From the IMG/VR virus record IMGVR_UViG_3300031228_000006, positions 1-61,388 of that record: a DNA stretch of 61,388 bases; one strand, written 5' to 3'. Below are positions 1 through 61,388 of the stretch, one piece after another. Origin of the DNA: a virus. Taxonomy: Duplodnaviria; Caudoviricetes. The notes below the pieces were generated by a model that saw nothing but the letters and a program-made list of their open reading frames with translations, was not told the origin of the DNA and ran no database searches. Both the position numbers and the translations under genes were made by a program. The stretch's first letter is position 1; the number at the start of each line of letters is the position of its first letter.

Positions 1-289
1 GTAAGGCGCCTAAGAGGTCCAAAGGGGTACTCCCCCACCCCTTTGATCGTGGAGTTGTGCACACATTGCAACGACTTGGGTCTCGCGAGTACCAAAGATG
101 GACACGTATCAACGAGTGAACAAGGGCAACGAGAGGCATCACTAAGCGCACTCGATCACTAGTAGTGGTGTGCACTAGTGAGGTCATTGCAATGTGTATG
201 CGTGTACGTATGTCATCGATGCGTAGATAGTCACCATGGCCCATGTGTGTGGGGGTACGTAGTCATAGTGGGCCATACGTGTGGACAGT

Positions 290-479
290 AGATCCTCCTG
301 TATATGCACCAATGTGCAGGAGGATCTCTCGTATACAGGGGTATATGCAGGATGGGGGTAGGTATGTGCATGTGAACAGGAAGATGTGTGGTGCATAGGT
401 AGAAAGACAGGAGGATCTGTTGTGTAGGTAGGTATGGGACAGCAAGACATCCATATATACGGGGTAATAGCAGGAGGAT
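290..479 (+). repeat. Degenerate ~31-bp-period repeat (core CAGGAGGAT) near the genome end
   Basis: Cores at 317, 348, 377, 408, 440 and 471, plus an inverted copy at 290-300, in C-poor non-coding DNA. Confidence 0.65.
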
Positions 480-534
480 ATGTGGTGCTAGCAGTAGCAA
501 GCACCCTGTTAGCAGGGCTCAGAAGTATGTGTGA

Positions 535-549
535 TCTCAGGATGTGGAC
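535..549 (+). promoter_or_regulatory. TCTCA-N5-TGGAC operator-like site
   Basis: TCTCAggatgTGGAC; one of 9 intergenic copies. Confidence 0.6.
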
Positions 550-702
550 AACGAATATGTGGGCCCTGACCTGGGAAAACGCAACTAATGTATGTGCGAC
601 GTTCGTTCTCTAGTTGTGAACCCCCGTTGTTAGCGGCCAGTGTTCTTCTCGTAGCACCCGCCCCGCTCACACAGGGGGTGAGCGTGCAGGAGCAAAGCAT
701 TA

Positions 703-724
703 GTTTGAAAACTCAACAGTGTGT
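703..724 (+). promoter_or_regulatory. rrn-leader-like boxA/CL2 antitermination element
   Basis: GTTTGAAAACTCAACAGTGTGT closely resembles the actinobacterial rRNA leader motif (TTGAGAACTCAAYAGYGTG) as I recall it. It sits at the head of the long early arm. Confidence 0.65.
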
Positions 725-1140
725 GCAGATCATCCGCCCGGCGGTGAATTCTGTCTGAAGCCCGATCTACCGGCGCCCCTGGTCCTCTCGACCGGATGCA
801 GGCGCCGACACGGTCACACTGCTTCCCCGTGCACGGCACGGCGGACGGTGACCACGGGAGACGACGACGGATGCCACGGTTCCTAGGTTTCGGGGGCGCT
901 TCGGTGCCAGCAGGACTACGCGGGATGTGATCGGAAGACGCACGATGAACGAGACAGCAAGTAGCCCCAACGTGCTACCGCGTGATTGCCGAGAATCCAG
1001 AGGGACGGAATGGCCCGAAGGTAGGTGAGCAACGGTGAGAGGCAGGGGAAGAAAGCGACCCGACAGGGTGAGGTACAACGACAGGCCTGCCGCATGGGCC
1101 TGTCTGGCAGTGATCGCAAACGGTGATCTGTCCCAGCAAC
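725..1140 (+). ncRNA. Candidate large structured non-coding RNA
   Basis: No credible ORF. Many stems: CGGCGCC/GGCGCCG, GGTCAC/GTGACC, GGCGC-TTCG-GTGCC, TACGCGG/CCGCGTG, GACAGGCCTG/TGGGCCTGTC. Confidence 0.45.
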
Positions 1141-1143
1141 ATC

Positions 1144-1205
1144 GGCGCGCATGGGTTCCCTGACACATGCGAGCAAGTCACCCGGTTCGATCCCGGGGCG
1201 CGCCA
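1144..1205 (+). ncRNA. tRNA-like element (acceptor stem plus T-arm, no canonical D-arm)
   Basis: 7-bp stem GGCGCGC (1144-1150)/GCGCGCC (1198-1204), followed by A. T-arm CCCGG-TTCGATC-CCGGG (1181-1197). Confidence 0.6.
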
Positions 1206-1239
1206 CTCAGACCACCTAGCACCAACTGAGGAGATTCCC

Positions 1240-1458
1240 ATGTCCTACATCATTCGCATCCTTGTCGACGGACAGGCCAACGACTGGCACCACGACAGCG
1301 AGATCATTGCAGAGGCTCGCTACTCCAGCACGGAGCACCTGGTCACCAATGACGACCGCTACCACGACTTTGAGGTCTCGGTCCAGTTGATTGAGTCCTT
1401 CACCGATGGCCGCGAGCCTGAGGTGCGCTACGAATTCACGAAGCCCATGGGCGAGTGA
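1240..1458 (+). CDS. hypothetical protein
   Basis: GAGGAG RBS, ATG at 1240, phage-like codon usage. Confidence 0.8.
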   Translation: MSYIIRILVDGQANDWHHDSEIIAEARYSSTEHLVTNDDRYHDFEVSVQLIESFTDGREPEVRYEFTKPMGE

Positions 1459-1462
1459 CCAA

Positions 1463-1523
1463 GCCGAAACGTCGCGAGACGTCCGTGCCCGGATGGCTTC
1501 CGGCACGCTGATGAGGCAAGCCA
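1463..1523 (+). ncRNA. Type II hammerhead ribozyme with loop I/3' tail pseudoknot
   Basis: GCC-GAAA-CGTC(gcga)GACG-TC-CGTGCC(loop)GGCACG-CTGATGA-GGC. Loop TGGCTT is complementary to AAGCCA at 1518-1523. Predicted cleavage after GUC (C1483). Confidence 0.92.
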
Positions 1524-1541
1524 CCTACCGAGGAGTTCACC

Positions 1542-1769
1542 ATGCACGATTACCACGTCGTCACGTTCGATCACGAGAAGGCGGCCGACTCCCTGGTCAG
1601 CGACCTGACCACGCTGAAGGTCCCCGACTTCATCGCCTACCCGTTCGAGTCGGCCTATGCGGTCGCCGTACGGATCCCGGATGGCGTGAGCACCGCCGAT
1701 CACATGGCGGCGGTCAAAGCCATTGCCCTGGGGCGCGGCTCGCACAACGTCCGATTCGCGAGGTTCTGA
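1542..1769 (+). CDS. hypothetical protein
   Basis: GAGGAG RBS, 75 aa ORF. Confidence 0.8.
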   Translation: MHDYHVVTFDHEKAADSLVSDLTTLKVPDFIAYPFESAYAVAVRIPDGVSTADHMAAVKAIALGRGSHNVRFARF

Positions 1770-1930
1770 TGTTCCACGTTCACGTCAGGACCTACAACAT
1801 CGCCACCCGCACGTGGACGCGCGAATTCGGACGCGCGTTCTCCTCCTACTCCCGCGAAGAGGCAGAGGCCAACTACGCGGAACAGCGTCGGGACCTTCCC
1901 GACGCCGAGATCACGATCACCGAAGACTGA
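1769..1930 (+). CDS. hypothetical protein
   Basis: TGATG coupling with the upstream gene; begins MFHVHVRTY. Confidence 0.7.
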   Translation: MFHVHVRTYNIATRTWTREFGRAFSSYSREEAEANYAEQRRDLPDAEITITED

Positions 1931-1957
1931 CCAACCACACCGGGCCCACGGGCCCGC

Positions 1958-2035
1958 GTGCCTGCCGGGGTACGGCGATGGCGACACGACCGCACATGCG
2001 GCGCGTTAGGGGTTCGACTCCCCCGCTGGGCACCA
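1958..2035 (+). ncRNA. Second tRNA-like element ending in ACCA
   Basis: T-loop GGGG-TTCGACT-CCCC, terminal pairing GTGCCT/GGGCAC, then CA. Intergenic. Confidence 0.45.
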
Positions 2036-2064
2036 AAGCACACCCACAACAACAGGAGATCATC

Positions 2065-2457
2065 ATGAGCACCTTCCGAGGATTCACCGTCGGCCTGATC
2101 ACGCGAGTCGAGCGCGCTGGCAACCATCACCTGGACCGGAACACCCTGAAGTTCTTCAACGCCTACGGTGGCACGCACGCGCCGATCAGTGACGACGCCG
2201 TAGCCGTGGTCGAGTCGGTCAAGTTCGACGACGAGCCGCGCGTCTACCGCGTGATGCTGTTCCGGTTCTTCCCGGCCGCCAAGCACGCCGAGACGCACGA
2301 GCGGTGCGAGTCGGCCGCGATCACCACGAACGGCACCAAGTACGCCGCCGAGAAGGCGCTCACCGACTTCGCCCGGGTCGCCCGGGCGAAGGGCGTGGCG
2401 TACTGGTCCGAGAACGACCGCTGGCTGAGCCGCCAGGAGAACTACAAGGGCTTCTGA
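2065..2457 (+). CDS. hypothetical protein
   Basis: CAGGAG RBS; begins MSTFRGF. Confidence 0.8.
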   Translation: MSTFRGFTVGLITRVERAGNHHLDRNTLKFFNAYGGTHAPISDDAVAVVESVKFDDEPRVYRVMLFRFFPAAKHAETHERCESAAITTNGTKYAAEKALTDFARVARAKGVAYWSENDRWLSRQENYKGF

Positions 2458-2464
2458 CACCTTG

Positions 2465-2501
2465 CATCGGCCATCCGTTCGAGGGGGATGGATGGCCGGT
2501 G
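2465..2501 (+). other. Long intergenic stem-loop without U-tract (RNase III-like processing site?)
   Basis: CATCGGCCATCCGT pairs with ATGGATGGCCGGTG. Confidence 0.45.
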
Positions 2502-2537
2502 TTCAGTGCCACGACACCCACCGAGAAAGGCACCATC

Positions 2538-3095
2538 ATGAGCGACCACGCACGCCCGACCGACTACACCCGCGAGGAGTGCCTCCAGGCTGCCCGCGAC
2601 GCCGAGCACGTCGCGGCCCACTCCGGCACCACCGAGATGCGAGAGCACTCCACACGCCTTGCCGCTGAATGGCGCGCACGGGCCGAAGCCCTGGACACCG
2701 ACACCCGCGACGAGCACTGCAACACCTGCGCCCACGCGCCCGGCTCGCACATCCTGCACGCCCACGTTGAGTCCGAGTCTGCCGACTGCGACGGCCGGTA
2801 CTCCCGAGACTACGTTCTCACCATGTGGGACGACGAGAAGACCGACGAGATGGGTGACCTGAAGTTCGAGTCACGCGTCATTGGCGACGTGGTGAGCACC
2901 AACTACCCCGGCACGCTCACGGTCACCCCGGCCGATCCGAGCGACCCCATCCGCGACCCGGCCATGCTGGAGTGGAGCGCCTCTACCGAAGAGGGATTCG
3001 AGGCCAAGGTCGTCCGGTTCTGCCGCGATGCCGACTGCGACCTGGACGAGCCCGGCACCCAGCGCGACCACAGCGCCGAAGCCGCCGGTTACTGA
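2538..3095 (+). CDS. hypothetical protein
   Basis: GAAAGG RBS, 185 aa. Confidence 0.8.
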   Translation: MSDHARPTDYTREECLQAARDAEHVAAHSGTTEMREHSTRLAAEWRARAEALDTDTRDEHCNTCAHAPGSHILHAHVESESADCDGRYSRDYVLTMWDDEKTDEMGDLKFESRVIGDVVSTNYPGTLTVTPADPSDPIRDPAMLEWSASTEEGFEAKVVRFCRDADCDLDEPGTQRDHSAEAAGY

Positions 3096-3097
3096 CC

Positions 3098-3199
3098 ATG
3101 GCCACCGTGCCGAAGCGACCGACCCCCAAGCCGTTCGCGCCCATCACCCACACCGTACGCAACTCCGCCCGGGTCCCCGGGCAGACCAGAAAGGCATGA
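3098..3199 (+). CDS. small basic hypothetical protein
   Basis: Fills the gap between genes with an ATGA overlap downstream. Confidence 0.45.
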   Translation: MATVPKRPTPKPFAPITHTVRNSARVPGQTRKA

Positions 3200-3687
3200 C
3201 CATGCGCATCCACACCAACACCATCGAACTCGCCGACGTCTACCGCGCCGATGTCCCGGCGCGTACTCAGGTCAACGTCACCGTGCACGGATCCCGCACC
3301 CACGCCCGCGCGTTCGAGGTCAGCCTGACCGGCGAGTCCCGCCGCAACAACCAGTCCAACACGGGCAAGGCTGCCACCTGGGACCAGTGGGGAGTCTTCC
3401 TCTCCGTCCTCTTCGACCGCGACCCCGAGATGGTGGTCGGATCGGTCAAGCGTCCGGTCTACGCTGACCGCTATGACTTCGACCGCAAGACCAACGGCCG
3501 GTTCGGACCCACCGACACCAACGGAGTCCGCTACGACATGAACCCCGGCACCACGGCACCCGTCGGCCGCTACTGGCCCACCGATGCCCACGGTGACCAC
3601 AAGTTCGAGTTCGAGGGCGTCCGCTACGACAGCGCGATCGTCCACCGATGCACCAAGTGCACCGCCGCACAGATCCGGTTCGCCTGA
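3196..3687 (+). CDS. hypothetical protein
   Basis: ORF with typical codon usage and C-terminal CxxC. Confidence 0.8.
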   Translation: MTMRIHTNTIELADVYRADVPARTQVNVTVHGSRTHARAFEVSLTGESRRNNQSNTGKAATWDQWGVFLSVLFDRDPEMVVGSVKRPVYADRYDFDRKTNGRFGPTDTNGVRYDMNPGTTAPVGRYWPTDAHGDHKFEFEGVRYDSAIVHRCTKCTAAQIRFA

Positions 3688-3944
3688 TGAGCGACGCGAT
3701 CCCCTACTGGGAAGTCAACGATGAGCGCGTGCTGCCCGAGACCCTGCCTAAGGTCCTGGAGGTCATCACCGCACAGGAGAACGCCACTGGTGAGCCGATC
3801 GACCGCAACCGACTCACGTTCGCCTGCCTGACCTGTGGATCGACTGCCGAGGTCAAGAGCCCCGAAGAGCGCGATACCACAGCGCTCCACCTGTCCATGC
3901 CGTGCGCCGAGTCACACGACACGGTCTACTTTCTGTCCAAATAG
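3687..3944 (+). CDS. hypothetical Zn-binding protein
   Basis: TGATG coupling; CxxC...HxxxxC. Confidence 0.75.
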   Translation: MSDAIPYWEVNDERVLPETLPKVLEVITAQENATGEPIDRNRLTFACLTCGSTAEVKSPEERDTTALHLSMPCAESHDTVYFLSK

Positions 3945-3959
3945 CGGTCCTCCAGTCAT

Positions 3960-3996
3960 CCGCCCATCCCATGGAACGACAGCATGGTATGGGCGG
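3960..3996 (+). other. Intergenic stem-loop without U-tract
   Basis: CCGCCCATCCCATG pairs with CATGGTATGGGCGG. Confidence 0.4.
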
Positions 3997-4036
3997 GTCA
4001 TCGGGTCGACCGACCCCACCTGAACAGGAGATCATC

Positions 4037-4105
4037 GTGAACACCATCATCAACGCGCTGGGCCGCTTCATCATGGCGTTCGAGCGCTTCCTGGAGGGAC
4101 GCTGA
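4037..4105 (+). CDS. small peptide (22 aa)
   Basis: CAGGAG RBS, GTG start. Confidence 0.5.
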   Translation: MNTIINALGRFIMAFERFLEGR

Positions 4106-4107
4106 CC

Positions 4108-4473
4108 ATGCTGGAGAAGATCGCCCAACTCTTCCTTGCCCACCTGCTCACCTGGGCCGTCGTCGGCATCCTGGGCTCGTACGTGGCCAACGCCTACTAC
4201 ACCGATCTGGAGGGTGTCGACCACCCGGACCAGGTCATGGCGACCCGCCCCGACGCGCCCGGCACCGACCGCGCCCTCTGGACCCAGTACGAGGACAAGT
4301 GCTGGAGGTACGAGGCCAGGGGTGAGGCTACCGGCGCCATCCTGCGCGTCGACCCCAACGACCCGTTCGTTTACACGACCAAGCCCCGGCTGGTCCAGCG
4401 AGCGATCGACCAAGCCGTTAACAAGCACGACCGAGGGCTCGACCGAGTCCTCGCCTTCTGCACCGACAAGTAA
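4108..4473 (+). CDS. membrane-anchored hypothetical protein
   Basis: N-terminal hydrophobic helix. Confidence 0.75.
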   Translation: MLEKIAQLFLAHLLTWAVVGILGSYVANAYYTDLEGVDHPDQVMATRPDAPGTDRALWTQYEDKCWRYEARGEATGAILRVDPNDPFVYTTKPRLVQRAIDQAVNKHDRGLDRVLAFCTDK

Positions 4474-4485
4474 AGGACACCCACC

Positions 4486-4665
4486 ATGATCTGGCTCGCC
4501 CTAGCCGTCACGATCGTCTACGTCTTGACGACCACCACCGTCCTCGCCACCCCGCAGGTGGCCAGCCCTCGCCGTAGCGTCGTCTGCTACCTGGTCACGA
4601 CGTTCTGCGTCGCTTTGGTCTGGTTCACGGCGTACGGCTACTACAACATGCGAGTCCCGGCATGA
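4486..4665 (+). CDS. small membrane protein (2 TM)
   Basis: AAGGA RBS; begins MIWLALAVTIV. Confidence 0.65.
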   Translation: MIWLALAVTIVYVLTTTTVLATPQVASPRRSVVCYLVTTFCVALVWFTAYGYYNMRVPA

Positions 4666-4796
4666 TCACGCAAGCCACGGCCATCATGGCCCGCGCCGAC
4701 TACAACAGCAACGAGGGGCTGGCATGGATCCTGATCGGCGGCGCCATCATGCTGTTCATCCTCTGGCTGATCGGCCCCAGCGACAGGAACAAGTGA
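4662..4796 (+). CDS. small membrane protein
   Basis: ATGA overlap; hydrophobic segment LAWILIGGAIMLFILWLI. Confidence 0.6.
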   Translation: MITQATAIMARADYNSNEGLAWILIGGAIMLFILWLIGPSDRNK

Positions 4797-4888
4797 TGAC
4801 GTTCCGCCAGGGCTTCACCGCCGCCGTCCTCTGCATCCTGCCCGTCTGGGCAGGCGTCATCATCTACATCATTCGAACGAAAGGCTGA
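4796..4888 (+). CDS. small membrane peptide
   Basis: TGATG coupling; hydrophobic, 30 aa. Confidence 0.55.
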   Translation: MTFRQGFTAAVLCILPVWAGVIIYIIRTKG

Positions 4889-4892
4889 ACCC

Positions 4893-5039
4893 ATGGCAAC
4901 CCACCACCCCGCGTGCCCCGCCCGCCACGACCCGAACAAGCAGTGCATCTGCGCAGGCCTGGGCCGTCCGCCGAAGAAGCCGACGAGCCCCAAGACCCCC
5001 AACACTCCGAAGCGCCCCGGCGGAAGGCCCAAGCGATGA
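4893..5039 (+). CDS. small basic hypothetical protein
   Basis: H/C-containing N-terminus, K/P-rich tail, ATGA overlap. Confidence 0.5.
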   Translation: MATHHPACPARHDPNKQCICAGLGRPPKKPTSPKTPNTPKRPGGRPKR

Positions 5040-5536
5040 GCGGCCTGCAAGTCGGCGACAGGGTCCGACTGATCAACGACGACGAGCCCAAACTCAAGAG
5101 GGCGGGGGTCGTCAACGGTCACACCGGCACGATCACCCTCGCCGATACTGTCCCGCCCGACGCCGTCCAGTTCGTGGAGTGGCGCCCAGACGGAAGGGAT
5201 GGATTCCGCGACGGGGACGTCTTCAAGGCGAACCGATTCGAGAAGATGCCCACCACGGGTCCCGGCGAGGCCATCGCCGCCGTCCAGCAAGCCAACTTCG
5301 AGGGCTTCTCGGATCTGGTCGACGCCGAGAACGCCAAGATGGTGGACCAGGCCGAGAAGGACCAGATCACCGCCCTTCAGGACATGCTCAACGAGGCCGA
5401 GGGTCAACTCATCGTCGCCCGCGACTCCCTGAGCCGACAAGCCGCCGTCACCAACTGGCTGTGCGAGTCCGACCCCGAACTGAAAGCCAAGATCAACGCC
5501 TTCAGCGCTGGTTGGACCCGCGCTAAGCGCTCCTGA
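5036..5536 (+). CDS. hypothetical protein (SH3/KOW-like N-terminus, coiled coil)
   Basis: Begins MSGLQVGDRVRL. Confidence 0.75.
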   Translation: MSGLQVGDRVRLINDDEPKLKRAGVVNGHTGTITLADTVPPDAVQFVEWRPDGRDGFRDGDVFKANRFEKMPTTGPGEAIAAVQQANFEGFSDLVDAENAKMVDQAEKDQITALQDMLNEAEGQLIVARDSLSRQAAVTNWLCESDPELKAKINAFSAGWTRAKRS

Positions 5537-5537
5537 G

Positions 5538-5552
5538 TCTCACATCGTGGAC
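5538..5552 (+). promoter_or_regulatory. TCTCA-N5-TGGAC operator-like site
   Basis: TCTCAcatcgTGGAC, intergenic. Confidence 0.6.
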
Positions 5553-5616
5553 AGTCACTAGCCTGTCCTCGGTGTGATCCGACAGGATCGACACCCACTA
5601 GAGAAACGAGATCATC

Positions 5617-5958
5617 ATGAGCGACCGATACGACCGCCTGCCGAAGTGGGCGCACGAGGAGATCCTTGACCTCCAGCGTCGCGCCCTGGCCGCCGAGAAC
5701 GACGCCACCCTGGCCCGCCGGGAGGCCAGCGAGGCCAACCCCGACACCCGCACCTTTCTGGACGCCGGGTTCGGCCGCGAGGACATCCCGCTTCCCGAGC
5801 GCCAGAACGTCATCTTCAAGTTGCCCAACGGCAAAGTGACCGTCCGCGAGGAGAGCGGCAGCGTCTACGTGAACACCGTCAGTGACGGCAGGACGATCAC
5901 GGTTGTCATGCCGCACGCCTCCAACGCTCTCACGATCGCTCTGGTGGAGATCCGGTGA
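5617..5958 (+). CDS. hypothetical protein
   Basis: 113 aa ORF. Confidence 0.8.
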   Translation: MSDRYDRLPKWAHEEILDLQRRALAAENDATLARREASEANPDTRTFLDAGFGREDIPLPERQNVIFKLPNGKVTVREESGSVYVNTVSDGRTITVVMPHASNALTIALVEIR

Positions 5959-6566
5959 GGACCATCTTCGGCCGGGTCCACATGACCCGTGAGGAGTGGC
6001 TCAACGCCGCCGCCGCCCGGCTGGCCACCGACTTCGATGACGTCTTCGCCGAGCACGGCAAGCCGGAGATCTTCAGGAACGCCATGTACGCGGCCGGATG
6101 GCCGAGCCGTGGCGGCCAGTCCAAGGTGATCGGGCAGTGCTGGCCGACCAGCGCGTCCGGGGTCGCCCACGTCTTCATCAACCCCCGCCTCGGTGAGGAC
6201 ATCGTCGAGGTCCTCGCCACCCTCGCCCACGAGATGGCGCACGCCGCTGACGACTGTGGGTCAGGCCACAAGGGCCCCTTCACCAAGATGATCCGCAAGA
6301 TGGGCCTGACCGGGAAGCCCACGGCCACCGTGGCCGGTGAGGAGTTCGAGGCTTGGGCCAAGTCGGCCGCCGCCGCGCTGGGGCCCTACCCCCACAAGGC
6401 GATCACCGGCGTCAACCCCAACCTGAAGAAGCAGGTCAGCCGCCAGTTGAAGGTGTACGCCAAGGACTGCGACTCCTGCGACTACGTCGCCCGGACCACC
6501 CGCAAGTGGCTGGACGACCTGGGGGCGCCCAAGTGCCCCCACGGCGTCACCATGACCGAAGCCTGA
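5955..6566 (+). CDS. SprT-like zinc metalloprotease domain protein
   Basis: TLAHEMAH (HExxH), downstream GHKGPF and C-terminal Cys motifs. Confidence 0.75.
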   Translation: MRTIFGRVHMTREEWLNAAAARLATDFDDVFAEHGKPEIFRNAMYAAGWPSRGGQSKVIGQCWPTSASGVAHVFINPRLGEDIVEVLATLAHEMAHAADDCGSGHKGPFTKMIRKMGLTGKPTATVAGEEFEAWAKSAAAALGPYPHKAITGVNPNLKKQVSRQLKVYAKDCDSCDYVARTTRKWLDDLGAPKCPHGVTMTEA

Positions 6567-6600
6567 CCCGTTTACACGACCAGAGAGAGACACCCACATC

Positions 6601-7194
6601 ATGAAGAAGAACGAGATCAAGATCGGCGAGCACTACGCCTACCAGGAGCACTCCTACTCCCGGGTCTACCGGGTCATGGTCGAGGCCGAGGCGCAGATCC
6701 CGAAGGCCAAGTACCCGAAGTACGGTAACCAGAACACCGTCACCGGTTGGCGTCTCCGCATGGCCGACGGCGGCAAGTTCTCCGTCACGGGGTCGAACTG
6801 GACCACCACCAAGGTCGACACCATCGACGTCCCGAGCCGCACCCTGCTGGCCACCTGGGCCGACCACGTCGCCGCTCGCGAGGCCAGCGAGAAGGCCCAG
6901 CGAAAGGCCGCCGAGCACCGCCTGGAGGGACTCACCAAGAAGTTCCGACTCCTGTTGCAGGTCAGCGACGCGATGGACTTCCTCCAGCCCGAGCGCGAGT
7001 ACCGCGAGGTCACCCTGCGCAACGGCCATGCCGAGGCGGCAAGGGCGGCCGGATGGACCGTCACCATCGGGGCGATCCGCACCCGGCTCGACCTCGGTCA
7101 CGGCTACTTCGATGTCTCCCGAGACGAGGTCAGCCTGAAGGATGTCGCCGTCCTCGCGCGGGCGATCGTCGACACCCCCGAGTACACCGAGTGA
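6601..7194 (+). CDS. hypothetical protein
   Basis: 197 aa ORF. Confidence 0.8.
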   Translation: MKKNEIKIGEHYAYQEHSYSRVYRVMVEAEAQIPKAKYPKYGNQNTVTGWRLRMADGGKFSVTGSNWTTTKVDTIDVPSRTLLATWADHVAAREASEKAQRKAAEHRLEGLTKKFRLLLQVSDAMDFLQPEREYREVTLRNGHAEAARAAGWTVTIGAIRTRLDLGHGYFDVSRDEVSLKDVAVLARAIVDTPEYTE

Positions 7195-7370
7195 AGAGCA
7201 AGGCTCTGCTGATCTGGGGCGCGGTGGCACTGGTCATCGCGCCCTTCTTCACCATCCCCGTCCTGATGCTGGTCGCCGTCGTGTGGCTGTGCGTCTACCT
7301 GTCCAAGTCTCCCCAGCGGGACGCGGCCAACATCAACCACCTCGCCAACGAAGGGCGCCACTGGCTATGA
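7191..7370 (+). CDS. small membrane protein
   Basis: GTGA overlap; hydrophobic. Confidence 0.6.
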   Translation: MKSKALLIWGAVALVIAPFFTIPVLMLVAVVWLCVYLSKSPQRDAANINHLANEGRHWL

Positions 7371-7810
7371 CGATCGACCAACTCCCCCTCCTCTTCGACT
7401 GGGACGACTTCGAGGAGGCCGTCCGGACCGGACGCTTCAGCACCATCCGGGACGCGAAGATCTTCGTCGCCAAGGTGCTCGGTCTGGATGCCAAGATCAA
7501 CCACGACGTCTGGCGACAGATCAAGGGCGGCATGTTCCCCGAGGAGCGCAAGATGCTCACCGGCCTGCCGCCCTACGACTTCGGCAAGTACGAGGCCGAG
7601 CGGATGAGGCGACTGGCCGAGTTCGGCCAGGACCCGCCGCCGCGCCCCGACCCCACGTCGAAGTGCTCCCACTGCGACACCCCCCTGAACGACGAGAACA
7701 TCGCCCTGCGGATCCGCAAGCCGTACGCCATCTGGCAGTGCCTCAACTGCGAGCGGATCCGCAGCCGGAACCGCCGAGCCGCCAATCGCAACCAGAAAGC
7801 GAGCACATGA
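7367..7810 (+). CDS. Zn-finger hypothetical protein
   Basis: CSHC...CLNC followed by a basic tail. Confidence 0.7.
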   Translation: MTIDQLPLLFDWDDFEEAVRTGRFSTIRDAKIFVAKVLGLDAKINHDVWRQIKGGMFPEERKMLTGLPPYDFGKYEAERMRRLAEFGQDPPPRPDPTSKCSHCDTPLNDENIALRIRKPYAIWQCLNCERIRSRNRRAANRNQKAST

Positions 7811-8193
7811 TCAACTCCCACACGCGAGACCAGCGCGTCATCCTGGCCGGAACCACCGTCGTCGAGTTGACGGCAGAGCACCGCATGACCCTCCTTCTGA
7901 CCGGCAACCGGCGCAAGTTGGTCGAGCGCGTCGAGGCGCGCTGGCAGCGCACTCTGGATCAGATCCTGGATCGCCCGAGCATGTACCTCTCGAACATGAC
8001 GTGGAGCGGCCGGAACGTCCTGAAAGACTCCAGCATCGGTGCCGAGTGGTCCGAGTCCTACCCTCGCCCGGCGCACGGTCACTCCCAGACCATCGTCCAC
8101 CTGCGCACCATCGAGGACATCCTCGCGATCCAGGTCCAGAAGGACCAGCAGGCGGCCGTCCAGGCGCTGAAGGCCCGGATGGGGACGCTGTGA
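7807..8193 (+). CDS. hypothetical protein
   Basis: ATGA overlap. Confidence 0.75.
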   Translation: MINSHTRDQRVILAGTTVVELTAEHRMTLLLTGNRRKLVERVEARWQRTLDQILDRPSMYLSNMTWSGRNVLKDSSIGAEWSESYPRPAHGHSQTIVHLRTIEDILAIQVQKDQQAAVQALKARMGTL

Positions 8194-8441
8194 CGCAGGT
8201 CGCACACATCGACGAGCGCGACGCGCACCACGGGGGCGTCGAGAGCCTGACCATCGTCATCACGGTCGAGCCGACCAAGCACCGCAAGTACGACCGCGAC
8301 GCCGGGGACCTGCGCTTCCAGAAGAAGGACCCCGCGATCGACTTCGCGACCGACATGACGATCAAGACCGGACAGCGCTACATCGTCCGGCCCGACAAGA
8401 CCCGCTGGCTCGTTCAGCGAGTGATACCCACGGGGGCATAG
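8190..8441 (+). CDS. hypothetical protein
   Basis: GTGA overlap. Confidence 0.65.
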   Translation: MTQVAHIDERDAHHGGVESLTIVITVEPTKHRKYDRDAGDLRFQKKDPAIDFATDMTIKTGQRYIVRPDKTRWLVQRVIPTGA

Positions 8442-8561
8442 AGCCTCACTTTCATACCCCATATTGGGTACGGTTTTGCTCTCGGGGCAAAACATAGTTA
8501 TGGATAGTGAGAGACTCTTACTAAAGAACCCCCTTCCATCCCCCGAAGGAAGTGATCGATC
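8442..8561 (+). promoter_or_regulatory. AT-rich intergenic region, probable promoter
   Basis: AT-rich gap with inverted repeat GTTTTGCTCTCGGGGCAAAAC. Confidence 0.4.
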
Positions 8562-8798
8562 ATGACCCTGATCGACATCCACGCCGAGCATCACCAGTTC
8601 GATGTCCCCGACGACGCCCGTGGCTTCCGCCGGGGGACCTACTACATCCGGTGCCGGACCGGGAAGGTCGCCATCGAGACCGCCTTCACCGCGTCGGTCC
8701 GCACCCGGAAGCGCTTCCGGGCCTTCCGCGTCGAGCCCTACCTGGGTTCGTGGGCGTGGGCCGTCGAGGAGACCGGTCCCAGAAAGCCCCGCAAGTGA
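8562..8798 (+). CDS. hypothetical protein
   Basis: GAAGGAAG RBS, 78 aa. Confidence 0.7.
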   Translation: MTLIDIHAEHHQFDVPDDARGFRRGTYYIRCRTGKVAIETAFTASVRTRKRFRAFRVEPYLGSWAWAVEETGPRKPRK

Positions 8799-9418
8799 GA
8801 CGCTCGTGCTCCCTGTGCGGCCAGGAGGTCCGCTGGGGCTGGCGCAACGAGGGCCAGGGCCTGCGACAAGGCTGGTGGCATCGCGACCACGCCACCCACC
8901 CAGCCATCTTCGGCCAGCAGGCTGACCTGAAGACCGTTTACACGCCAGTCCTCCAGCGCCGCCGGGAGAAGAACCCCGACTGGGCCGGATGGACCGACGT
9001 GGACGAGGACGGCGCCAAGATCGAGCCTGAGGCTATCGAGCCCGAGGATGAGCCGATCGAGGACGCCATCCCCGCCCCCGAGGTGCGAGCCACCGGCATC
9101 CACCCCGACGACCCGCGTACGCCGGGCGGCGCCAAGCAGATCTGCAACCTGCTGAAGAAGCACGGCTGGGAACGCCGTCGGCTCTCCTTCGCGCGCGGCC
9201 CTTACCTCGGCGCGAAGAGCGACGTGCTCTCCATCTCCGACCACGTCGTGCTGGTTGCGCGTGTCATCAATAGTGAGGAACGTCGCTACGTCGTATGCTC
9301 ATGGCGAGATGGAAAGTTCGACTCGGCGTGGATCCATTCAAAAGACCTCAACGGCAAGCAGACGATGCTGGACAAGGTGAACGCGAACCAACTCAAGGAA
9401 TGGATCCGAAACGCATGA
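8795..9418 (+). CDS. hypothetical protein
   Basis: GTGA overlap, N-terminal CxxC. Confidence 0.7.
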   Translation: MRRSCSLCGQEVRWGWRNEGQGLRQGWWHRDHATHPAIFGQQADLKTVYTPVLQRRREKNPDWAGWTDVDEDGAKIEPEAIEPEDEPIEDAIPAPEVRATGIHPDDPRTPGGAKQICNLLKKHGWERRRLSFARGPYLGAKSDVLSISDHVVLVARVINSEERRYVVCSWRDGKFDSAWIHSKDLNGKQTMLDKVNANQLKEWIRNA

Positions 9419-9879
9419 CGACGACACCCCTGATCGAGACCTGGAATCAGATCTTCGATGGCAAGTACCGCATCGACGGCGACTGCTTGATCTGGACGAA
9501 ATACTTGAACAACAGGGGCTATGGCGCAGAGACTCGCCAGGGCAGGACATATCTCGCCCATCGCGAGTCCTGGAGGCTCGCGAATCAAGTTGAGATTCCG
9601 GCCGGAATGCAGGTGGATCACTTCACCTGCTTTAACCACGCCTGCATCAACCCGAACCACCTGAAGTTGAAGACACCGTCCGGGAACAACTTCAACCGAA
9701 AAGGTGCCAACCCGAACAATCGCACCTCTGGGTTTAGGAACGTCTACCCGCAGAAGGGCTCATCCACCTGGTATTACCGCATCAGACTAAGGGGTGTGGC
9801 CTATATGGGGTCGGGTTTTGCCACCGCAGAAGAGGCCAACCAGGCCGCCACCACTCACCGAGAGCGACTGTCCCGATGA
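9415..9879 (+). CDS. HNH homing endonuclease with AP2-like C-terminal domain
   Basis: CLIW...AHR...VDH.C.NHACINPNHL...N, then SGFRNVY...W...F.TAEEA. Visibly lower GC than neighbours. Confidence 0.85.
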   Translation: MTTTPLIETWNQIFDGKYRIDGDCLIWTKYLNNRGYGAETRQGRTYLAHRESWRLANQVEIPAGMQVDHFTCFNHACINPNHLKLKTPSGNNFNRKGANPNNRTSGFRNVYPQKGSSTWYYRIRLRGVAYMGSGFATAEEANQAATTHRERLSR

Positions 9880-10280
9880 CGGATTACCGCCCGCCTTGCC
9901 AGACGGCGCCAGACGCGGATGCCTGGTTCATCGACATCCACGGCAAGAAGTCGCTGGATGAGGAAGTCAAGGACTTCCCGGGGGTGGACGCCGAGATCCG
10001 GGCCTGGGAGTCGCTGATGAACCAGCCGATCAGCGAGGACATCCGCGAGCGCATCGAGGCACAGGCCCGGCGCCGTCGACTGATCGAGCGTCGGCAGGCC
10101 AAGCAGGAGTGCTACCAGTGCTACTTCCGCCTCCAGTGCCTGGACCTGGCGCTGGCCGATCCCAATCTCCGCTCCGGAACGTGGGGCGGCTACCACGAGA
10201 ACGAGATCGCCGAGATTCGGCGCCTCATCAAGCGCCGCGTGAGGCGGCAGGAAGCGAGACATTCAGATGCCACGCCGTAA
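9876..10280 (+). CDS. WhiB-like Fe-S transcription factor
   Basis: PPC...WF...AKQECYQCYFRLQC...GTWGG motif with an insertion between Cys1 and CxxC. Confidence 0.8.
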   Translation: MTDYRPPCQTAPDADAWFIDIHGKKSLDEEVKDFPGVDAEIRAWESLMNQPISEDIRERIEAQARRRRLIERRQAKQECYQCYFRLQCLDLALADPNLRSGTWGGYHENEIAEIRRLIKRRVRRQEARHSDATP

Positions 10281-10677
10281 CGATCGAGTCGGCAAGAAGA
10301 ACACCCGGGGCCGCTACGCCCTCCCCCGCGAGGTCTACAAGGCCGGGGTCGCCATGCCGAGCATCGCGCTCAAGGTCGAGACCCTGGTCATTCCGGACGG
10401 CCGCTGCCTGGGCCGCCGTACGAAGGTGGGGTACGCCACCGAGGGCAAGGCCAAGCAGGCCCTCCTGCAGGTCCGCCGGTCCCGCAAGTTGATCAATCCG
10501 GCCGCCGTCGAGAAGCGGGTCTACGAGTGCCCGATCACGGTGAGGGTCGAGGACGAGCACGGAGATGAGATCATCGAGGAGTGCGGTCTGTGGCACCTGT
10601 CCAGCCGCGAGGAGTTCGACGCCGAGCAGGCCAACCGGCTCTACGAGCAGCGTCAGCAGATGAAGGAAGAGGTCTGA
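10267..10677 (+). CDS. hypothetical protein
   Basis: Phage-type motif RVYECP...CGLWHLSS. Confidence 0.75.
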   Translation: MPRRNDRVGKKNTRGRYALPREVYKAGVAMPSIALKVETLVIPDGRCLGRRTKVGYATEGKAKQALLQVRRSRKLINPAAVEKRVYECPITVRVEDEHGDEIIEECGLWHLSSREEFDAEQANRLYEQRQQMKEEV

Positions 10678-10679
10678 CC

Positions 10680-10907
10680 ATGGGCATCCTGTCCACCATC
10701 TACTTCGGCAACGAGATCACCCGGCAGCAGCGCGAGGCCAAGCAGGCCCGTCGGCGTCGCCGGGAGCCCAAGATCGTCGGGATCCCGGTCCCCGTGGTCG
10801 AGGCCGAGCCCGCCCGGCTCACCTGGGCAATCGCAGTCATCCTGGAGCAGGGCGAGGAGATCCGAGACCTGCGCCGCCGCATCGAGACCCTGGAAGGCGG
10901 CCAGTAA
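10680..10907 (+). CDS. hypothetical protein
   Basis: GAGG RBS; begins MGILSTIYF. Confidence 0.7.
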   Translation: MGILSTIYFGNEITRQQREAKQARRRRREPKIVGIPVPVVEAEPARLTWAIAVILEQGEEIRDLRRRIETLEGGQ

Positions 10908-11197
10908 TGAGCCGGTGGAACGGATTCAAGGGCGTCGGCGAGAAGACCGACGGCGGCTGGCTCTACAGGTGCGACGGCATGCCCACCGTGATGGGCTGTG
11001 GCGCGCAGGTCACAATCACCGTGCCCTACGCCCGTGTCGGCAAGAAGTCGACCGGCTGGCTGGTGACGTATGGCCTGGCCGACCCCGAGTCCACGACCAA
11101 CGCCGATAGCAAGGGCAACGACCTGGACGTGGTCCTGGTCTTCTGCCCGAGTTGTGCCAAGGTCGTCGAAGAGCAGGACAAGAGGAGAGGGGGGTGA
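10907..11197 (+). CDS. Zn-ribbon hypothetical protein
   Basis: TAATG coupling; CDG...GC...CPSC. Confidence 0.7.
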   Translation: MSRWNGFKGVGEKTDGGWLYRCDGMPTVMGCGAQVTITVPYARVGKKSTGWLVTYGLADPESTTNADSKGNDLDVVLVFCPSCAKVVEEQDKRRGG

Positions 11198-11342
11198 TCC
11201 GCATGCGACAGGACACGAGTTGGTGACCAAAGGGCGGCCCCCGCCGGTGCTTAACCGACGGGGGCCACGCTCATCACGCCCGATCGCTGACGCTGGATCG
11301 GGCTTCCTCATCCCATCCCCACGAGACACAAGGACAACGACA

Positions 11343-11924
11343 GTGATTCAAGACGGTTACGGCGACATGGTGCCGGACGAGGAGTTCGTCGAGCGCTGGA
11401 TCGGACATGCACACGCCAGCGCTGACCGCGCGGTCCGGCGCAACGACCCCCGCTACGACGACGTGCTCCAGGAAGCCCTGATCGAGATCTGGCGCACCGC
11501 GCAGGCCCACCCCGGCGCCATGGCGTCCTATGTCGCTAAGGCGTCCAAGTATCACGCCATGGACATCGCCATGGGCGCCCGGCCGATGCTGAGCACCGAG
11601 AACACTCCCGGCCCCAAGTACCGCCCCGAGACCGTCGCCGTGGACTGGCAGGCTGACAAGGATGAGTCCGTCATGGACGAGCCCGTCGAGATGTCCGACC
11701 CGCTAGCCGCCGTCGAGTGGGGCTACCACCACGGATTCTTGGCGCAGGTGCTGGACACCCTGAGGCCGGACGACCGGGAGTACGTCGTACGCCGGTTCTG
11801 GCTCGATCAGTCGGTCGACCAGATCTCAGACGAACTCGGGATCCATCGCAACAAACTCGACGCCGCCTGGAAGCGACGGATCAAGCCCCGACTCGCCAAG
11901 GCCCTGGAACTTCTGGCCTCCTAA
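11343..11924 (+). CDS. sigma-70 (ECF-like) region 2/region 4 protein
   Basis: DDVLQEALIEIWR (region 2-like) and LDTLRPDDREYVVRRFWLDQSVDQISDELGI (region 4 HTH-like). Start uncertain (11343 or 11367). Confidence 0.65.
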   Translation: MIQDGYGDMVPDEEFVERWIGHAHASADRAVRRNDPRYDDVLQEALIEIWRTAQAHPGAMASYVAKASKYHAMDIAMGARPMLSTENTPGPKYRPETVAVDWQADKDESVMDEPVEMSDPLAAVEWGYHHGFLAQVLDTLRPDDREYVVRRFWLDQSVDQISDELGIHRNKLDAAWKRRIKPRLAKALELLAS

Positions 11925-11932
11925 CACACCAG

Positions 11933-11959
11933 CGCCCGCCCGGATCATCCGGGCGGGCG
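11933..11959 (+). terminator. GC-rich hairpin after the sigma-like gene
   Basis: CGCCCGCCCGGA-TCA-TCCGGGCGGGCG. Confidence 0.5.
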
Positions 11960-12068
11960 TCGTGGTGAAGGGCTGAGTCGGGCGTTTACACACCCTGCGC
12001 TCAGGTCAGCGAAGAGGCTGTACCTGAGCGTTTGCCCCCTCCCCCTCAGCCGTGGCTGTGTTCGCGTG

Positions 12069-12083
12069 TCTCATCATGTGGAC
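12069..12083 (+). promoter_or_regulatory. TCTCA-N5-TGGAC operator-like site
   Basis: TCTCAtcatgTGGAC. Confidence 0.6.
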
Positions 12084-12184
12084 CTCCTGGAGGGAAGGGG
12101 ATGTGTCCCTGCCAGGATAAGGCATCTCAACTACCCAGACGCCCTGCTGGACGGTTTACCACTAGCCCCAGTAGGTTCTGCATT

Positions 12185-12265
12185 ATGAACAGACAGATTC
12201 CAATCGGGGCCCTGGTCCTGTTTCTCCTCGCAGTGGTCATCACCCTCTGCGTCATCTACCACTAG
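12185..12265 (+). CDS. small membrane peptide (leaderless?)
   Basis: TAGGTT -10-like hexamer 7 nt upstream of ATG; hydrophobic, 26 aa. Confidence 0.45.
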   Translation: MNRQIPIGALVLFLLAVVITLCVIYH

Positions 12266-12280
12266 CCCTAGGAGGCAAAC

Positions 12281-12667
12281 ATGTCGAAGGCATCAGACCT
12301 TCTCGCCGAGCACGATGTGATTCAAGGCCAGGAATACAGCATCCTCGGATCCTCGGTCCGCTGCCAGACCTGCGGTCCCGGCAGGGTCTTCATGGGGTCC
12401 GAGCGGATCGACGCTATCCGGCGCCACGACCTGGAGGTCCTTCAGGGGGCCGGACTCCTGGCCGACGAGAACGAGATCACCTACTCGGCCAGCGGTCAGT
12501 TTGAGGTCAGCCTGGGCCTGACTCAGACCCAGGACTCCCGCGATCCGATCACCGCCGACCTGCGGGTCGAGCAGGACGGGAACATGCTGGTCGCCTTCGA
12601 TCTCAGCGAGCACGACTTCATGCGGCTCCTGCGCGGCGGCGTCGTACGCACCAAGGCGGCGCTCTGA
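12281..12667 (+). CDS. hypothetical protein
   Basis: AGGAGG RBS. Confidence 0.8.
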   Translation: MSKASDLLAEHDVIQGQEYSILGSSVRCQTCGPGRVFMGSERIDAIRRHDLEVLQGAGLLADENEITYSASGQFEVSLGLTQTQDSRDPITADLRVEQDGNMLVAFDLSEHDFMRLLRGGVVRTKAAL

Positions 12668-12897
12668 TGATCGAGACCCTCATCTACATCGCGCTCTTCA
12701 TCGTCGGATGGATCACGATCGGCGGCTTCGTCGCGATCTGGTTCAACTACCTGATCTTCAAGAAGATGCCCAAGGACGATGAGGTCTTCATCGGCTTCTT
12801 CGCCCTGGTCTGGCCGGTCGTTCTTGTGATGTCGATCGCCATCGTGATCAGCCGCTGGACTGTCCGTGCGGTCTCCTGGGCACAAAAGCGTGGGTGA
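12667..12897 (+). CDS. membrane protein (2 TM)
   Basis: Two hydrophobic helices. Confidence 0.75.
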   Translation: MIETLIYIALFIVGWITIGGFVAIWFNYLIFKKMPKDDEVFIGFFALVWPVVLVMSIAIVISRWTVRAVSWAQKRG

Positions 12898-13117
12898 CAT
12901 CGAGAACGCCGCCAAGGCCCTGAGCCACATGCCTCGGTGGGTTGCGATCCACGAGAACACGCTGGCCAAACTGGACGTGATCGTGGCCATGGCTGGCGCC
13001 GAGGGATACGACGTCGATGACATCCTGAGAGATCTGGATGAGGTTCGCCGCGAGCGCGATCGAGCCATTGGAGTAGATCCTGACGGACCTCCAAAAAAGC
13101 ACGCCCCCCGGCCGTAG
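12890..13117 (+). CDS. hypothetical protein
   Basis: Overlapping GTG start. Confidence 0.6.
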   Translation: MGDIENAAKALSHMPRWVAIHENTLAKLDVIVAMAGAEGYDVDDILRDLDEVRRERDRAIGVDPDGPPKKHAPRP

Positions 13118-13130
13118 CCAGGGGGCGTGC
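13099..13130. terminator. Hairpin between convergent genes
   Basis: GCACGCCCCC...GGGGGCGTGC preceded by AAAAAA, which is a U-tract on the - strand. Confidence 0.6.
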
Positions 13131-13144
13131 TCCATGGGGGAAGA

Positions 13145-13777
13145 CTACGGGGTCTCGTCCACGTAGGTGAACCCGCCGGTGAGCGTGTCGGTACCGCTCG
13201 GGTTGGTCGCGACCACGTTGACCGCACCGGCCGCGTGAGCGCCGGTCGTCACGGTGATCTCGTCGTCGTCCACGACATCGAACGCCGTACCGGCCACGCC
13301 ACCGAAGGTCACGCCGGTCACGCGGATCAGGTTCTGACCCTTGATGGTGACCACGGTGCCACCGGCGATGTCGCCCTCGGCGGGCTCGACCGTCTCGATG
13401 TTCGGGACATCGGTGTCCACGCCGCCAGCGTCGAAGTCGTAGTCGTGCTCGACGTCGCCCTCGTCCTGGGGCCAGTAGGGATCCTCGCGGTTCTCCGCCA
13501 GGGTCGGGTCGTTCGCGGGCAGGGCGCCGGTAGCGAGCCCGGCGTCGCCGGTCAGGTCGACCAGTCCGGAGCCCTTCAGGGTGCCGGTGTAGTCGGTCTG
13601 GTTGTCGTTGCCGACCTCGGGCGTGTACGAAGCGTTGACAGCCTTGTCGGCGCCCGGCGTGGCGAGGTTGGCCGAGTTCTTCGCGTACCCGTTCGCGATC
13701 AGCCATTCCTCCTCGGGTCCGGTGTAGGTCCCACCCGGCTGGACGCCGTAGACCTCGGAAGTGACGGTTACCGCCAT
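13145..13777 (-). CDS. IPT/TIG (Ig-like) domain protein, probably virion-associated
   Basis: P.IETVEPAEG..AGGTVVTIKG.NL...V.FGG...VDDDEITVTT...AGAVNV IPT signature; AGGAGG RBS. Confidence 0.8.
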   Translation of the reverse strand: MAVTVTSEVYGVQPGGTYTGPEEEWLIANGYAKNSANLATPGADKAVNASYTPEVGNDNQTDYTGTLKGSGLVDLTGDAGLATGALPANDPTLAENREDPYWPQDEGDVEHDYDFDAGGVDTDVPNIETVEPAEGDIAGGTVVTIKGQNLIRVTGVTFGGVAGTAFDVVDDDEITVTTGAHAAGAVNVVATNPSGTDTLTGGFTYVDETP

Positions 13778-13827
13778 GATGGTTCCTCCTGTTGGATTGA
13801 GTCGACTCGACCTCAGTCTACCGCGAC

Positions 13828-14145
13828 TCAGCGCCGCTCGCCTGGGTGCTGTTCGACCCGCCGCTCACGCTTCGGCTTCCGCCGATTCCGGCCCTGGATC
13901 GCCTGCTGCGCCGTCACCTGCTTGTGGTGGTGTTTGCACAGGGTGCGCAGGGCCCACATGGCGTGGTTGCGGCGGCCGTACATGTGGTCGACTTCGAGTT
14001 CCTCGGTGCGCGGGCACCGCTTCCCCGAGGGGAGGATGAACTTGCACTGGAACTCGTCACGCTCCTTGACCCGCTGAGCGATCTTCCACCAATCCGGCGG
14101 TAGGTCGTCCTTGCGGTCCGAGTCAGCCCACCGGCCCGACACCAT
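13828..14145 (-). CDS. HNH endonuclease (packaging-associated type)
   Basis: LPPDW..I..RV.ERD...C...C....EVDH...NH....L.TLC..HH..VT; resembles terminase-associated HNHs of cos phages. Confidence 0.85.
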   Translation of the reverse strand: MVSGRWADSDRKDDLPPDWWKIAQRVKERDEFQCKFILPSGKRCPRTEELEVDHMYGRRNHAMWALRTLCKHHHKQVTAQQAIQGRNRRKPKRERRVEQHPGERR

Positions 14146-14311
14146 TGGCGTCTTCCTTGTCGAAGTAGGGCAGGCTGGCGGCGATCACCCGGCGCACCAT
14201 CTCGGCCTGAGAGACGCCATACTGAGCCGCGACGCGCCGGATGTCCTCGCGCATCTCAACGTCCGTCAGCACCTGGAGAGGTGTGGCGTTGTACTTCTTC
14301 GGCGGCGGCAT
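14123..14311 (-). CDS. ribbon-helix-helix (CopG/Arc-like) DNA-binding protein
   Basis: PLQVLTDVEMREDIRRVAAQYGVSQAEMVRRVI fits the RHH pattern. Confidence 0.7.
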   Translation of the reverse strand: MPPPKKYNATPLQVLTDVEMREDIRRVAAQYGVSQAEMVRRVIAASLPYFDKEDANGVGPVG

Positions 14312-14314
14312 AGT

Positions 14315-14329
14315 GTCCATCCCTTGAGA
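14315..14329 (-). promoter_or_regulatory. TCTCA-N5-TGGAC operator directly upstream of the RHH start codon
   Basis: + strand GTCCAtccctTGAGA, 3 nt from the ATG at 14311. Confidence 0.65.
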
Positions 14330-14400
14330 CAAGTGGTATGTACCACCCACTATACCTCTGATAGGTTTCGATCATCACTATAGGCTCCCCAGGAGGAGAC

Positions 14401-15264
14401 ATGTCAGCACTACCCACCGTCGAGAAGATCGCCCATGTGATCGCCGCACACCCTTCGGCCGTGCCGAATGCGCGGGTGCTCGCCGAGGAGATCCACGCTC
14501 TCCTGCCCGTCCTCCCGGATGGATACGACATCCAGTTCGGAAGGATCGGCCCCGTCTGCGGCGCCAGCAATCCCCACACGGACCACCCGAACCCCAACGT
14601 TCGAGATGCCACCTGCACCTTCCTTCTCGGGCATCCCCGGATTCCCGACGAGGACGAGGACAGCGACGCTCTCTGGGACCACGGCGGCCACTTCGGCAAC
14701 GGATCCACCGTCTACTGGAACGGCGGCACCGTCCCGATCCACGAAGCCTCCTACAACGCGATCCGCGAGCGCGCCCAGCGCGCCGAAGCGTACGCCGAGG
14801 AGCAGCGACTTCGCGCCGAGCGGGCTGAGGCGGTCATCGAGAGCCAGCCCGAGCCCGTCCGCGACTACTCCGCCCTCCTGCACCGTACGCACGTCGCCGA
14901 GGAGCGCGCCAACGCCCTGGAGCAGGGTGCGGTCATCGATCGCGAGGTCTACGAGACCATGAAGAAGACCGCGAGGCTGATGCAGATCGACCACACCCGA
15001 GACCCGCAGGTCGTCATGGAGGAGATCTTCGAGCAGGCCAGGTCGGCCGTGACCGAAGGGGCCTACGACGACATGCGTCACCGCGCTGAGCGTGCCGAGA
15101 AGGCCGTCAAGGCCGCGCAGATCCTGCTTGCCGCTCAGTCCCAGGCCAAGCAGGCCAACAGGGACTACGAGGAAGCCAGCGCCGCCGCGCTCGACGCCGA
15201 CGACCGGGCCGAGAAGGCCTACGCCACATTCAACGCCCTCGCCAACGGAATCGGAGACAACTGA
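14401..15264 (+). CDS. coiled-coil hypothetical protein
   Basis: AGGAGGAG RBS; repeated RAERAE-like helices. Confidence 0.8.
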   Translation: MSALPTVEKIAHVIAAHPSAVPNARVLAEEIHALLPVLPDGYDIQFGRIGPVCGASNPHTDHPNPNVRDATCTFLLGHPRIPDEDEDSDALWDHGGHFGNGSTVYWNGGTVPIHEASYNAIRERAQRAEAYAEEQRLRAERAEAVIESQPEPVRDYSALLHRTHVAEERANALEQGAVIDREVYETMKKTARLMQIDHTRDPQVVMEEIFEQARSAVTEGAYDDMRHRAERAEKAVKAAQILLAAQSQAKQANRDYEEASAAALDADDRAEKAYATFNALANGIGDN

Positions 15265-15265
15265 C

Positions 15266-15427
15266 ATGGCAATCGAACTTCAGCAGATCCTGGCCCTCCT
15301 CGCCTTCGCCTTGGTCTTGCTCGGGATCAACATCAAGGCCAACGAGACATACGTGATGCTGCCCACTTTCATCGCGATGGTCGCCACCCTTGTCGTCGCG
15401 GGTGTTCTTCTGGTGGGGTGGATCTGA
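15266..15427 (+). CDS. small membrane protein
   Basis: Two hydrophobic segments. Confidence 0.65.
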   Translation: MAIELQQILALLAFALVLLGINIKANETYVMLPTFIAMVATLVVAGVLLVGWI

Positions 15428-15957
15428 TGACCGCCGTCGAGAAGACGAGCGCCTGGATCACCCAGGACGAGAACCGCATCCTGGAGCGCATCCGGGAAGG
15501 CGAGGTGTTCGCCGTCGAGCGCTCCGTCCTGGTCAACCCCGAGCACGACAATCCCGTGTGCATCTGCGGCTTCGACGAGGGCCCCGAGGAGACGTGCCTC
15601 TTCCACGGCCGCTCCAAGTTGGAGTGGATGAACCGCCACGGGGAGGCTCTCGACCGGGCCAATGCACTGGAGATCGACCTGGCGAGCGCCGAGGAGGAGA
15701 ACGAGCGCCTGGCCGCTCACGTCGAGGAGCAGGCCGCCGAGATCGAGAAGTACAAGCGCGACCGAGGTACCCACGAGAACCGGATCACACACCTGGAGTA
15801 CCGACTCGCCGAGGCTGGCAATCAGGCCGAGCACACCGACGCGCTCCGGGTCCGGCTGGCTAAGTCCAACGAGCGCTTCTTCGTCCTGCTGAAGGCACAC
15901 ATCTTCGCCTGGGAGACCATCGCGACACTGGTCGAAGGGAGCGAGGAGGGGCCATGA
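15427..15957 (+). CDS. coiled-coil hypothetical protein
   Basis: TGATG coupling; CIC...CLFH motif. Confidence 0.75.
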   Translation: MTAVEKTSAWITQDENRILERIREGEVFAVERSVLVNPEHDNPVCICGFDEGPEETCLFHGRSKLEWMNRHGEALDRANALEIDLASAEEENERLAAHVEEQAAEIEKYKRDRGTHENRITHLEYRLAEAGNQAEHTDALRVRLAKSNERFFVLLKAHIFAWETIATLVEGSEEGP

Positions 15958-16241
15958 AGGCACGCCTGTTCAACGAGGGCGGCGGCATGGTGACGGGCAC
16001 CCACGACATCAAGGCCGCCCGGCGGCTGATGGTGGCTGAGGTAGCCGACCTGAGCGACCGCTACGACGTCGCCTGGGCCTCTCATCGGTTCAGCGCCCGG
16101 TGCGCCGAACTCGAAACTGGCCGGATCGTTCCGGTCGGTCCGAACAGTGCGTACGCCGACGAGGGGTATTCCTGGTTCTGGCGCCCTGGCTACGAACTCG
16201 GCAAGCCGGGCGTGACGAAGGCGGTGGTCTGGCATGCCTGA
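15954..16241 (+). CDS. hypothetical protein
   Basis: GAGGAGG RBS. Confidence 0.75.
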   Translation: MKARLFNEGGGMVTGTHDIKAARRLMVAEVADLSDRYDVAWASHRFSARCAELETGRIVPVGPNSAYADEGYSWFWRPGYELGKPGVTKAVVWHA

Positions 16242-16671
16242 GCGCAAGCAGGGCGACATCGCCCTCGTCCGTGGCGCCGTCGCGATGCGGGTCCAGTTCG
16301 ACTGGGACTCCCACGAGACGACCGGCTGGGTCATGCCCGACGGCAAGGTCTTCCCGGACTCGAAGGTCGACGGCGAGATCGGCCCCACGCTGTGGAACGT
16401 CCACGACATCGCGAAGGCGGCAGTCGAACTCTGGCCCGAGATCCCCGAGGAGATCCGGGAGGACCTCCATGGCGCCTGGACCGAGCGCGAGGAGATGATC
16501 TACTGGCACGGCCGCGCGGTCGGGCACGCCTGGAACGACGTCGCCCGTAAGAACGGTCGCTCCGAGGTGATCCGCATCGTCAACCAGATGCACGAGGGTT
16601 CGGTGGGTTACGCCGGGGGCACCCTGAACACCCTGATCGACGAGATCAAAGCGGCGTTCCCCGATGACTGA
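16234..16671 (+). CDS. hypothetical protein
   Basis: Overlapping ORF, 145 aa. Confidence 0.75.
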   Translation: MPERKQGDIALVRGAVAMRVQFDWDSHETTGWVMPDGKVFPDSKVDGEIGPTLWNVHDIAKAAVELWPEIPEEIREDLHGAWTEREEMIYWHGRAVGHAWNDVARKNGRSEVIRIVNQMHEGSVGYAGGTLNTLIDEIKAAFPDD

Positions 16672-17071
16672 GGTCTTCCTGCTCATCCTGACCACGGTCA
16701 TCGTCGTAGTCGCGATCCTCTGGCACCGGCAGATCTCCCTCGGCATGCTCCAGGTCATCGCCGGTCGCAGGATCAAGCGCCCGTTTCTGAGCGCCGAGGA
16801 CCTCGAAGCGCTGGAGATCGAGTGCAAGATCATCGAGGACCCCAAGCCCTTCACCCAGGGCGGAGTCATCCCCAAACCGCCCACCCAGACCACGGCCGGA
16901 ATGGGCCCCATCCCTGCGCGGGTCGAGAACTCTCGCAGGGAGACAGTGACCCGAAAGACCAGCATGGGATTCACGGTCACGTCGACCATCGACATCAACG
17001 TCGTCAATACCCCAGGCGAGCAGATCGCCGCCGCCATCATCAACCAGCAGAGGAGAGCCCACCATGGCTGA
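16664..17071 (+). CDS. membrane-anchored hypothetical protein
   Basis: N-terminal TM helix. Confidence 0.7.
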   Translation: MTEVFLLILTTVIVVVAILWHRQISLGMLQVIAGRRIKRPFLSAEDLEALEIECKIIEDPKPFTQGGVIPKPPTQTTAGMGPIPARVENSRRETVTRKTSMGFTVTSTIDINVVNTPGEQIAAAIINQQRRAHHG

Positions 17072-17273
17072 ACTGACGCCATTCCAGCGTGGCATGATTC
17101 AGATCCGCGATCGCCACAAGCGGAACATCAAGAGCATCGAGGCTAGCCTCGTTGCCGACAAAGAACAGGTCAGGCAGACCGAGAAGGACCTCCGCGAGGC
17201 CAAGGGTCTCCTGGTCGACACCGAGGAGGCCCTGGCCACCCTCGGAATCACCGAGGAGAACACCGATGGCTAA
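17064..17273 (+). CDS. hypothetical protein
   Basis: GAGGAG RBS; ends EENTDG. Confidence 0.75.
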   Translation: MAELTPFQRGMIQIRDRHKRNIKSIEASLVADKEQVRQTEKDLREAKGLLVDTEEALATLGITEENTDG

Positions 17274-17502
17274 CCCCGAGCGAGACGTCAAGGCCACCCT
17301 GATCACCCTCCGGGCGGACCTGGAGAAGCAGATCATGGCCGCCAGGAGCAGAAGGACGAACTACGCCCAACTGTCCGAGGACGCGGCCACCGAGATCAGC
17401 CTGGTGATCCCCGAACTGGAGAAGGTCCGCGTGCTCTGGGACGCCATGGGCATGAAGTGGGACACCGACGAAGACACCGAAGAGGAGAACACCGATGGCT
17501 GA
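17266..17502 (+). CDS. hypothetical protein
   Basis: Starts inside a boundary repeat; ends EENTDG. Confidence 0.75.
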   Translation: MANPERDVKATLITLRADLEKQIMAARSRRTNYAQLSEDAATEISLVIPELEKVRVLWDAMGMKWDTDEDTEEENTDG

Positions 17503-17830
17503 CCACCTGGACCCCAGGGCCGCCCGTCACTATGCCATGGCCCGCTACGACGATCGCCTCACCGAGGCCATCGGCCTGCTAGACGGGAACGGCAATCACT
17601 ACACCGTCTACCCCTCTCGGGCTGACGCTGTCGCTGCCCTGGTCAAGGCTACCGAGGACGCCCCGGCCGACGCACGAGTCACCGGAGAGTACGACATCAG
17701 CCTCATGACGGATCGGCTGGTAGTCGACTGGATGTCCATCGGCCCCCAACCCAAGCCCCTCAGGGCCCATCCACCCTTCACCCGCTGCACCTTGTCCGAA
17801 CTGAGAGAAGAGGAGAACACCGATGGCTGA
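17495..17830 (+). CDS. hypothetical protein
   Basis: Starts inside a boundary repeat; ends EENTDG. Confidence 0.75.
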   Translation: MADHLDPRAARHYAMARYDDRLTEAIGLLDGNGNHYTVYPSRADAVAALVKATEDAPADARVTGEYDISLMTDRLVVDWMSIGPQPKPLRAHPPFTRCTLSELREEENTDG

Positions 17831-18098
17831 CCGCATCGCTATCGACCTGAGCACCGTCCGCGTACCCGAGTCCGGCAGGATCATCTGGCCGAACGGCAAC
17901 GAGGTCACCGCCCAGGAAATCCAGGACGCCCTGGTCGCCTTCAAGGTCGGCCGCCGCATCGAGCGCGAGGAGTCCGTCAAGGTGGCCGAGAACCAGATGG
18001 ACGCCTTTCTGCCCAGCCCCGGCCTCAACCCCGCCTGGGTCGCTGGGTGGCACGCCGCCATCCGGCACGCCACGCTCGCCCTCAAGCGAGGTTTCTGA
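17823..18098 (+). CDS. hypothetical protein
   Basis: Starts inside a boundary repeat. Confidence 0.75.
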   Translation: MADRIAIDLSTVRVPESGRIIWPNGNEVTAQEIQDALVAFKVGRRIEREESVKVAENQMDAFLPSPGLNPAWVAGWHAAIRHATLALKRGF

Positions 18099-18460
18099 TG
18101 ACCGACTTCGACAAGGGCATCGAGATCGTCGGGTCAGCCCGGGAGCAACTGGCCGCCAAGGTGATCGCGAAGACGCCCAAGGCCAAGCGCGCCGCCCCGC
18201 TCCCGGCCACCCCGCCGGAGGATGAGGTGGCGTCGCCCTGGCTGAACATGGACGCCATCTTGCAGGAGATCCGCCGGGATTATGACTTCCAGGCTCAGCG
18301 GTTCATCCTCAACAAGTGGGCCACCCAGGTCTACCGGGGCGCCTTCGAGGATGGCGCCGAGAACGTCGGCTCGTGCTGCGGATGCTCGATCAACGGGAAG
18401 CCGGTCAACCCCTTCACTCAGGAGTTGCTCTTCCCCGAGGGAGATGTGCTCGATGGCTGA
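18098..18460 (+). CDS. hypothetical protein
   Basis: TGATG coupling; begins MTDFDKG. Confidence 0.7.
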   Translation: MTDFDKGIEIVGSAREQLAAKVIAKTPKAKRAAPLPATPPEDEVASPWLNMDAILQEIRRDYDFQAQRFILNKWATQVYRGAFEDGAENVGSCCGCSINGKPVNPFTQELLFPEGDVLDG

Positions 18461-18683
18461 ATCGATCCAGATCACCATCACCGGCGAAGAGCAGCGGGAG
18501 GTGAACACCAGGATCTCCGACGAGATTACGGAGATCCTGGCCGATCTCGACTTCTGGTTCGACCAGAAAGAGCGTGGAGGAGAGGACTGGCCGCTCAGAA
18601 AGCGCCTCGCGGCGGTCAAGGCGTCCGGCCTCTCGGACATCTCCGACGCCTACGAGGAATACATCCATGAAGCCAACCTCTGA
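18453..18683 (+). CDS. hypothetical protein
   Basis: ATGGCTGA overlap; begins MAESIQI. Confidence 0.7.
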   Translation: MAESIQITITGEEQREVNTRISDEITEILADLDFWFDQKERGGEDWPLRKRLAAVKASGLSDISDAYEEYIHEANL

Positions 18684-19284
18684 CGACTTCAAACCCCGCA
18701 AGGACGGCTGGTTCGGCCACAAGGGGATCTGGGACGAGGTCACCGTCGGAACGGTGGTGGCCAACCCCCACAAGCGCACCGAGCGGTGGGAGGTGCTCGA
18801 CACCGCCCACGGCGCCGCGATCAACTACGGCGAGACGCTCTGGTTCAAGATGCGTGAACAGACCACCGGCGCCGAGGCCACCTTCCCCCCCAGGATCAAG
18901 ACCATGCCGGTCGAGATCCTCACCCAGAACCCGGCCGACACCACCACCCCCGTTTACACGCCTCCCTCAGACTCGGACGCCATGGCGCTCCTGGTCGAGC
19001 AACTCGGCGCCACGCTGATCGCTACCCGCGATGAGGCCACCGGCGAGGTGACGTGCCCTGGCTACGAGTGGGGCCACGGGCACCAGGAGGGTCCCGGCTC
19101 GGAAAGTCTGCGAGCCGGGATCCTCTACCACCTCCAGGTCGGCCACGGGCTCACGTACCAGCCGACCGGCCGGGTGGACGAGGACACCATGGCCATAGCC
19201 CGTTTACACGACCAGGGTCATCGTCAGCCGAGTGGCGTTGGCTTCCCGCACCGACACGTCCCCGAGGACCTGTCTTTCATGTAA
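18667..19284 (+). CDS. hypothetical protein
   Basis: Begins MKPTSDDF; His-rich C-terminus. Confidence 0.75.
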   Translation: MKPTSDDFKPRKDGWFGHKGIWDEVTVGTVVANPHKRTERWEVLDTAHGAAINYGETLWFKMREQTTGAEATFPPRIKTMPVEILTQNPADTTTPVYTPPSDSDAMALLVEQLGATLIATRDEATGEVTCPGYEWGHGHQEGPGSESLRAGILYHLQVGHGLTYQPTGRVDEDTMAIARLHDQGHRQPSGVGFPHRHVPEDLSFM

Positions 19285-19292
19285 GGAGCATC

Positions 19293-19673
19293 ATGACCAC
19301 CTACCGATTCGTCATGAGCGCCGCTCAGGTCCTGAGCGAGCAAAAAGTTACCGAAGGCTGGACCCTCCAGGGTCAGCCCGACACCAAGCACGTCTCGATC
19401 CTGGCCGAGAACACTGGGGACGCCATCCGGAAGTCCCTCAGTCTGCTCCCCGAGTTCGCAGGGGACATGGAGTGGCGCTTCGAGATCGACTCGATCATCG
19501 AGCAGGACCCCGAGTCGGAACTGATCACGGTCGACGAGGTCAGCCCGCCGACGACCTACAACGTCCAGATAGAGTTCGGACCCAGGTCCTCGGTCGCACT
19601 ACGAGCAATGCGGGACGCTATCCGTGACTCCCTCAACAACATCGCCCACAACATCCGCCGCATCGGATCCTGA
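19293..19673 (+). CDS. hypothetical protein
   Basis: AAGGAG RBS. Confidence 0.75.
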   Translation: MTTYRFVMSAAQVLSEQKVTEGWTLQGQPDTKHVSILAENTGDAIRKSLSLLPEFAGDMEWRFEIDSIIEQDPESELITVDEVSPPTTYNVQIEFGPRSSVALRAMRDAIRDSLNNIAHNIRRIGS

Positions 19674-19688
19674 TCTCACATCCTGAGA
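19674..19688. promoter_or_regulatory. Palindromic operator variant TCTCA-N5-TGAGA
   Basis: TCTCAcatccTGAGA, followed by a GC hairpin. Confidence 0.55.
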
Positions 19689-19762
19689 CGCCCCGGTCCT
19701 CCTCGGAGGGCCGGGGCGCTAGTGTTCACCCATCGCCTTACCCGATCTCCCCAGGAGGAATC

Positions 19763-20239
19763 ATGAACATCTTCGACGGCATCGCCAACGTCTTCCAGAA
19801 GGGCGTCATGGACACCGAGGAGGAGACCGACCAGAAGGTCAACCCGTTCCCGAACGGGCCGGTCACCTACAAGACCATGACCAACGGTCAGATCCGTCGT
19901 CAGCGGGCCCGTGCCGGGAGGACCCGCCAGCGCAAGCAGGTCGAGAGGGCCCGGCGCCAGCACTTCGCCGACAAGCGCGAGGCCAGCGTCCTGCGTGCCC
20001 ATCTCCAGAACCTCGCCGTCATGCCCCGCCACGACGGCTACTCGCTCCCGAGCGACGTCAGCCGGTTCGCCCACTCGCTCGACTGGGTCGTCCGCAACTT
20101 CACCACCGACGAGGACCACGCCGACGAGAGCCAGAAGTGGATCGTGGAGACCGGCGCCCAGAAGGCGTACGACCGCTACCGTGACCTGGTCAACCAGCCG
20201 CACCGCCCGATCTCGGAGACCGGCTGGAAGTCACTCTGA
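19763..20239 (+). CDS. hypothetical protein
   Basis: AGGAGG RBS. Confidence 0.8.
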   Translation: MNIFDGIANVFQKGVMDTEEETDQKVNPFPNGPVTYKTMTNGQIRRQRARAGRTRQRKQVERARRQHFADKREASVLRAHLQNLAVMPRHDGYSLPSDVSRFAHSLDWVVRNFTTDEDHADESQKWIVETGAQKAYDRYRDLVNQPHRPISETGWKSL

Positions 20240-20424
20240 TGTGGCTCTGGTACGTGTGGGACAACGGCAACCGGATCTACGCGATCTACATGACCCCGGA
20301 GGCCGCGATCATGCGCCAGACGGCCGAGGGGTACGGCACCATTGCTCTGATCCCCGCCGGTGAGGATGTCCCCGACGTCGAGGCGGCCATCAAGTCCTAC
20401 GAGCGGGAGGCGCGCAAGCCATGA
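20239..20424 (+). CDS. hypothetical protein
   Basis: TGATG coupling. Confidence 0.7.
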   Translation: MWLWYVWDNGNRIYAIYMTPEAAIMRQTAEGYGTIALIPAGEDVPDVEAAIKSYEREARKP

Positions 20425-21458
20425 GTATGGACTTCGATGACTTCTTCGACACGACGATCGGCCCGGCGCGCGACAAGCACGAGCGCCCGCTCCTGATCCC
20501 TCGCGGCGGCACCGAGGACGACCGGAAGCCCTACACCAGGGCGTCCAGCCTCGCGGACATGATCGAGGACTTCACCTTCCTGCACACCTGGGAGAAGCGG
20601 TACCTCGCGCGCGGCATGGCGCTCCGGATGGACCTGTGTCGCCTCGCCGCCGCCGAGCCCTACACCACCGGGTTCGACAAGGGCGAGGACGCCATCAACC
20701 GGGCCTCGGGCAAGCGCCTGGACGAGATCATCGAGCGGGCCCTGGACGCCGTCAAGATCCACGAGAAGGCGGACTACGGGACCGCCGTCCACGCTCGCAC
20801 CGAGCCGGGCAACGACGGCACCGACCCCGACCAGAAGCAGCAGATCGAGGTCCGATCCTTCTGGGAGAAGGTCAAGGAACTCGGGATCGTCATCATCGAC
20901 ACCGAGGTCTTCACGGCCAACGACGAACTCGGGTCGGCGGGCACCTTCGACCACCTGATGTACGTCCCCGGGATCGGCATCGTGGTGACGGACAAGAAGA
21001 CCTCGTCCAAGGCCAAGGAGACCTACGACGTCCAGTTGGCTGGGTACGCCAACTCCGATGTCTGCGACTACCAGGGAAAGAACCGCCAGACCCTGGAGGA
21101 GTTCGTCGAGTCCAAGGGCTGGTCGCCGGATCTCATCCGTCGAGACATCGGCTACCTGATCTGGATCAAGAACGGGAAGACCACCTTCCATCCTCTCGAC
21201 CTGGACGCGGGCTACGAGGCTGCCAAGGTGGCCGCCTGGGTCCGCGACAACCACCGCACCAAGGGGTCGGCGAAGAACGCCACCGACGACCTGATCAAGG
21301 GCCTGGCCGAGCAACGTGGCATCCTCCTGGAGGCCATCGTGGCGGCCGAGTCCGAGCAGGAACTTCTCGAGATCTGGGAATGGCCCGAGCACCAGGCTAT
21401 CTGGACCGATACCCACACCGAGGCAGCAAAGACACGAAAGGCGGCGCTCACCTCATGA
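20421..21458 (+). CDS. PD-(D/E)XK (RecB/Cas4-like) exonuclease
   Basis: GTAVH...E...AGTFD...VTDKKTS...QLAGYA motifs. Confidence 0.85.
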   Translation: MSMDFDDFFDTTIGPARDKHERPLLIPRGGTEDDRKPYTRASSLADMIEDFTFLHTWEKRYLARGMALRMDLCRLAAAEPYTTGFDKGEDAINRASGKRLDEIIERALDAVKIHEKADYGTAVHARTEPGNDGTDPDQKQQIEVRSFWEKVKELGIVIIDTEVFTANDELGSAGTFDHLMYVPGIGIVVTDKKTSSKAKETYDVQLAGYANSDVCDYQGKNRQTLEEFVESKGWSPDLIRRDIGYLIWIKNGKTTFHPLDLDAGYEAAKVAAWVRDNHRTKGSAKNATDDLIKGLAEQRGILLEAIVAAESEQELLEIWEWPEHQAIWTDTHTEAAKTRKAALTS

Positions 21459-21790
21459 CATTCGACCCGAGCAACCACGAGCACGACGATCAAGACCGCT
21501 GCCTGGACAGCGAGGGCGAGCCCATCGTGCTGGCCGAGTCGGCCGCCCACGCCACTCCCCAGTGGATGTGGTCCTGGTGGGAGGTCCCTGCCGTCCTTGC
21601 TTCCATGGCGAGCGGCATCGGCCGGGAGATCCACCAGGCCATGGCCTACCTCTCCCGTGAGTTCCTGGCGGCAGGCAACCTGTCCCGGACCAAGCGGGTC
21701 GCCTTCGAGCAGGAGGTCCACATGGCCCAACGCCGTCAGCAGATCGCCGACGACATTCGGCGACTCCAGGAAGGTGACTCCGATGGGTGA
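21455..21790 (+). CDS. hypothetical protein
   Basis: ATGA overlap. Confidence 0.7.
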   Translation: MTFDPSNHEHDDQDRCLDSEGEPIVLAESAAHATPQWMWSWWEVPAVLASMASGIGREIHQAMAYLSREFLAAGNLSRTKRVAFEQEVHMAQRRQQIADDIRRLQEGDSDG

Positions 21791-22007
21791 ACTCGCCGAC
21801 TGGGCCGACTACGTCATCCGTACGGAGACCAACGAGACCCTGGTAGATGGCCGCCAGGTCATCACCGTCAAGACCAGCCTCGCGCTCGATGACGAGCGCC
21901 TGCGGGCCGCGATCGACGAGATCTGCCCCGACCACGACGGCTTCATCGTGGGGCTGGAGCCGGACGAACTCTACATCTACAAGAACCCGGAGGCCATCGA
22001 TGGCTGA
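21783..22007 (+). CDS. hypothetical protein
   Basis: ATGGGTGA overlap. Confidence 0.7.
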   Translation: MGELADWADYVIRTETNETLVDGRQVITVKTSLALDDERLRAAIDEICPDHDGFIVGLEPDELYIYKNPEAIDG

Positions 22008-22245
22008 GACCGAGGCACCGTCGCTCGACGACGCCCAGGACATGGTCGCCATGGACTGGAAGCGCGACGACGACAAGTTCACGATCACCCTGAAGTACGG
22101 CCACGCCGAGGTCGTGATCACCGACACCCAGACCGAGTTCGAGGACGGCCAGCCCGGCGACCTCGAACTGCTCTTCGCGACGTTGCCCGAGTGCATCGAA
22201 CTCGTGATGCAGCAGGCTTTCCCCAAGGAGGAAAACGATGGGTGA
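22000..22245 (+). CDS. acidic hypothetical protein
   Basis: GGAGG RBS, ATGGCTGA overlap. Confidence 0.7.
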   Translation: MAETEAPSLDDAQDMVAMDWKRDDDKFTITLKYGHAEVVITDTQTEFEDGQPGDLELLFATLPECIELVMQQAFPKEENDG

Positions 22246-23029
22246 CGCCGTCAACAACCCCGACCACTACCAGCAGTTCCCGGTCGAGGTCATCGAGATC
22301 ACCGAGCACCTGAACTTCTGCATGGGCAACGCCGTGAAGTACATCCTCCGGGCCGACTTCAAGGGCAACGCCATCCAGGACTTGGAGAAGGCCCGCTGGT
22401 ACATCGATCGTGAGATCCGGCGCCGCAAGGAGCAGGACGACGCCGTCGACCAGGCTCTGGAGGACCTGAAGGTAGGCGACGACCCTGCTGTTCAGTGGGG
22501 CGACCCCGAGACGCCCACCCAGAAGGCCCGCGCAGAGGCCATCCGCGATCTCATCGAAGACGACGTGATCCAGGTCGGCCTGTCTGACCCTTATGGCGCC
22601 TTCGCCGGTCGCAATCTGGAGGCCATGGACCGCGTCGGCTTCAACACGATGCACGCCGCCGCCCTCGCCCAGAACGGCCTCTTTCAGCAAACCTTCATAG
22701 CGGGGATTGCCGAGGAGGACCTCACCGAGGAGCAGAAGCAGAGGGTCGCCGAACAGACGGCCAAGCCGAGATTCTCGAACCTCAAGCCGACGCACCGGAA
22801 GAACCCCGACGGCTCGATCACCGAGATCTCCACCGGCAAGGTCGTTGCCCACGTCTCGGGCCCGCCGATCGAGATCAAGTCCTTCAACTGGGTTGAGGAC
22901 TACGACGCCGAGCACCGGAAGTTCGCGAAGTTCCCCGTGCAGGACCTGAGCAAGTACCAGGATGCGTTCGACGACACCATCAGGACGATGGTTCGCATGT
23001 ACGCCGTCCCGCCCGAGCAACACCCGTAG
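22238..23029 (+). CDS. DUF3310-like (T7 gp1.7-related) domain protein with long C-terminal extension
   Basis: DAVNNPDHY...EVIE...NFCMGNAVKYILRA..KG...QDLEKARWYI. Confidence 0.8.
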   Translation: MGDAVNNPDHYQQFPVEVIEITEHLNFCMGNAVKYILRADFKGNAIQDLEKARWYIDREIRRRKEQDDAVDQALEDLKVGDDPAVQWGDPETPTQKARAEAIRDLIEDDVIQVGLSDPYGAFAGRNLEAMDRVGFNTMHAAALAQNGLFQQTFIAGIAEEDLTEEQKQRVAEQTAKPRFSNLKPTHRKNPDGSITEISTGKVVAHVSGPPIEIKSFNWVEDYDAEHRKFAKFPVQDLSKYQDAFDDTIRTMVRMYAVPPEQHP

Positions 23030-23030
23030 A

Positions 23031-23045
23031 TCTCACCATGTGGAC
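23031..23045 (+). promoter_or_regulatory. TCTCA-N5-TGGAC operator-like site upstream of the SSB-like gene
   Basis: TCTCAccatgTGGAC. Confidence 0.6.
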
Positions 23046-23164
23046 GCCTCCGACCCCCTGTCGGAGGCGTCTGCTAGTGTCAAACCCGCCGCACCGCGCA
23101 ATAGTGGAGCGGAAGGTCCGGGAGTACCAAAGCGGCTCTCGTGAAAGTGCCATAGGAGGCAACA

Positions 23165-23962
23165 ATGACCGACAACTTCTTCGACATCGGTGGCGGCGCG
23201 ACCGCCCCCGGCCCCAGGATGAAGGTCGTGGGCGACTGGGTCGCTGGCACCGTCGTCGAGTCCTACAAGCGGGAGTTCGTCCCCTTCGAGAACAGCGAGT
23301 CGAAGATCCCGCAGCGGATCATCGACCCGAAGACTGGCGTCGAGCGCGCCCGGATCGAGATGGTCGTCATCCTCCAGACCGACCTGCGCCAGTGGCAGGG
23401 CCTGGAGAAGGTTCCGCTCGTGGACCCCAAGGACCCCTCGAAGGGCTACAAGGACCCCTCCCAGGACGACGGCAAGCGCGGCCTGTACGTCCCGGAGATG
23501 GTGAAGGGCGCTGGCCACAACAGCGTCGTCTTCGCCATCGGCAAGGCGATCCAGGACGCTCGGATGGACGGTCTCCCCGACGGCTCGCAGGTCGCTCTCA
23601 AGTTGACCGAACTGAAGCCGACCAACAAGGGCAACGACCTGAAGGTCTTCGTCGCCCAGGTCAAGCCTCCCGCTGGCAACGCCGATGTCTTCGGCTCGGT
23701 CCCCCAGGCTCCGGCCCAGGCCGTCCAGGCGCCGCAGAACAACGTCGCGGCTCCTGCCCCGGTCCAGGCTCCTGCTCAGCCCCCGGCCGCCCCCCAGGCA
23801 CCTGCCGCCCCGGCCGCTCCGGTAGCCCCCCAGGCCCCGGCAGCGCCCGCCGCACCTGCGGCTCCCGCCCCGGCCCCGGCTGCACCTGCCGCCCCGGCCG
23901 CGCCCGCCCAGGTCGACCCCTGGTCTGGCGAGTCGGCTCCCGCCGCTCAGCCGCCGTTCTGA
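23165..23962 (+). CDS. single-stranded DNA-binding protein-like (OB-like core, Pro/Ala tail, DPW...PPF end)
   Basis: Beta-rich N-terminal domain, long disordered P/A tail, C-terminal PF, position next to the exonuclease and resolvase genes. Confidence 0.6.
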   Translation: MTDNFFDIGGGATAPGPRMKVVGDWVAGTVVESYKREFVPFENSESKIPQRIIDPKTGVERARIEMVVILQTDLRQWQGLEKVPLVDPKDPSKGYKDPSQDDGKRGLYVPEMVKGAGHNSVVFAIGKAIQDARMDGLPDGSQVALKLTELKPTNKGNDLKVFVAQVKPPAGNADVFGSVPQAPAQAVQAPQNNVAAPAPVQAPAQPPAAPQAPAAPAAPVAPQAPAAPAAPAAPAPAPAAPAAPAAPAQVDPWSGESAPAAQPPF

Positions 23963-23968
23963 TCCCCG

Positions 23969-24015
23969 AGGGGGCCAGGTCTGAGTTCGCTCGGATCTGG
24001 CCCCCTTTTTCTTTA
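23969..24015 (+). terminator. Intrinsic terminator
   Basis: AGGGGGCCAGGTCTGAG-TTCG-CTCGGATCTGGCCCCCT followed by TTTTTCTTT. Confidence 0.85.
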
Positions 24016-24032
24016 TCCACTGGAGGTACGCA

Positions 24033-24302
24033 ATGCCTGAATCACCCCGCAAGCACCTGGTCGAGGTCGCCGTGGTCGACTTCGACAAGGGCACCATCAC
24101 CCTCGACGGTGAGGAGTTCCCCTACCACGTCAGCGAGGAGGTCTCGGCCACCGTTGGCACCACCGGAATGGCGACCCTGAACCTGAAGATCCAGATCAAC
24201 ACCAAGGTGCACCTGAAGAACGGGCCCTCGGAGTCCATCATGTACACCCAGCCGGACCCCTTCCGCCCTCACCTCCCGGTCGATCGCCGTGGCGAAGACT
24301 AG
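24033..24302 (+). CDS. hypothetical protein
   Basis: GGAGGT RBS. Confidence 0.75.
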   Translation: MPESPRKHLVEVAVVDFDKGTITLDGEEFPYHVSEEVSATVGTTGMATLNLKIQINTKVHLKNGPSESIMYTQPDPFRPHLPVDRRGED

Positions 24303-24960
24303 GCCGTGTAAACACGCCAAGACGATCGGCTGCCCCTACCCGGCCGCGAAGTCTCGGCAGACCTGTATCTGGCACTGGCTGGAAAATCAGCCCGCCAGGA
24401 TCCAGGAGGCCTATGCCCAGCAGCGCCGCGAGAATTCCCTGAAGGTGATCGAGAAACTCAGGTTTCGCGTGCCTGAGTCCGAATGGCCGAACGGCGAGAG
24501 ATTCTGCTCGCTCTGCCAGGGCTTCGTCCCGCTCTTCTACTGCTCGGGCTCGCGCTGCAAGGCCCACGCCAGCAAGGCCAGCCACGCCAGCGCGGTGAAG
24601 TCGAAGTACGGCCTCGAAGACGGGGAGTACGACGCCCTCATGGCTCGGCAGGGCGGCCGGTGCGCTATCTGTCTGGGGCGCCCTCAGGGCAAGCGGTTCG
24701 CCGTGGACCACCACCACCAGACCCTGGAGAACCGGGGCATCCTGTGCTCGCGCTGCAACCACGAGTTGCTCGGGGCGGCCCACGACGACCCGAAAATGCT
24801 CTGGAGGGCCCTGGCGTACCTGCTGATGCCCCCGGCCCAGTTCTCAGCCTCCAAGCGCAACAGGGACGCCCTGCTGGCCCGCCTGGCAGAGGTTTTAACC
24901 CCGGTCACCGTCTTGCGTACGCCGCCCAGCCTGGGGGATGATGAGAGACCGCCCTTCTGA
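24289..24960 (+). CDS. endonuclease VII family protein (Holliday junction resolvase-like)
   Basis: KYGL...Y..L...QGGRCAIC...AVDHHH...RGILCSRCN..LG; ends DDERPPF. Confidence 0.85.
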   Translation: MAKTRPCKHAKTIGCPYPAAKSRQTCIWHWLENQPARIQEAYAQQRRENSLKVIEKLRFRVPESEWPNGERFCSLCQGFVPLFYCSGSRCKAHASKASHASAVKSKYGLEDGEYDALMARQGGRCAICLGRPQGKRFAVDHHHQTLENRGILCSRCNHELLGAAHDDPKMLWRALAYLLMPPAQFSASKRNRDALLARLAEVLTPVTVLRTPPSLGDDERPPF

Positions 24961-25310
24961 TGGGCGGTCGAAAAGATCCCGAGGCTCGGCGCCAGTACGA
25001 CGCCGAATACCGCGCTGCCAATCGCGAGAAGATCGTTGACACTGTCAGGTGGATCAAGATTCTTCAGAAGTTTGGCCTAACCAAAGAAGCGTGGCACGCA
25101 CTGCTGGATTCCCAAGGCGGAAGATGCGCAGTCTGCGGAAGTGATTCACCCGGCGGCAGGGGGCAGTGGCACACAGACCACTGCCACAAAACGAACAAGG
25201 TTCGCGGCCTACTATGCGCCGGGTGCAACCGTGGAATCGGACTCCTAAAAGACGATCCAAACGTCCTTCTAGCCGCCGCCATCTATCTAGAACTGAACTC
25301 ACCTGAGTAG
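24960..25310 (+). CDS. second endonuclease VII family protein (lower GC, possibly homing)
   Basis: KFGLT...QGGRCAVC...TDHCH.T.KVRGLLC..CN.GIG..KDD. Confidence 0.85.
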   Translation: MGGRKDPEARRQYDAEYRAANREKIVDTVRWIKILQKFGLTKEAWHALLDSQGGRCAVCGSDSPGGRGQWHTDHCHKTNKVRGLLCAGCNRGIGLLKDDPNVLLAAAIYLELNSPE

Positions 25311-25314
25311 CGAA

Positions 25315-25428
25315 GCAACTCGACCCCGGACTCATTCGATCCGGGGTCGAGTTGCACCTGAGGTAGCGAATCTCGGCTAGCCCCAGCATACGCGACAGCG
25401 CCCCTGGTCAATGACCAGGGGCGCTGTC
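25315..25428. terminator. Two hairpins at the convergence of the two genome arms
   Basis: GCAACTCGACCCCGGA/TCCGGGGTCGAGTTGC (25315-25355) and GACAGCGCCCCTGGTC/GACCAGGGGCGCTGTC (25394-25428). Confidence 0.75.
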
Positions 25429-25439
25429 TGTACGGTGAG

Positions 25440-25751
25440 TCAGGCAGCGTGGCGGCTGGAGTCGCCGACGGCTTGTACCTTGGCGGTCACGCCGGTCGGG
25501 GTCCAGAGGCCGTAATAGGTGGCCACACCCACGACGAAGGTCACGACGGAGGTCAGGAGGGCCTGGTCCCAGGCGAAGTTGCCGGTGTTGGCGATGAACT
25601 CGGTCAGGAACCCCGAGACAGCGGAGAGACCCAGCAGAAGCAGGGACTTGACGGTCGGGTTGGTCGCACGCTTGGTGACGAGCCCCACCAGGATCGGGAG
25701 GAACACGCCGACGAAGAGCGACGCTACTTGGACGGTAGTGATGGTGGTCAT
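25440..25751 (-). CDS. holin
   Basis: Three TM segments, ATYYGLW.PTGV actinophage holin-like motif, last gene of the late arm. Confidence 0.7.
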   Translation of the reverse strand: MTTITTVQVASLFVGVFLPILVGLVTKRATNPTVKSLLLLGLSAVSGFLTEFIANTGNFAWDQALLTSVVTFVVGVATYYGLWTPTGVTAKVQAVGDSSRHAA

Positions 25752-25766
25752 GACCATCACTATACG

Positions 25767-26141
25767 TCAGGAGGCGTCGTGAACGCGCGGGACCGGCGGG
25801 GGATCGGGCAGCGTGACGCCGAACTCGGCCATCTTCTGGATGGCGATCCCGTCCCAGGCGACGTGCGCCGCCAGGGTGTTGCGCACCTCGATGCGCTCCT
25901 GCTGCCACTCGGCCCGCTGACTGCGGTGGTCGTCGGCCATCTTCAGGATGAGAGTCTCCTGACGCCGAACCTCGGCCTCAAGCCGCTCGACGACGCCAGC
26001 GGCGGCCCGGCTGATCGCCTCGGCCGCGTCGGCGCCCAACTTCTTGCGCGAGAAGATGCCGTTGATGACGGCGGCCAGCACGGAGACGATACCGCCCGAC
26101 GCGAGGGCGGCTACGATCACCTTCATCATGTCGTCACCCAT
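25767..26141 (-). CDS. membrane-anchored coiled-coil protein (lysis accessory?)
   Basis: N-terminal TM plus coiled coil, adjacent to the holin. Confidence 0.65.
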   Translation of the reverse strand: MGDDMMKVIVAALASGGIVSVLAAVINGIFSRKKLGADAAEAISRAAAGVVERLEAEVRRQETLILKMADDHRSQRAEWQQERIEVRNTLAAHVAWDGIAIQKMAEFGVTLPDPPPVPRVHDAS

Positions 26142-26601
26142 CTTCATCATCTCCAAAGATCTGCTCAGCGATCGCCTGCTCAGCACCCATGATGATCTTC
26201 TCCCGATAGGCGACGTCGATCAGGATCTGAAGTTGGAAGTACCTGAGCGCACAGGCGATCCCCCAGGCCAGGATGATCCCGGCCGATATGGTGGCTGCCG
26301 ACCCAGCGAAGACCAGGATCAGAATCGCGTAGAAGACGGTAGCGACGCTGACCATGGCCGAGCCAACCTGCTCGATGATGATTCCGTTGATCGACTGGAT
26401 CCACATCCCCATCAGGGCGATGGCCGATCCGACAATCAAGGTCCCGTTCCAGACGTAGATACCCCACCGAGGCAGGACAAATTCCAGCGCTCCCGGCTCG
26501 GCTCTGAGCGCCAGGGCGACCACTCCAGAGAACACCGAGAAGGCCAGGATGAACACGGCGCGAGGATCCGCCGGGAATCGAGAGGCCGCACTGAAGATCA
26601 T
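26134..26601 (-). CDS. multi-TM membrane protein (lysis cassette)
   Basis: Four hydrophobic segments. Confidence 0.7.
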   Translation of the reverse strand: MIFSAASRFPADPRAVFILAFSVFSGVVALALRAEPGALEFVLPRWGIYVWNGTLIVGSAIALMGMWIQSINGIIIEQVGSAMVSVATVFYAILILVFAGSAATISAGIILAWGIACALRYFQLQILIDVAYREKIIMGAEQAIAEQIFGDDEDG

Positions 26602-26656
26602 GTGCCCATGGTATCTCACTAGGAGACCAGCCCGTTTACACGACCGAAGAATCGAT

Positions 26657-26953
26657 CTACTGCGCGAGCCGGGCCTCAAGGGCGTCGATGACCTGCTGAG
26701 CCATGGCGTCGTCGATGACCGGAACGTCACTCCCGCCCATGCCGGGCTCGAACGTGCTCGGGGACATGTTGATCGCAGCCAGGAGAATCTCGACCTTGTC
26801 TGCCCCGTAGCCAGGAGCCTGTTGCAGAGTGGAGAAGATGCCGCTCGGAGCGTATCTAACCCAGTTCCTCCGGCTCTGCTCGGACTGAACCGCCTCAATC
26901 TCTGCGACCGCGTCGGCTAGTTCCTGATCTGTCATCTGAGTGTAGTCAGTCAT
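26657..26953 (-). CDS. hypothetical protein (tail fibre chaperone-like position)
   Basis: Directly follows the tail fibre gene. Confidence 0.7.
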   Translation of the reverse strand: MTDYTQMTDQELADAVAEIEAVQSEQSRRNWVRYAPSGIFSTLQQAPGYGADKVEILLAAINMSPSTFEPGMGGSDVPVIDDAMAQQVIDALEARLAQ

Positions 26954-26962
26954 GGCCCTATT

Positions 26963-29900
26963 CTACGCCTTTCGGAAGATCTGCATATAGCGAGAGTAGG
27001 ACGTCCCATCAATCTTGAAACCCTGCGTAGCCGTAGCCGACAGTGAGGCTCCACTGTCCTGTCGGTAGCCAAACTGAAAGGTGTCACCTACAACCAGTTT
27101 AACGACTATCCGGAGGACGCTCTGGAAGTTTCCAGAGATGCACGCCTGATTCAGGAAGCGGTATGCGGTGGTGTCATTGATGGTGGCCTCATTGATTCCG
27201 ACCATAATCCATCGTCGAGTGTTTGCACTGCCCGACGCGAAGTTGAAACCATTCTCGATCTCATAGATCCCACTCTCGGTGCAGGTGAAGACACCACCGC
27301 CCGAGTACGAAACTCCTACCCATCCGTCATTCGCAGTGTGCTCGCCAAGCGTGGAAGTGTAACCACCGGTATCGGCCTGGTAGGTGGCATGGGCTACGGC
27401 GGTTCCTGCAGCGGTCATGACCCAGGTCGCCATCCGGCCGGTCCTGGTCGACAACTTGCCGAGGATGTAATCCCCGTTGCCCTTAAGGCTGATCAGCGGG
27501 TTCGAGGATCCGTCCACGGCCGCCGAGATGATCTTGCCAGGTCCGGTTGCCGGGAAGTTGTTCGTGGCGGGCGGATTCGTCCCCGAGGTAACCAAGCCGT
27601 TGGCTGGAATGATATACGTCGTCTGCTGAGACGGCGAGCCGCCCTGGGACTGGAGGAACATCGACGTACGCCCGCCGGGCAGGGCCAGCGCGGAGCCCTT
27701 GTAGGCGTACAAGCGCCAGCGGTCGGGGTCGTCCGAGCCGCCATTGTCGGGGACCTGGGGCAGCGTCACCCGGATGCCTGAGATGCGCTTCTTCAGGGCG
27801 ACGGAGGCCAGCGTGGTAATGTCAGTCTCGTGGACGCCAGTACCACCGGTGTCGGAATCGAACCAGGTGAGGCCAGCAAAGATCTTATGGTTGGTCTCGG
27901 TCCAGGTCCAGTCGGAATACTTCGTCAGCCTTCCGGCGGTGTCGACGGCGAAGAAGTTGGTGGCATCCCGAGTAAAGCCAACAGAGTTGCCAGCCAGATC
28001 CCATCGACTGCCGGGGATGGATGCCCCATCGTCTCCAGCGGCGAAAACATAGACCTGCACCGCCGTGGTGCCGCGAGCGATGGTATAGATCGTCCCGCCA
28101 TCGATGAACGCGCCAGCGAGGTTCGTTGAGGATGGGGCGGTGCCAGACCCGCTGACCGTCGTCGCCTCCAGGGTCATTGTCCCGGCGGAGGTGTTGTTGA
28201 TGTTCAGGCGCTTGTAGACGTTGCGACCGGAGCCATCAATGTGAGGGTAGAAGACATAGAACCGATCGTTGACCGGGTTCCAGAAGGCCTGAGCCTTTAC
28301 TCCGGTGGGAACGACTCCGGCAGGGATCCTGTTCGAGATGACGGAAGTTCCGTTATAGACCCAAGCCCAATGAGCGCCACCAAACTCTCCCATGAACAGG
28401 TTTCGACTGGGATCACGCGTGTCGGTAAACGGAGAAGCCCAGGACCACCCGCTGAAGAAGTCGGCATAGAACATCGTGCCGCCCATTCGCATCATCCAGG
28501 TGGCGACACCTCCGCTGCGATTCTCGGTGAGATGAAGGTAGCCATTCCGATACGTCATTCCGGTGATGTTCGACGGGTTCAGTGTCGGCTTCGAACTGAA
28601 GCCAGGCCCCCAGGTGTCAGGTTCGCGCTGGATGGTGTACTGCTCATACTCCTGCGTCAGCGTCGGCGTCCCAACCGGCGACTTGATGCCGTCGGAGAGG
28701 GAGATGGTGGCGTCCTTAGCGATCTCGGACTGCCCCTCGAAGGAGGCGCCTCCGAGGAACCGGGCCCAGGCCGCCTGGATGCCGCCGTTGAAGACGGGGG
28801 TCTCGCTCTCGTCGGTCGGGATCGAGATCTGGATCTGGCCCTGAGCATTGACCAGCCGAATGCCGCTGGAGTCGATCTGAACATGCCGCTTCGCCATCGA
28901 GCCGTAGTTGTAGTTGATCGCGTCCAGCGTGTAGAGCCGCAGGCCATGGAGGGTCGGCATCTGATCGGTGCTGGCCGTGATGTTCCCTGCGGGCCCATTC
29001 GACCACTCGCCCCAGAAGACCACCTTCGTGGCACCGACGGGCGGGGACAACTGGAGCGTGAAGTAGTTCTCAGTCACGTTCGTGATGCCCTGGGCGACCA
29101 GCCCGGCTGCATCAAGGTCGATCAGAGCCTGGTTCGAGATAAGCACGTTGGACGAGTCGTACCAGGATGCCGTGAAGGTGATGTCGTCCAGCCCGGTCGC
29201 AGACTGCGTCAGCCCCCCGAGCCCGACCGCGACCAGGAGGCTCTCCATCGGCGACAGCGCCGGGACGGCCTGAGCCGGGGCGACGATGCGAGCCCGAAGC
29301 CCCAGGCCGGTACCGCCGGACTGGGTGGTGACGCGAACGCCCTTGGCCTGCTGGAAGGAGAGGTTCTCGCCGGGGGTGGCATAACGTCCGGGCGTGCTGA
29401 AGTACGAGGGGCCGAAGGCGCCACCGGAGGAGGAGGCGGTGATGACCGCAGAGGAACGCACGATGCTGCTCGTGGTCCCCGACCAGACCGCGCTCGCCTT
29501 CCAGGCGGTACCGGCCGGGTCGGGCGTGACGTCGGCAGCATCGACGGAAGCCGGGTTGGCCACAGTCAGCGCAACGGTGGTCGACTCCACCTTCCGGAGT
29601 TCGGGCATCGGCATGACGTAGCCGCCGGTGTTGCCGACGAGATGCTCCGCCCGGATCTGAAGTTCGAGCCAGAGGACGGTCTGGCCGTTCCCGGTCTTGA
29701 CGACCCCTCGGTCGAACTTGGTCAGGTCCGGTCGCGGGGTGTCCTCCTTCCGGAACGACTTCCACGAGATCGTCTCCGCGTCCTGGAAGGTGCTGTCCGA
29801 GGACGCCATCCAGCGCACCGAGTTGAACGCGGGAGTGATGCCGGAGGCGGCCATCGCGGGGTCCATGCCGGGCATGGAGGTGTTGAACTCGAAGCGATAC

Positions 29901-31231
29901 TCGGTGTTCGGCTCGACCACCACCTGCGTACGCCAGCGAGCCGGGGTAGATCCGCTCGCGGCGGCGCGCTCGAAGCGGGCCGCCTGGACCGCGCCGGGCG
30001 CCATACGCTCCCAGTAGGGGTCGTCGTTGGCCGGGGAGAACTGCTCGCTGGTGACTGTCCAGCCAGAGACGTCCCCGCGACCCCACATACCGACGGCGGG
30101 CGCGGCCGAGTCATTCATGTTGGCCGTGACCAGCGCGGGCAGCATGTTGGGATTCATCGTGGTCGGGTCGAGCCCGGTGTTGTCCAGGCTGCCCAGGAGC
30201 AGTTCGCTGGCGACGACCAGGCGGGCGGCCAGTTTGTCGGCGTCGATCGCCCCGGCCTGAATCTGGTCCACGCCGACCGAGTCAGCCTGGAGGTGCCGAG
30301 TCGCGATGGCGTCGGTGGCGATGTCCGGGTCGGTGATCAGGACCGACTGGGCGATGGCGGGCAGCGAGTCCGGGCCCTGTCCGTCGGCGTCGTACGCAAC
30401 CACGATGCCGTAGTAGTCGACACCGGGCGTGACGTCCTGCAAGACCTCGGGGCCACCCGGGTCGTCGGGAGCAGGTCCGATCGCCTCGCGGATCGACTCC
30501 TGCTGAATCAGTCCAGAGGCGACCAGGTAGGTGTCGTCGGTCGTGGTCGGAGGCGACCCTGCGCGCACGTAGAGGGCGTACTCCACCGGGTCATCGTTGG
30601 GGACCGGCGTCCAGCGATAGAAGACAGATCCGATGCCACCGGCCCACAAGACGGTGGGCGCCGTGGCGGGGGCGAAGCCATCGGGTCCGGTGTCGGCCTC
30701 GATGATCTCGGAGGTGCCGAGGCCGACCTGGGACTCCTCGGAGAACTTCCCGGCCAGCGTCCACGAGACGAGCACGACGACGTAGTCGCCCGGCTCCAGG
30801 ATGGCCGAGATCTCACCACCGGCGGCATGAGCGAAAGAGCCGTAGATGTTGGCCTGGTTGGTCGGGTCGAAGGTCGCGTCGTCATAGTCACCATCGGGGA
30901 GGATGTGGACGGTGACGCGCGAGAAGTCCATGGGCGCGAAGTCCGCGTTGGCGAAGGTCCCGTCCCAGTAGATCCGAATCGCCCCCGGCGAGGAGAAGAC
31001 GCCAGGGACGCTCGGGATCGGAGGGGTGGGCCCGAGCACCACGGACGGAGCGTTGGTGCCGTCGAACTGCTGCCCCATCACCATGGTGAGCGTGCCGGAC
31101 TCGTTCACGGCCTGGATGGCGCCCGAGTCGATCGTCGAGTTGCCCAGTTGGGGCTGGCGCTGCCTGAGGCGGGACTTCTCCAGATCCGCGATGCGTCGCG
31201 CGAGCATCCGCGTCTGGTAGCCACCTGTCAT
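26963..31231 (-). CDS. large minor tail / tail fibre (receptor-binding) protein
   Basis: About 1420 aa. N-terminus LARRIADLEK, FN3-like segment, IATDAIATRHLQADSV...IQAGAIDADKL repeats, divergent low-GC C-terminus. Confidence 0.8.
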   Translation of the reverse strand: MTGGYQTRMLARRIADLEKSRLRQRQPQLGNSTIDSGAIQAVNESGTLTMVMGQQFDGTNAPSVVLGPTPPIPSVPGVFSSPGAIRIYWDGTFANADFAPMDFSRVTVHILPDGDYDDATFDPTNQANIYGSFAHAAGGEISAILEPGDYVVVLVSWTLAGKFSEESQVGLGTSEIIEADTGPDGFAPATAPTVLWAGGIGSVFYRWTPVPNDDPVEYALYVRAGSPPTTTDDTYLVASGLIQQESIREAIGPAPDDPGGPEVLQDVTPGVDYYGIVVAYDADGQGPDSLPAIAQSVLITDPDIATDAIATRHLQADSVGVDQIQAGAIDADKLAARLVVASELLLGSLDNTGLDPTTMNPNMLPALVTANMNDSAAPAVGMWGRGDVSGWTVTSEQFSPANDDPYWERMAPGAVQAARFERAAASGSTPARWRTQVVVEPNTEYRFEFNTSMPGMDPAMAASGITPAFNSVRWMASSDSTFQDAETISWKSFRKEDTPRPDLTKFDRGVVKTGNGQTVLWLELQIRAEHLVGNTGGYVMPMPELRKVESTTVALTVANPASVDAADVTPDPAGTAWKASAVWSGTTSSIVRSSAVITASSSGGAFGPSYFSTPGRYATPGENLSFQQAKGVRVTTQSGGTGLGLRARIVAPAQAVPALSPMESLLVAVGLGGLTQSATGLDDITFTASWYDSSNVLISNQALIDLDAAGLVAQGITNVTENYFTLQLSPPVGATKVVFWGEWSNGPAGNITASTDQMPTLHGLRLYTLDAINYNYGSMAKRHVQIDSSGIRLVNAQGQIQISIPTDESETPVFNGGIQAAWARFLGGASFEGQSEIAKDATISLSDGIKSPVGTPTLTQEYEQYTIQREPDTWGPGFSSKPTLNPSNITGMTYRNGYLHLTENRSGGVATWMMRMGGTMFYADFFSGWSWASPFTDTRDPSRNLFMGEFGGAHWAWVYNGTSVISNRIPAGVVPTGVKAQAFWNPVNDRFYVFYPHIDGSGRNVYKRLNINNTSAGTMTLEATTVSGSGTAPSSTNLAGAFIDGGTIYTIARGTTAVQVYVFAAGDDGASIPGSRWDLAGNSVGFTRDATNFFAVDTAGRLTKYSDWTWTETNHKIFAGLTWFDSDTGGTGVHETDITTLASVALKKRISGIRVTLPQVPDNGGSDDPDRWRLYAYKGSALALPGGRTSMFLQSQGGSPSQQTTYIIPANGLVTSGTNPPATNNFPATGPGKIISAAVDGSSNPLISLKGNGDYILGKLSTRTGRMATWVMTAAGTAVAHATYQADTGGYTSTLGEHTANDGWVGVSYSGGGVFTCTESGIYEIENGFNFASGSANTRRWIMVGINEATINDTTAYRFLNQACISGNFQSVLRIVVKLVVGDTFQFGYRQDSGASLSATATQGFKIDGTSYSRYMQIFRKA

Positions 31232-31254
31232 GGGGGTAATTCTATCGGAGTTGA

Positions 31255-32397
31255 TCAGGTGCTCAGTCGGTCGACCCGCGCCACGGTGTAGGAGGCGATC
31301 TTGCCGCTGGCGGGCTCGGTTGAGATGGCCAGAATGCGGACCCAGATGTCGAGCGTGGTCCACTCGTCGCGGGACTGAAGCAGGATCTCATCACCCACGC
31401 CAGCGGCGCCGAGCGGGGCGTGCTTGTGGTCGTGGACGATGATCTCCTGGATGTCCTCCAGGCGCGAGCGCCACTGGTTCTCGGCCATGGCACGCTTGCG
31501 AGCGTTGTTGGTCGTCTTGATCGAGGCGTCCTCGACGATCGCGATCCGACGAAGCCGCTTCTTCTTGGTGGGCTGCTCGACGACAGCGTGGATCATCGAG
31601 GCACCCTCCCCGGCGCCGAGCACCAGGGAGCCGGAAGCGTAGGTCTCGCCATCTCGATCCACAGTCGGCGACTCGAAGACATTCTCGCCATAGACGAACC
31701 GCAGGTCATTCCGTTTGCGACCGATCTTCGGGTAGCCGAAGTCCAGGTAGTGCTTGATGGTGCCGTCGGCGCCCCAGGCATGGCGCTCGTGGTAGTCGAA
31801 GCCGTACTCATTGGCCAGGTCATCAACCATGCCCATCAGGTCATGGGTGGTGTAGAAGTTGAGTTTCACCGGCCCGGCCTCGAAGGAGACGGGGCCCGAG
31901 ACGGTATCGAACTCAACCTGCTTCAGTTCGGTGCCGATCTCCAGCCCGGTCGTCGTCGAGCCCAATATGAGCCCGAGGTTGCCAGCGCGCTGAGACTGGA
32001 TATGGCTCCAGATCACCCTGACGACGTCGAGCGGGTCGACCTCGACGCCCGCGTACCCGGAACCAGTGTAGGGAAGCCTTCGGCCGTACCCGGTGAATCC
32101 GACACAAGAGAGAGTCCAGTTGGGGCCGTCGAAGCCGGACTGGCGCAGGATGCCCCCGCCACGAATCTCGCCATCGGCCTCGGCGTAGATCGCCGTGGAC
32201 CACTCGTCAAAAAGTGGCTCGCCATCGTCGGCCATCACGCTCGCCATGGCGGGGGCGATAGTGCCGTTTAGGCCGATGTCGCCAGAAAGCACGTCTTCGA
32301 CGTTGACGTTCTCCAGAGGGACGTCGGCGTGCAGGAGGGTCTCGGTCCCATCCCCGTTTACACGGGTAGCGAGGTAGCGCCATCCTCTGCGCTGCAT
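31255..32397 (-). CDS. minor tail protein (Tal/hub-like)
   Basis: Position and size typical of actinophage siphovirus baseplate genes. Confidence 0.7.
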   Translation of the reverse strand: MQRRGWRYLATRVNGDGTETLLHADVPLENVNVEDVLSGDIGLNGTIAPAMASVMADDGEPLFDEWSTAIYAEADGEIRGGGILRQSGFDGPNWTLSCVGFTGYGRRLPYTGSGYAGVEVDPLDVVRVIWSHIQSQRAGNLGLILGSTTTGLEIGTELKQVEFDTVSGPVSFEAGPVKLNFYTTHDLMGMVDDLANEYGFDYHERHAWGADGTIKHYLDFGYPKIGRKRNDLRFVYGENVFESPTVDRDGETYASGSLVLGAGEGASMIHAVVEQPTKKKRLRRIAIVEDASIKTTNNARKRAMAENQWRSRLEDIQEIIVHDHKHAPLGAAGVGDEILLQSRDEWTTLDIWVRILAISTEPASGKIASYTVARVDRLST

Positions 32398-32400
32398 CGT

Positions 32401-33372
32401 TTACACGGCCCGCGAGGAGAAGACCACCTGGACGAAGGCGGTCGCCGTGCTGGAGACCTGCATGTTGCCGGTGCCAGCGGTGCGGTAAGCGCGCATCGAG
32501 AGGGTCTGACTGGTGCCGCGCATCGCTGAAGGGATGGCGGCCTCTCCGCCAATCGTCAGGCCACGGTAGACGTCGAGGTCCTCGTTGATGTTCAGGTTGG
32601 CGATGTCGACGGTGCCCAGGCGCACGAGAGAGACCCCGGTGAAGGAGTTGGGCGAGCCCTCCATCCGAACACCTTCGAGGTTGGCGATGATGTCGACGTG
32701 GGTTGCCCAGGAGGGTACGTCGACCGACCAGGTCGCCGTGCTCGGGAAGACCACGCCGGGATCGGCGGCCGTCAGCGTCTGGAGCGAGCCGGGGCCGATC
32801 GCGCGCTTCGTGGTCCGGTCGGTCATCGGCCGGGCGACCTTGCGCAGGTCGTGGATCATCGCGTTGGTGATGGTCGTGGTACTGGCCGGGATGTCGATCC
32901 GAGCCAGGGGGAGGTTGGGGTAGGCAGCCCCGGAGATCGTGGTGGATCCACCAGCGACCGGCACGAGGACCGCTCGGACGTAGTCGAAGGTGGCCTCCTC
33001 GCCGACGGGCGGGTCATCGGTACCCATGAACGGGTGACCGACCTGGGAGAACTCGGGGTCTCCGACCACGATGGCGAGGATGTAGGACTGCGCCGAGGGG
33101 TTCGAGCCGGGCATCTCGCCCGAGGACACGATGTGAACCGACGGGTTCGAGACACCGTAGGTCTCGTTGGGAACCGCCTGGTAGCGGTTCAGGATCGAGC
33201 CGGAACCGGCCGAGATCTGCACGCCGACGCCGGGGGTGTCCAGTTGGGCCACCTTCAGGTCGCCGGGCGAGACGATGCCCTGATTCGGGTTGGCCGTGTA
33301 GGCCTGACCTCGCGCCAGCGAGGCGGACATGAGGGCCCCGTCGATTGCCCAAGCGGCTCCAACAAGTGTCAT
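32401..33372 (-). CDS. minor tail protein
   Basis: GDLKV...GVQISAG...LARIDIPASTTTITNAMIHDLR motif typical of actinophage minor tail proteins. Confidence 0.75.
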   Translation of the reverse strand: MTLVGAAWAIDGALMSASLARGQAYTANPNQGIVSPGDLKVAQLDTPGVGVQISAGSGSILNRYQAVPNETYGVSNPSVHIVSSGEMPGSNPSAQSYILAIVVGDPEFSQVGHPFMGTDDPPVGEEATFDYVRAVLVPVAGGSTTISGAAYPNLPLARIDIPASTTTITNAMIHDLRKVARPMTDRTTKRAIGPGSLQTLTAADPGVVFPSTATWSVDVPSWATHVDIIANLEGVRMEGSPNSFTGVSLVRLGTVDIANLNINEDLDVYRGLTIGGEAAIPSAMRGTSQTLSMRAYRTAGTGNMQVSSTATAFVQVVFSSRAV

Positions 33373-33384
33373 GGCTGAATCATC

Positions 33385-34290
33385 TCACAGACTGGTGTAG
33401 GCGTTTCTCCAGCGCAGGCGCGCGGAAGCCCCGCCACCTCCGACGACTCCGCCGAGGCGGACCTGGACCTGGGTCTTCGGCGGCAGCCAGAGATCCTCCA
33501 GCCATGTCCGCCGGGCGAGCATGTCGGACCGGTTGGCGCCGGACTGGTTCAAGATGGTGAGCGCCCAGGGCCGGGTGTCGATCTCGACCCACTGGCCCGC
33601 CGCGATGGTCCCGGTCAGCGACAGGGTCCAATCATCGGTCTGCACGGACGGGTTGGTCCAGGGACCGCTCAGGCGGATCACGGGGTAGACGCGCTGGGAT
33701 CCGCCGACGTAGACCGACTGCTGGGTCTCGGCCGAGGGCATGGTCACCGTGGGCAGAGTGAGCGGGAACTCGAAGCCGGAGGGCTCGGGATCGGACGCGA
33801 ACGGGATCAGGGCCTCGGTGGCCTCGTCGTCGTAGGTGTAGCCGTCGACCAACTCGAAGTCGTGCGTCAGGTCGACGTACCCACCGAGGATCCGGTTGCC
33901 CGGCGGCCCCGAGAAACGCCGGGGCCGCCCGAAGACGCGTCGGTACCGGTCGTTGATCCGGTACCGGATGGCGGTGGTCGCGCCGGGCCCCAGGAGCAGG
34001 TCGGAGGGCGACCAGGCGGTCGAGATCTGCTCCAGGGTCTCCAGGGCGGTGTCGACGTCGGTCTCGTTGACGTGGGAGGCCCAGGTCCAGGTGCGGTTCG
34101 AGCGTACGTCGCGGCCGAACGCCTTCACGCCGCGCCGCGAGTTCTGCGAGTCCTGGGTCAGCCAGGACTGCTCGCCGGGGTCGAAGCCCTCGTTGTTGAC
34201 CGACACCTTGGCGCCGATGCCGAAGACGAAGCCGTCCATAGCCTCGGCCTGGGGCAGGATCTCGAACTGGAATTCCGACAGTGCCGTCAT
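33385..34290 (-). CDS. distal tail (Dit)-like protein
   Basis: Immediately after the tape measure gene; ends RWRNAY. Confidence 0.7.
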   Translation of the reverse strand: MTALSEFQFEILPQAEAMDGFVFGIGAKVSVNNEGFDPGEQSWLTQDSQNSRRGVKAFGRDVRSNRTWTWASHVNETDVDTALETLEQISTAWSPSDLLLGPGATTAIRYRINDRYRRVFGRPRRFSGPPGNRILGGYVDLTHDFELVDGYTYDDEATEALIPFASDPEPSGFEFPLTLPTVTMPSAETQQSVYVGGSQRVYPVIRLSGPWTNPSVQTDDWTLSLTGTIAAGQWVEIDTRPWALTILNQSGANRSDMLARRTWLEDLWLPPKTQVQVRLGGVVGGGGASARLRWRNAYTSL

Positions 34291-37200
34291 GATCCCGGGC
34301 CCCCTACTCCTGCGTACTTGCCGCCTCGATTGAACTTGTGGAACTGGAAGTTGAGATCCCCGGCCACGTCCTCGGCGGTCAGGTCACTGCCCTCGAAGTG
34401 CGGCTCGTAGTGGACGCCAGCCCCGGTTCCGCCGCCCATCTTAGCGAACTGGTCGGCCGTGAATACGGGCTCCGGCTTACCGGTCAGGTTGACCACCGTG
34501 GTCAGACCCGGCGGCAGGTAGCCGCCGCTGTCGTACATCATGGTGCCGTTGTTCGCCAGCCCTGTGCCGTCGTACGCAGGGCCATCGTTCTCACCGTAGA
34601 TGCCACCCTCGTCGTACCAGTTGTTCCGGTTGTGGAACGCCAGGGCAGCGATCGGCGAGCCGTAGCGGTCGGCGATGTAGCGAGCCCCGGCGGCAGCCTG
34701 TTCGGCCGGGCTGGCGTTCTTGGACAGGCCGTACGCCGCCCGGGTGCTGTCCAGGAACTGGAAGAGGCCGTACGCCGTTGAGGTCGGGTTGTCCGCCTTC
34801 GGGTTCCAGGAGGACTCCTTGCTGATCAGGGTCGACAGCGCGTTCCACTGAGCGCCCTTGGCCCAGGACGGGTGGCCCTCGCCGACAGCCTTGCGAACCT
34901 GGTCCTGGACACTGCCGCCGACGATCTTGCTGATGGCGCCGGACAGCATCCCGAGCGGAGTCATCGAGGCCACGTCGCTGACCCAGTCCGGGATGATGTC
35001 CTTCATCTTGCTGATGACCCCGGGGATCAACTTCTTGGGGACCTCGCTGATGATCTTGTGGAACGGCGAGTCGCCCAGTTCCTCCAGCGGCTTGGAGATC
35101 CAGCCCTTGACCACGTCGGCCGGACCCTTCAGGAAGTCCTTGACCGCGTTGGGGACGCTGAAGCCGCTGGCCTGACCGTAACCAGCCTTGGCAGCACCGG
35201 ACAGGAGCGCCATCGCGGCGCCGTAGGAGCCGCCGGGGAAGCCGAAGTGAAGGTGAGGCCCGGAGGAGTTGCCCGTCGATCCCACGTTGCCGATGTACTG
35301 CCCGGCGGCGACCGTCTGACCGACCTTGACGGCGGTCCGGCTGGAGTGACCGTAGACCAGCGTGCCGTACTTCGACTGCTGGAAGATGGCGTTGCCGTAG
35401 CCCCGGCCGGAGCCGACGTAGACGATGTTGCCCGGGACGGCGGCGTAGTAGGGCTTGCCGTTATCGTTGGGCGCGTTCAGGTCGACGCCGTCGTGGCCAG
35501 GGTAGGTAGAGGCACTGCCGCCCGGGAGCGGCCAGAAGACGCCGCCCTTGGCGTACGCCTGTCCGCCTTCGAGAACCTGCTTCAGGCCGTTTACACCCTT
35601 CTTCCGGGCGATGGCGTTGAGGCGGTGAATGTTCGAGGGGCCGATCGCGGCGGTGAACTCGGGGCGCATGATCGCCTCGCCGCCAGACAGGTGCAGGCGT
35701 CCGCCGGTGGGGGAGTAGAAGTCGTGCACGTCGCGGCCCGGGGTGTAGCCGGGCATGATGCCGCCGGACCTGAACCGGTTGGCGTTCTTGGCGCCCTGGG
35801 CGGTGAGCGTGTTCTTCTTGCTGGACTCGCCGGTCAGCCACTTCGGCGGGGTAATGTTGCTGATCTGGGTCTTGGCGCCGACCTTGCGGCCCAGCGAGTT
35901 CATGCCATCGATCAGAGCGTTCAGAATCTTGAACCCAACGATGATCGGGCTCGCCAGAACCTTCCGGAGCCCGCTCCAGTAGTCGGAGACCCTGGCAACC
36001 ACCCAGCGGAAGGCCTCGGCCAGCGGCGAAAGCCGCTTCTTCATGCCGTCGAACAGCGGCTGGCCCCACTTGTTCCAGGCCGCCCTGAGCGCCTTGACCG
36101 TGATCTCCCAGACCAACTTGATCGCCTGGAATACCGGCTTGATCACGTTCTTCCAGGTCCAGGAGAAGACCTTGCCCATCGTGGTGAGCCACGGGACCAG
36201 GATGTTCTTGATGTACCAGGCGATCCCTCGGATGACGGCGCCGAAGACCTTGCCCAGAACCGGGATGATCTTGGTGGCAGCCCAGAGGATGATCGGGCCG
36301 AGCCACTTGAAGAAGGGGAGCAGGACCTCCTTCCAGAGCACCATGAAGGCCGCCTGGAGTTCGGTGAGGGCGGGCTTGATGTCCTTCTCCCACGCCTTCA
36401 TGAAGGCGGCCGAGATCTCAGCCCAGGCCTTCTTGATCCACTTCCGGAAGGCCTCGTTCTCGCGAGCGAACCCGGCCAGGGCGACGCTCAGAGCAACGAA
36501 GACGCCGACGAAGATGGCCCACAGCGGAGCCGTCGCGACGGCCGTGGCGACGGCGGCCAGGGCGATCGAGGACAGGACGGCGCTGATGCCGAAGAAGGCA
36601 GCCATGACTACCGTCAGGACCTTCTGGAGGGTCGCCGAATCCATCTGAGCGATCCACTCGGCGAAAGCCGTGACGATCCCGATGACGACCTCGCCGACCG
36701 GCGCCAGCGCCTTCATCACGTTGAAGACGGCACCGCCGATGGCCCGGAAGAACCTCACGACCTTGGGGCCAACCCGCTGGACATAGTCCAGGAAGTCCTG
36801 GATATCCTCCCGGCCCTTCTTCGAGGAGGCCCAGTCGGCGAAGGCGGTAGCGATCCTCTCGATGCCCCGAGCGAACAGCAGGGCGAAGGGGGCGCTGACC
36901 GTCAGGATGCTGGCCAGCGCTTCAAGGAACTTGATGAAGGCGTTGCCGTACGCCTTCTGAATCTCGGGCCCGAGGGTGCCCAGCATCCGGAAGAAGCCGC
37001 CCCAGGCGTCGCCCTGGAAGGACACGCTGAGCGCCTTGGTGAACTCGCCGAACCCGGCGGCCAGCCCGATGAGGGATCTGGCCAAGGTCGAGGCGTTCTC
37101 GCTGGAGAGGAAGCCGCTCAGGGCCTCCTGGATGGCAGGCAGCATCGCCGCCTGCACCGCGTCACGGAAGCGGTAGAACCCGGCCGTCAGGGAGGCGATG

Positions 37201-39116
37201 TAGAGCGCGAACCGCTGCCCGGCCGGACCGAGTGCGTCGAAGGCCTCGTTGACGGCCTGCTGCTGGCTGGAGACCTCGCCGAGCGACTCGGACTGGCTGG
37301 CCAGGGCGTCGCTGATGCCCTGCTGGGCGTCGGCGATGGCGCGGGCCGAGTCCTGAGCACTGCGAGCCTGGTCCTGAAGAGCCTCGGAGACTCTCTCGGC
37401 GCCGTCGGCGCGGGCCTCGTCCACGCCCTCGGCCGCATCGAACGCGTCCTTCTGGGCATCCTTCTGGGCCTTGATGGCGTCGGTCAGGGACTCCTGGGCG
37501 GTCTTGACCTGCTCGGTGCCGTTGACGCCCTCCTTGTCCCACTTCTTCTTGGCGGCGGCCAGGTCAGCCTGCTCGTCGCGCAACTTCTCCACGGCCAACT
37601 GCGCCTCGGCGTCGTTGATCCGGGCCTGCTCGCGATCGAGGTTGGTCGAGGAGCCGTCGGCGTTGACCGACTGCAACTCGACGCGCGCGTTGAAGGCGTC
37701 GATGAGCGCCTGGTCGATGGCCAGTTGGTTCTCGCGGATCTGCTGGTTCAGGTCCTTGCCAGTGTCGGCGGCAGCGGCTCGGGCCTCGGCCAGATCACGC
37801 TCAGCCTCCTGGACCTCCCTGACCGAGTCGCGGTAGCGCTCCTGCGCCTCGCGCTGGCGTTCCAGGGCATCCTCGATCGCGTCAGCCGCGTCCTCGCGCG
37901 CGTCGGCGACCCGCTTGGCCGCGTCCTGGGCCGCCTGAGCGGCGTTGCGCTCGGCGTCGGCGAGAGACCGCTTGGCGTCGCGGACAGCCTTAGCCGAGGA
38001 GCGCACCTTCTTGCCGAAGTCCTGCTGGATCTTCCCGGCCTGGGTGCTCTTCTTGTTCAGTGCCTGGACGGCCGGGCCGATGCCGGACAGACCGATCACC
38101 AGGGTCGTCAGGGATGCGGCGGCCACGCCCCCAGCCGTAGCCAATGCCAGGAGTCCTCCGCCAGCGGCGGCGGCCATCGGCCCGAGGGTGGGCAGGATGG
38201 CCACGACCGCGACCAGGACATAGTTCAGCGATCGGAACGCCGTCGCTGCGGAGAGCGCGTCGTTGGACGAGGAGTGGAAGATCCGCCCTAGCATCGAGCC
38301 GCTCTTACCGGCCCGGTCAGCGGCAACGGAGACGGCCGCCAGTTCAGCGATAGCGGCCCGCGTCGAAGCGCGTACGTTGATGTCGACCCGCTTGGAGTCG
38401 AGTGCGGCCAACTGACCCTGGAGCGCCTTGATCTCGGAGTTGATGGCTCCAGCCGACAGGGTCGCCGTGACGCGCACGTCGCCGAGGGACTCCAGGCGGG
38501 CCTTCAGCCGGTTGATCGCCGGGTCGGTCTGCCCCTCCAGAGCCTTGGCGGCCTTGCGAGCCGAGTTTCGTACCTTGGACTCGAACCGGGTGAGTGCGAC
38601 GTCGGACTTGTCCAACTTGCGCTCGAACTCGGTCACCGAGGCGATGGCCTCGGAAAAGTCGGCGGTGCCCTTGATGTCCACGTCCTTGACCGTCTCCAGA
38701 CGGCTCTCCAACTTGCGGAGATCGCGGAGCACGTGATCGAAGTTGGCGCGGGCGGTGATGTCGACGTCGTGGATCGAGGCGAGGTCCTCCTTCATTCGGA
38801 GGACTTCCTGCTTCATCTTCGAGGACAGGCGCGAGACGTTGATGCTGTCGAGCGACTTGCCGATCGCCTCGACGTTGCGGTTGAAGTCCTTCTGGATCTG
38901 GTCTCCGGACTTGCCGAACTCGGACGCCATCTCGCGGCCCATGGCCTTGCCGTACTTCCGGCCAGTCTCGGCGCCCTGGCGTTCCATGTCGCGGCCGAGC
39001 ACGCCGCTGGCGTCCTTGACCTCCTCGCGGATGGCCTCCTGGACGCCAGCGAAGACGGGAACGACCTGAAGGAAGATCGTCCCCGCTGAGAATCGCTTGC
39101 CCGCACCAGCCGCCAT
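34287..39116 (-). CDS. tape measure protein with M23 peptidase and lytic transglycosylase-like domains
   Basis: 1609 aa, helical. HDGVDL...YGH...VG.TGNSSGPHLHF (M23) and ESSWNPKADNPTSTAYGLFQFL (SLT-like). Confidence 0.92.
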   Translation of the reverse strand: MAAGAGKRFSAGTIFLQVVPVFAGVQEAIREEVKDASGVLGRDMERQGAETGRKYGKAMGREMASEFGKSGDQIQKDFNRNVEAIGKSLDSINVSRLSSKMKQEVLRMKEDLASIHDVDITARANFDHVLRDLRKLESRLETVKDVDIKGTADFSEAIASVTEFERKLDKSDVALTRFESKVRNSARKAAKALEGQTDPAINRLKARLESLGDVRVTATLSAGAINSEIKALQGQLAALDSKRVDINVRASTRAAIAELAAVSVAADRAGKSGSMLGRIFHSSSNDALSAATAFRSLNYVLVAVVAILPTLGPMAAAAGGGLLALATAGGVAAASLTTLVIGLSGIGPAVQALNKKSTQAGKIQQDFGKKVRSSAKAVRDAKRSLADAERNAAQAAQDAAKRVADAREDAADAIEDALERQREAQERYRDSVREVQEAERDLAEARAAAADTGKDLNQQIRENQLAIDQALIDAFNARVELQSVNADGSSTNLDREQARINDAEAQLAVEKLRDEQADLAAAKKKWDKEGVNGTEQVKTAQESLTDAIKAQKDAQKDAFDAAEGVDEARADGAERVSEALQDQARSAQDSARAIADAQQGISDALASQSESLGEVSSQQQAVNEAFDALGPAGQRFALYIASLTAGFYRFRDAVQAAMLPAIQEALSGFLSSENASTLARSLIGLAAGFGEFTKALSVSFQGDAWGGFFRMLGTLGPEIQKAYGNAFIKFLEALASILTVSAPFALLFARGIERIATAFADWASSKKGREDIQDFLDYVQRVGPKVVRFFRAIGGAVFNVMKALAPVGEVVIGIVTAFAEWIAQMDSATLQKVLTVVMAAFFGISAVLSSIALAAVATAVATAPLWAIFVGVFVALSVALAGFARENEAFRKWIKKAWAEISAAFMKAWEKDIKPALTELQAAFMVLWKEVLLPFFKWLGPIILWAATKIIPVLGKVFGAVIRGIAWYIKNILVPWLTTMGKVFSWTWKNVIKPVFQAIKLVWEITVKALRAAWNKWGQPLFDGMKKRLSPLAEAFRWVVARVSDYWSGLRKVLASPIIVGFKILNALIDGMNSLGRKVGAKTQISNITPPKWLTGESSKKNTLTAQGAKNANRFRSGGIMPGYTPGRDVHDFYSPTGGRLHLSGGEAIMRPEFTAAIGPSNIHRLNAIARKKGVNGLKQVLEGGQAYAKGGVFWPLPGGSASTYPGHDGVDLNAPNDNGKPYYAAVPGNIVYVGSGRGYGNAIFQQSKYGTLVYGHSSRTAVKVGQTVAAGQYIGNVGSTGNSSGPHLHFGFPGGSYGAAMALLSGAAKAGYGQASGFSVPNAVKDFLKGPADVVKGWISKPLEELGDSPFHKIISEVPKKLIPGVISKMKDIIPDWVSDVASMTPLGMLSGAISKIVGGSVQDQVRKAVGEGHPSWAKGAQWNALSTLISKESSWNPKADNPTSTAYGLFQFLDSTRAAYGLSKNASPAEQAAAGARYIADRYGSPIAALAFHNRNNWYDEGGIYGENDGPAYDGTGLANNGTMMYDSGGYLPPGLTTVVNLTGKPEPVFTADQFAKMGGGTGAGVHYEPHFEGSDLTAEDVAGDLNFQFHKFNRGGKYAGVGGPGS

Positions 39117-39121
39117 AGTGC

Positions 39122-39847
39122 TTATTCTACCGGCTCGGGCGGGGTGCTCTTGTGCGGCAGCATCCGGGCCACCAGGCTCCTGTGCGACCTCTCCTTGCGC
39201 TCCATGGTCGCCTTCACCATCGCTGTCTGGAGGGGGCTCATCGGACGCTCGCGAGGCTTCGGCGGCTGGCCCGCCTTCTGGCCCAACTGGACGGCGGCCA
39301 CGGTGTGGGCGACGTGTCGTACGGCGTCGTAGACGTCCTCCAGGAGGCTGGCCTCGCGGGTCCAGCCGATCATCGAGAGAGGCTTCTTCTGGTCGTCCTG
39401 GGCCTTCCGATTCGCCATGGCCTCGGCGAGCATCTTCATGTGCTCCTCGTCATCCCCGACGGCGCTGGCGTAGTGCGAGTGAGCGGGCAGGCGATCGATG
39501 ATGGCCAGGAGCGTACGCCAGCGCCGCGAGCGCCACATCTCGACCAGGTCGACGCCGAGCGGGGTCAGGTCGGTAGTGAGGGCGTCACGGTAGTGGTCAG
39601 CCAGGTAGGTCAGGCGCCGAGCCTGGTCGAAGGGCGGCAGGTCGTGAGCCAGTCGCCATCGCTCGAAGACCTGGGCGCGCTTCCACTCCGGCATGGAGGG
39701 GGTGTCGGGGGCGTGCTCCAGGTAGAGGTACTGAAGCACGACCTGGAAGTGCATCGCCCGAGGGTTAGGCAGTGTAAACGTCCTGCCAGCATGCCTGATC
39801 CTGAGATCGTCGCCGACGGCGTACTCCAGGCTGTCGATGTCGCCCAT
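39122..39847 (-). CDS. tail assembly chaperone (pre-tape-measure)
   Basis: Own RBS (GAAGGAG); LAIIDRLP..S motif; directly upstream of the TMP. Confidence 0.65.
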   Translation of the reverse strand: MGDIDSLEYAVGDDLRIRHAGRTFTLPNPRAMHFQVVLQYLYLEHAPDTPSMPEWKRAQVFERWRLAHDLPPFDQARRLTYLADHYRDALTTDLTPLGVDLVEMWRSRRWRTLLAIIDRLPAHSHYASAVGDDEEHMKMLAEAMANRKAQDDQKKPLSMIGWTREASLLEDVYDAVRHVAHTVAAVQLGQKAGQPPKPRERPMSPLQTAMVKATMERKERSHRSLVARMLPHKSTPPEPVE

Positions 39848-39923
39848 CGTTCTCCTTCAGAACTGGAAGAACGCCCCCGCCGTCGCTGTACATCCGACAG
39901 GGGGGCGTTCGGCTGGTGGGGTC

Positions 39924-40271
39924 TCAGCGGCCGGTCGCAGCGCGACGCTTGGCCTTCTGAAGGACCTTCTCCAGTTCGTAATACTCCGAGTAGGCCTCAA
40001 GGATCTGGTTGAACAGCCAGCCCGGGGTGTCGACGGTCTCGATGTGCCGGAGGTCCTCCGGGTTCATCGTGAAGCGCAGGAGTTCGCCGGGACCCTCCAG
40101 GGTCGCCAGGTCCTTCCAGTCAACCTCGGCCGGGTCACCCATGGTCACCTTGCGACCACCGACCTTCGTGACGAAGGGCGGCTTGACCTCGGTCTGCGGC
40201 CTCTGAGCGGCATCAGCGTCGAACATGACGCTGGTGTCGGGCATCGGCACGACGTTGGAGTCGTCGGTCAC
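39924..40271 (-). CDS. tail assembly chaperone
   Basis: Position between major tail and TMP, 115 aa. Confidence 0.65.
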   Translation of the reverse strand: MTDDSNVVPMPDTSVMFDADAAQRPQTEVKPPFVTKVGGRKVTMGDPAEVDWKDLATLEGPGELLRFTMNPEDLRHIETVDTPGWLFNQILEAYSEYYELEKVLQKAKRRAATGR

Positions 40272-40510
40272 TTAGCACCTCCGGTGGGGGGCTTCGGGCC
40301 GGGCTTGGGGGCAGAGCCCGGAGTGTCCCCGGCGTCAGGCTTGCCGGAGTCGGTCGACTCGTCGGGGGCCTCGGCCTTGGTCTCCTGCACGCGCTTGAAG
40401 CCGTCGAAGGACAACTTCACGGCATCGGCGGGGGTCTGAGCGACCTTGACAACGTCGCCCTTCTCGAATGTGCCCGGCTGGTAGCGGGGGTCCTTCTTAC
40501 GGCTCGTCAT
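40268..40510 (-). CDS. hypothetical protein
   Basis: 80 aa; TAGGAT -10-like hexamer 7 nt before ATG. Confidence 0.7.
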   Translation of the reverse strand: MTSRKKDPRYQPGTFEKGDVVKVAQTPADAVKLSFDGFKRVQETKAEAPDESTDSGKPDAGDTPGSAPKPGPKPPTGGAK

Positions 40511-40536
40511 GCCTACGATCCTAACATGACGCTAGT

Positions 40537-40668
40537 GGGGGTCGTGATGCGACCGCACGCCCCCGAGCCGGTGTCGCGCGACGAACCGGGGGCAACCTGC
40601 TCGGACGACATCTGGACACGGGGGCGTGCGCCAGCCGAGAGACACCCACTGACCCCGGCTGGAGCCCC
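40537..40668 (-). ncRNA. Candidate structured small RNA (three adjacent stems)
   Basis: CCAGCCGGG/CTCGGCTGG, CGCACGCCCCCG/CGGGGGCGTGCG and GTCG/CGAC on the - strand; TACACT at 40669-40674. Confidence 0.35.
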
Positions 40669-40685
40669 AGTGTAGCCAGGGCCGG

Positions 40686-40931
40686 TCACTCGGTCACCTC
40701 GGACTTCTTTCGCTCAGCCCAGACGCCGACATATGTGTGAACGATGAGTTCGTCGTCGGTCAGCGCGAGGGCGGCCTGGGAGATCTCCAGTTGGCGCTGG
40801 TGGTACTTGCGGAAGGTCTCGATCATCTCGGACCGCGTCTTACGGCCGTAGTCAGCGATTCCAACCCCAATGCCCTTGTTCGGGAAGTTGCTGGAATCAC
40901 GCGGGCCGACGCTAGTCATCCGCTCGCTCAT
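40686..40931 (-). CDS. hypothetical protein
   Basis: ATGA overlap; insertion within the tail module. Confidence 0.65.
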   Translation of the reverse strand: MSERMTSVGPRDSSNFPNKGIGVGIADYGRKTRSEMIETFRKYHQRQLEISQAALALTDDELIVHTYVGVWAERKKSEVTE

Positions 40932-41107
40932 GACTTGCTCGCCTTCTCGACGGTGGCGGACAGGTCGATGATGGCCAGGGTCTGGAGGTGGATCGCCTCA
41001 GCCTGCCATCCGGCCGCTGTGCCGGGGTTGGCGTAGCGCGTCTTCTTGATGTTCTCACGCTCCCTGTTGACGGTGTCGCGCAGGGCCTCTCGGTTAGCCT
41101 TACCCAT
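40928..41107 (-). CDS. hypothetical protein
   Basis: GGAGG RBS; begins MGKANREAL. Confidence 0.6.
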   Translation of the reverse strand: MGKANREALRDTVNRERENIKKTRYANPGTAAGWQAEAIHLQTLAIIDLSATVEKASKS

Positions 41108-41291
41108 TGGGATCCTCCAAGTAGGACAGGAACAGTTTCCAGGCCGACTCGGCGTCGTAGCCACGGTTGTACACCGCGAAGAAGGCGGAGCGAAGGCTGG
41201 CATTCAGGGACGCGGTAAGCGTCTGGGCGAGGTCATCCTTCGCCTTGTCGATGGCCTCGTCGATGAGGCCCTGCAATTCGGTGGGTGCCAT
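41100..41291 (-). CDS. hypothetical protein
   Basis: TATGCT 6 nt before ATG; begins MAPTELQ. Confidence 0.6.
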   Translation of the reverse strand: MAPTELQGLIDEAIDKAKDDLAQTLTASLNASLRSAFFAVYNRGYDAESAWKLFLSYLEDPNG

Positions 41292-41350
41292 ATCCCCAGC
41301 ATAGAGAACGGCCGCCCCCGATGTGGGGACGGCCGTCTCATTGGCTGAGA

Positions 41351-42025
41351 TCACGGAGCCTGGTCGATACCCATCTCGTCCAGGAGAGCGAGCCAGCCGG
41401 GCCCGCCGAAGAGCCAGCGCTCGGAGTACCCGAGGGTGCTGTCCTCCTCGCCGGTGAGCGTGACGCCCCAGCCGATGGGGTCGTCGCCGCCGCCGAAGTT
41501 CTGCTCGGCGTAGCCGGTCACCTTGGCGCGGGGGAGGAACCGGCCGATGTAGATCTCGCCGCCGTCGCCCTCGTCCACCGCGAGCGAGAGCGTGCGGTAG
41601 TGACGGCTGGTCGGGCGGGTCGGCTTGGCGATGGAAACCTCGCCGCTGTCGGCGTCGGCGAGGATGCCCGAGAGGTCGGCCCCGGTCGCCATGCCGAGGG
41701 TCAGCAACTTGGTCTCCTGCGCGAGGAACGTCAGGGTCGTGGTGTCCGAGGTGATGTCGGTTCGGGTCGGCGATACCGAGCCCCACGAGGTGACCTCGGA
41801 GTTCGCGACATCACGAGAGAACTGGGCACCGTCCGAGGACAGCCAGCCCGCGTCGTCCCAGTCGGTCGGGAGCGCGGTCAGGTCAATGACCACGGGCGGC
41901 CCGGCGGAATAGGTCGTCAGGTCGACGATCGGCCCGGCGGTGATGGGGGCGACAAAGACGGAGCCGTCGAGCGCCTTCCGGATCAGTTCCTGCTGCTTGT
42001 TCCGCAGGGTGGCGTAGTTGGGCAT
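41351..42025 (-). CDS. major tail protein
   Basis: LIRKAL.GSVFVAP...GWLSSDG...TSWG...PTRTDITS; GGAGG RBS; terminator-like hairpin downstream. Confidence 0.85.
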   Translation of the reverse strand: MPNYATLRNKQQELIRKALDGSVFVAPITAGPIVDLTTYSAGPPVVIDLTALPTDWDDAGWLSSDGAQFSRDVANSEVTSWGSVSPTRTDITSDTTTLTFLAQETKLLTLGMATGADLSGILADADSGEVSIAKPTRPTSRHYRTLSLAVDEGDGGEIYIGRFLPRAKVTGYAEQNFGGGDDPIGWGVTLTGEEDSTLGYSERWLFGGPGWLALLDEMGIDQAP

Positions 42026-42105
42026 CTTGCCTCCATAGGTCAGGGTTGCTTGGGTCTTCAGCGCCCCAAGCCTAGGAGGCACGTCTTCTCAGCCCAGTTT
42101 ACACG
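42026..42105 (-). promoter_or_regulatory. Conserved structured leader, copy 1 (major tail)
   Basis: 42057-42089 is identical to 47281-47313; anti-SD/SD stem plus inner hairpin. Confidence 0.8.
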
Positions 42106-42106
42106 T

Positions 42107-42499
42107 CTAGCCCTTTCGGCGAGACGTGAAGACGTAAGTAGCGCTCAGCCTGGTGACGTTGTCGTCCTCCCAGGGGCCGGGCGCCGGGGCGACGTTCTGG
42201 AACACCCTGTCGATCAGCATGGTGCTGGTCTTGTGATACTTGCCGACCAGCAGGGCACTGATGGCGTTCGCGTGGTCCAGGGTCGTCAGGTAGTTGTCGC
42301 CGAAGACGTCGATGTCTACGGTCCAGGAGCCGTTGGTCTGGGTCTCCGCTCCGCCGCCAGGAACCAGCATCACGCAGACGTAGAGTCCCTGTCCTGCGGT
42401 GTAGTTGAGCGCGCCACCGACCTTCCCGGCCGCAGCCGGGTACTTGGTCTGGATGACCTCCTGCACGGCCTTTTGGATGCTTGTGAATGGCTGAGTCAC
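42107..42499 (-). CDS. tail terminator-like protein
   Basis: Position before the major tail gene; VDIDVFG motif. Confidence 0.7.
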   Translation of the reverse strand: MTQPFTSIQKAVQEVIQTKYPAAAGKVGGALNYTAGQGLYVCVMLVPGGGAETQTNGSWTVDIDVFGDNYLTTLDHANAISALLVGKYHKTSTMLIDRVFQNVAPAPGPWEDDNVTRLSATYVFTSRRKG

Positions 42500-42927
42500 C
42501 TGGGGCCCCCTTTGAAGTCGCCGACTTCTCCGCCAGCATGTGCCAGCGCGCGTACCCGAGGCTGACCTCGGCCACCGAACTCGATCAACGCCGATCCTGC
42601 GACGTTGTTGACGACCTCCACCTTAACGCGAGCATTGCCGCCGACCAGCATGAGACCCGCGTTGCGGCGAACTCGATAGCCCTTGGCGACGCTGGCGTGC
42701 CAGCCGGTCGTCTTCTCGTCGGTACCGCTCTTCTTCTGCTGCTTGGGCGAGAGCGCCCCGGCCCGGACCGCAATGTGCCCAGAGGCCTCGGCGGTGACAT
42801 CGCGCATCTGCTCCGAGCGCATGAACGCACCGAAGGATTTTCTGTTCTCGACGTAGCGAACACGCTCGCCGGGCCTGAACCTGATCCGCGTACGGCGCTC
42901 CGGGAAGACGATCCCGGCGTCGCTCAT
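42496..42927 (-). CDS. neck/tail completion protein
   Basis: Position; ALIEFG motif. Confidence 0.65.
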   Translation of the reverse strand: MSDAGIVFPERRTRIRFRPGERVRYVENRKSFGAFMRSEQMRDVTAEASGHIAVRAGALSPKQQKKSGTDEKTTGWHASVAKGYRVRRNAGLMLVGGNARVKVEVVNNVAGSALIEFGGRGQPRVRALAHAGGEVGDFKGGPR

Positions 42928-43253
42928 GAGCCGACCTTGGTCAGGTAGAAGATGGTCGCCTTGCCGATCCCACGCTTGTTCTCGTAGTGACCGGGCTCAC
43001 CGTCGACGTCCCAGGGCTCGGGGTCGCCGGGCAGAAGGATCTTGTCGTCGGCCTTCACGTCTGAACCGAAGGGGGCGACGACCATCTGGCCCTCGACGAT
43101 CACCCAGCCGCGCTCTTCCTCGAAGGAGGTTCGCGGCACGATCATGCACCCGAGAATCTGGTGGTTCGCCGGAGTACTCGGGGTCGAGTCGAGCGGGTCT
43201 CGTCGCTCCTCGCGACGGACCGTGACCGTCCGCTTGCCGATCTTCTTGGCCAT
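42924..43253 (-). CDS. head-to-tail stopper
   Basis: APFGSDVKADD.I...W.VDGEP motif. Confidence 0.7.
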   Translation of the reverse strand: MAKKIGKRTVTVRREERRDPLDSTPSTPANHQILGCMIVPRTSFEEERGWVIVEGQMVVAPFGSDVKADDKILLPGDPEPWDVDGEPGHYENKRGIGKATIFYLTKVGS

Positions 43254-43792
43254 CAGCCCTGGCCGCCCGGGTCGCCCGGATTGAAGAGGGGGATCTTCCA
43301 CTCGCGCGGGTCGGACGAGGTGGAGAGGTTGATCTGCTGGTCGTCGCCGACGTACAGGGTCTCGACCGGTAGCAGGGACTCGGGGCCAGGCGAGGTCGGG
43401 ATGGTGAAGACCTCACCGGCGCCCTCGGGCGGGTTCGGGTCGCCGTCCGGGTTGTACTTGGTGATCGTCGTACGCTCGGACTTGGTCAGATCCATGAAGA
43501 GCGCGTAGTCGTCCACGTGGCGGTCTCCGCCGATCGGGCCGACGTTACCCTCTGCGACCACCTGGGTCGGGTTCTCGTAGGAGCGTTTACACACCTGGAG
43601 GACGACCATCTCGACGTCGAGCGGAACCCGGTTCTCGCCCGGGTCGAGCGTCCAGTCGACGTTTCCGCCGAGGAAGCGAGCCAGGTTCGACATCTTCTCG
43701 CAGATCTCGATCGCGAGGGGGTCCTCTTCGACCTCGTCCTCGTCGTTCTGCGTCCACGCGGCCAGAGTGCCGAAGGTGATCAGGTTCGCCAT
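43253..43792 (-). CDS. head-to-tail adaptor
   Basis: VP.DVEMVVLQVCKRSYENP...LTKSER motif. Confidence 0.75.
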   Translation of the reverse strand: MANLITFGTLAAWTQNDEDEVEEDPLAIEICEKMSNLARFLGGNVDWTLDPGENRVPLDVEMVVLQVCKRSYENPTQVVAEGNVGPIGGDRHVDDYALFMDLTKSERTTITKYNPDGDPNPPEGAGEVFTIPTSPGPESLLPVETLYVGDDQQINLSTSSDPREWKIPLFNPGDPGGQG

Positions 43793-43804
43793 GTCACTAT
43801 CCTA

Positions 43805-44095
43805 TCAGCGCTGCTTGACGCGGATCTTCAGCGTACGGTCGTCCTGGCGGCCAGCCGAGGTCGTGATGTGGCAGGTCGCCAAGTAGACGACGCCCTCGAC
43901 GCCACCCTGGAGCCACACGACGCACTTGCCGTCGGTGATGGACTCCTCGTGGACCGTGGCCTTCTCCAGGGCGCCTACACCGGTGGGCGAGAGGGTCCAG
44001 GTCGCGTCCTCGATCGTCTCGTCAGCCTCCAGCCAGGTGCTGTAGTCGAAGCCGTATTCAAGGACGGCGTCAGGGTCATGCGGGATCGACGCCAT
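43805..44095 (-). CDS. putative fibre adaptor protein
   Basis: DPDAVLEYGFDYSTWL...VWLQGG..G..Y...C.ITTSAGR.DDRT. Confidence 0.6.
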   Translation of the reverse strand: MASIPHDPDAVLEYGFDYSTWLEADETIEDATWTLSPTGVGALEKATVHEESITDGKCVVWLQGGVEGVVYLATCHITTSAGRQDDRTLKIRVKQR

Positions 44096-45299
44096 GGATG
44101 CGGTCCTCTTTCTCGACTGAAACGATGCGGTTCTCCGCTGCTACGGAGTATACGCGAGACTCACTAGCCACGGTCGTCATTCGGCCGGGGTCGGGGGTGA
44201 CGTCGGACGGCGGCGGCTGGAACCGCAGGAAGCCCCCGGAGACCGAGTCAGACTGGCCGCTGACCGGCAGGGCGAGCGCGATGACGCCCCCGGAGCCGGA
44301 CGTCGCTGCCGAGGTTCCCGAGACGCCCAGGGCGGCCGAGGTTTCGATCGTAGAGGTGCTCGTGCTGGCCGACTCGCCGGACACCGGGATCCGGGCCGCG
44401 ATATCGAGCGAGGAGTCACTCAGGGTGGCCGTCTCGCCCGACATGGGTTTCCGGGCCGCGATTGCCAGCGAGGAGTCGCTGATCGATTCGGAGGTCCCGG
44501 CGATCGGGCGCGTGGCGGCAATCTCCGCCGAGCCGGACGACGAGGACTCGGACGGCCCCGAGGTCACCGTGGCATTCAGAGTGGGGGTCAGCGACGAGGC
44601 CGAGGCGCTCGCGCTCGTGCCGGAGATGGCGTACGCCGTACCGGGCGGGGGCGGGTCTACAGCGTTGATCGCGAAGACCAGTCGCTCGCACGACATGCTC
44701 GTGATCGTCGAGGTGGCCGCCGAGGAGTACGTCGCCCCGACCTGATCTTCGAGGTAGGAAAGCGAGTAGCCGTAGCCGTCGGTCACCGCCAGGGGTACGC
44801 CGGTGTCCACAGCCTCGGCGCCGTTGCTCCAGGTGAACGACGACGGCGTCGCGCCGGTGATGTCCTGGCCGACGACTGCCGCTCGGAAGTCGGCCGCAGC
44901 GGTCAGGCCAGACAGCGAGGGCCCGGCGCCGCCAGAGGCTGAAACATTTCCCTGTGCGGCGGAGCCGATGAAGGCCGATCCGGCGGCGAACTCATAGATG
45001 TCGAAGACGACCGGGTAGTTCGAGCCGTTGTGCGTCGTGGAGAAGGTGTCGCCACCGGCGGCCGTCCGGTACCAGAGGTAGAGACCGGTGTTGTTGACCG
45101 CCGAGCCCCCGGCGGGCAGCGTCCAGCCGCTCGGGGTCGTGCTCGTCACGGCACCCTCGGCCAGGACGACCAGGAGCCGCCCGGCGGTCGGTGTAAACGC
45201 GCTGCCAGCGACAACCGTCCCAGAGGCCGGATTGACCGTGTGCGAGTTCGTGCCGTTGCGCGGGGCGGCGATGGTGACGTGGTTCAGCCACTTGACCAT
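44076..45299 (-). CDS. putative head/neck fibre protein with Ser/Ala-rich ~19-aa repeats
   Basis: Beta-rich N-terminal domain followed by (I/V)SG.S...S.SS..I repeats. Confidence 0.6.
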   Translation of the reverse strand: MVKWLNHVTIAAPRNGTNSHTVNPASGTVVAGSAFTPTAGRLLVVLAEGAVTSTTPSGWTLPAGGSAVNNTGLYLWYRTAAGGDTFSTTHNGSNYPVVFDIYEFAAGSAFIGSAAQGNVSASGGAGPSLSGLTAAADFRAAVVGQDITGATPSSFTWSNGAEAVDTGVPLAVTDGYGYSLSYLEDQVGATYSSAATSTITSMSCERLVFAINAVDPPPPGTAYAISGTSASASASSLTPTLNATVTSGPSESSSSGSAEIAATRPIAGTSESISDSSLAIAARKPMSGETATLSDSSLDIAARIPVSGESASTSTSTIETSAALGVSGTSAATSGSGGVIALALPVSGQSDSVSGGFLRFQPPPSDVTPDPGRMTTVASESRVYSVAAENRIVSVEKEDRIHGVDPA

Positions 45300-45312
45300 G
45301 GCCTATAGCCCG

Positions 45313-45663
45313 TCAGTCGAGCGTGTGGCGAAGGGACCCGGCGGCCACGGTCAGCGTGTCGCCGGTCAGGAGCGAGCGCGGGTTGTCGACGGGCTCCCAG
45401 GTCGACTTCTGAACGCCACCGGTGGAGGCCGAGAAGGTAGCCCAGTGCGTGACGTCGGTGGGGCCGGTGGCAACGGCCGAGGTGAGCGCGCTGGCGTTCT
45501 CCTTGACGGACGGAGTCGCGGCGGAGGCGTTCGTCCAGTCGGTGACCGCCGTACGCGCCACGGCTGACAGGGTGCCCGATGAGTCCGAGGCCCACGCGAT
45601 ATAGTCGGTGTCGACGAACACGTTATCCAGTGCCTGCTGCTGCATCGCCTGAGTCATTGACAT
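45313..45663 (-). CDS. putative virion fibre-associated protein
   Basis: VTHWATFSASTGG...L.GDTLT..AGSL...LD. Confidence 0.6.
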   Translation of the reverse strand: MSMTQAMQQQALDNVFVDTDYIAWASDSSGTLSAVARTAVTDWTNASAATPSVKENASALTSAVATGPTDVTHWATFSASTGGVQKSTWEPVDNPRSLLTGDTLTVAAGSLRHTLD

Positions 45664-45704
45664 GGTGGTGCTCCTGAGTCCTAGTGGTGTGCTCAGGATA
45701 GCAG

Positions 45705-46028
45705 TCAGGAGCCGACCTTCAGGTCAGTTGTCCGGCCGTTCTCAATCCAGACGAACTCGCCGTCAGGACCAACCGGCAGATGCTTCCGGCACCCGCAGCA
45801 GTAGGTGGCTCCGTAGAACCTCGGATCGCGAGCGTACGTCTCGGCGATCGGCAACGCCATGGTGGTCTGGGCGCCACACGGGAGGTGCAGGTAGGACTTC
45901 CTGACCGGACGAATGAAGCCCTGCTTGCGCTCCTCGTCGGAGAGGACCAGGTACGCCTCGGCTTGGTCTACGGGCTCCTCGTCGGCGCCATGCGTCAGGC
46001 GAGGGTCGTTCGGGTCGTCGGTGATCAT
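45705..46028 (-). CDS. Cys-rich hypothetical protein
   Basis: YLVLS.EER..GFIRPVR..Y.H..CG..TTM...AETYARDP.FYG.TYCCGC; TATCCT 6 nt before ATG. Confidence 0.75.
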   Translation of the reverse strand: MITDDPNDPRLTHGADEEPVDQAEAYLVLSDEERKQGFIRPVRKSYLHLPCGAQTTMALPIAETYARDPRFYGATYCCGCRKHLPVGPDGEFVWIENGRTTDLKVGS

Positions 46029-46148
46029 GTCTCCAGGATACCAGCGGAACGCGCGGCCCGACCCGGGGTCATCTTCCACCGTTCCGGACTTCTCGGGCCG
46101 CGCTAGTCCTCGTCAGGACTTCCTGCCCAGGAGGCCCCGCCAGCATAG

Positions 46149-46180
46149 CAAAACCCCCCGACCCGAAGGCCGAGGGGTCT
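46149..46180 (-). terminator. Terminator after the major capsid gene
   Basis: Hairpin followed by TTTTT on the - strand. Confidence 0.6.
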
Positions 46181-46200
46181 CACTATCCGAGATGGGTGAC

Positions 46201-47247
46201 TCAGGCGAAGACTGCGCCACCGTTGGAGAAGGTCGGCGTCAACTTGACGATCCGAACGTTCTTCCGGGTGTTGACGGCCTGGACGGAGATGTCCGTGCCG
46301 TCCTTGTTCTTCATGACGGCGAGGTCCTCGTCGTTGAACTCGCCGGTCTCGACGATGAAGTTGCCGTTGGCGTCCCGCTCGTCCCGGATCTCGTTGACAC
46401 CCATGAAGGTGGAGACGATCGACCGGTCGCGCAGGTAGTTGGCGTCGTAGTCCTGGACCCAGCGCATCGAGATCCCCCGACGGGAGATGCCCGAGTTGCC
46501 GGTGACCGCACCACGGGGCACGTCCGGCGCAGCGTTTCCGAGCACGAAGGACGTGCCGTGGAAGTAGAACGCCTCGTCGGGCTCAAGCCCGTTGTGCTCG
46601 ATCACGAGCGAGTTGGACAGACGGCCGATGACCGCGTCGCGAACGGCCGGGGAGACCGTGTCAGCGAGGTCGGCGTTGGACAGACGCTCGGAGGCACGCC
46701 AGGCGGCTCCGACGTTGTTGCCGACCACGAAGAGGCGACCCGAATACGGGGCGACCTTGTCGGAGTCCATGAGACGCTTCGCCTCGGCGGCCACCAGGTG
46801 GGGGTCGTCGGTGTTGGCGTTGAACGCGAGATCGTGCTTCGCGTTGTTGGCGCGGATGGCCGTGAGCGCCCGGGACTCGATCCGACCCGCGACCGCCTCG
46901 GTCTGCGGGAGCAGAACGTCGGATGCGAACTCGATCTCGTCCAGGGTGAAGTGCTCATCCTCAAGGCCGGTGGCCGAGTAGATGTGGCTGTCCAACTTGA
47001 TCGGGATCCGGCCGCCGGTCTGGTAGATGTCGTCCAGCACGATGGGGCCGGTACGGCCACGGAAGTCGTAGTCGCGGGCGACAGCGATGCTGCCGTCCTT
47101 GACCTTGAGCATGACCGTGTCGCCCTTGGCGCCGACGAAGTTCTGCTTGCCTGCGATGGTGAGGAAGAGCGGCAGGATCAACTGCTGCTCGACCATCGGC
47201 AGGACAAGGCTGGACTGCTTTTCGGCCTTGACCTTCTTTACCGCCAT
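46201..47247 (-). CDS. major capsid protein (P22-coat-like actinophage type)
   Basis: F.GAKGDTV...ARDY.FR...IV.DD...MRWVQDYD...DRSIV; AAGGAGG RBS; follows the scaffold gene. Confidence 0.9.
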   Translation of the reverse strand: MAVKKVKAEKQSSLVLPMVEQQLILPLFLTIAGKQNFVGAKGDTVMLKVKDGSIAVARDYDFRGRTGPIVLDDIYQTGGRIPIKLDSHIYSATGLEDEHFTLDEIEFASDVLLPQTEAVAGRIESRALTAIRANNAKHDLAFNANTDDPHLVAAEAKRLMDSDKVAPYSGRLFVVGNNVGAAWRASERLSNADLADTVSPAVRDAVIGRLSNSLVIEHNGLEPDEAFYFHGTSFVLGNAAPDVPRGAVTGNSGISRRGISMRWVQDYDANYLRDRSIVSTFMGVNEIRDERDANGNFIVETGEFNDEDLAVMKNKDGTDISVQAVNTRKNVRIVKLTPTFSNGGAVFA

Positions 47248-47330
47248 GAGCGGCCTCCTTAGGAACTTGGGTTGCTTGGGTTCAGCGCCCCAAGCCTAGG
47301 AGGCACGTCTTCTTCAGCCAGTTTACACGG
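47248..47330 (-). promoter_or_regulatory. Conserved structured leader, copy 2 (major capsid)
   Basis: Near-identical to 42026-42105. Confidence 0.8.
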
Positions 47331-47338
47331 CTTAAGGT

Positions 47339-47959
47339 CTAGAAGAGGTCGCGGTTCACCAAACCGGCAGCGATCTTCTCGGGATCGAAGTTGGCAGGCT
47401 CCTTGCCGCTCTTCGGGTCGCCGGGGGTCTTGAGGCGCGAAACGGGGCGAACGAAGCCGTTGAACTCGGGCTCGTCCTCATCGTTGTCGTCGTCGTCATC
47501 GTCGCCGGGCTTGCCGTCCTCGCCGAGGCCGAAGTCCTTCTTGACGTCCTCGATGGACTTCTTGATCGCGTCCTCGTCCTCGCCGGTGACGTACTTGGCG
47601 TGGGTGTCGGAGAGGCCAGCCTCGCGGAGCAGGTCTGCGCGCGTCTTCGCCTTCACGGCGTCGTCGCGCTCGGTGGTCATCTTGGCCAGGTCGGTCTCCA
47701 ACTTGGAGATCTTCTTGGTCGCCTCGGCGCCGTTGGCGGACTCGGCCTGGGTCTTCAGGTCCTCGTTCGTCGCCTCCAGCGTGGTCACCTGCTCCTTGGC
47801 GTCGTCGCGAGCGTCCTGGGCCTTGGCCTTGTCGGTGACAAGCCCGTGGATGTACTTCTTCAACTTGGGCTTGTCGATCTCGGCGTCGGTGCCACCCTCG
47901 GTCTCCCACGGGGCGCGGAAGTTGTCGAGGGCCGGGATTGCTTCGATGTGCTTCGGCAT
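47339..47959 (-). CDS. scaffolding protein
   Basis: Acidic coiled coil directly upstream of the capsid gene. Confidence 0.8.
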   Translation of the reverse strand: MPKHIEAIPALDNFRAPWETEGGTDAEIDKPKLKKYIHGLVTDKAKAQDARDDAKEQVTTLEATNEDLKTQAESANGAEATKKISKLETDLAKMTTERDDAVKAKTRADLLREAGLSDTHAKYVTGEDEDAIKKSIEDVKKDFGLGEDGKPGDDDDDDNDEDEPEFNGFVRPVSRLKTPGDPKSGKEPANFDPEKIAAGLVNRDLF

Positions 47960-47978
47960 TGCGGGTGACCTCCTGCGG

Positions 47979-47993
47979 TCTCAGTCCATGAGA
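47979..47993. promoter_or_regulatory. Operator variant TCTCA-N5-TGAGA upstream of the scaffold gene
   Basis: TCTCAgtccaTGAGA. Confidence 0.5.
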
Positions 47994-48049
47994 TGCCTCT
48001 TGACATCTCTAGTGTGGATCAGGCTATCAGATTGACTCGTGTAAACGAC

Positions 48050-48889
48050 TCAAGCGTCCGGCTTCCAATCCTTCGATCCAGTCTCGCGCCAGTGGTTGTA
48101 GCCCTGGCGGAAGTTGTTGATGGCTTCCTTGCCCTTGCCGACGCCCCACAGGCCCCACAGTTCGGCGGCCTCCAGCGACTCCTTGGCGTACTTGTCGTCG
48201 CGCGAGTAGACCGGCTTCAGTGAGCAGTGGCACTCGTCGTGGACCTTGGCATCTGCGGCGCCGGTGAAGCGCGAGTTCGATTCCCGGAAGGAGTCCTCGT
48301 TGAACGGGCGCCACTCGAACCTGCTGGCCAGCATTACGCAGAAGTAGCAGGGGCCGGTCTCGCTGGTGCCGAGCACCCTGACGTACGCCAGGGCGGTCTC
48401 ATCCTTCGCGGAGTTCTCGAAGATCGTCTGGCGCCCTCCGGCCTGGGCGTGCCGGAGCGTGGCGGCGGCCAGGTTGTTGGCGATGATCAACTGCTCCTTG
48501 CTGGATAGCCTCTTGACGCCGTCGTCCTTCTTCTTCATCTTGTTGGCGTAGTCGTAGGGGCCCACGGCCAGCAGGGACTCGCGTACGCCCTGGTCCACGG
48601 TGCCGGTGGCGATCACCGGCGAGTAGAGCGGGGCGCCGGGTGCCTCGATGCCTCGGATGCCGAGGAAGTACGCCGCCGCGCGCCGGGCGCTGTCGTCGGA
48701 GGTCTTGATCAGCGCCGGGACCATGAGATCCAGCCAGCGGTTCACGCTGGCCAGACTCATCGGGTCCACCTTCTGGAGGTAGTAGGCGGCGACGATCGCG
48801 GCGATCTTGTCGGCCGCCATACCCTCGACGCGCCGGTACGCCTCCGTCAGTGCCACCGCCTGGGCGATCTGGGCCTCACTCAGTGTCAC
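48050..48889 (-). CDS. capsid maturation / MuF-like head protein
   Basis: GGR.T...YVRV...PCYFCVMLASR...HDECHC. Confidence 0.75.
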   Translation of the reverse strand: MTLSEAQIAQAVALTEAYRRVEGMAADKIAAIVAAYYLQKVDPMSLASVNRWLDLMVPALIKTSDDSARRAAAYFLGIRGIEAPGAPLYSPVIATGTVDQGVRESLLAVGPYDYANKMKKKDDGVKRLSSKEQLIIANNLAAATLRHAQAGGRQTIFENSAKDETALAYVRVLGTSETGPCYFCVMLASRFEWRPFNEDSFRESNSRFTGAADAKVHDECHCSLKPVYSRDDKYAKESLEAAELWGLWGVGKGKEAINNFRQGYNHWRETGSKDWKPDA

Positions 48890-50342
48890 CGGCGGGCTCC
48901 GGGTTCGGGTTGTTGTTGCCTGCCTCGATGGCCAACTGCTCCAAGATCTGGTTCAGCGCGCCGGACTCGATCAGTTGCTTGGCTCGGGTGGAGTCGTTGT
49001 CGGTCCAGCCGGGCAACTTCTCCCAGAGCATCTCGACGGGGATGTGCAGTCCCTCGGCCAACTTCGTCAGGGCGTCGGCGGTCTGGGACAGCGAGCGGGA
49101 CTCGACGTCGCGCCACTGCACCTGGAGATCCCAAGCAGCGGCGGTGATCATGTCGCCCTCCATCATGGCGGCCAGGCGAGCCATCTGCTCGTGGAACTCG
49201 GCCGCGTTCGTACGGAAGGCGTGGCCTCGTCGCTGGAGACCCTCGTTGGCAGCGGCGAGCGCCTCGGCCTGAAGATTCGAGGAGAGGCCCAGCAGGTGGT
49301 GCGGGGGGATCTGTGCGACGGCCGAGAGGATCCGCAGGTCGGCGTCGGTCACCGAGATCTGGCCGTCCAGCGGGTCAGCCGGGAGCACGCCGAACCTGGT
49401 CTCATGACTGGTCGAGACCAGGAGGTCCTGCATGCTCAACTTCATCGCCTGGGCGTTCTCTTCGTCCTCCTTCGACGGCTTCGCCATGCCCGCGATGTAG
49501 CGGACCTGCCAGGCGCCGAAGCGCTGCTTGATCAGGCGATCGAAGGTGCCCTGGTCGATCCGGCGGAGCAGGGGGAGGACGGGCTCGATCTCACCGACCG
49601 CGTTCCCGTCCAGGTCCATCCTGTTGGCCAGGCGAGCGACCGGCGGGACCGGGACGCCGTGCGTAGAGTGGTCGAGGTACTTCCACTCCTTCCTCTCGGT
49701 CCCGTTGCTGGTGCAGGTCAGGTTGTGAATGACGTACGCATCGAAAACGCGCACGGACCAGCCATCGGCGATAAAGCCGGTCTCCGGGTCCTTGACCTGG
49801 TTCGGCTCAGCCTCGATCGTGAAGATCGACCACTCGTCGTCGTCGTTGTCATAGAAGCCAGCCATCCGAATGGCAGAGCGACCCATCATCTTCGACATCT
49901 TGTTGCCGGTCAGCGGATCCTTGCCCGGGATGACGATGCCGTAGGAGACGCCGTGGGCGGTGGCCGACTCGTGGATGGCGTTCTGCTTGGAGCCCCAGCG
50001 GTTGCGCTCGAAGGTCTCCCAGGTCGACAACTTGACGCCCGAGTTCCCCTTGCTGATGCCCTCCATGTTGGCCAGGCTGGCGATCGTGGTGGAGATCAGC
50101 CCGGCGAACATGTTCGAGGAGAGGCCGCGCAGGTTCTCGAACTCGGCGCTGTGGGCCGCCTTGTCCGGCGAGAACGGCTGGCCGAAGGCGCGGTCATCCT
50201 CGTTCAGATCCTCGCTGTACTCGTACTGGCGACCGGTGCGCCAGGCCTCCAGTTTCTGAGCCTCCTGGCGCGATCGGAGGAAGGACGGGAAGTATTCCAC
50301 GCACATATCGATGACGTCGCCCTGCCGCATGGCCTTCGCCAT
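48876..50342 (-). CDS. portal protein (SPP1 gp6-like)
   Basis: About 488 aa; HGVPVPPV...NR.DL.G...GEIEP...W.D.ESRS. Confidence 0.9.
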   Translation of the reverse strand: MAKAMRQGDVIDMCVEYFPSFLRSRQEAQKLEAWRTGRQYEYSEDLNEDDRAFGQPFSPDKAAHSAEFENLRGLSSNMFAGLISTTIASLANMEGISKGNSGVKLSTWETFERNRWGSKQNAIHESATAHGVSYGIVIPGKDPLTGNKMSKMMGRSAIRMAGFYDNDDDEWSIFTIEAEPNQVKDPETGFIADGWSVRVFDAYVIHNLTCTSNGTERKEWKYLDHSTHGVPVPPVARLANRMDLDGNAVGEIEPVLPLLRRIDQGTFDRLIKQRFGAWQVRYIAGMAKPSKEDEENAQAMKLSMQDLLVSTSHETRFGVLPADPLDGQISVTDADLRILSAVAQIPPHHLLGLSSNLQAEALAAANEGLQRRGHAFRTNAAEFHEQMARLAAMMEGDMITAAAWDLQVQWRDVESRSLSQTADALTKLAEGLHIPVEMLWEKLPGWTDNDSTRAKQLIESGALNQILEQLAIEAGNNNPNPEPAGDTE

Positions 50343-50422
50343 CGTGTCCTCCTGGAGATCGTGTAAACGCGAGTAGTGACATCGTACCGGAGCCCGGCGG
50401 CCCGAGCCGCCAAGCACCGGTA

Positions 50423-51868
50423 TCAGATCTCGACGTCGAACTCCTTGTAGAAGTGCGTGTCCGAGCCCTGCTTACCGTGGTTCTCGGAGGCGATCTTCTT
50501 GACCCGCTTGAAGACGATCATGTCGGGCGCCTTGCCGTCGACCACCGAGCCGGACGGCTCGGCGACGCGGTCCATGACCTGAGCGAACTCCTGGTTGTAG
50601 TCGCCACCGGCCAGAGTCGGGTACGGCGAAGACTTCACCCAGTCGACGATCTCGGCGTTGAACTCGGCTACCGGGTCGCGCTGGAAGGGCCCGTGGACGT
50701 CGAGGAGGCGCAGTTCCCTGCCGTCCACCTCGATGGTGACCGTGATCGGAGCCCGGGGATCGTGCATGGCGCCGACCTTGGGACCCTTCCAGGTCTCCTC
50801 CAGGTCGAGGAGGCCCTTGAACAGCACCGCGACGTCATTGCGCACGAGCACCGTGTTGGACGAGGTCTCGATGACGTGGCCGTCGTTCTTGCGTACCGGC
50901 GCGAACTGGATGACCCTGTAGCCCGGGATGTTCCACTTGCCGTACATCTGCGCCGTCTCCTGGAGGAGCACGGCGTGCGGCCGGGTCTTCGCCAGGAGTG
51001 CGGAGTAGGTCTTGTTGACCTCGGCCGGAACCCGCTTGACGTAGACGTTGTGGATGCCGATCCGCACCCGGACCTTGGCCGGGGGCTCCTCGACCGGGGG
51101 CACGTTCACGAACCGATGAAGGATCTGAAGACCCTCGGGTCCGAGCGACTCGGCGTCGGGGGTGGTCCCTCGGCCGGTCCCGACCTTGTGCCTGCTCTCG
51201 TAGGCGGCCATGGCCTTCCCTGTGGCCGATCCGGCGAAGCCGTCGACCTTCAGGTTGGCGCCGCCCTTGACGTTGAGGGCGTTCTGGATCGCTGCGACAC
51301 CGTGGTAGCGCTTCAGGGGCTCGCCGGTGATGACGCCAGCGCCCTTCTGGAACTCGCGCTGGACCAGCGGCAGGTCGGACTTGACCGTCGGATCCCACTT
51401 CCAGGTGTCCCCGGCCGGTCGGGCGAGGGTGCCCTTGCGGATCTTGTCGGCGACCCGCTTGGCCGTAGCCGCGTTGCTGACGATCTCGAAGTGCATCTCG
51501 TCGGCGCGGTTCTGGTAGTCACCACCCCAGCGGACGACACCCTCCAGGTCGCGGAGGATCGCACGGATGCGCCGCTCCTGCTCGTTACTGAAGGTGTTGC
51601 GCTTCCCGAGAACGTGGGCAGGCGCGTTCAGATCGATGGCCGTGGCCGAGGCGTGGTTGCTGATCGTGCTGGTCGAGCCACGCACGTTCCGCTTGGCCCA
51701 GCCCCAGGACCAGTCCTTGCGGATCTTCTCCACCTCGGAGTCGAAGCGGTCGCTGAGGTAGGTGAAGATGACGTCGACATCGCCGGGCCGAATGCGCCCG
51801 GTGATGTGCGGCATGGTTGCGGGCGGCGGCGAGTCGAAAACAATCCAGCCGTTCTGTGACCGGGCCAT
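50423..51868 (-). CDS. endolysin: M15-type peptidase, PG-binding segment and C-terminal EEP-like domain
   Basis: SQNGW...SNHASATAIDLN...RWGGDY...DEMHFE; C-terminus HNV...LLQE...DVH...GGDYN...D...SDTH. Confidence 0.85.
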   Translation of the reverse strand: MARSQNGWIVFDSPPPATMPHITGRIRPGDVDVIFTYLSDRFDSEVEKIRKDWSWGWAKRNVRGSTSTISNHASATAIDLNAPAHVLGKRNTFSNEQERRIRAILRDLEGVVRWGGDYQNRADEMHFEIVSNAATAKRVADKIRKGTLARPAGDTWKWDPTVKSDLPLVQREFQKGAGVITGEPLKRYHGVAAIQNALNVKGGANLKVDGFAGSATGKAMAAYESRHKVGTGRGTTPDAESLGPEGLQILHRFVNVPPVEEPPAKVRVRIGIHNVYVKRVPAEVNKTYSALLAKTRPHAVLLQETAQMYGKWNIPGYRVIQFAPVRKNDGHVIETSSNTVLVRNDVAVLFKGLLDLEETWKGPKVGAMHDPRAPITVTIEVDGRELRLLDVHGPFQRDPVAEFNAEIVDWVKSSPYPTLAGGDYNQEFAQVMDRVAEPSGSVVDGKAPDMIVFKRVKKIASENHGKQGSDTHFYKEFDVEI

Positions 51869-52014
51869 CACTCGTCACCCGCGTCCGGCTGCTGGTCGCC
51901 CTCGGGCTCAACACCGTCCCAGTCGGGCATCGGCGGAGCGTCGGGGTCGGCGACGGGGTAGAACGGTGGTTCGAGGTTCTCGGGCTCAACCTCGGTGTTC
52001 TCGGTGTCAGACAT
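51868..52014 (-). CDS. small acidic hypothetical protein
   Basis: GGAGG RBS; stop overlaps the endolysin ATG. Confidence 0.55.
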   Translation of the reverse strand: MSDTENTEVEPENLEPPFYPVADPDAPPMPDWDGVEPEGDQQPDAGDE

Positions 52015-52053
52015 GGGTCCTCCAGGGTGGGTGATGGGGTCCAGCGTATCTCA

Positions 52054-54057
52054 CTAGCCCCAGATCTCTCCGGGCTGCTCTTCCTCTTCCTCCTCGAAGG
52101 CGTTGAGCACCATCCGGGCGAGCATGCGGGCGCCGACCAGACAGACCGCGCCGTCGATCTTGCGGTTCGACTCGCGGTGCTCCTTGGCCAGCGAGGTGCC
52201 GAACCCGCGCGAGTCCGCGAACTCGACGGCGTTGCCGATGTGATTGACCAGAGCCGGGTGTCCGTCGAAGAGGAAGTTGGGGGCGTACTCCTCAACGTCG
52301 TTGATCGTCTCGAAGTCCTCGACCGTCTGCTCCGCGCTCTTGATGAAGGCCTTCAGGTTCGGCACCACCGACATGTCGAAGTTGATCGCGTGGGTACCGA
52401 CGCCGGACTTGACCGGCCAGTACTTCTTGTCGAGGCGGTCCTTGTAGGCCTGCATCCAGGCGTCGAACATCGGCATCCAGTACGACGTCTCGGTGGTCTC
52501 GTCCTTGGCGTGCGATGGGTCGCCCCACATGGCCACCACGTTGAAGCGGTCGAAAGCCATCTTCACACGCTGGCCCACGGCGGCCCTGGGGGCGAGCCAA
52601 CCCTTACCACGCTCGCCATCGGGCTTGGCCCACAGGCCGACCAGGAAGCAGTAGCCGTCCGAGAGGCGGCAGCCGACCAGGGCCGTGGCGTCGTCCGACT
52701 TCGAGCCGTCGAAGAAGAGCACGATCTGGTCGGCGGGGTTGATCAGCGTCCAGCCGCACTCCAGCAGGGCCAGTTCGGCCGAGTGTCCGGCGCGGGCCCG
52801 GTTCTCCCTCGCCATCGGGTGGATCGCGGCCTTGACGGCGGCCGGGTCGACCCAGGTCTCCTCGGAGGCGACGATCTGGTTGTACCAGAACCGGCGAGAC
52901 TCGGACATCGAGTTCTCGCTGGAGAGGATGAAGTTGGTCAGTGCCTCGATCTCCAGCCACCAGGAGCCGCCGCGCACCGCTCCGAGCACGCGCCCGATGT
53001 AGCGGATCGTCAGCATGTCCTTGATGTCGCCGGGGATCTCGGGGCCCTGGTAGTCCTTCGCCTCATCAGGGAAGATCGGGCGCAGGCGAGCGTCCTTCGG
53101 TGCCTCCAGGCTGTCGTAGGCCACGCCGGTGTAGAAGGCCTGGCCCGCCATCTCCTTGTCGTACGACTCGCGCACCAGGCGACCGACGGACTCCTCGTTC
53201 GGGTTGTAGGCGTTCGTGATCCAGAGCACCCGGGCACCGCCGCCCTTGGCCTTGGTGATGTTTCGCACGATCGCCTTGCGCATCTCCAGACCACCGTTGG
53301 ACTTGACCCACTGGTGGGGCTCGTTGCCGATGATCAGCGTTGGCCGGTTGCCCTCCAGGGTTCGAGGGGAGGAGGTCACGGCCTCGATCGCCTTCTGGCC
53401 GCCGTACGCGTAGATGACCGTCTTGCCAGGGTCGATCTTGTGCTCGGCGATGCACTTGTCAGTGAAGATGCCCAGGAACAACTTCATCGTGTTCTTGGTC
53501 TGGTCGAGCGAGACGGCGGCGGTCTGGATCCACGCGCGCGGGTGTGGGCGCGCGACCGGGTCCTTGGCCTTCAGGCCCTTGTCCGGCAGCGGCTCCTTCG
53601 TCCAGCCAGCGAACCGGCAGGGGCCGACGAACTCGATGGCCGCGATGAAGGCCGCGAGAGGATCCTTGCCCCAACCCTTCAATCTTTGCCAAGTTACTTG
53701 TCTTTGGATGAACTTGCCGCGCTCGTCGATGGCGTAGAACCACAGGATCATCCGGACCTGCTCGGCCGTCGGCTTGAAGGGCAGGCGGTTGTTGTTCTCG
53801 TCCACCTCCTCGCCGAGAAGGTTCTCCTTGGCCCAGTGGATCGCCTGGTAGCCGAGAGTGAAGTGCGGAAGGATGTAGCCCTGCTTGTCGCGCGGGCCGT
53901 CCCAGTCGGGGTCCTTGGACCACACCGGCCCCAGGCACTCGGGGATGACCTCCCAGTCGACGTTGCCCGTCACCCAGTCAGCGGTGGTCGGCTGCCCGAG
54001 CGTGTAAACGCCGGGAGGCTTCACGCCGACGCCCGGCTCGTCAAGCAGGGTGGTCAC
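52054..54057 (-). CDS. terL: terminase large subunit
   Basis: QRLKGWGKDP Walker A (L5-like), FDGSKSDDATAL nuclease motif, KIDGAV. Confidence 0.95.
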   Translation of the reverse strand: MTTLLDEPGVGVKPPGVYTLGQPTTADWVTGNVDWEVIPECLGPVWSKDPDWDGPRDKQGYILPHFTLGYQAIHWAKENLLGEEVDENNNRLPFKPTAEQVRMILWFYAIDERGKFIQRQVTWQRLKGWGKDPLAAFIAAIEFVGPCRFAGWTKEPLPDKGLKAKDPVARPHPRAWIQTAAVSLDQTKNTMKLFLGIFTDKCIAEHKIDPGKTVIYAYGGQKAIEAVTSSPRTLEGNRPTLIIGNEPHQWVKSNGGLEMRKAIVRNITKAKGGGARVLWITNAYNPNEESVGRLVRESYDKEMAGQAFYTGVAYDSLEAPKDARLRPIFPDEAKDYQGPEIPGDIKDMLTIRYIGRVLGAVRGGSWWLEIEALTNFILSSENSMSESRRFWYNQIVASEETWVDPAAVKAAIHPMARENRARAGHSAELALLECGWTLINPADQIVLFFDGSKSDDATALVGCRLSDGYCFLVGLWAKPDGERGKGWLAPRAAVGQRVKMAFDRFNVVAMWGDPSHAKDETTETSYWMPMFDAWMQAYKDRLDKKYWPVKSGVGTHAINFDMSVVPNLKAFIKSAEQTVEDFETINDVEEYAPNFLFDGHPALVNHIGNAVEFADSRGFGTSLAKEHRESNRKIDGAVCLVGARMLARMVLNAFEEEEEEQPGEIWG

Positions 54058-54569
54058 TCGAACAGTTCCTCACGCGACTGGACGATGGCCTTGTGGATCT
54101 CTCCGGCATCCATGGCCGCCGCGTCGATCTGATTCTGGCGAGTGAGTTCGAGGCGCAGTTTCCGGCGGTCGCCCTCGTTCAGCAGAAGCGCGGTGAACGC
54201 CTTCTGGTACGCGGACAGCGAGGCGCCCTTGAGCGGGATCGTGTCCTTGACGACGTTCCCCTCCTCGGTGATGCCGACGACCTGCGGGTTGAGGTCGCGC
54301 GAGAGCGACTCGCACACCAGGAAGGCCACGGCCCAGTCCGAGGGCTCGTAGTAGATCGACTGGCCGGAGCGCTGGATCGAGTCCCAGAGCATCCGGGCAA
54401 CAGAGTGCCAGGTCGGGTCCGGACTCGGCACGACGACCTCACCCTGGAGGACGTGGTCATCCAGGATGACGGCCTCGATGGTCTCCTCGTACGGCCGTCC
54501 GGCGTAGTCGGTCTTGTTCCGCCTCCGCCGTTCGCTGGAGCGCTTGGGGGGAGGCCCGTTACCGGGCAC
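54054..54569 (-). CDS. terS: terminase small subunit
   Basis: GPPPKRS.ERRRRN...WH..A...W.S...SGQ..YYEPSDW...EGDRR; directly upstream of terL. Confidence 0.85.
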   Translation of the reverse strand: MPGNGPPPKRSSERRRRNKTDYAGRPYEETIEAVILDDHVLQGEVVVPSPDPTWHSVARMLWDSIQRSGQSIYYEPSDWAVAFLVCESLSRDLNPQVVGITEEGNVVKDTIPLKGASLSAYQKAFTALLLNEGDRRKLRLELTRQNQIDAAAMDAGEIHKAIVQSREELFE

Positions 54570-54573
54570 GGCC

Positions 54574-55404
54574 TCAGGCCTCTACGTGGGTCGCCGCGTG
54601 CGCCTCGACGTCGTCCGGCTCGATGAGTTCGTCGCACGACTTGCAGCGGCGGCGGCGCCGGTTGACCTTGGGCTTGACTTCCGCCGGAGCCTCTTCAGGA
54701 TCTTGGCTCGGCTCGGCCTCTGCGGTCTGGGCACTCGGCTCCTCGGGCTCGACGTCGTTCTTCATGGTCGTGGCGATGCTGTCCCAGGTGTCGGCCGGGA
54801 TGACGGGCTCCGGCTTGCCGGTGTCGTTGGTCGCCAGGGTGCTGAAGTCACCGAACACGGCCTCGATACCGGCGGCGTCCCAGTCCTCCTGCGAGAGGGG
54901 CGGCAGCGGCGGCGGGGTCGGCTCGACATCGCCGGTCTCGGGAGCCGGGACCAGGGGGCCGCCGTGCTGCCAGTCCTCGGCCGGGACGTCCTGAATCTTC
55001 TCCGTGGCCCACTCGAAAGCCCGCTCGGGGATCTCGCCGGAGACCGGGAAGGTGACGGTGCCCTTGGCCTCGTCGACCTGTGCGCCCTTACCGAGATTCT
55101 CCAGAACCTTCTGGGTCTCGGCGTCGCTCTGCTCCAGGTGCTCGTGGACGACCTTCTGCATCGGAGGCGCGTCCACCGGCGCCGGTCGCTTGACCGTGGC
55201 TCGGGTGTAGCGCAGTGCGTTCTCGATCGCGAACTTCGCCGGGTTGCCCTCCCAGCCGGGGAGGAGCCAGACGATGTCGCTGGGGACGAGGCGTCGTACG
55301 CCTGCGGCCCCGAAGACGTAGGTGAAGCGGCTGATGCCGTAGTCGGGAGCGAGACGGTTCGCCTCGATTCGACTCTTCGCAACGAGCAAGACCTTGTTTG
55401 CCAT
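54574..55404 (-). CDS. hypothetical protein (acidic, C-terminal C2H2-like)
   Basis: AGGAGG RBS; CKSC...H...H. Confidence 0.75.
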   Translation of the reverse strand: MANKVLLVAKSRIEANRLAPDYGISRFTYVFGAAGVRRLVPSDIVWLLPGWEGNPAKFAIENALRYTRATVKRPAPVDAPPMQKVVHEHLEQSDAETQKVLENLGKGAQVDEAKGTVTFPVSGEIPERAFEWATEKIQDVPAEDWQHGGPLVPAPETGDVEPTPPPLPPLSQEDWDAAGIEAVFGDFSTLATNDTGKPEPVIPADTWDSIATTMKNDVEPEEPSAQTAEAEPSQDPEEAPAEVKPKVNRRRRRCKSCDELIEPDDVEAHAATHVEA

Positions 55405-55471
55405 TAGCCGCCTCCTGGGGCTTTACGTCGGGGGTTGGGCCGGATCTGACCGGCTCGATGGGGACAGCGTA

Positions 55472-57109
55472 TCAGTTCAACTTGCTGAACTCGGTCAGGT
55501 GCCGCGTGAGGGGGTCGCTGCCGTTGACCAGGCGGCGGCCCCGGGAGTCGGCCACCCACACCACGCCGGTGTCGTCGGTGGTGCGGATCAGGCGGCCGAT
55601 GCCCTGGACGGCCGAGACCGTCATCGAGTCCTGGTACTTGCCCGGGTTCGAGTTCATGATCGCCTTGTTCACCGGGTCGACGCTCGGGTAGGGCAACTTC
55701 CACAGGATCACGCAGCGCAGGGCGTTGCCGGGTACGTCGAAGCCGGTGGCGAACGACGCGGAGCCGAACAGGATGGCGTTGCCGTCGGCCTTGAAGGTCT
55801 CGGCCATCTTCTGGCGCTCCGTAGGCGTCGTCTCCCGGCCCTGGATGAGCCAGGTGAGGCCCAGTTCGGTGATCACGCCCGCGAGCCGCCGCTCGGCCTC
55901 CTCCATGTCCGAGAACGCCGAGAAAAGCATCAGCACGCCGCCCTTGGCCCGGCGGATCAGGTCCTCGACCTCCTGGAAGCGGATGTCGAAGTTCTGAGGC
56001 ACTTTCGAGTCGCGGTAGGAGCCGCTGTACTGCGAGAAGCCGATGAAGGCCTTGCGGTAGTCGAAGGGGTGGCCGACGTCCACGAACGGCGCCTCGACGA
56101 CGCCCAGGCTGGACGCCATGGTCTTCGGGATCGTCGCCGAGACCAGGCCGAAGGAGCGCGAGGTGAGGAGTTCGCGCGAGGAGGCAGCGATGTTGATCCA
56201 GTCCAGTTTCAGGCTGCCATCATCGACGTACGCAACAGCGCTGTCGTGGGGCTCCTGGAGGTAGGCGTAGAGGCGTCGGGCGCCCTCCTGGGTCTGACGC
56301 TGTCGGGTCAGTTTGTCGCCGGGGTACGGCGCTGGCATCTCGACCGAGCACAGGTGGATCAGATCCTCCATCGGGAAGCCCTTCGTCTCCGAGAGCGCCA
56401 TCGCCCTCTCCTGCCGCGCGAGCCAGTTGGCCAGGCGCGGCCCCGAGGTCCCGGCGAAGGAGAAGCCCTCCAGGTTCTTGTGGAAGATCGAGCGCGAGGC
56501 ATAGTCGCGCAACTTCTGCTCCAGCGTGTGCGCCTCGTCCACGAACAGCGAGCCGTCCGGATCGAAGATCTCGGCACCGAGCGGGCGCAGAATCCGGTCG
56601 TTGACGATGAGCATGTCGGAGTTCGTGACCACCACGTTGGCGACCATGGCGGCCAGTTTCGCCGCCTGGTAGCCGCACTCGTAGATGGTCTCCTGGGTCT
56701 CGTAGGCCTTCATCGTGCAGCCGACCTCATAGCCGTCGCAGCCAGTGACGTACGAGCCCGGCATGACCACGTTGGCCGAGGCGGCGCTCAGGTCGCAGCG
56801 GTAGTGGATCTTGCCGCGCAGTTCGGCGAACTTCAGGTCCTCGAAGGCCTTGCGCGCCACCGGCACGTCGCCATCGAGGTACTGGTTCATCAGGGTCAGC
56901 GTCGGCGTCACCACGATCGAGGCCTTCTTCGACTCGCGCGCCCGGTCGGCGGCGGCCGAGAGGATGGCGGCCGACTTGCCAGTGCCGGTCCCGGCCTGAG
57001 CGATCACGCCCGTGCTGGTCGCGGTGATCAGGTGCTCGAACAGCGCCACCTGGGGCTTGCGAGCGGAGAATCCTGCTGCATCGAGGTACTGCTGGAGTGC
57101 GGTTGCCAC
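55472..57109 (-). CDS. DinG/XPD-family SF2 helicase
   Basis: AGTGTGKS, DEAH, LVSAT, GFDVPG, KLPYP, QGIGRLIR; four Cys after LRGK..Y. Confidence 0.9.
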   Translation of the reverse strand: MATALQQYLDAAGFSARKPQVALFEHLITATSTGVIAQAGTGTGKSAAILSAAADRARESKKASIVVTPTLTLMNQYLDGDVPVARKAFEDLKFAELRGKIHYRCDLSAASANVVMPGSYVTGCDGYEVGCTMKAYETQETIYECGYQAAKLAAMVANVVVTNSDMLIVNDRILRPLGAEIFDPDGSLFVDEAHTLEQKLRDYASRSIFHKNLEGFSFAGTSGPRLANWLARQERAMALSETKGFPMEDLIHLCSVEMPAPYPGDKLTRQRQTQEGARRLYAYLQEPHDSAVAYVDDGSLKLDWINIAASSRELLTSRSFGLVSATIPKTMASSLGVVEAPFVDVGHPFDYRKAFIGFSQYSGSYRDSKVPQNFDIRFQEVEDLIRRAKGGVLMLFSAFSDMEEAERRLAGVITELGLTWLIQGRETTPTERQKMAETFKADGNAILFGSASFATGFDVPGNALRCVILWKLPYPSVDPVNKAIMNSNPGKYQDSMTVSAVQGIGRLIRTTDDTGVVWVADSRGRRLVNGSDPLTRHLTEFSKLN

Positions 57110-57119
57110 CTGGGGCCTC

Positions 57120-59501
57120 CTAGTTGCCGAAGAGCGAGTTGTTGGTGTAGATGCCAGCGCGCGACTCTGCCTTCAGGCCGACGCCGAGAGTGTAGTTCCT
57201 GCCGTTGGACTTCTGCACCTGGAGCGTGACGCCGAACAGGTCCTTGATCGTCTTGCGGATCAGATGGGCCGACCGATGCGGCGCGTCGCCCTCCAGGTGG
57301 AGCGCGAGGGCGTCGCGGAGATCGTCGGCGCTCTCCCGGTATCCGTCGCCCAGGATCAGGTCCTCACGTACAAACTTCCGGATCCGGTCGTGGTCGTCCA
57401 GGGCGGCCTCTCGCAGGGCGTTGGCCTCGTCCTCGTTGGAGATCTCCCACGCCTGGTCGAAGAGTACCCGGTGAGCGATGGCAGCCGCCTCGGCCGGGAG
57501 TTGCTCCTCCATGTCGGCCTGCCGTACGTAATCCTCGGACCGCTGGAAGTGGACCGAGGTGAAGCGCCGGAACAGCGCCTTGCCCTGGTCGGGAAGCGGG
57601 GCATCGTCCTCGTTCGAGAGCACGATCACCACGCGCTTGAAATCCTCGGTGTACGCGGTCTTGTTCTTCGGGTTGATCCGGACCTGGCCGTCGGAGAGTT
57701 TCTTCAGCCAGGCCACGATGACCCGGGGCGAGACCGTCTTCGAGGATTCCATCTCCTCAAAGACGATGAAGGGCTTGTCGGCGACGTCTTCGAGGGCGTG
57801 GGAGTCGCGCTCCAGGTCGGCCATCGAGAGCACGCCGACCGAGTCCTGACCGAAGGCGGCCTTCAGGATCTTCACGGTCATGCCCTTGCCGGTGCCGCCG
57901 TCGCCCCGGAACTCATAGACCCCGTTCTCCAACTGGAAGATGCGACGCAGCGCCAGGCCGTAGAGGCGACGCTGGGCGGGGTCGGCGAGGCCGTTGCGCA
58001 GGATCAGGTCGAGCATCGGCGTCGGGCCCGGAGCGGGATCGTAGTCCACCGGCTTTCGCAGCGTCATGTAGTCGTTGGTGGGCTCGATCCACTGGTTGCG
58101 CTGGGGGTCGTACCAGCGAGTCTTGAAGAGCACCAGTGGCCGCCTCTGGGTCTGGCCCCGGAAGACGTCCGGGCGCCACTCCTCGTGCTGTCCCTGGGGG
58201 CCCATCCCCGAGGCCATGACCGTGCGGGTGATGATGCCGGTGACCGTGGCCGTGGGGACCATCCGCTGGATCACGGTGTACTTGCTACCGTCGGGCTTCT
58301 CCTTGCGGGCCTGGACCTTCAGCGTGTTCAGCCAGGAGGTGACCATGTGGTCGATCTGAGCCTTGTCGAAGGCCGTCCACTGGTCGTTTACACGAGCCAT
58401 CAGGGTGCCCATGCCCCGGTAGAGCGGCTTGGACTCGGTGAGGAAGTTCGCCCTGGTGAAGTCGTCGGCGAGATACCAGGGCATGTCGCCCTCGTCCTCG
58501 TAGATCGTCTTCGCATCGGGTGGAGACATCTCATCATCGGACTCGCCAAAAGGGCGGGTCGACGGCGCCTCGAACCTGATGCTCGGGTTGTTGAAGCCGA
58601 CGAGATCGTTGATGTCGTTGTCGACGCTGGCGCCCAGCGGGCTGTTGAAGCCCTCGCGCAGGGCCTTGATCATCGTGTTGCGCTGGTGATGGTCGAACGG
58701 GAAGCGGCCGTTGGCCCGGCAGGCCTCCTGGACGAGTTCGACCGCGCGCTCCTTGGTCAGGATCCCACCGGCGGCAAGGCCTCCGATGATGAAGCAGGAG
58801 CGGTTCAGGGTGGAGTGCTTGTCGCCGTCCTGGGCGGCCAGGAGCATCCCCAGGGCGTTGCGCAGGCGTACGTCGGACTCGTCGATGTTGACCTCGACGG
58901 CCTCGGTGACGGCGGCCAGCGACTTCTTCTTCTGGGCTTCCTTCTCGTCCTGCCAGGAGCACAGGGTCTCGAAGAGCCAGTCCGGCATCGGGATCGGGTC
59001 GGACTCGTCCTCGATGCGGTAGCCGGTGCCGTCCGAGCACGAGGAAGGCGGGGCGAAGACGATGCGGCCGTTGGCCCGCAGGTCGACCGCGCCCATCTTG
59101 ATGTCGTCCACCTTGTGGAGCGCCAGGCCGGTGTCGTTCTTCGTGAACCGCTCCATGCGCTCGTCCCACGCGAAGCCGTAGTGCTTGCCGAACGAGCGGG
59201 TCTCCACCGTCCAGGTCTCGGGCTCGCCATGCTCGGCGAGGAGGGCGTCCCAGCGCGGGCAATCGCCGTCCACGTCCACGAGCATCACGCCGGAGATCGA
59301 GCCGGTGCGTACGCCGACCGCCTCCGCCGCCGAGGAGCCCGGCCGCTGGACCGGCATGTCCGCCGTCGCCTTCTCCCAGGCCTCGACGCCTTCAAGGACC
59401 TTCTTGCCGTCGGCGTCGATCGCGATCCGGTTGATGTACACCGTGGGCCAGCCTCGCGACTGGTAGTCCTCGGCGGCCCTCTCGATCGGGGTGAGTTCCA
59501 A
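57120..59501 (-). CDS. bifunctional DNA primase-polymerase with C-terminal SF3 (D5-like) helicase
   Basis: GVRTG...VDVD...T.S.GKH...VDLR...APPS (prim-pol) and GDGGTGKG (Walker A). Confidence 0.85.
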   Translation of the reverse strand: MELTPIERAAEDYQSRGWPTVYINRIAIDADGKKVLEGVEAWEKATADMPVQRPGSSAAEAVGVRTGSISGVMLVDVDGDCPRWDALLAEHGEPETWTVETRSFGKHYGFAWDERMERFTKNDTGLALHKVDDIKMGAVDLRANGRIVFAPPSSCSDGTGYRIEDESDPIPMPDWLFETLCSWQDEKEAQKKKSLAAVTEAVEVNIDESDVRLRNALGMLLAAQDGDKHSTLNRSCFIIGGLAAGGILTKERAVELVQEACRANGRFPFDHHQRNTMIKALREGFNSPLGASVDNDINDLVGFNNPSIRFEAPSTRPFGESDDEMSPPDAKTIYEDEGDMPWYLADDFTRANFLTESKPLYRGMGTLMARVNDQWTAFDKAQIDHMVTSWLNTLKVQARKEKPDGSKYTVIQRMVPTATVTGIITRTVMASGMGPQGQHEEWRPDVFRGQTQRRPLVLFKTRWYDPQRNQWIEPTNDYMTLRKPVDYDPAPGPTPMLDLILRNGLADPAQRRLYGLALRRIFQLENGVYEFRGDGGTGKGMTVKILKAAFGQDSVGVLSMADLERDSHALEDVADKPFIVFEEMESSKTVSPRVIVAWLKKLSDGQVRINPKNKTAYTEDFKRVVIVLSNEDDAPLPDQGKALFRRFTSVHFQRSEDYVRQADMEEQLPAEAAAIAHRVLFDQAWEISNEDEANALREAALDDHDRIRKFVREDLILGDGYRESADDLRDALALHLEGDAPHRSAHLIRKTIKDLFGVTLQVQKSNGRNYTLGVGLKAESRAGIYTNNSLFGN

Positions 59502-59619
59502 GGGGGTGCCTTCTTTCTGACCTAGCAGGTGGGTGATGCGGGCACGTCGTCCCGGGCGGGCGAAACCGATGGTACGCCTGATCGCTGGGCCAGCATACCA
59601 ACTATGGGCGAGTCGGCGT

Positions 59620-59990
59620 CGGCGGGACGCCTTCGAGATGGTCCCTGGAGCCGCAGATGGCCCTAATTAAGCCCCAAGCACTGGCACTGCCATAGTCACT
59701 GGCCAATGCACTAAGCGTTTCCCCTGGTCAACCCTACTATTACTACCTATTAGTGCCTAAGTGCCTATAAATCAGGTAGTAAGGTCACATGTAGTACAGG
59801 GGTAATAAGCCTTATTAACGTATGGATCTCTCCCGCACATGTATAGGCTAGGTCAGAAAAAAAAATGGCACTTCGTCACTTTGGCACTATTTTAGGGTCT
59901 TTCCGCAGGTCAGAGCGGGTTTCCAAGAGCACTTACGGGCAGTCCCGAGTGCTTTGGGTTCAGCACTTTGGGCCCTGCGGCTTAGTTCGT
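59620..59990. other. Candidate replication origin / divergent promoter region
   Basis: AT-rich non-coding DNA next to prim-pol, with many (G/T)CACT and AGTGC repeats and a 9-A run. Confidence 0.5.
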
Positions 59991-60004
59991 CTCACCATGT
60001 GGAC
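59990..60004 (+). promoter_or_regulatory. TCTCA-N5-TGGAC operator-like site
   Basis: TCTCAccatgTGGAC, overlapping the -35 zone of a leaderless promoter. Confidence 0.6.
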
Positions 60005-60034
60005 AGTCCTTAACGCCCTGTTAGTCTGTTGAGC

Positions 60035-60346
60035 ATGAACCTGACCCAGTACGTAGACGTGGCGATCCTGATGGTCGCCTGCATCATCTACGGGATGGTC
60101 TTCGCCGTCGCGGTGCTCCTCGTGCTCAAGGAGGGCAAGATCGAGGCACCCGCGTTCGAGCGGATCATCTCCCGGTTCCAGGAGCGGCAGCGCCAGAAGA
60201 CGGCCGCGCTCGTGGATGAGTACGAGGACTACCTGGTCCGCTATGAGCGCTGGTACATCAAGCACTGGCACCTGAAGGTCTCCAGCATCGACCTCTCCCT
60301 GATCGCTCCCTCCTTCGACACATGGCGCGAGGCGAGGGGCCGATGA
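60035..60346 (+). CDS. membrane-anchored hypothetical protein
   Basis: TAGTCT 7 nt before ATG; N-terminal TM. Confidence 0.7.
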   Translation: MNLTQYVDVAILMVACIIYGMVFAVAVLLVLKEGKIEAPAFERIISRFQERQRQKTAALVDEYEDYLVRYERWYIKHWHLKVSSIDLSLIAPSFDTWREARGR

Positions 60347-60630
60347 GCGAGCATCCTCTAGAGCCCCAGTACCGCGACGCCCATGAGTTCGCGCGCGAGA
60401 TGGTCACCCTGATCAAGTTCGGCCAGGAGAGCGGCCAGGACGACAACGAGATCGCCGTCGCCATTCGGGGGCAGATCCGCCAGAAGATCCGCGAGTGGAC
60501 CGACGCTGGCAGCCCGGCCCGCGTATGGATCCTCGTCGAGGTCCTCTGCTTCGGCGTTGCTGGATCCTTCGAGGACCTCAGCGACTGGTCTGAGTCCGTC
60601 ATCAACGCCCTGTCCGAGGAGGACCGATGA
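60343..60630 (+). CDS. hypothetical protein
   Basis: ATGA overlap. Confidence 0.7.
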   Translation: MSEHPLEPQYRDAHEFAREMVTLIKFGQESGQDDNEIAVAIRGQIRQKIREWTDAGSPARVWILVEVLCFGVAGSFEDLSDWSESVINALSEEDR

Positions 60631-60830
60631 GCCGCCCATTCATCGCTCAGTACCGAGGCGCCTGCATCGCGTGTGACGGTTCAGTCGAGCCCGGCCAGGA
60701 GGTTCGCTTCGTCGGAACCGGATGGCTGGAGCACGTCGCATGCCCGAAGGAGCCGACGCCGGGTCCCATCTGCGGCGGCTGCCAGATGGAGATCCCAGCC
60801 GGTCTCTCCGAGTGTCCGGACTGCGGATGA
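60627..60830 (+). CDS. Cys-rich Zn-binding hypothetical protein
   Basis: CIAC...HVAC...CGGC...CPDC. Confidence 0.7.
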   Translation: MSRPFIAQYRGACIACDGSVEPGQEVRFVGTGWLEHVACPKEPTPGPICGGCQMEIPAGLSECPDCG

Positions 60831-61069
60831 GGACGCCCTGGGAGGAGCGACCACTGTTCGCTCGCGATGCCGACGTCACCGTCTACTGGCCCGACGTCCG
60901 GCCGGAGTACGACAACGAGCAGGACGACACCTGGCGCCCGGAGGACGTCGATGACTGCCCCGGCGCCGGGGTGTGCGAGGGTCACTGCGACCAGCACCAG
61001 TGCATCGACGGCTGCTGCGGTGGCGGCTGCGAGGCCTGCCTAAGCATGTGTCCGGGGTGGCACGAATGA
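60827..61069 (+). CDS. Cys-rich hypothetical protein
   Basis: ATGA overlap; 9 Cys in the C-terminal half. Confidence 0.6.
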   Translation: MRTPWEERPLFARDADVTVYWPDVRPEYDNEQDDTWRPEDVDDCPGAGVCEGHCDQHQCIDGCCGGGCEACLSMCPGWHE

Positions 61070-61281
61070 CGCGCGGCGCCCACTTCGACTGGCCCCAGAC
61101 CGCCTACCGCGTTGTCGTACGCAGCGGGGACGAGGTCATCGGGATGTATGGCCCGTTCCGCAAGCCCGAGTCGGCCGAGATCACCAAGGTCCGCATGCAG
61201 AACACCGCAAAGCGCGCGGGATCACAGGTCGACGTACGGATCCAGGTCTGCCACCTGCGCTGGGATGACACGGGGCTCTAA
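61066..61281 (+). CDS. hypothetical protein
   Basis: ATGA overlap. Confidence 0.65.
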   Translation: MTRGAHFDWPQTAYRVVVRSGDEVIGMYGPFRKPESAEITKVRMQNTAKRAGSQVDVRIQVCHLRWDDTGL

Positions 61282-61305
61282 CCGAACACCTGCGCGCATA
61301 CAGTC

Positions 61306-61336
61306 CACCCCCGAGCCATCCCCCGGCTCGGGGGTG
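61306..61336 (+). terminator. Terminator hairpin
   Basis: CACCCCCGAGCC/GGCTCGGGGGTG. Confidence 0.65.
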
Positions 61337-61351
61337 CTTCGTTCTCTAGTT

Positions 61352-61366
61352 GTCCAAATGGTGAGA
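61352..61366 (-). promoter_or_regulatory. TCTCA-N5-TGGAC operator near the genome end
   Basis: + strand GTCCAaatggTGAGA. Confidence 0.55.
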
Positions 61367-61388
61367 CTCGTACAGCGTACGAAGTGCT

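Follow-up and report, generated by a model that had tools for sequence, protein, structure and literature searches.

The sequence analysed here is a 61,388-base stretch of DNA from an uncultured actinobacterial phage (hereafter the window), read on both strands. Its minus strand carries two near-identical leaders, at 42023-42108 and 47245-47332, which precede the major tail and major capsid genes, respectively:

41351-42025, minus strand: major tail protein ORF (phrog_476, E 2.4e-57)
42026-42106: intergenic stretch before the tail ORF, the leader of the major tail gene
46201-47247, minus strand: major head protein ORF (phrog_283, E 1.2e-24)
47248-47338: intergenic stretch before the capsid ORF, the leader of the major capsid gene

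The upstream neighbour of the tail leader encodes a tail-terminator-like protein, and that of the capsid leader a scaffold-like protein. A repeat search of the window aligns 42057-42108 with 47281-47332 as a 52-nt pair of 90% identity. Within it, an exact 32-mer occurs twice with up to three mismatches allowed, a result reached in none of 100 dinucleotide shuffles; read by eye, the identity extends to a 33-mer whose first base is the A of AGAAGACG. A covariance model built from 16 related leaders retrieves exactly two copies from the 61,388-base window, and no third. The earlier note's claim of a duplicated leader with an identical 33-mer before these two genes thus stands. Each copy can be divided into the same parts:

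47318-47328, minus strand: capsid box GTGTAAACTGG, hexamer TAAACT at 47325-47320, read as a -10 promoter element
47248-47313, minus strand: predicted capsid 5'UTR, 66 nt, predicted +1 at A 47313, ending directly before the ATG
47295-47304, minus strand: capsid anti-Shine-Dalgarno (anti-SD) strand GCCUCCUAGG, the 5' strand of helix P2 (RNAfold and P2 covariation)
47253-47263, minus strand: capsid SD strand CCUAAGGAGGC, SD core GGAGG at 47258-47254, ATG at 47247-47245
47274-47295, minus strand: capsid inner hairpin P3, GCUUGGG (47295-47289), loop GCGCUGAA, CCCAAGC (47280-47274)
47273-47264, minus strand: capsid A/C-rich bulge, directly after P3
47285-47306, minus strand: predicted capsid alternative local hairpin, GUGCCUC (47306-47300) with GGGGCGC (47291-47285)
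46140-46175, minus strand: terminator-like hairpin after the capsid gene, stem 46169-46155, then GTTTTG (terminator scan)
46147-46140, minus strand: TATGCTGG, 3' of that hairpin, read as the next -10 element
42094-42104, minus strand: tail box GTGTAAACTGG, hexamer TAAACT at 42101-42096
42026-42089, minus strand: predicted tail 5'UTR, 64 nt, predicted +1 at A 42089
42071-42080, minus strand: tail anti-SD strand GCCUCCUAGG (RNAfold and P2 covariation)
42029-42039, minus strand: tail SD strand CCUAUGGAGGC, SD core at 42034-42030, ATG at 42025-42023
42048-42071, minus strand: tail inner hairpin region, GCUUGGG (42071-42065), CCCAAGC (42054-42048)
about 41337-41308 (region 41289-41337), minus strand: hairpin after the tail gene, from sequence
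41303-41296, minus strand: TATGCTGG, 3' of the tail-gene hairpin

The 5' box is most likely a DNA element, a -10 promoter hexamer, rather than part of an RNA. Actinobacterial -10 elements take the form TAnnnT, with transcription starting 6-8 nt downstream. The box fits this description: all 17 related leaders have the hexamer TAnnCT, in which T, A and the final T do not vary, and a purine stands about 7 nt downstream as the putative start (an A at +7 in 12 leaders and at +8 in five). The anti-SD follows 9 nt after the predicted +1, the very base at which the identical 33-mer of the two window copies begins. Compensating indels keep the spacing from box to anti-SD equal in both copies. Further, nine of the 14 TAnnCTGG matches are intergenic, though intergenic DNA makes up 14% of the window, and all nine lie on the minus (gene) strand. 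In each of the related phages L011 and L017, a strong 18-bp terminator with a T-run stops 37 nt short of the box, and a promoter scan called no sigma-70-type promoter between terminator and gene. The suggestion that this 5' part (GTGTAAAC and following bases) belongs to the RNA leader is therefore not supported, since conservation of TAnnCT, the intergenic and strand bias, and the upstream terminators all favour a promoter; the unit would be a promoter plus a 5'UTR, not one RNA leader. Transcripts that always started downstream of the anti-SD would run contrary to what the conserved box predicts. By eye, a TTGAC(N)-17-CA(C/T)ACT pattern is visible upstream of the box in many relatives (the scan did not call that of L004), so the box could also sit inside a longer transcript.

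The motif TATGCTGG occurs four times in the window, always intergenic and on the minus strand, and none of 100 shuffles reached four. Two TAnnnT-N6-ATG arrangements are present in the window. An ATG at 41291, in the frame of the ORF 41100..41786, lies six bases past the hexamer of the TATGCTGG that follows the tail gene; by its sequence, this is a leaderless-type arrangement.

The box also overlaps a dispersed motif. GTGTAAAC is the most over-represented 8-mer of the genome in the window, with 20 copies against 0.69 expected, and is not confined to the two leaders. With the motif so dispersed, the box may serve as a protein-binding site as well as, or in place of, a promoter. The base that follows GTGTAAAC is T in the two leader copies and G (TAAACG) in 17 of the 18 others. 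Dispersed short motifs are familiar in actinophages, and those described in PMC4351075 include the Cluster A stoperators, the start-associated sequences of Cluster K, and the 17-bp repeats of Cluster O. Like them, GTGTAAAC is asymmetric and has many sites within and between genes across the genome; unlike them, it has no orientation rule (nine sense and 11 antisense by rough gene calls, and so no single orientation relative to transcription, as stoperators have), no link to start codons, and no dyad symmetry (PMC4351075).

Downstream of the predicted start, the dominant feature is the pairing of anti-SD with SD. RNAfold pairs GCCUCCUAGG with CCUA(A/U)GGAGGC, with one bulged base, in both window copies, just as the earlier note had it. 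A complement to the anti-SD region is found nowhere else in the window. Folded from the predicted +1, the capsid leader reaches -33.8 kcal/mol (z -2.36) and the tail leader -28.3 kcal/mol (z -2.57). Simple duplex energy does not set the two apart: they rank 2nd and 9th of 78 in this 65% G+C genome.

Helix P2 lies within the minimum free energy structure of 10 of 12 leaders (RNAfold), and is retained in 15 of 16 leaders of the clade. In 14 of these 16 the duplex energy falls between -15 and -20 kcal/mol; the two weak cases are the L003 tail copy (-11.1) and L027 (-9.7 kcal/mol). Cognate anti-SD/SD pairs give -16.9 kcal/mol against -15.0 for non-cognate pairs, a difference not reached in 10,000 permutations. 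Leaders of related uncultured phages keep the helix, with compensatory and G-U changes: on a model alignment of 18 leaders, 88.9% of P2 cells are paired (81.8% when shuffled; slid controls, 46-69%) and 16 cells show double changes (7.1 when shuffled), each value above all 500 shuffles, although these counts are not probabilities, because the alignment was fitted to the structure and the sequences are related. G-U pairs, seven at one position and three at another, fit the mRNA strand only. Across capsid genes of about 70% identity, the helix is both conserved and covarying. Moreover, the tail leaders of L004 and L010, which differ in sequence, have a TAnnnTGG box followed 13-14 nt downstream by GCAGCCUCC, which pairs with AAGGAGGC; these non-homologous leaders appear to have converged on the same pairing. 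Together, retention in the clade, compensatory and G-U changes, and recurrence in two sequence-unrelated leaders support the anti-SD:SD pairing as a conserved RNA feature, not a chance palindrome.

An Rfam 15 scan of the window gave no match at the gathering score, and no match with E up to 1 fell inside the leaders of L001, L002, L004, and L011. The leader thus matches none of the described RNA families in Rfam 15 (riboswitches, ROSE and fourU thermometers, phage leaders). Because related phages keep the same fold, the leader unit is probably a real, conserved and undescribed translation-control element that occludes the SD.

The inner hairpin, described earlier as conserved, does fold in both window copies (GCUUGGG with CCCAAGC, RNAfold), although the tail loop has two extra bases (GA) and the tail minimum free energy structure from +1 shifts the inner pairing slightly. 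As for conservation, P3 is shared only with L003 among the aligned leaders: it is specific to these lineages and does not form a conserved part of the unit. An alternative hairpin that captures the anti-SD is predicted in all 17 leaders examined, at -8.4 to -16.1 kcal/mol; the capsid sub-sequence folds at -10.9 kcal/mol, and its hairpin is mutually exclusive with both P2 and P3. Complementary changes are lineage-specific (GUGCCUC:GGGGCGC in the window, ACCCUC:GGGGGU in L003, GCGCUCC:GGGGCGC in others), with a permutation p of 0.0095 that draws on few informative changes, the outer GCGC:GCGC being invariant in most relatives. This predicted competition suggests a two-state leader. The 14-nt tract that precedes the SD strand is A/C-rich: it has 39% A, 38% C and 15% G, where the strand overall has 17%, 33% and 32%.

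How firmly is the SD closed? Predicted opening costs are 10.5 kcal/mol for the capsid gene and 13.8 for the tail gene; among 36 other window genes with a good SD, the mean is 4.9 and the highest value 8.9. These two SDs are the most occluded among the 38 genes compared, and in SD pairing probability they take the first two of 78 ranks. In 12 relatives the cost from the predicted +1 is 2.4-8.4 kcal/mol, within the range of ordinary window genes, so that strong occlusion belongs to the window and L003 lineage. For the two most highly expressed late genes, one would expect an open SD and not a closed one.

On balance, these results lead us to favour a model in which each copy stands at the head of a self-contained cassette that expresses a single, very abundant virion protein. 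GTG-TAAACT-GG, judged by its conservation, would act as a -10-type promoter element, with transcription starting at the A seven bases downstream of the hexamer, where the copies become identical. In the resulting 5'UTR of 64-66 nt, the CCUCC-containing anti-SD, 9 nt from the 5' end, would pair with the GGAGG SD and its upstream flank. The inner hairpin would lock this pairing in the window phage and L003, and the ribosome-binding site would therefore be closed at equilibrium. Alternatively, the G-rich GGGGCGC after the anti-SD could capture it, giving two exclusive states: a local hairpin with the SD free, and a long-range helix with the SD closed. The leader would thereby gate or throttle translation initiation of capsid and tail-tube mRNA alike. 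Candidates for opening the site are a 30S subunit that binds the unpaired A/C-rich tract just before the SD strand; an RNA-binding protein of phage or host; and cleavage. Given its position at the 5' end, the structure probably also has a secondary effect on mRNA stability.

Stability might instead be the whole purpose. On this less likely account, a compact 5' structure is selected as an mRNA stabiliser or processing module, and SD occlusion is a side effect that ribosomes overcome. The structure might protect against 5'-end-dependent RNases (RNase E or J), or offer a site at which a double-strand RNase cuts these segments out of the operon transcript; capsid and tail mRNAs would then outlive their neighbours. 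The structure does start 7-9 nt from the predicted +1, and a terminator-like hairpin follows each gene, so that the two genes are bounded units. Relatives, too, have the local hairpin within a few bases of the predicted +1, with a moderately open SD (2.4-8.4 kcal/mol). Stabilisation does not need SD pairing, however, yet in every lineage the upstream strand pairs with the SD, the L004 and L010 tail leaders included, and helices of 9-11 bp and 7 bp would be short for a classical RNase III site. That the unit is purely a promoter and operator for a phage regulator, such as a factor acting at the 20 GTGTAAAC sites, with the RNA pairing incidental, is quite unlikely. The over-representation of that 8-mer, the -10-like behaviour of the box, and the palindromic CCTAGG would all suit it. 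Against it, the G-U and compensatory changes in P2 are compatible with one strand only, and in a DNA palindrome, or read from the opposite strand, they would count as mismatches; relatives keep the pairing without CCTAGG; and the dispersed copies end in G where both leader copies end in T. A recent functionless duplication, in which recombination copied the leader between genes and the fold arose by chance in G+C-rich DNA, is very unlikely and already disfavoured by the comparative data. The near identity of the copies and the common occurrence of generic upstream complementarity in the window genome are compatible with it, and cassettes do recombine in L003, since its capsid gene adjoins the tail gene between two leader copies; conservation and covariation of the helix across diverged capsid genes, and the indels that hold the spacing equal, are not what it predicts.

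A further alternative distinguishes transcripts by their origin: read-through or box-initiated transcripts that carry the anti-SD would be silent, and internally initiated transcripts that lack it would be translated. The candidate internal start is the TAGGCT hexamer directly after CCUCC, which conforms to TAnnnT and adjoins the 3' side of the anti-SD in the two window and two L003 copies, the lineages with the strongest occlusion. The T4 genes e, soc, 49, and I-TevI work this way (PMC3014915). This account is nonetheless unlikely here. TAGGCT follows the anti-SD only in the window and L003, the alignment has no TAnnnT between anti-SD and SD in the other 12 leaders, the hexamer overlaps bases already constrained by P2 and P3, and the conserved box sits upstream of the anti-SD.

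The cassette model can also be extended, though the extension is doubtful. The leader would be a true two-state RNA switch of a new type, in which four segments compete (anti-SD, G-rich captor, CCCAAGC as the captor's own partner, and SD) and the winner determines whether capsid and tail-tube mRNAs are translated. The outcome would be decided either by a late factor acting in trans or by a ribosome that docks on the A/C-rich tract, and the -10 box would double as one of the 20 genome-wide GTGTAAAC sites for a phage regulator. If so, one portable cassette would co-ordinate head and tail subunit supply, both transcriptionally and translationally, and could also move genes, as in L003.

Stable 5' hairpins are established mRNA stabilisers in Escherichia coli ompA, the T7 gene 10 leader, and Bacillus subtilis aprE. 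As in those leaders, a stable hairpin is predicted near the 5' end of a very highly expressed mRNA, with 7-9 unpaired bases before the helix in the window leaders, and T7 gene 10 also encodes a major capsid protein. Those hairpins leave the SD free, whereas here the SD is itself a helix strand, and opening it from the predicted +1 would cost 9.4-14.2 kcal/mol.

Structured ribosome-binding sites have precedents in the phage Mu mom leader, which is opened by the Com protein, and in RNA phage MS2, where the coat-gene hairpin relies on ribosome standby and the maturation gene on long-distance pairing with delayed folding. Use of these sites thus depends on a trans-acting protein, standby, or folding kinetics; standby binding would be favoured by the unpaired, A/C-rich stretch that precedes the SD strand. 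Unlike the Mu and MS2 elements, to which its sequence is unrelated, the present one belongs to a phage of an actinobacterial host and is duplicated before two genes, without an identified activator gene.

Another close parallel is T4. In its e, soc, 49, and I-TevI genes, a helix sequesters the SD or start codon on early read-through transcripts (PMC3014915). In both systems a late phage gene has its ribosome-binding site shut by a complementary strand further upstream, here as indicated by RNAfold, covariation, and opening cost, and related phages keep the helix. In T4, the late promoter lies within the 5'-strand region, so late transcripts escape (PMC3014915). Here, the conserved -10-like box lies upstream instead, TAnnCT ending 11-17 nt before CUCC in all 17 leaders, which predicts that the inhibitory strand is present on the gene's own transcript. 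Finally, the T4 examples are lysis enzyme and nuclease genes, whereas the window's two leaders precede genes for the most abundant structural proteins.

Linear-ended and scored by CheckV at 100% completeness, the window is a complete virus record of 61,388 bases with 65% G+C, from a soil sample. It encodes a WhiB-like protein, and its capsid protein, compared with 437 records, matches actinobacterial phages only, all below 60% identity and the best at 35%; together these point to an actinobacterial host. Searches for isolated-phage relatives gave no megablast or blastn match, and an exact 29-mer scan across viral contigs was likewise empty. The left end (1-1122) is a long non-coding stretch, of lower G+C at about 180-620, where it is packed with short repeats of the GTATG/TGTG type; CATTGCAATGTGTATG at 186-201 (within 186-204) resembles the sequence just 5' of both leaders of L003, a contig from a related uncultured phage. 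The virion genes follow one another on the minus strand.

Virion genes and leaders of the window, in gene order
Small and large terminase, minus strand
Endolysin-like gene, minus strand
Portal, minus strand
VG15-family protein, minus strand
47339-47959, minus strand, scaffold, between the VG15-family protein and the major capsid
47245-47332, minus strand, capsid leader
46201-47247, minus strand, major capsid
Connector genes, minus strand, between the major capsid and the tail terminator
42107-42499, minus strand, tail terminator
42023-42108, minus strand, tail leader
41351-42025, minus strand, major tail
Chaperones, then tape measure, minus strand, last in this order

The earlier note had reported an identical 33-mer in the capsid and tail leaders. 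A repeat search bears this out, returning a 52-nt repeat pair of 90% identity; an exact 32-mer common to both leaders occurs twice in the window and not once in 100 shuffles, and by eye the identity spans 33 bases. Folding likewise agrees with the claim that the Shine-Dalgarno sequence (SD) is buried beneath an inner hairpin: in both copies CCUA(A/U)GGAGGC is paired, apart from one bulged base, to the upstream strand (anti-SD) GCCUCCUAGG, and the inner hairpin is GCUUGGG/CCCAAGC. When the window was searched with a covariance model of 16 related leaders, these two leaders alone matched (46.2 and 45.2 bits). In the capsid copy, a GTG just 5' of the anti-SD opens a 15-codon frame ending at a TAA that overlaps the SD; in the tail copy, a 2-nt insertion brings the same GTG in frame with the tail gene (ORF 41351..42082). 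A small upstream ORF was rejected, since L003 and the other relatives lack a GTG at that place. Elsewhere, a 26-nt start region, GAGGAGAACACCG-ATG-GCT..., stands in three plus-strand copies (17250-17275, 17479-17504, and 17807-17832), two of them identical; it is another duplicated ribosome-binding region, probably from paralogous small genes.

Relatives were collected by scanning viral contigs with the capsid protein (14 loci), metagenome and genome contigs with a capsid alignment (53 and 2 loci), and viral contigs with a tail-protein alignment (39 loci). After removal of duplicates, 14 distinct leaders from 13 contigs joined the two window copies; the capsid genes of this set are 67-73% identical to that of the window, and L003 supplies both a capsid and a tail leader. 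All 16 share one layout: a G(T/G)GTAnnCT box, 11-17 nt, CUCC, 25-45 nt, GGAGG, 4-8 nt, and the start codon. A weaker covariance match (26 bits) precedes the scaffold gene of the related contig L012, and the leaders differ in front of more distant capsid genes (below about 63% identity). Among the 39 tail-gene loci only three, on the contigs of L003, L004, and L010, have an anti-SD leader; the remainder have short spacers or terminator-like hairpins. Where both genes are visible (the window and these three contigs), an anti-SD lies upstream of both SDs in four cases out of four. The L004 and L010 tail leaders are independent support, the same design from unlike sequence: TAC(G/C)ATGG, then, 13-14 nt later, GCAGCCUCC, which pairs with AAGGAGGC.

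The loci of the relatives hold further features. Gene order in L003:1-7550 is rearranged, with the capsid gene (4878-5912) between the tail terminator and the major tail gene (6109-6777) and a leader copy on each side of it; the duplicated cassette may have served as a recombination substrate, or the arrangement may be an assembly artefact. Directly 3' of the capsid gene, relatives carry tRNA genes (L004:9185-9537, L006:3093-3240, L017:2887-3038, L011:3444-3524) for Asn-GTT and Lys-CTT, and also Trp or Ser; unlike them, the window has no tRNA there. Short matches to the Rfam tmRNA model lie at L004:9585-9664 and L011:3413-3494, and the capsid N-terminus is Lys-rich. Eleven distant relatives (L013, L015, L026, L029, L031, L033, L034, L037, L038, L048, and L052; capsids 36-63% identical) have another conserved hairpin 40-90 nt upstream of the capsid gene, of the form CCGC-N-CG-stem ... 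CCACGG(G/A)G loop ... stem-GCGG, whose stem changes look compensatory by eye. In spacers of its early region the window has an inverted-repeat-like motif, (G)TCTCAC-N5-6-(T)GGAC, which in L004, L006-L009, L011, L019, L023, L027, and L040 stands 60-80 nt upstream of the capsid leader; it is a candidate operator or early promoter element.

Early-region copies of (G)TCTCAC-N5-6-(T)GGAC in the window
about 5545-5565, plus strand
about 12095-12115, plus strand
about 19680-19700, plus strand
about 23030-23050, plus strand

The covariation search that had been proposed upstream of capsid and tail genes bears on the anti-SD:SD helix (P2). Its duplex lies between -15 and -20 kcal/mol in 14 of 16 leaders, the weaker ones being the L003 tail copy (-11.1) and L027 (-9.7). 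Cognate strands pair at -16.9 versus -15.0 kcal/mol for non-cognate ones, a difference reached in none of 10,000 permutations. In a model-based alignment of 18 leaders, standard pairs fill 88.9% of P2 cells versus 81.8% after shuffling, and cells changed on both sides number 16 versus 7.1 expected (0/500 each); because the alignment is fitted to the structure, the sequences are related, and shuffles ignore relatedness, these counts support the helix and are not probabilities. Sliding the partner by 1-3 columns lowers the pairing to 46-69%. The variable pairs are C-G/U-A, G-U/A-U/G-C, and G-C/A-U; since G-U pairs are mismatches on the opposite strand, the constraint acts on the sense RNA. Judged from these comparisons, the SD-closing helix is under selection. 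A helix flanking the GTGTA box (P1) was rejected as a general feature (cognate -4.64 versus non-cognate -4.85 kcal/mol, p 0.68); its pairing had appeared convincing in L004, L006, L009, and L021.

How firmly is the SD closed? Plain duplex energy is not discriminating in a genome of 65% G+C, the two leaders ranking an unexceptional 2nd and 9th of 78 genes, and was therefore replaced by the cost of opening the SD. Unpairing GGAGG costs, over the ensemble, 10.5 kcal/mol in the capsid gene and 13.8 in the tail gene (9.4 and 14.2 from the predicted +1); the 36 other window genes with a good SD average 4.9 and do not exceed 8.9. By SD pairing probability, the two genes rank first and second of 78, nine of which reach at least 0.92. 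Predicted opening costs for all collected capsid leaders are generally high, at 3.3 to 12.7; from the predicted +1, 12 relatives give only 2.4-8.4 kcal/mol. In these folding models, very tight closure is a trait of the window and L003, the only two with the inner hairpin GCUUGGG/CCCAAGC.

A second fold competes with the first. Every one of 17 leaders allows the anti-SD, together with its 5' flank, to pair instead with a G-rich stretch just 3' of it, with predicted energies of -8.4 to -16.1 kcal/mol (permutation p = 0.0095). The sequences vary by lineage and complementarity is kept.

Arms of the competing hairpin
Window: 5' GUGCCUC, 3' GGGGCGC
L003: 5' ACCCUC, 3' GGGGGU
Most relatives: 5' GCGCUCC, 3' GGGGCGC
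L027: a CCG...CGG variant

In L011 this hairpin is the minimum-free-energy winner, and in the L004 and L010 tail leaders a local hairpin, GCAGCC/GGCUGC, takes the same role. Because it and the SD helix are mutually exclusive, the modeled leader resembles an element with two states. In the window the balance lies about 10 kcal/mol towards the closed one, so that kinetics or a factor would be required to open it. The 14 nt 5' of the SD strand are 39% A, 38% C, 15% G, and 8% U (238 nt over the leaders), compared with 17% A, 33% C, 32% G, and 18% U for the strand; such an A/C-rich, G-poor tract would fit an unpaired docking tract. A search for a trans-acting antisense (16-mer, up to 3 mismatches) found no second window site complementary to the anti-SD region, the sole matches being the leaders' own opposite strands.

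The 5' box, which the earlier note had counted as part of the RNA leader, is probably a promoter element instead; the pairing downstream of it is what is constrained as RNA. All 17 leaders have the hexamer TAnnCT; it is followed by an A, at +7 in 12 of them and at +8 in the other 5. In the window, compensating indels make the two copies unlike over the six bases that follow the hexamer, and identity resumes exactly at the A at +7 (47313, capsid; 42089, tail), the predicted start site. In L011 and L017, 37 nt separate the box from the end of an upstream 18-bp terminator with a T-run, and no sigma-70-type promoter was called between terminator and gene. Nine of 14 TAnnCTGG matches in the window are intergenic (versus 14% of the window), all nine on the minus, late-gene strand. 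TATGCTGG has four copies, all intergenic and on the minus strand, a number reached in none of 100 shuffles: one heads the rightmost operon, and three lie directly 3' of terminal hairpins, those of the capsid gene (at about 46150), the tail gene (about 41308), and the last late gene. These spacer motifs probably represent a phage late -10 promoter class; two of the sites share the upstream motif CTAGTGAGA.

TATGCTGG/TAnnCTGG spacer sites in the window
25383-25390, minus strand
41296-41303, minus strand
46140-46147, minus strand
59590-59597, minus strand
52041-52048, minus strand, further site
26606-26613, minus strand, further site
32063-32070, minus strand, further site
12112-12119, minus strand, further site

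At two sites the hexamer stands six bases 5' of an ATG (41303 to the ATG at 41291; 26613 to a membrane-protein ATG), which by analogy is the arrangement of leaderless actinobacterial mRNAs. Box, terminator, and hairpins together suggest that the capsid and tail genes are each a bounded unit: promoter, 5'UTR, gene, and hairpin. By eye, about nine relatives have TTGAC(N)-17-CA(C/T)ACT upstream of the box; a consensus scan of L004 did not call it. As to a phage sigma factor, ORF 11070-11924 gives only a sub-threshold Sigma70_r4_2 match (21.0 bits versus a cut-off of 25.7) and no PHROG match. An ECF-type or sigma-B-type box was rejected on spacings that, judged by eye, do not fit. Beyond the last late gene, at 25290-25440 (minus strand), a hairpin and then TATGCTGG are separated by about 40 nt from a second long hairpin, which has the repeat GCTAC(C)TCAGGTG on its flanks; the region may act as a bidirectional terminator or encode a short non-coding transcript.

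No 8-mer in the genome is more over-represented than GTGTAAAC, with 20 copies versus 0.69 expected and a consensus context of about GGTC-GTGTAAAC-GGG. Outside the leaders, 17 of 18 copies are followed by G. Copies lie in genes, gene junctions, and spacers with no orientation rule, and one at a junction provides a TAA stop (32403-32401). Across about 447 kb of loci, relatives hold 24 distinct copies, and in 21 of these G is again the next base. One guess is a binding site for a regulator.

Sites of GTGTAAAC in the window
Plus strand: 24306, 39772, 45191, 48039, 50361, 54002
Minus strand: 58393, 47328, 43592, 42104, 35596, 32406, 32363
Minus strand, continued: 26641, 19209, 18959, 11991, 8943, 6577, 4376

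The repeat, conserved pairing, and predicted energetics demonstrated for the leader are best read as a cis-acting translational gate: the gene's own transcript would carry the anti-SD that closes the ribosome-binding site, and the local hairpin would offer the open state. We infer, besides the start site, that translation is affected and that the leader switches. Counted from the predicted +1, the capsid 5'UTR has 66 nt and a folding energy of -33.8 kcal/mol (z -2.36), matched by 6 of 200 shuffles; for the tail 5'UTR the values are 64 nt and -28.3 kcal/mol (z -2.57), with 2 of 200. The main rival is a 5' stabiliser or processing structure, which we consider unlikely; if the leader only stabilises mRNA, its form is unusual and the solution ordinary. 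Still less probable is an escape of the T4 type, in which transcription from an internal TAGGCT start would bypass the anti-SD; that start is possible only in the lineage of the window and L003.

Capsid and tail-tube subunits are needed in hundreds and neighboring products in small numbers, a disparity usually credited to the strength of promoter and SD and to mRNA stability. In this clade of uncultured actinobacterial phages, a conserved SD-closing leader stands behind its own predicted promoter on exactly the capsid and tail genes, and some members achieve this with a different sequence. Should the fold indeed gate translation, phages of high-G+C hosts would have in it a compact, portable unit that controls the stoichiometry or timing of structural proteins; Rfam-type libraries would gain a new RNA motif, and the leader would be a candidate part for controlling expression in actinobacteria.

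SD-sequestering leaders are a known kind; Rfam has no family match in the window or in the leaders of L001, L002, L004, and L011. A limited literature search, which is no proof of absence, found no such leader described before actinophage capsid or tail genes. The comparison system is the T4 cases of SD-sequestering leaders, as described in PMC3014915. From those cases the window leader differs in its promoter position, its target genes, its duplication, and its competing hairpin.
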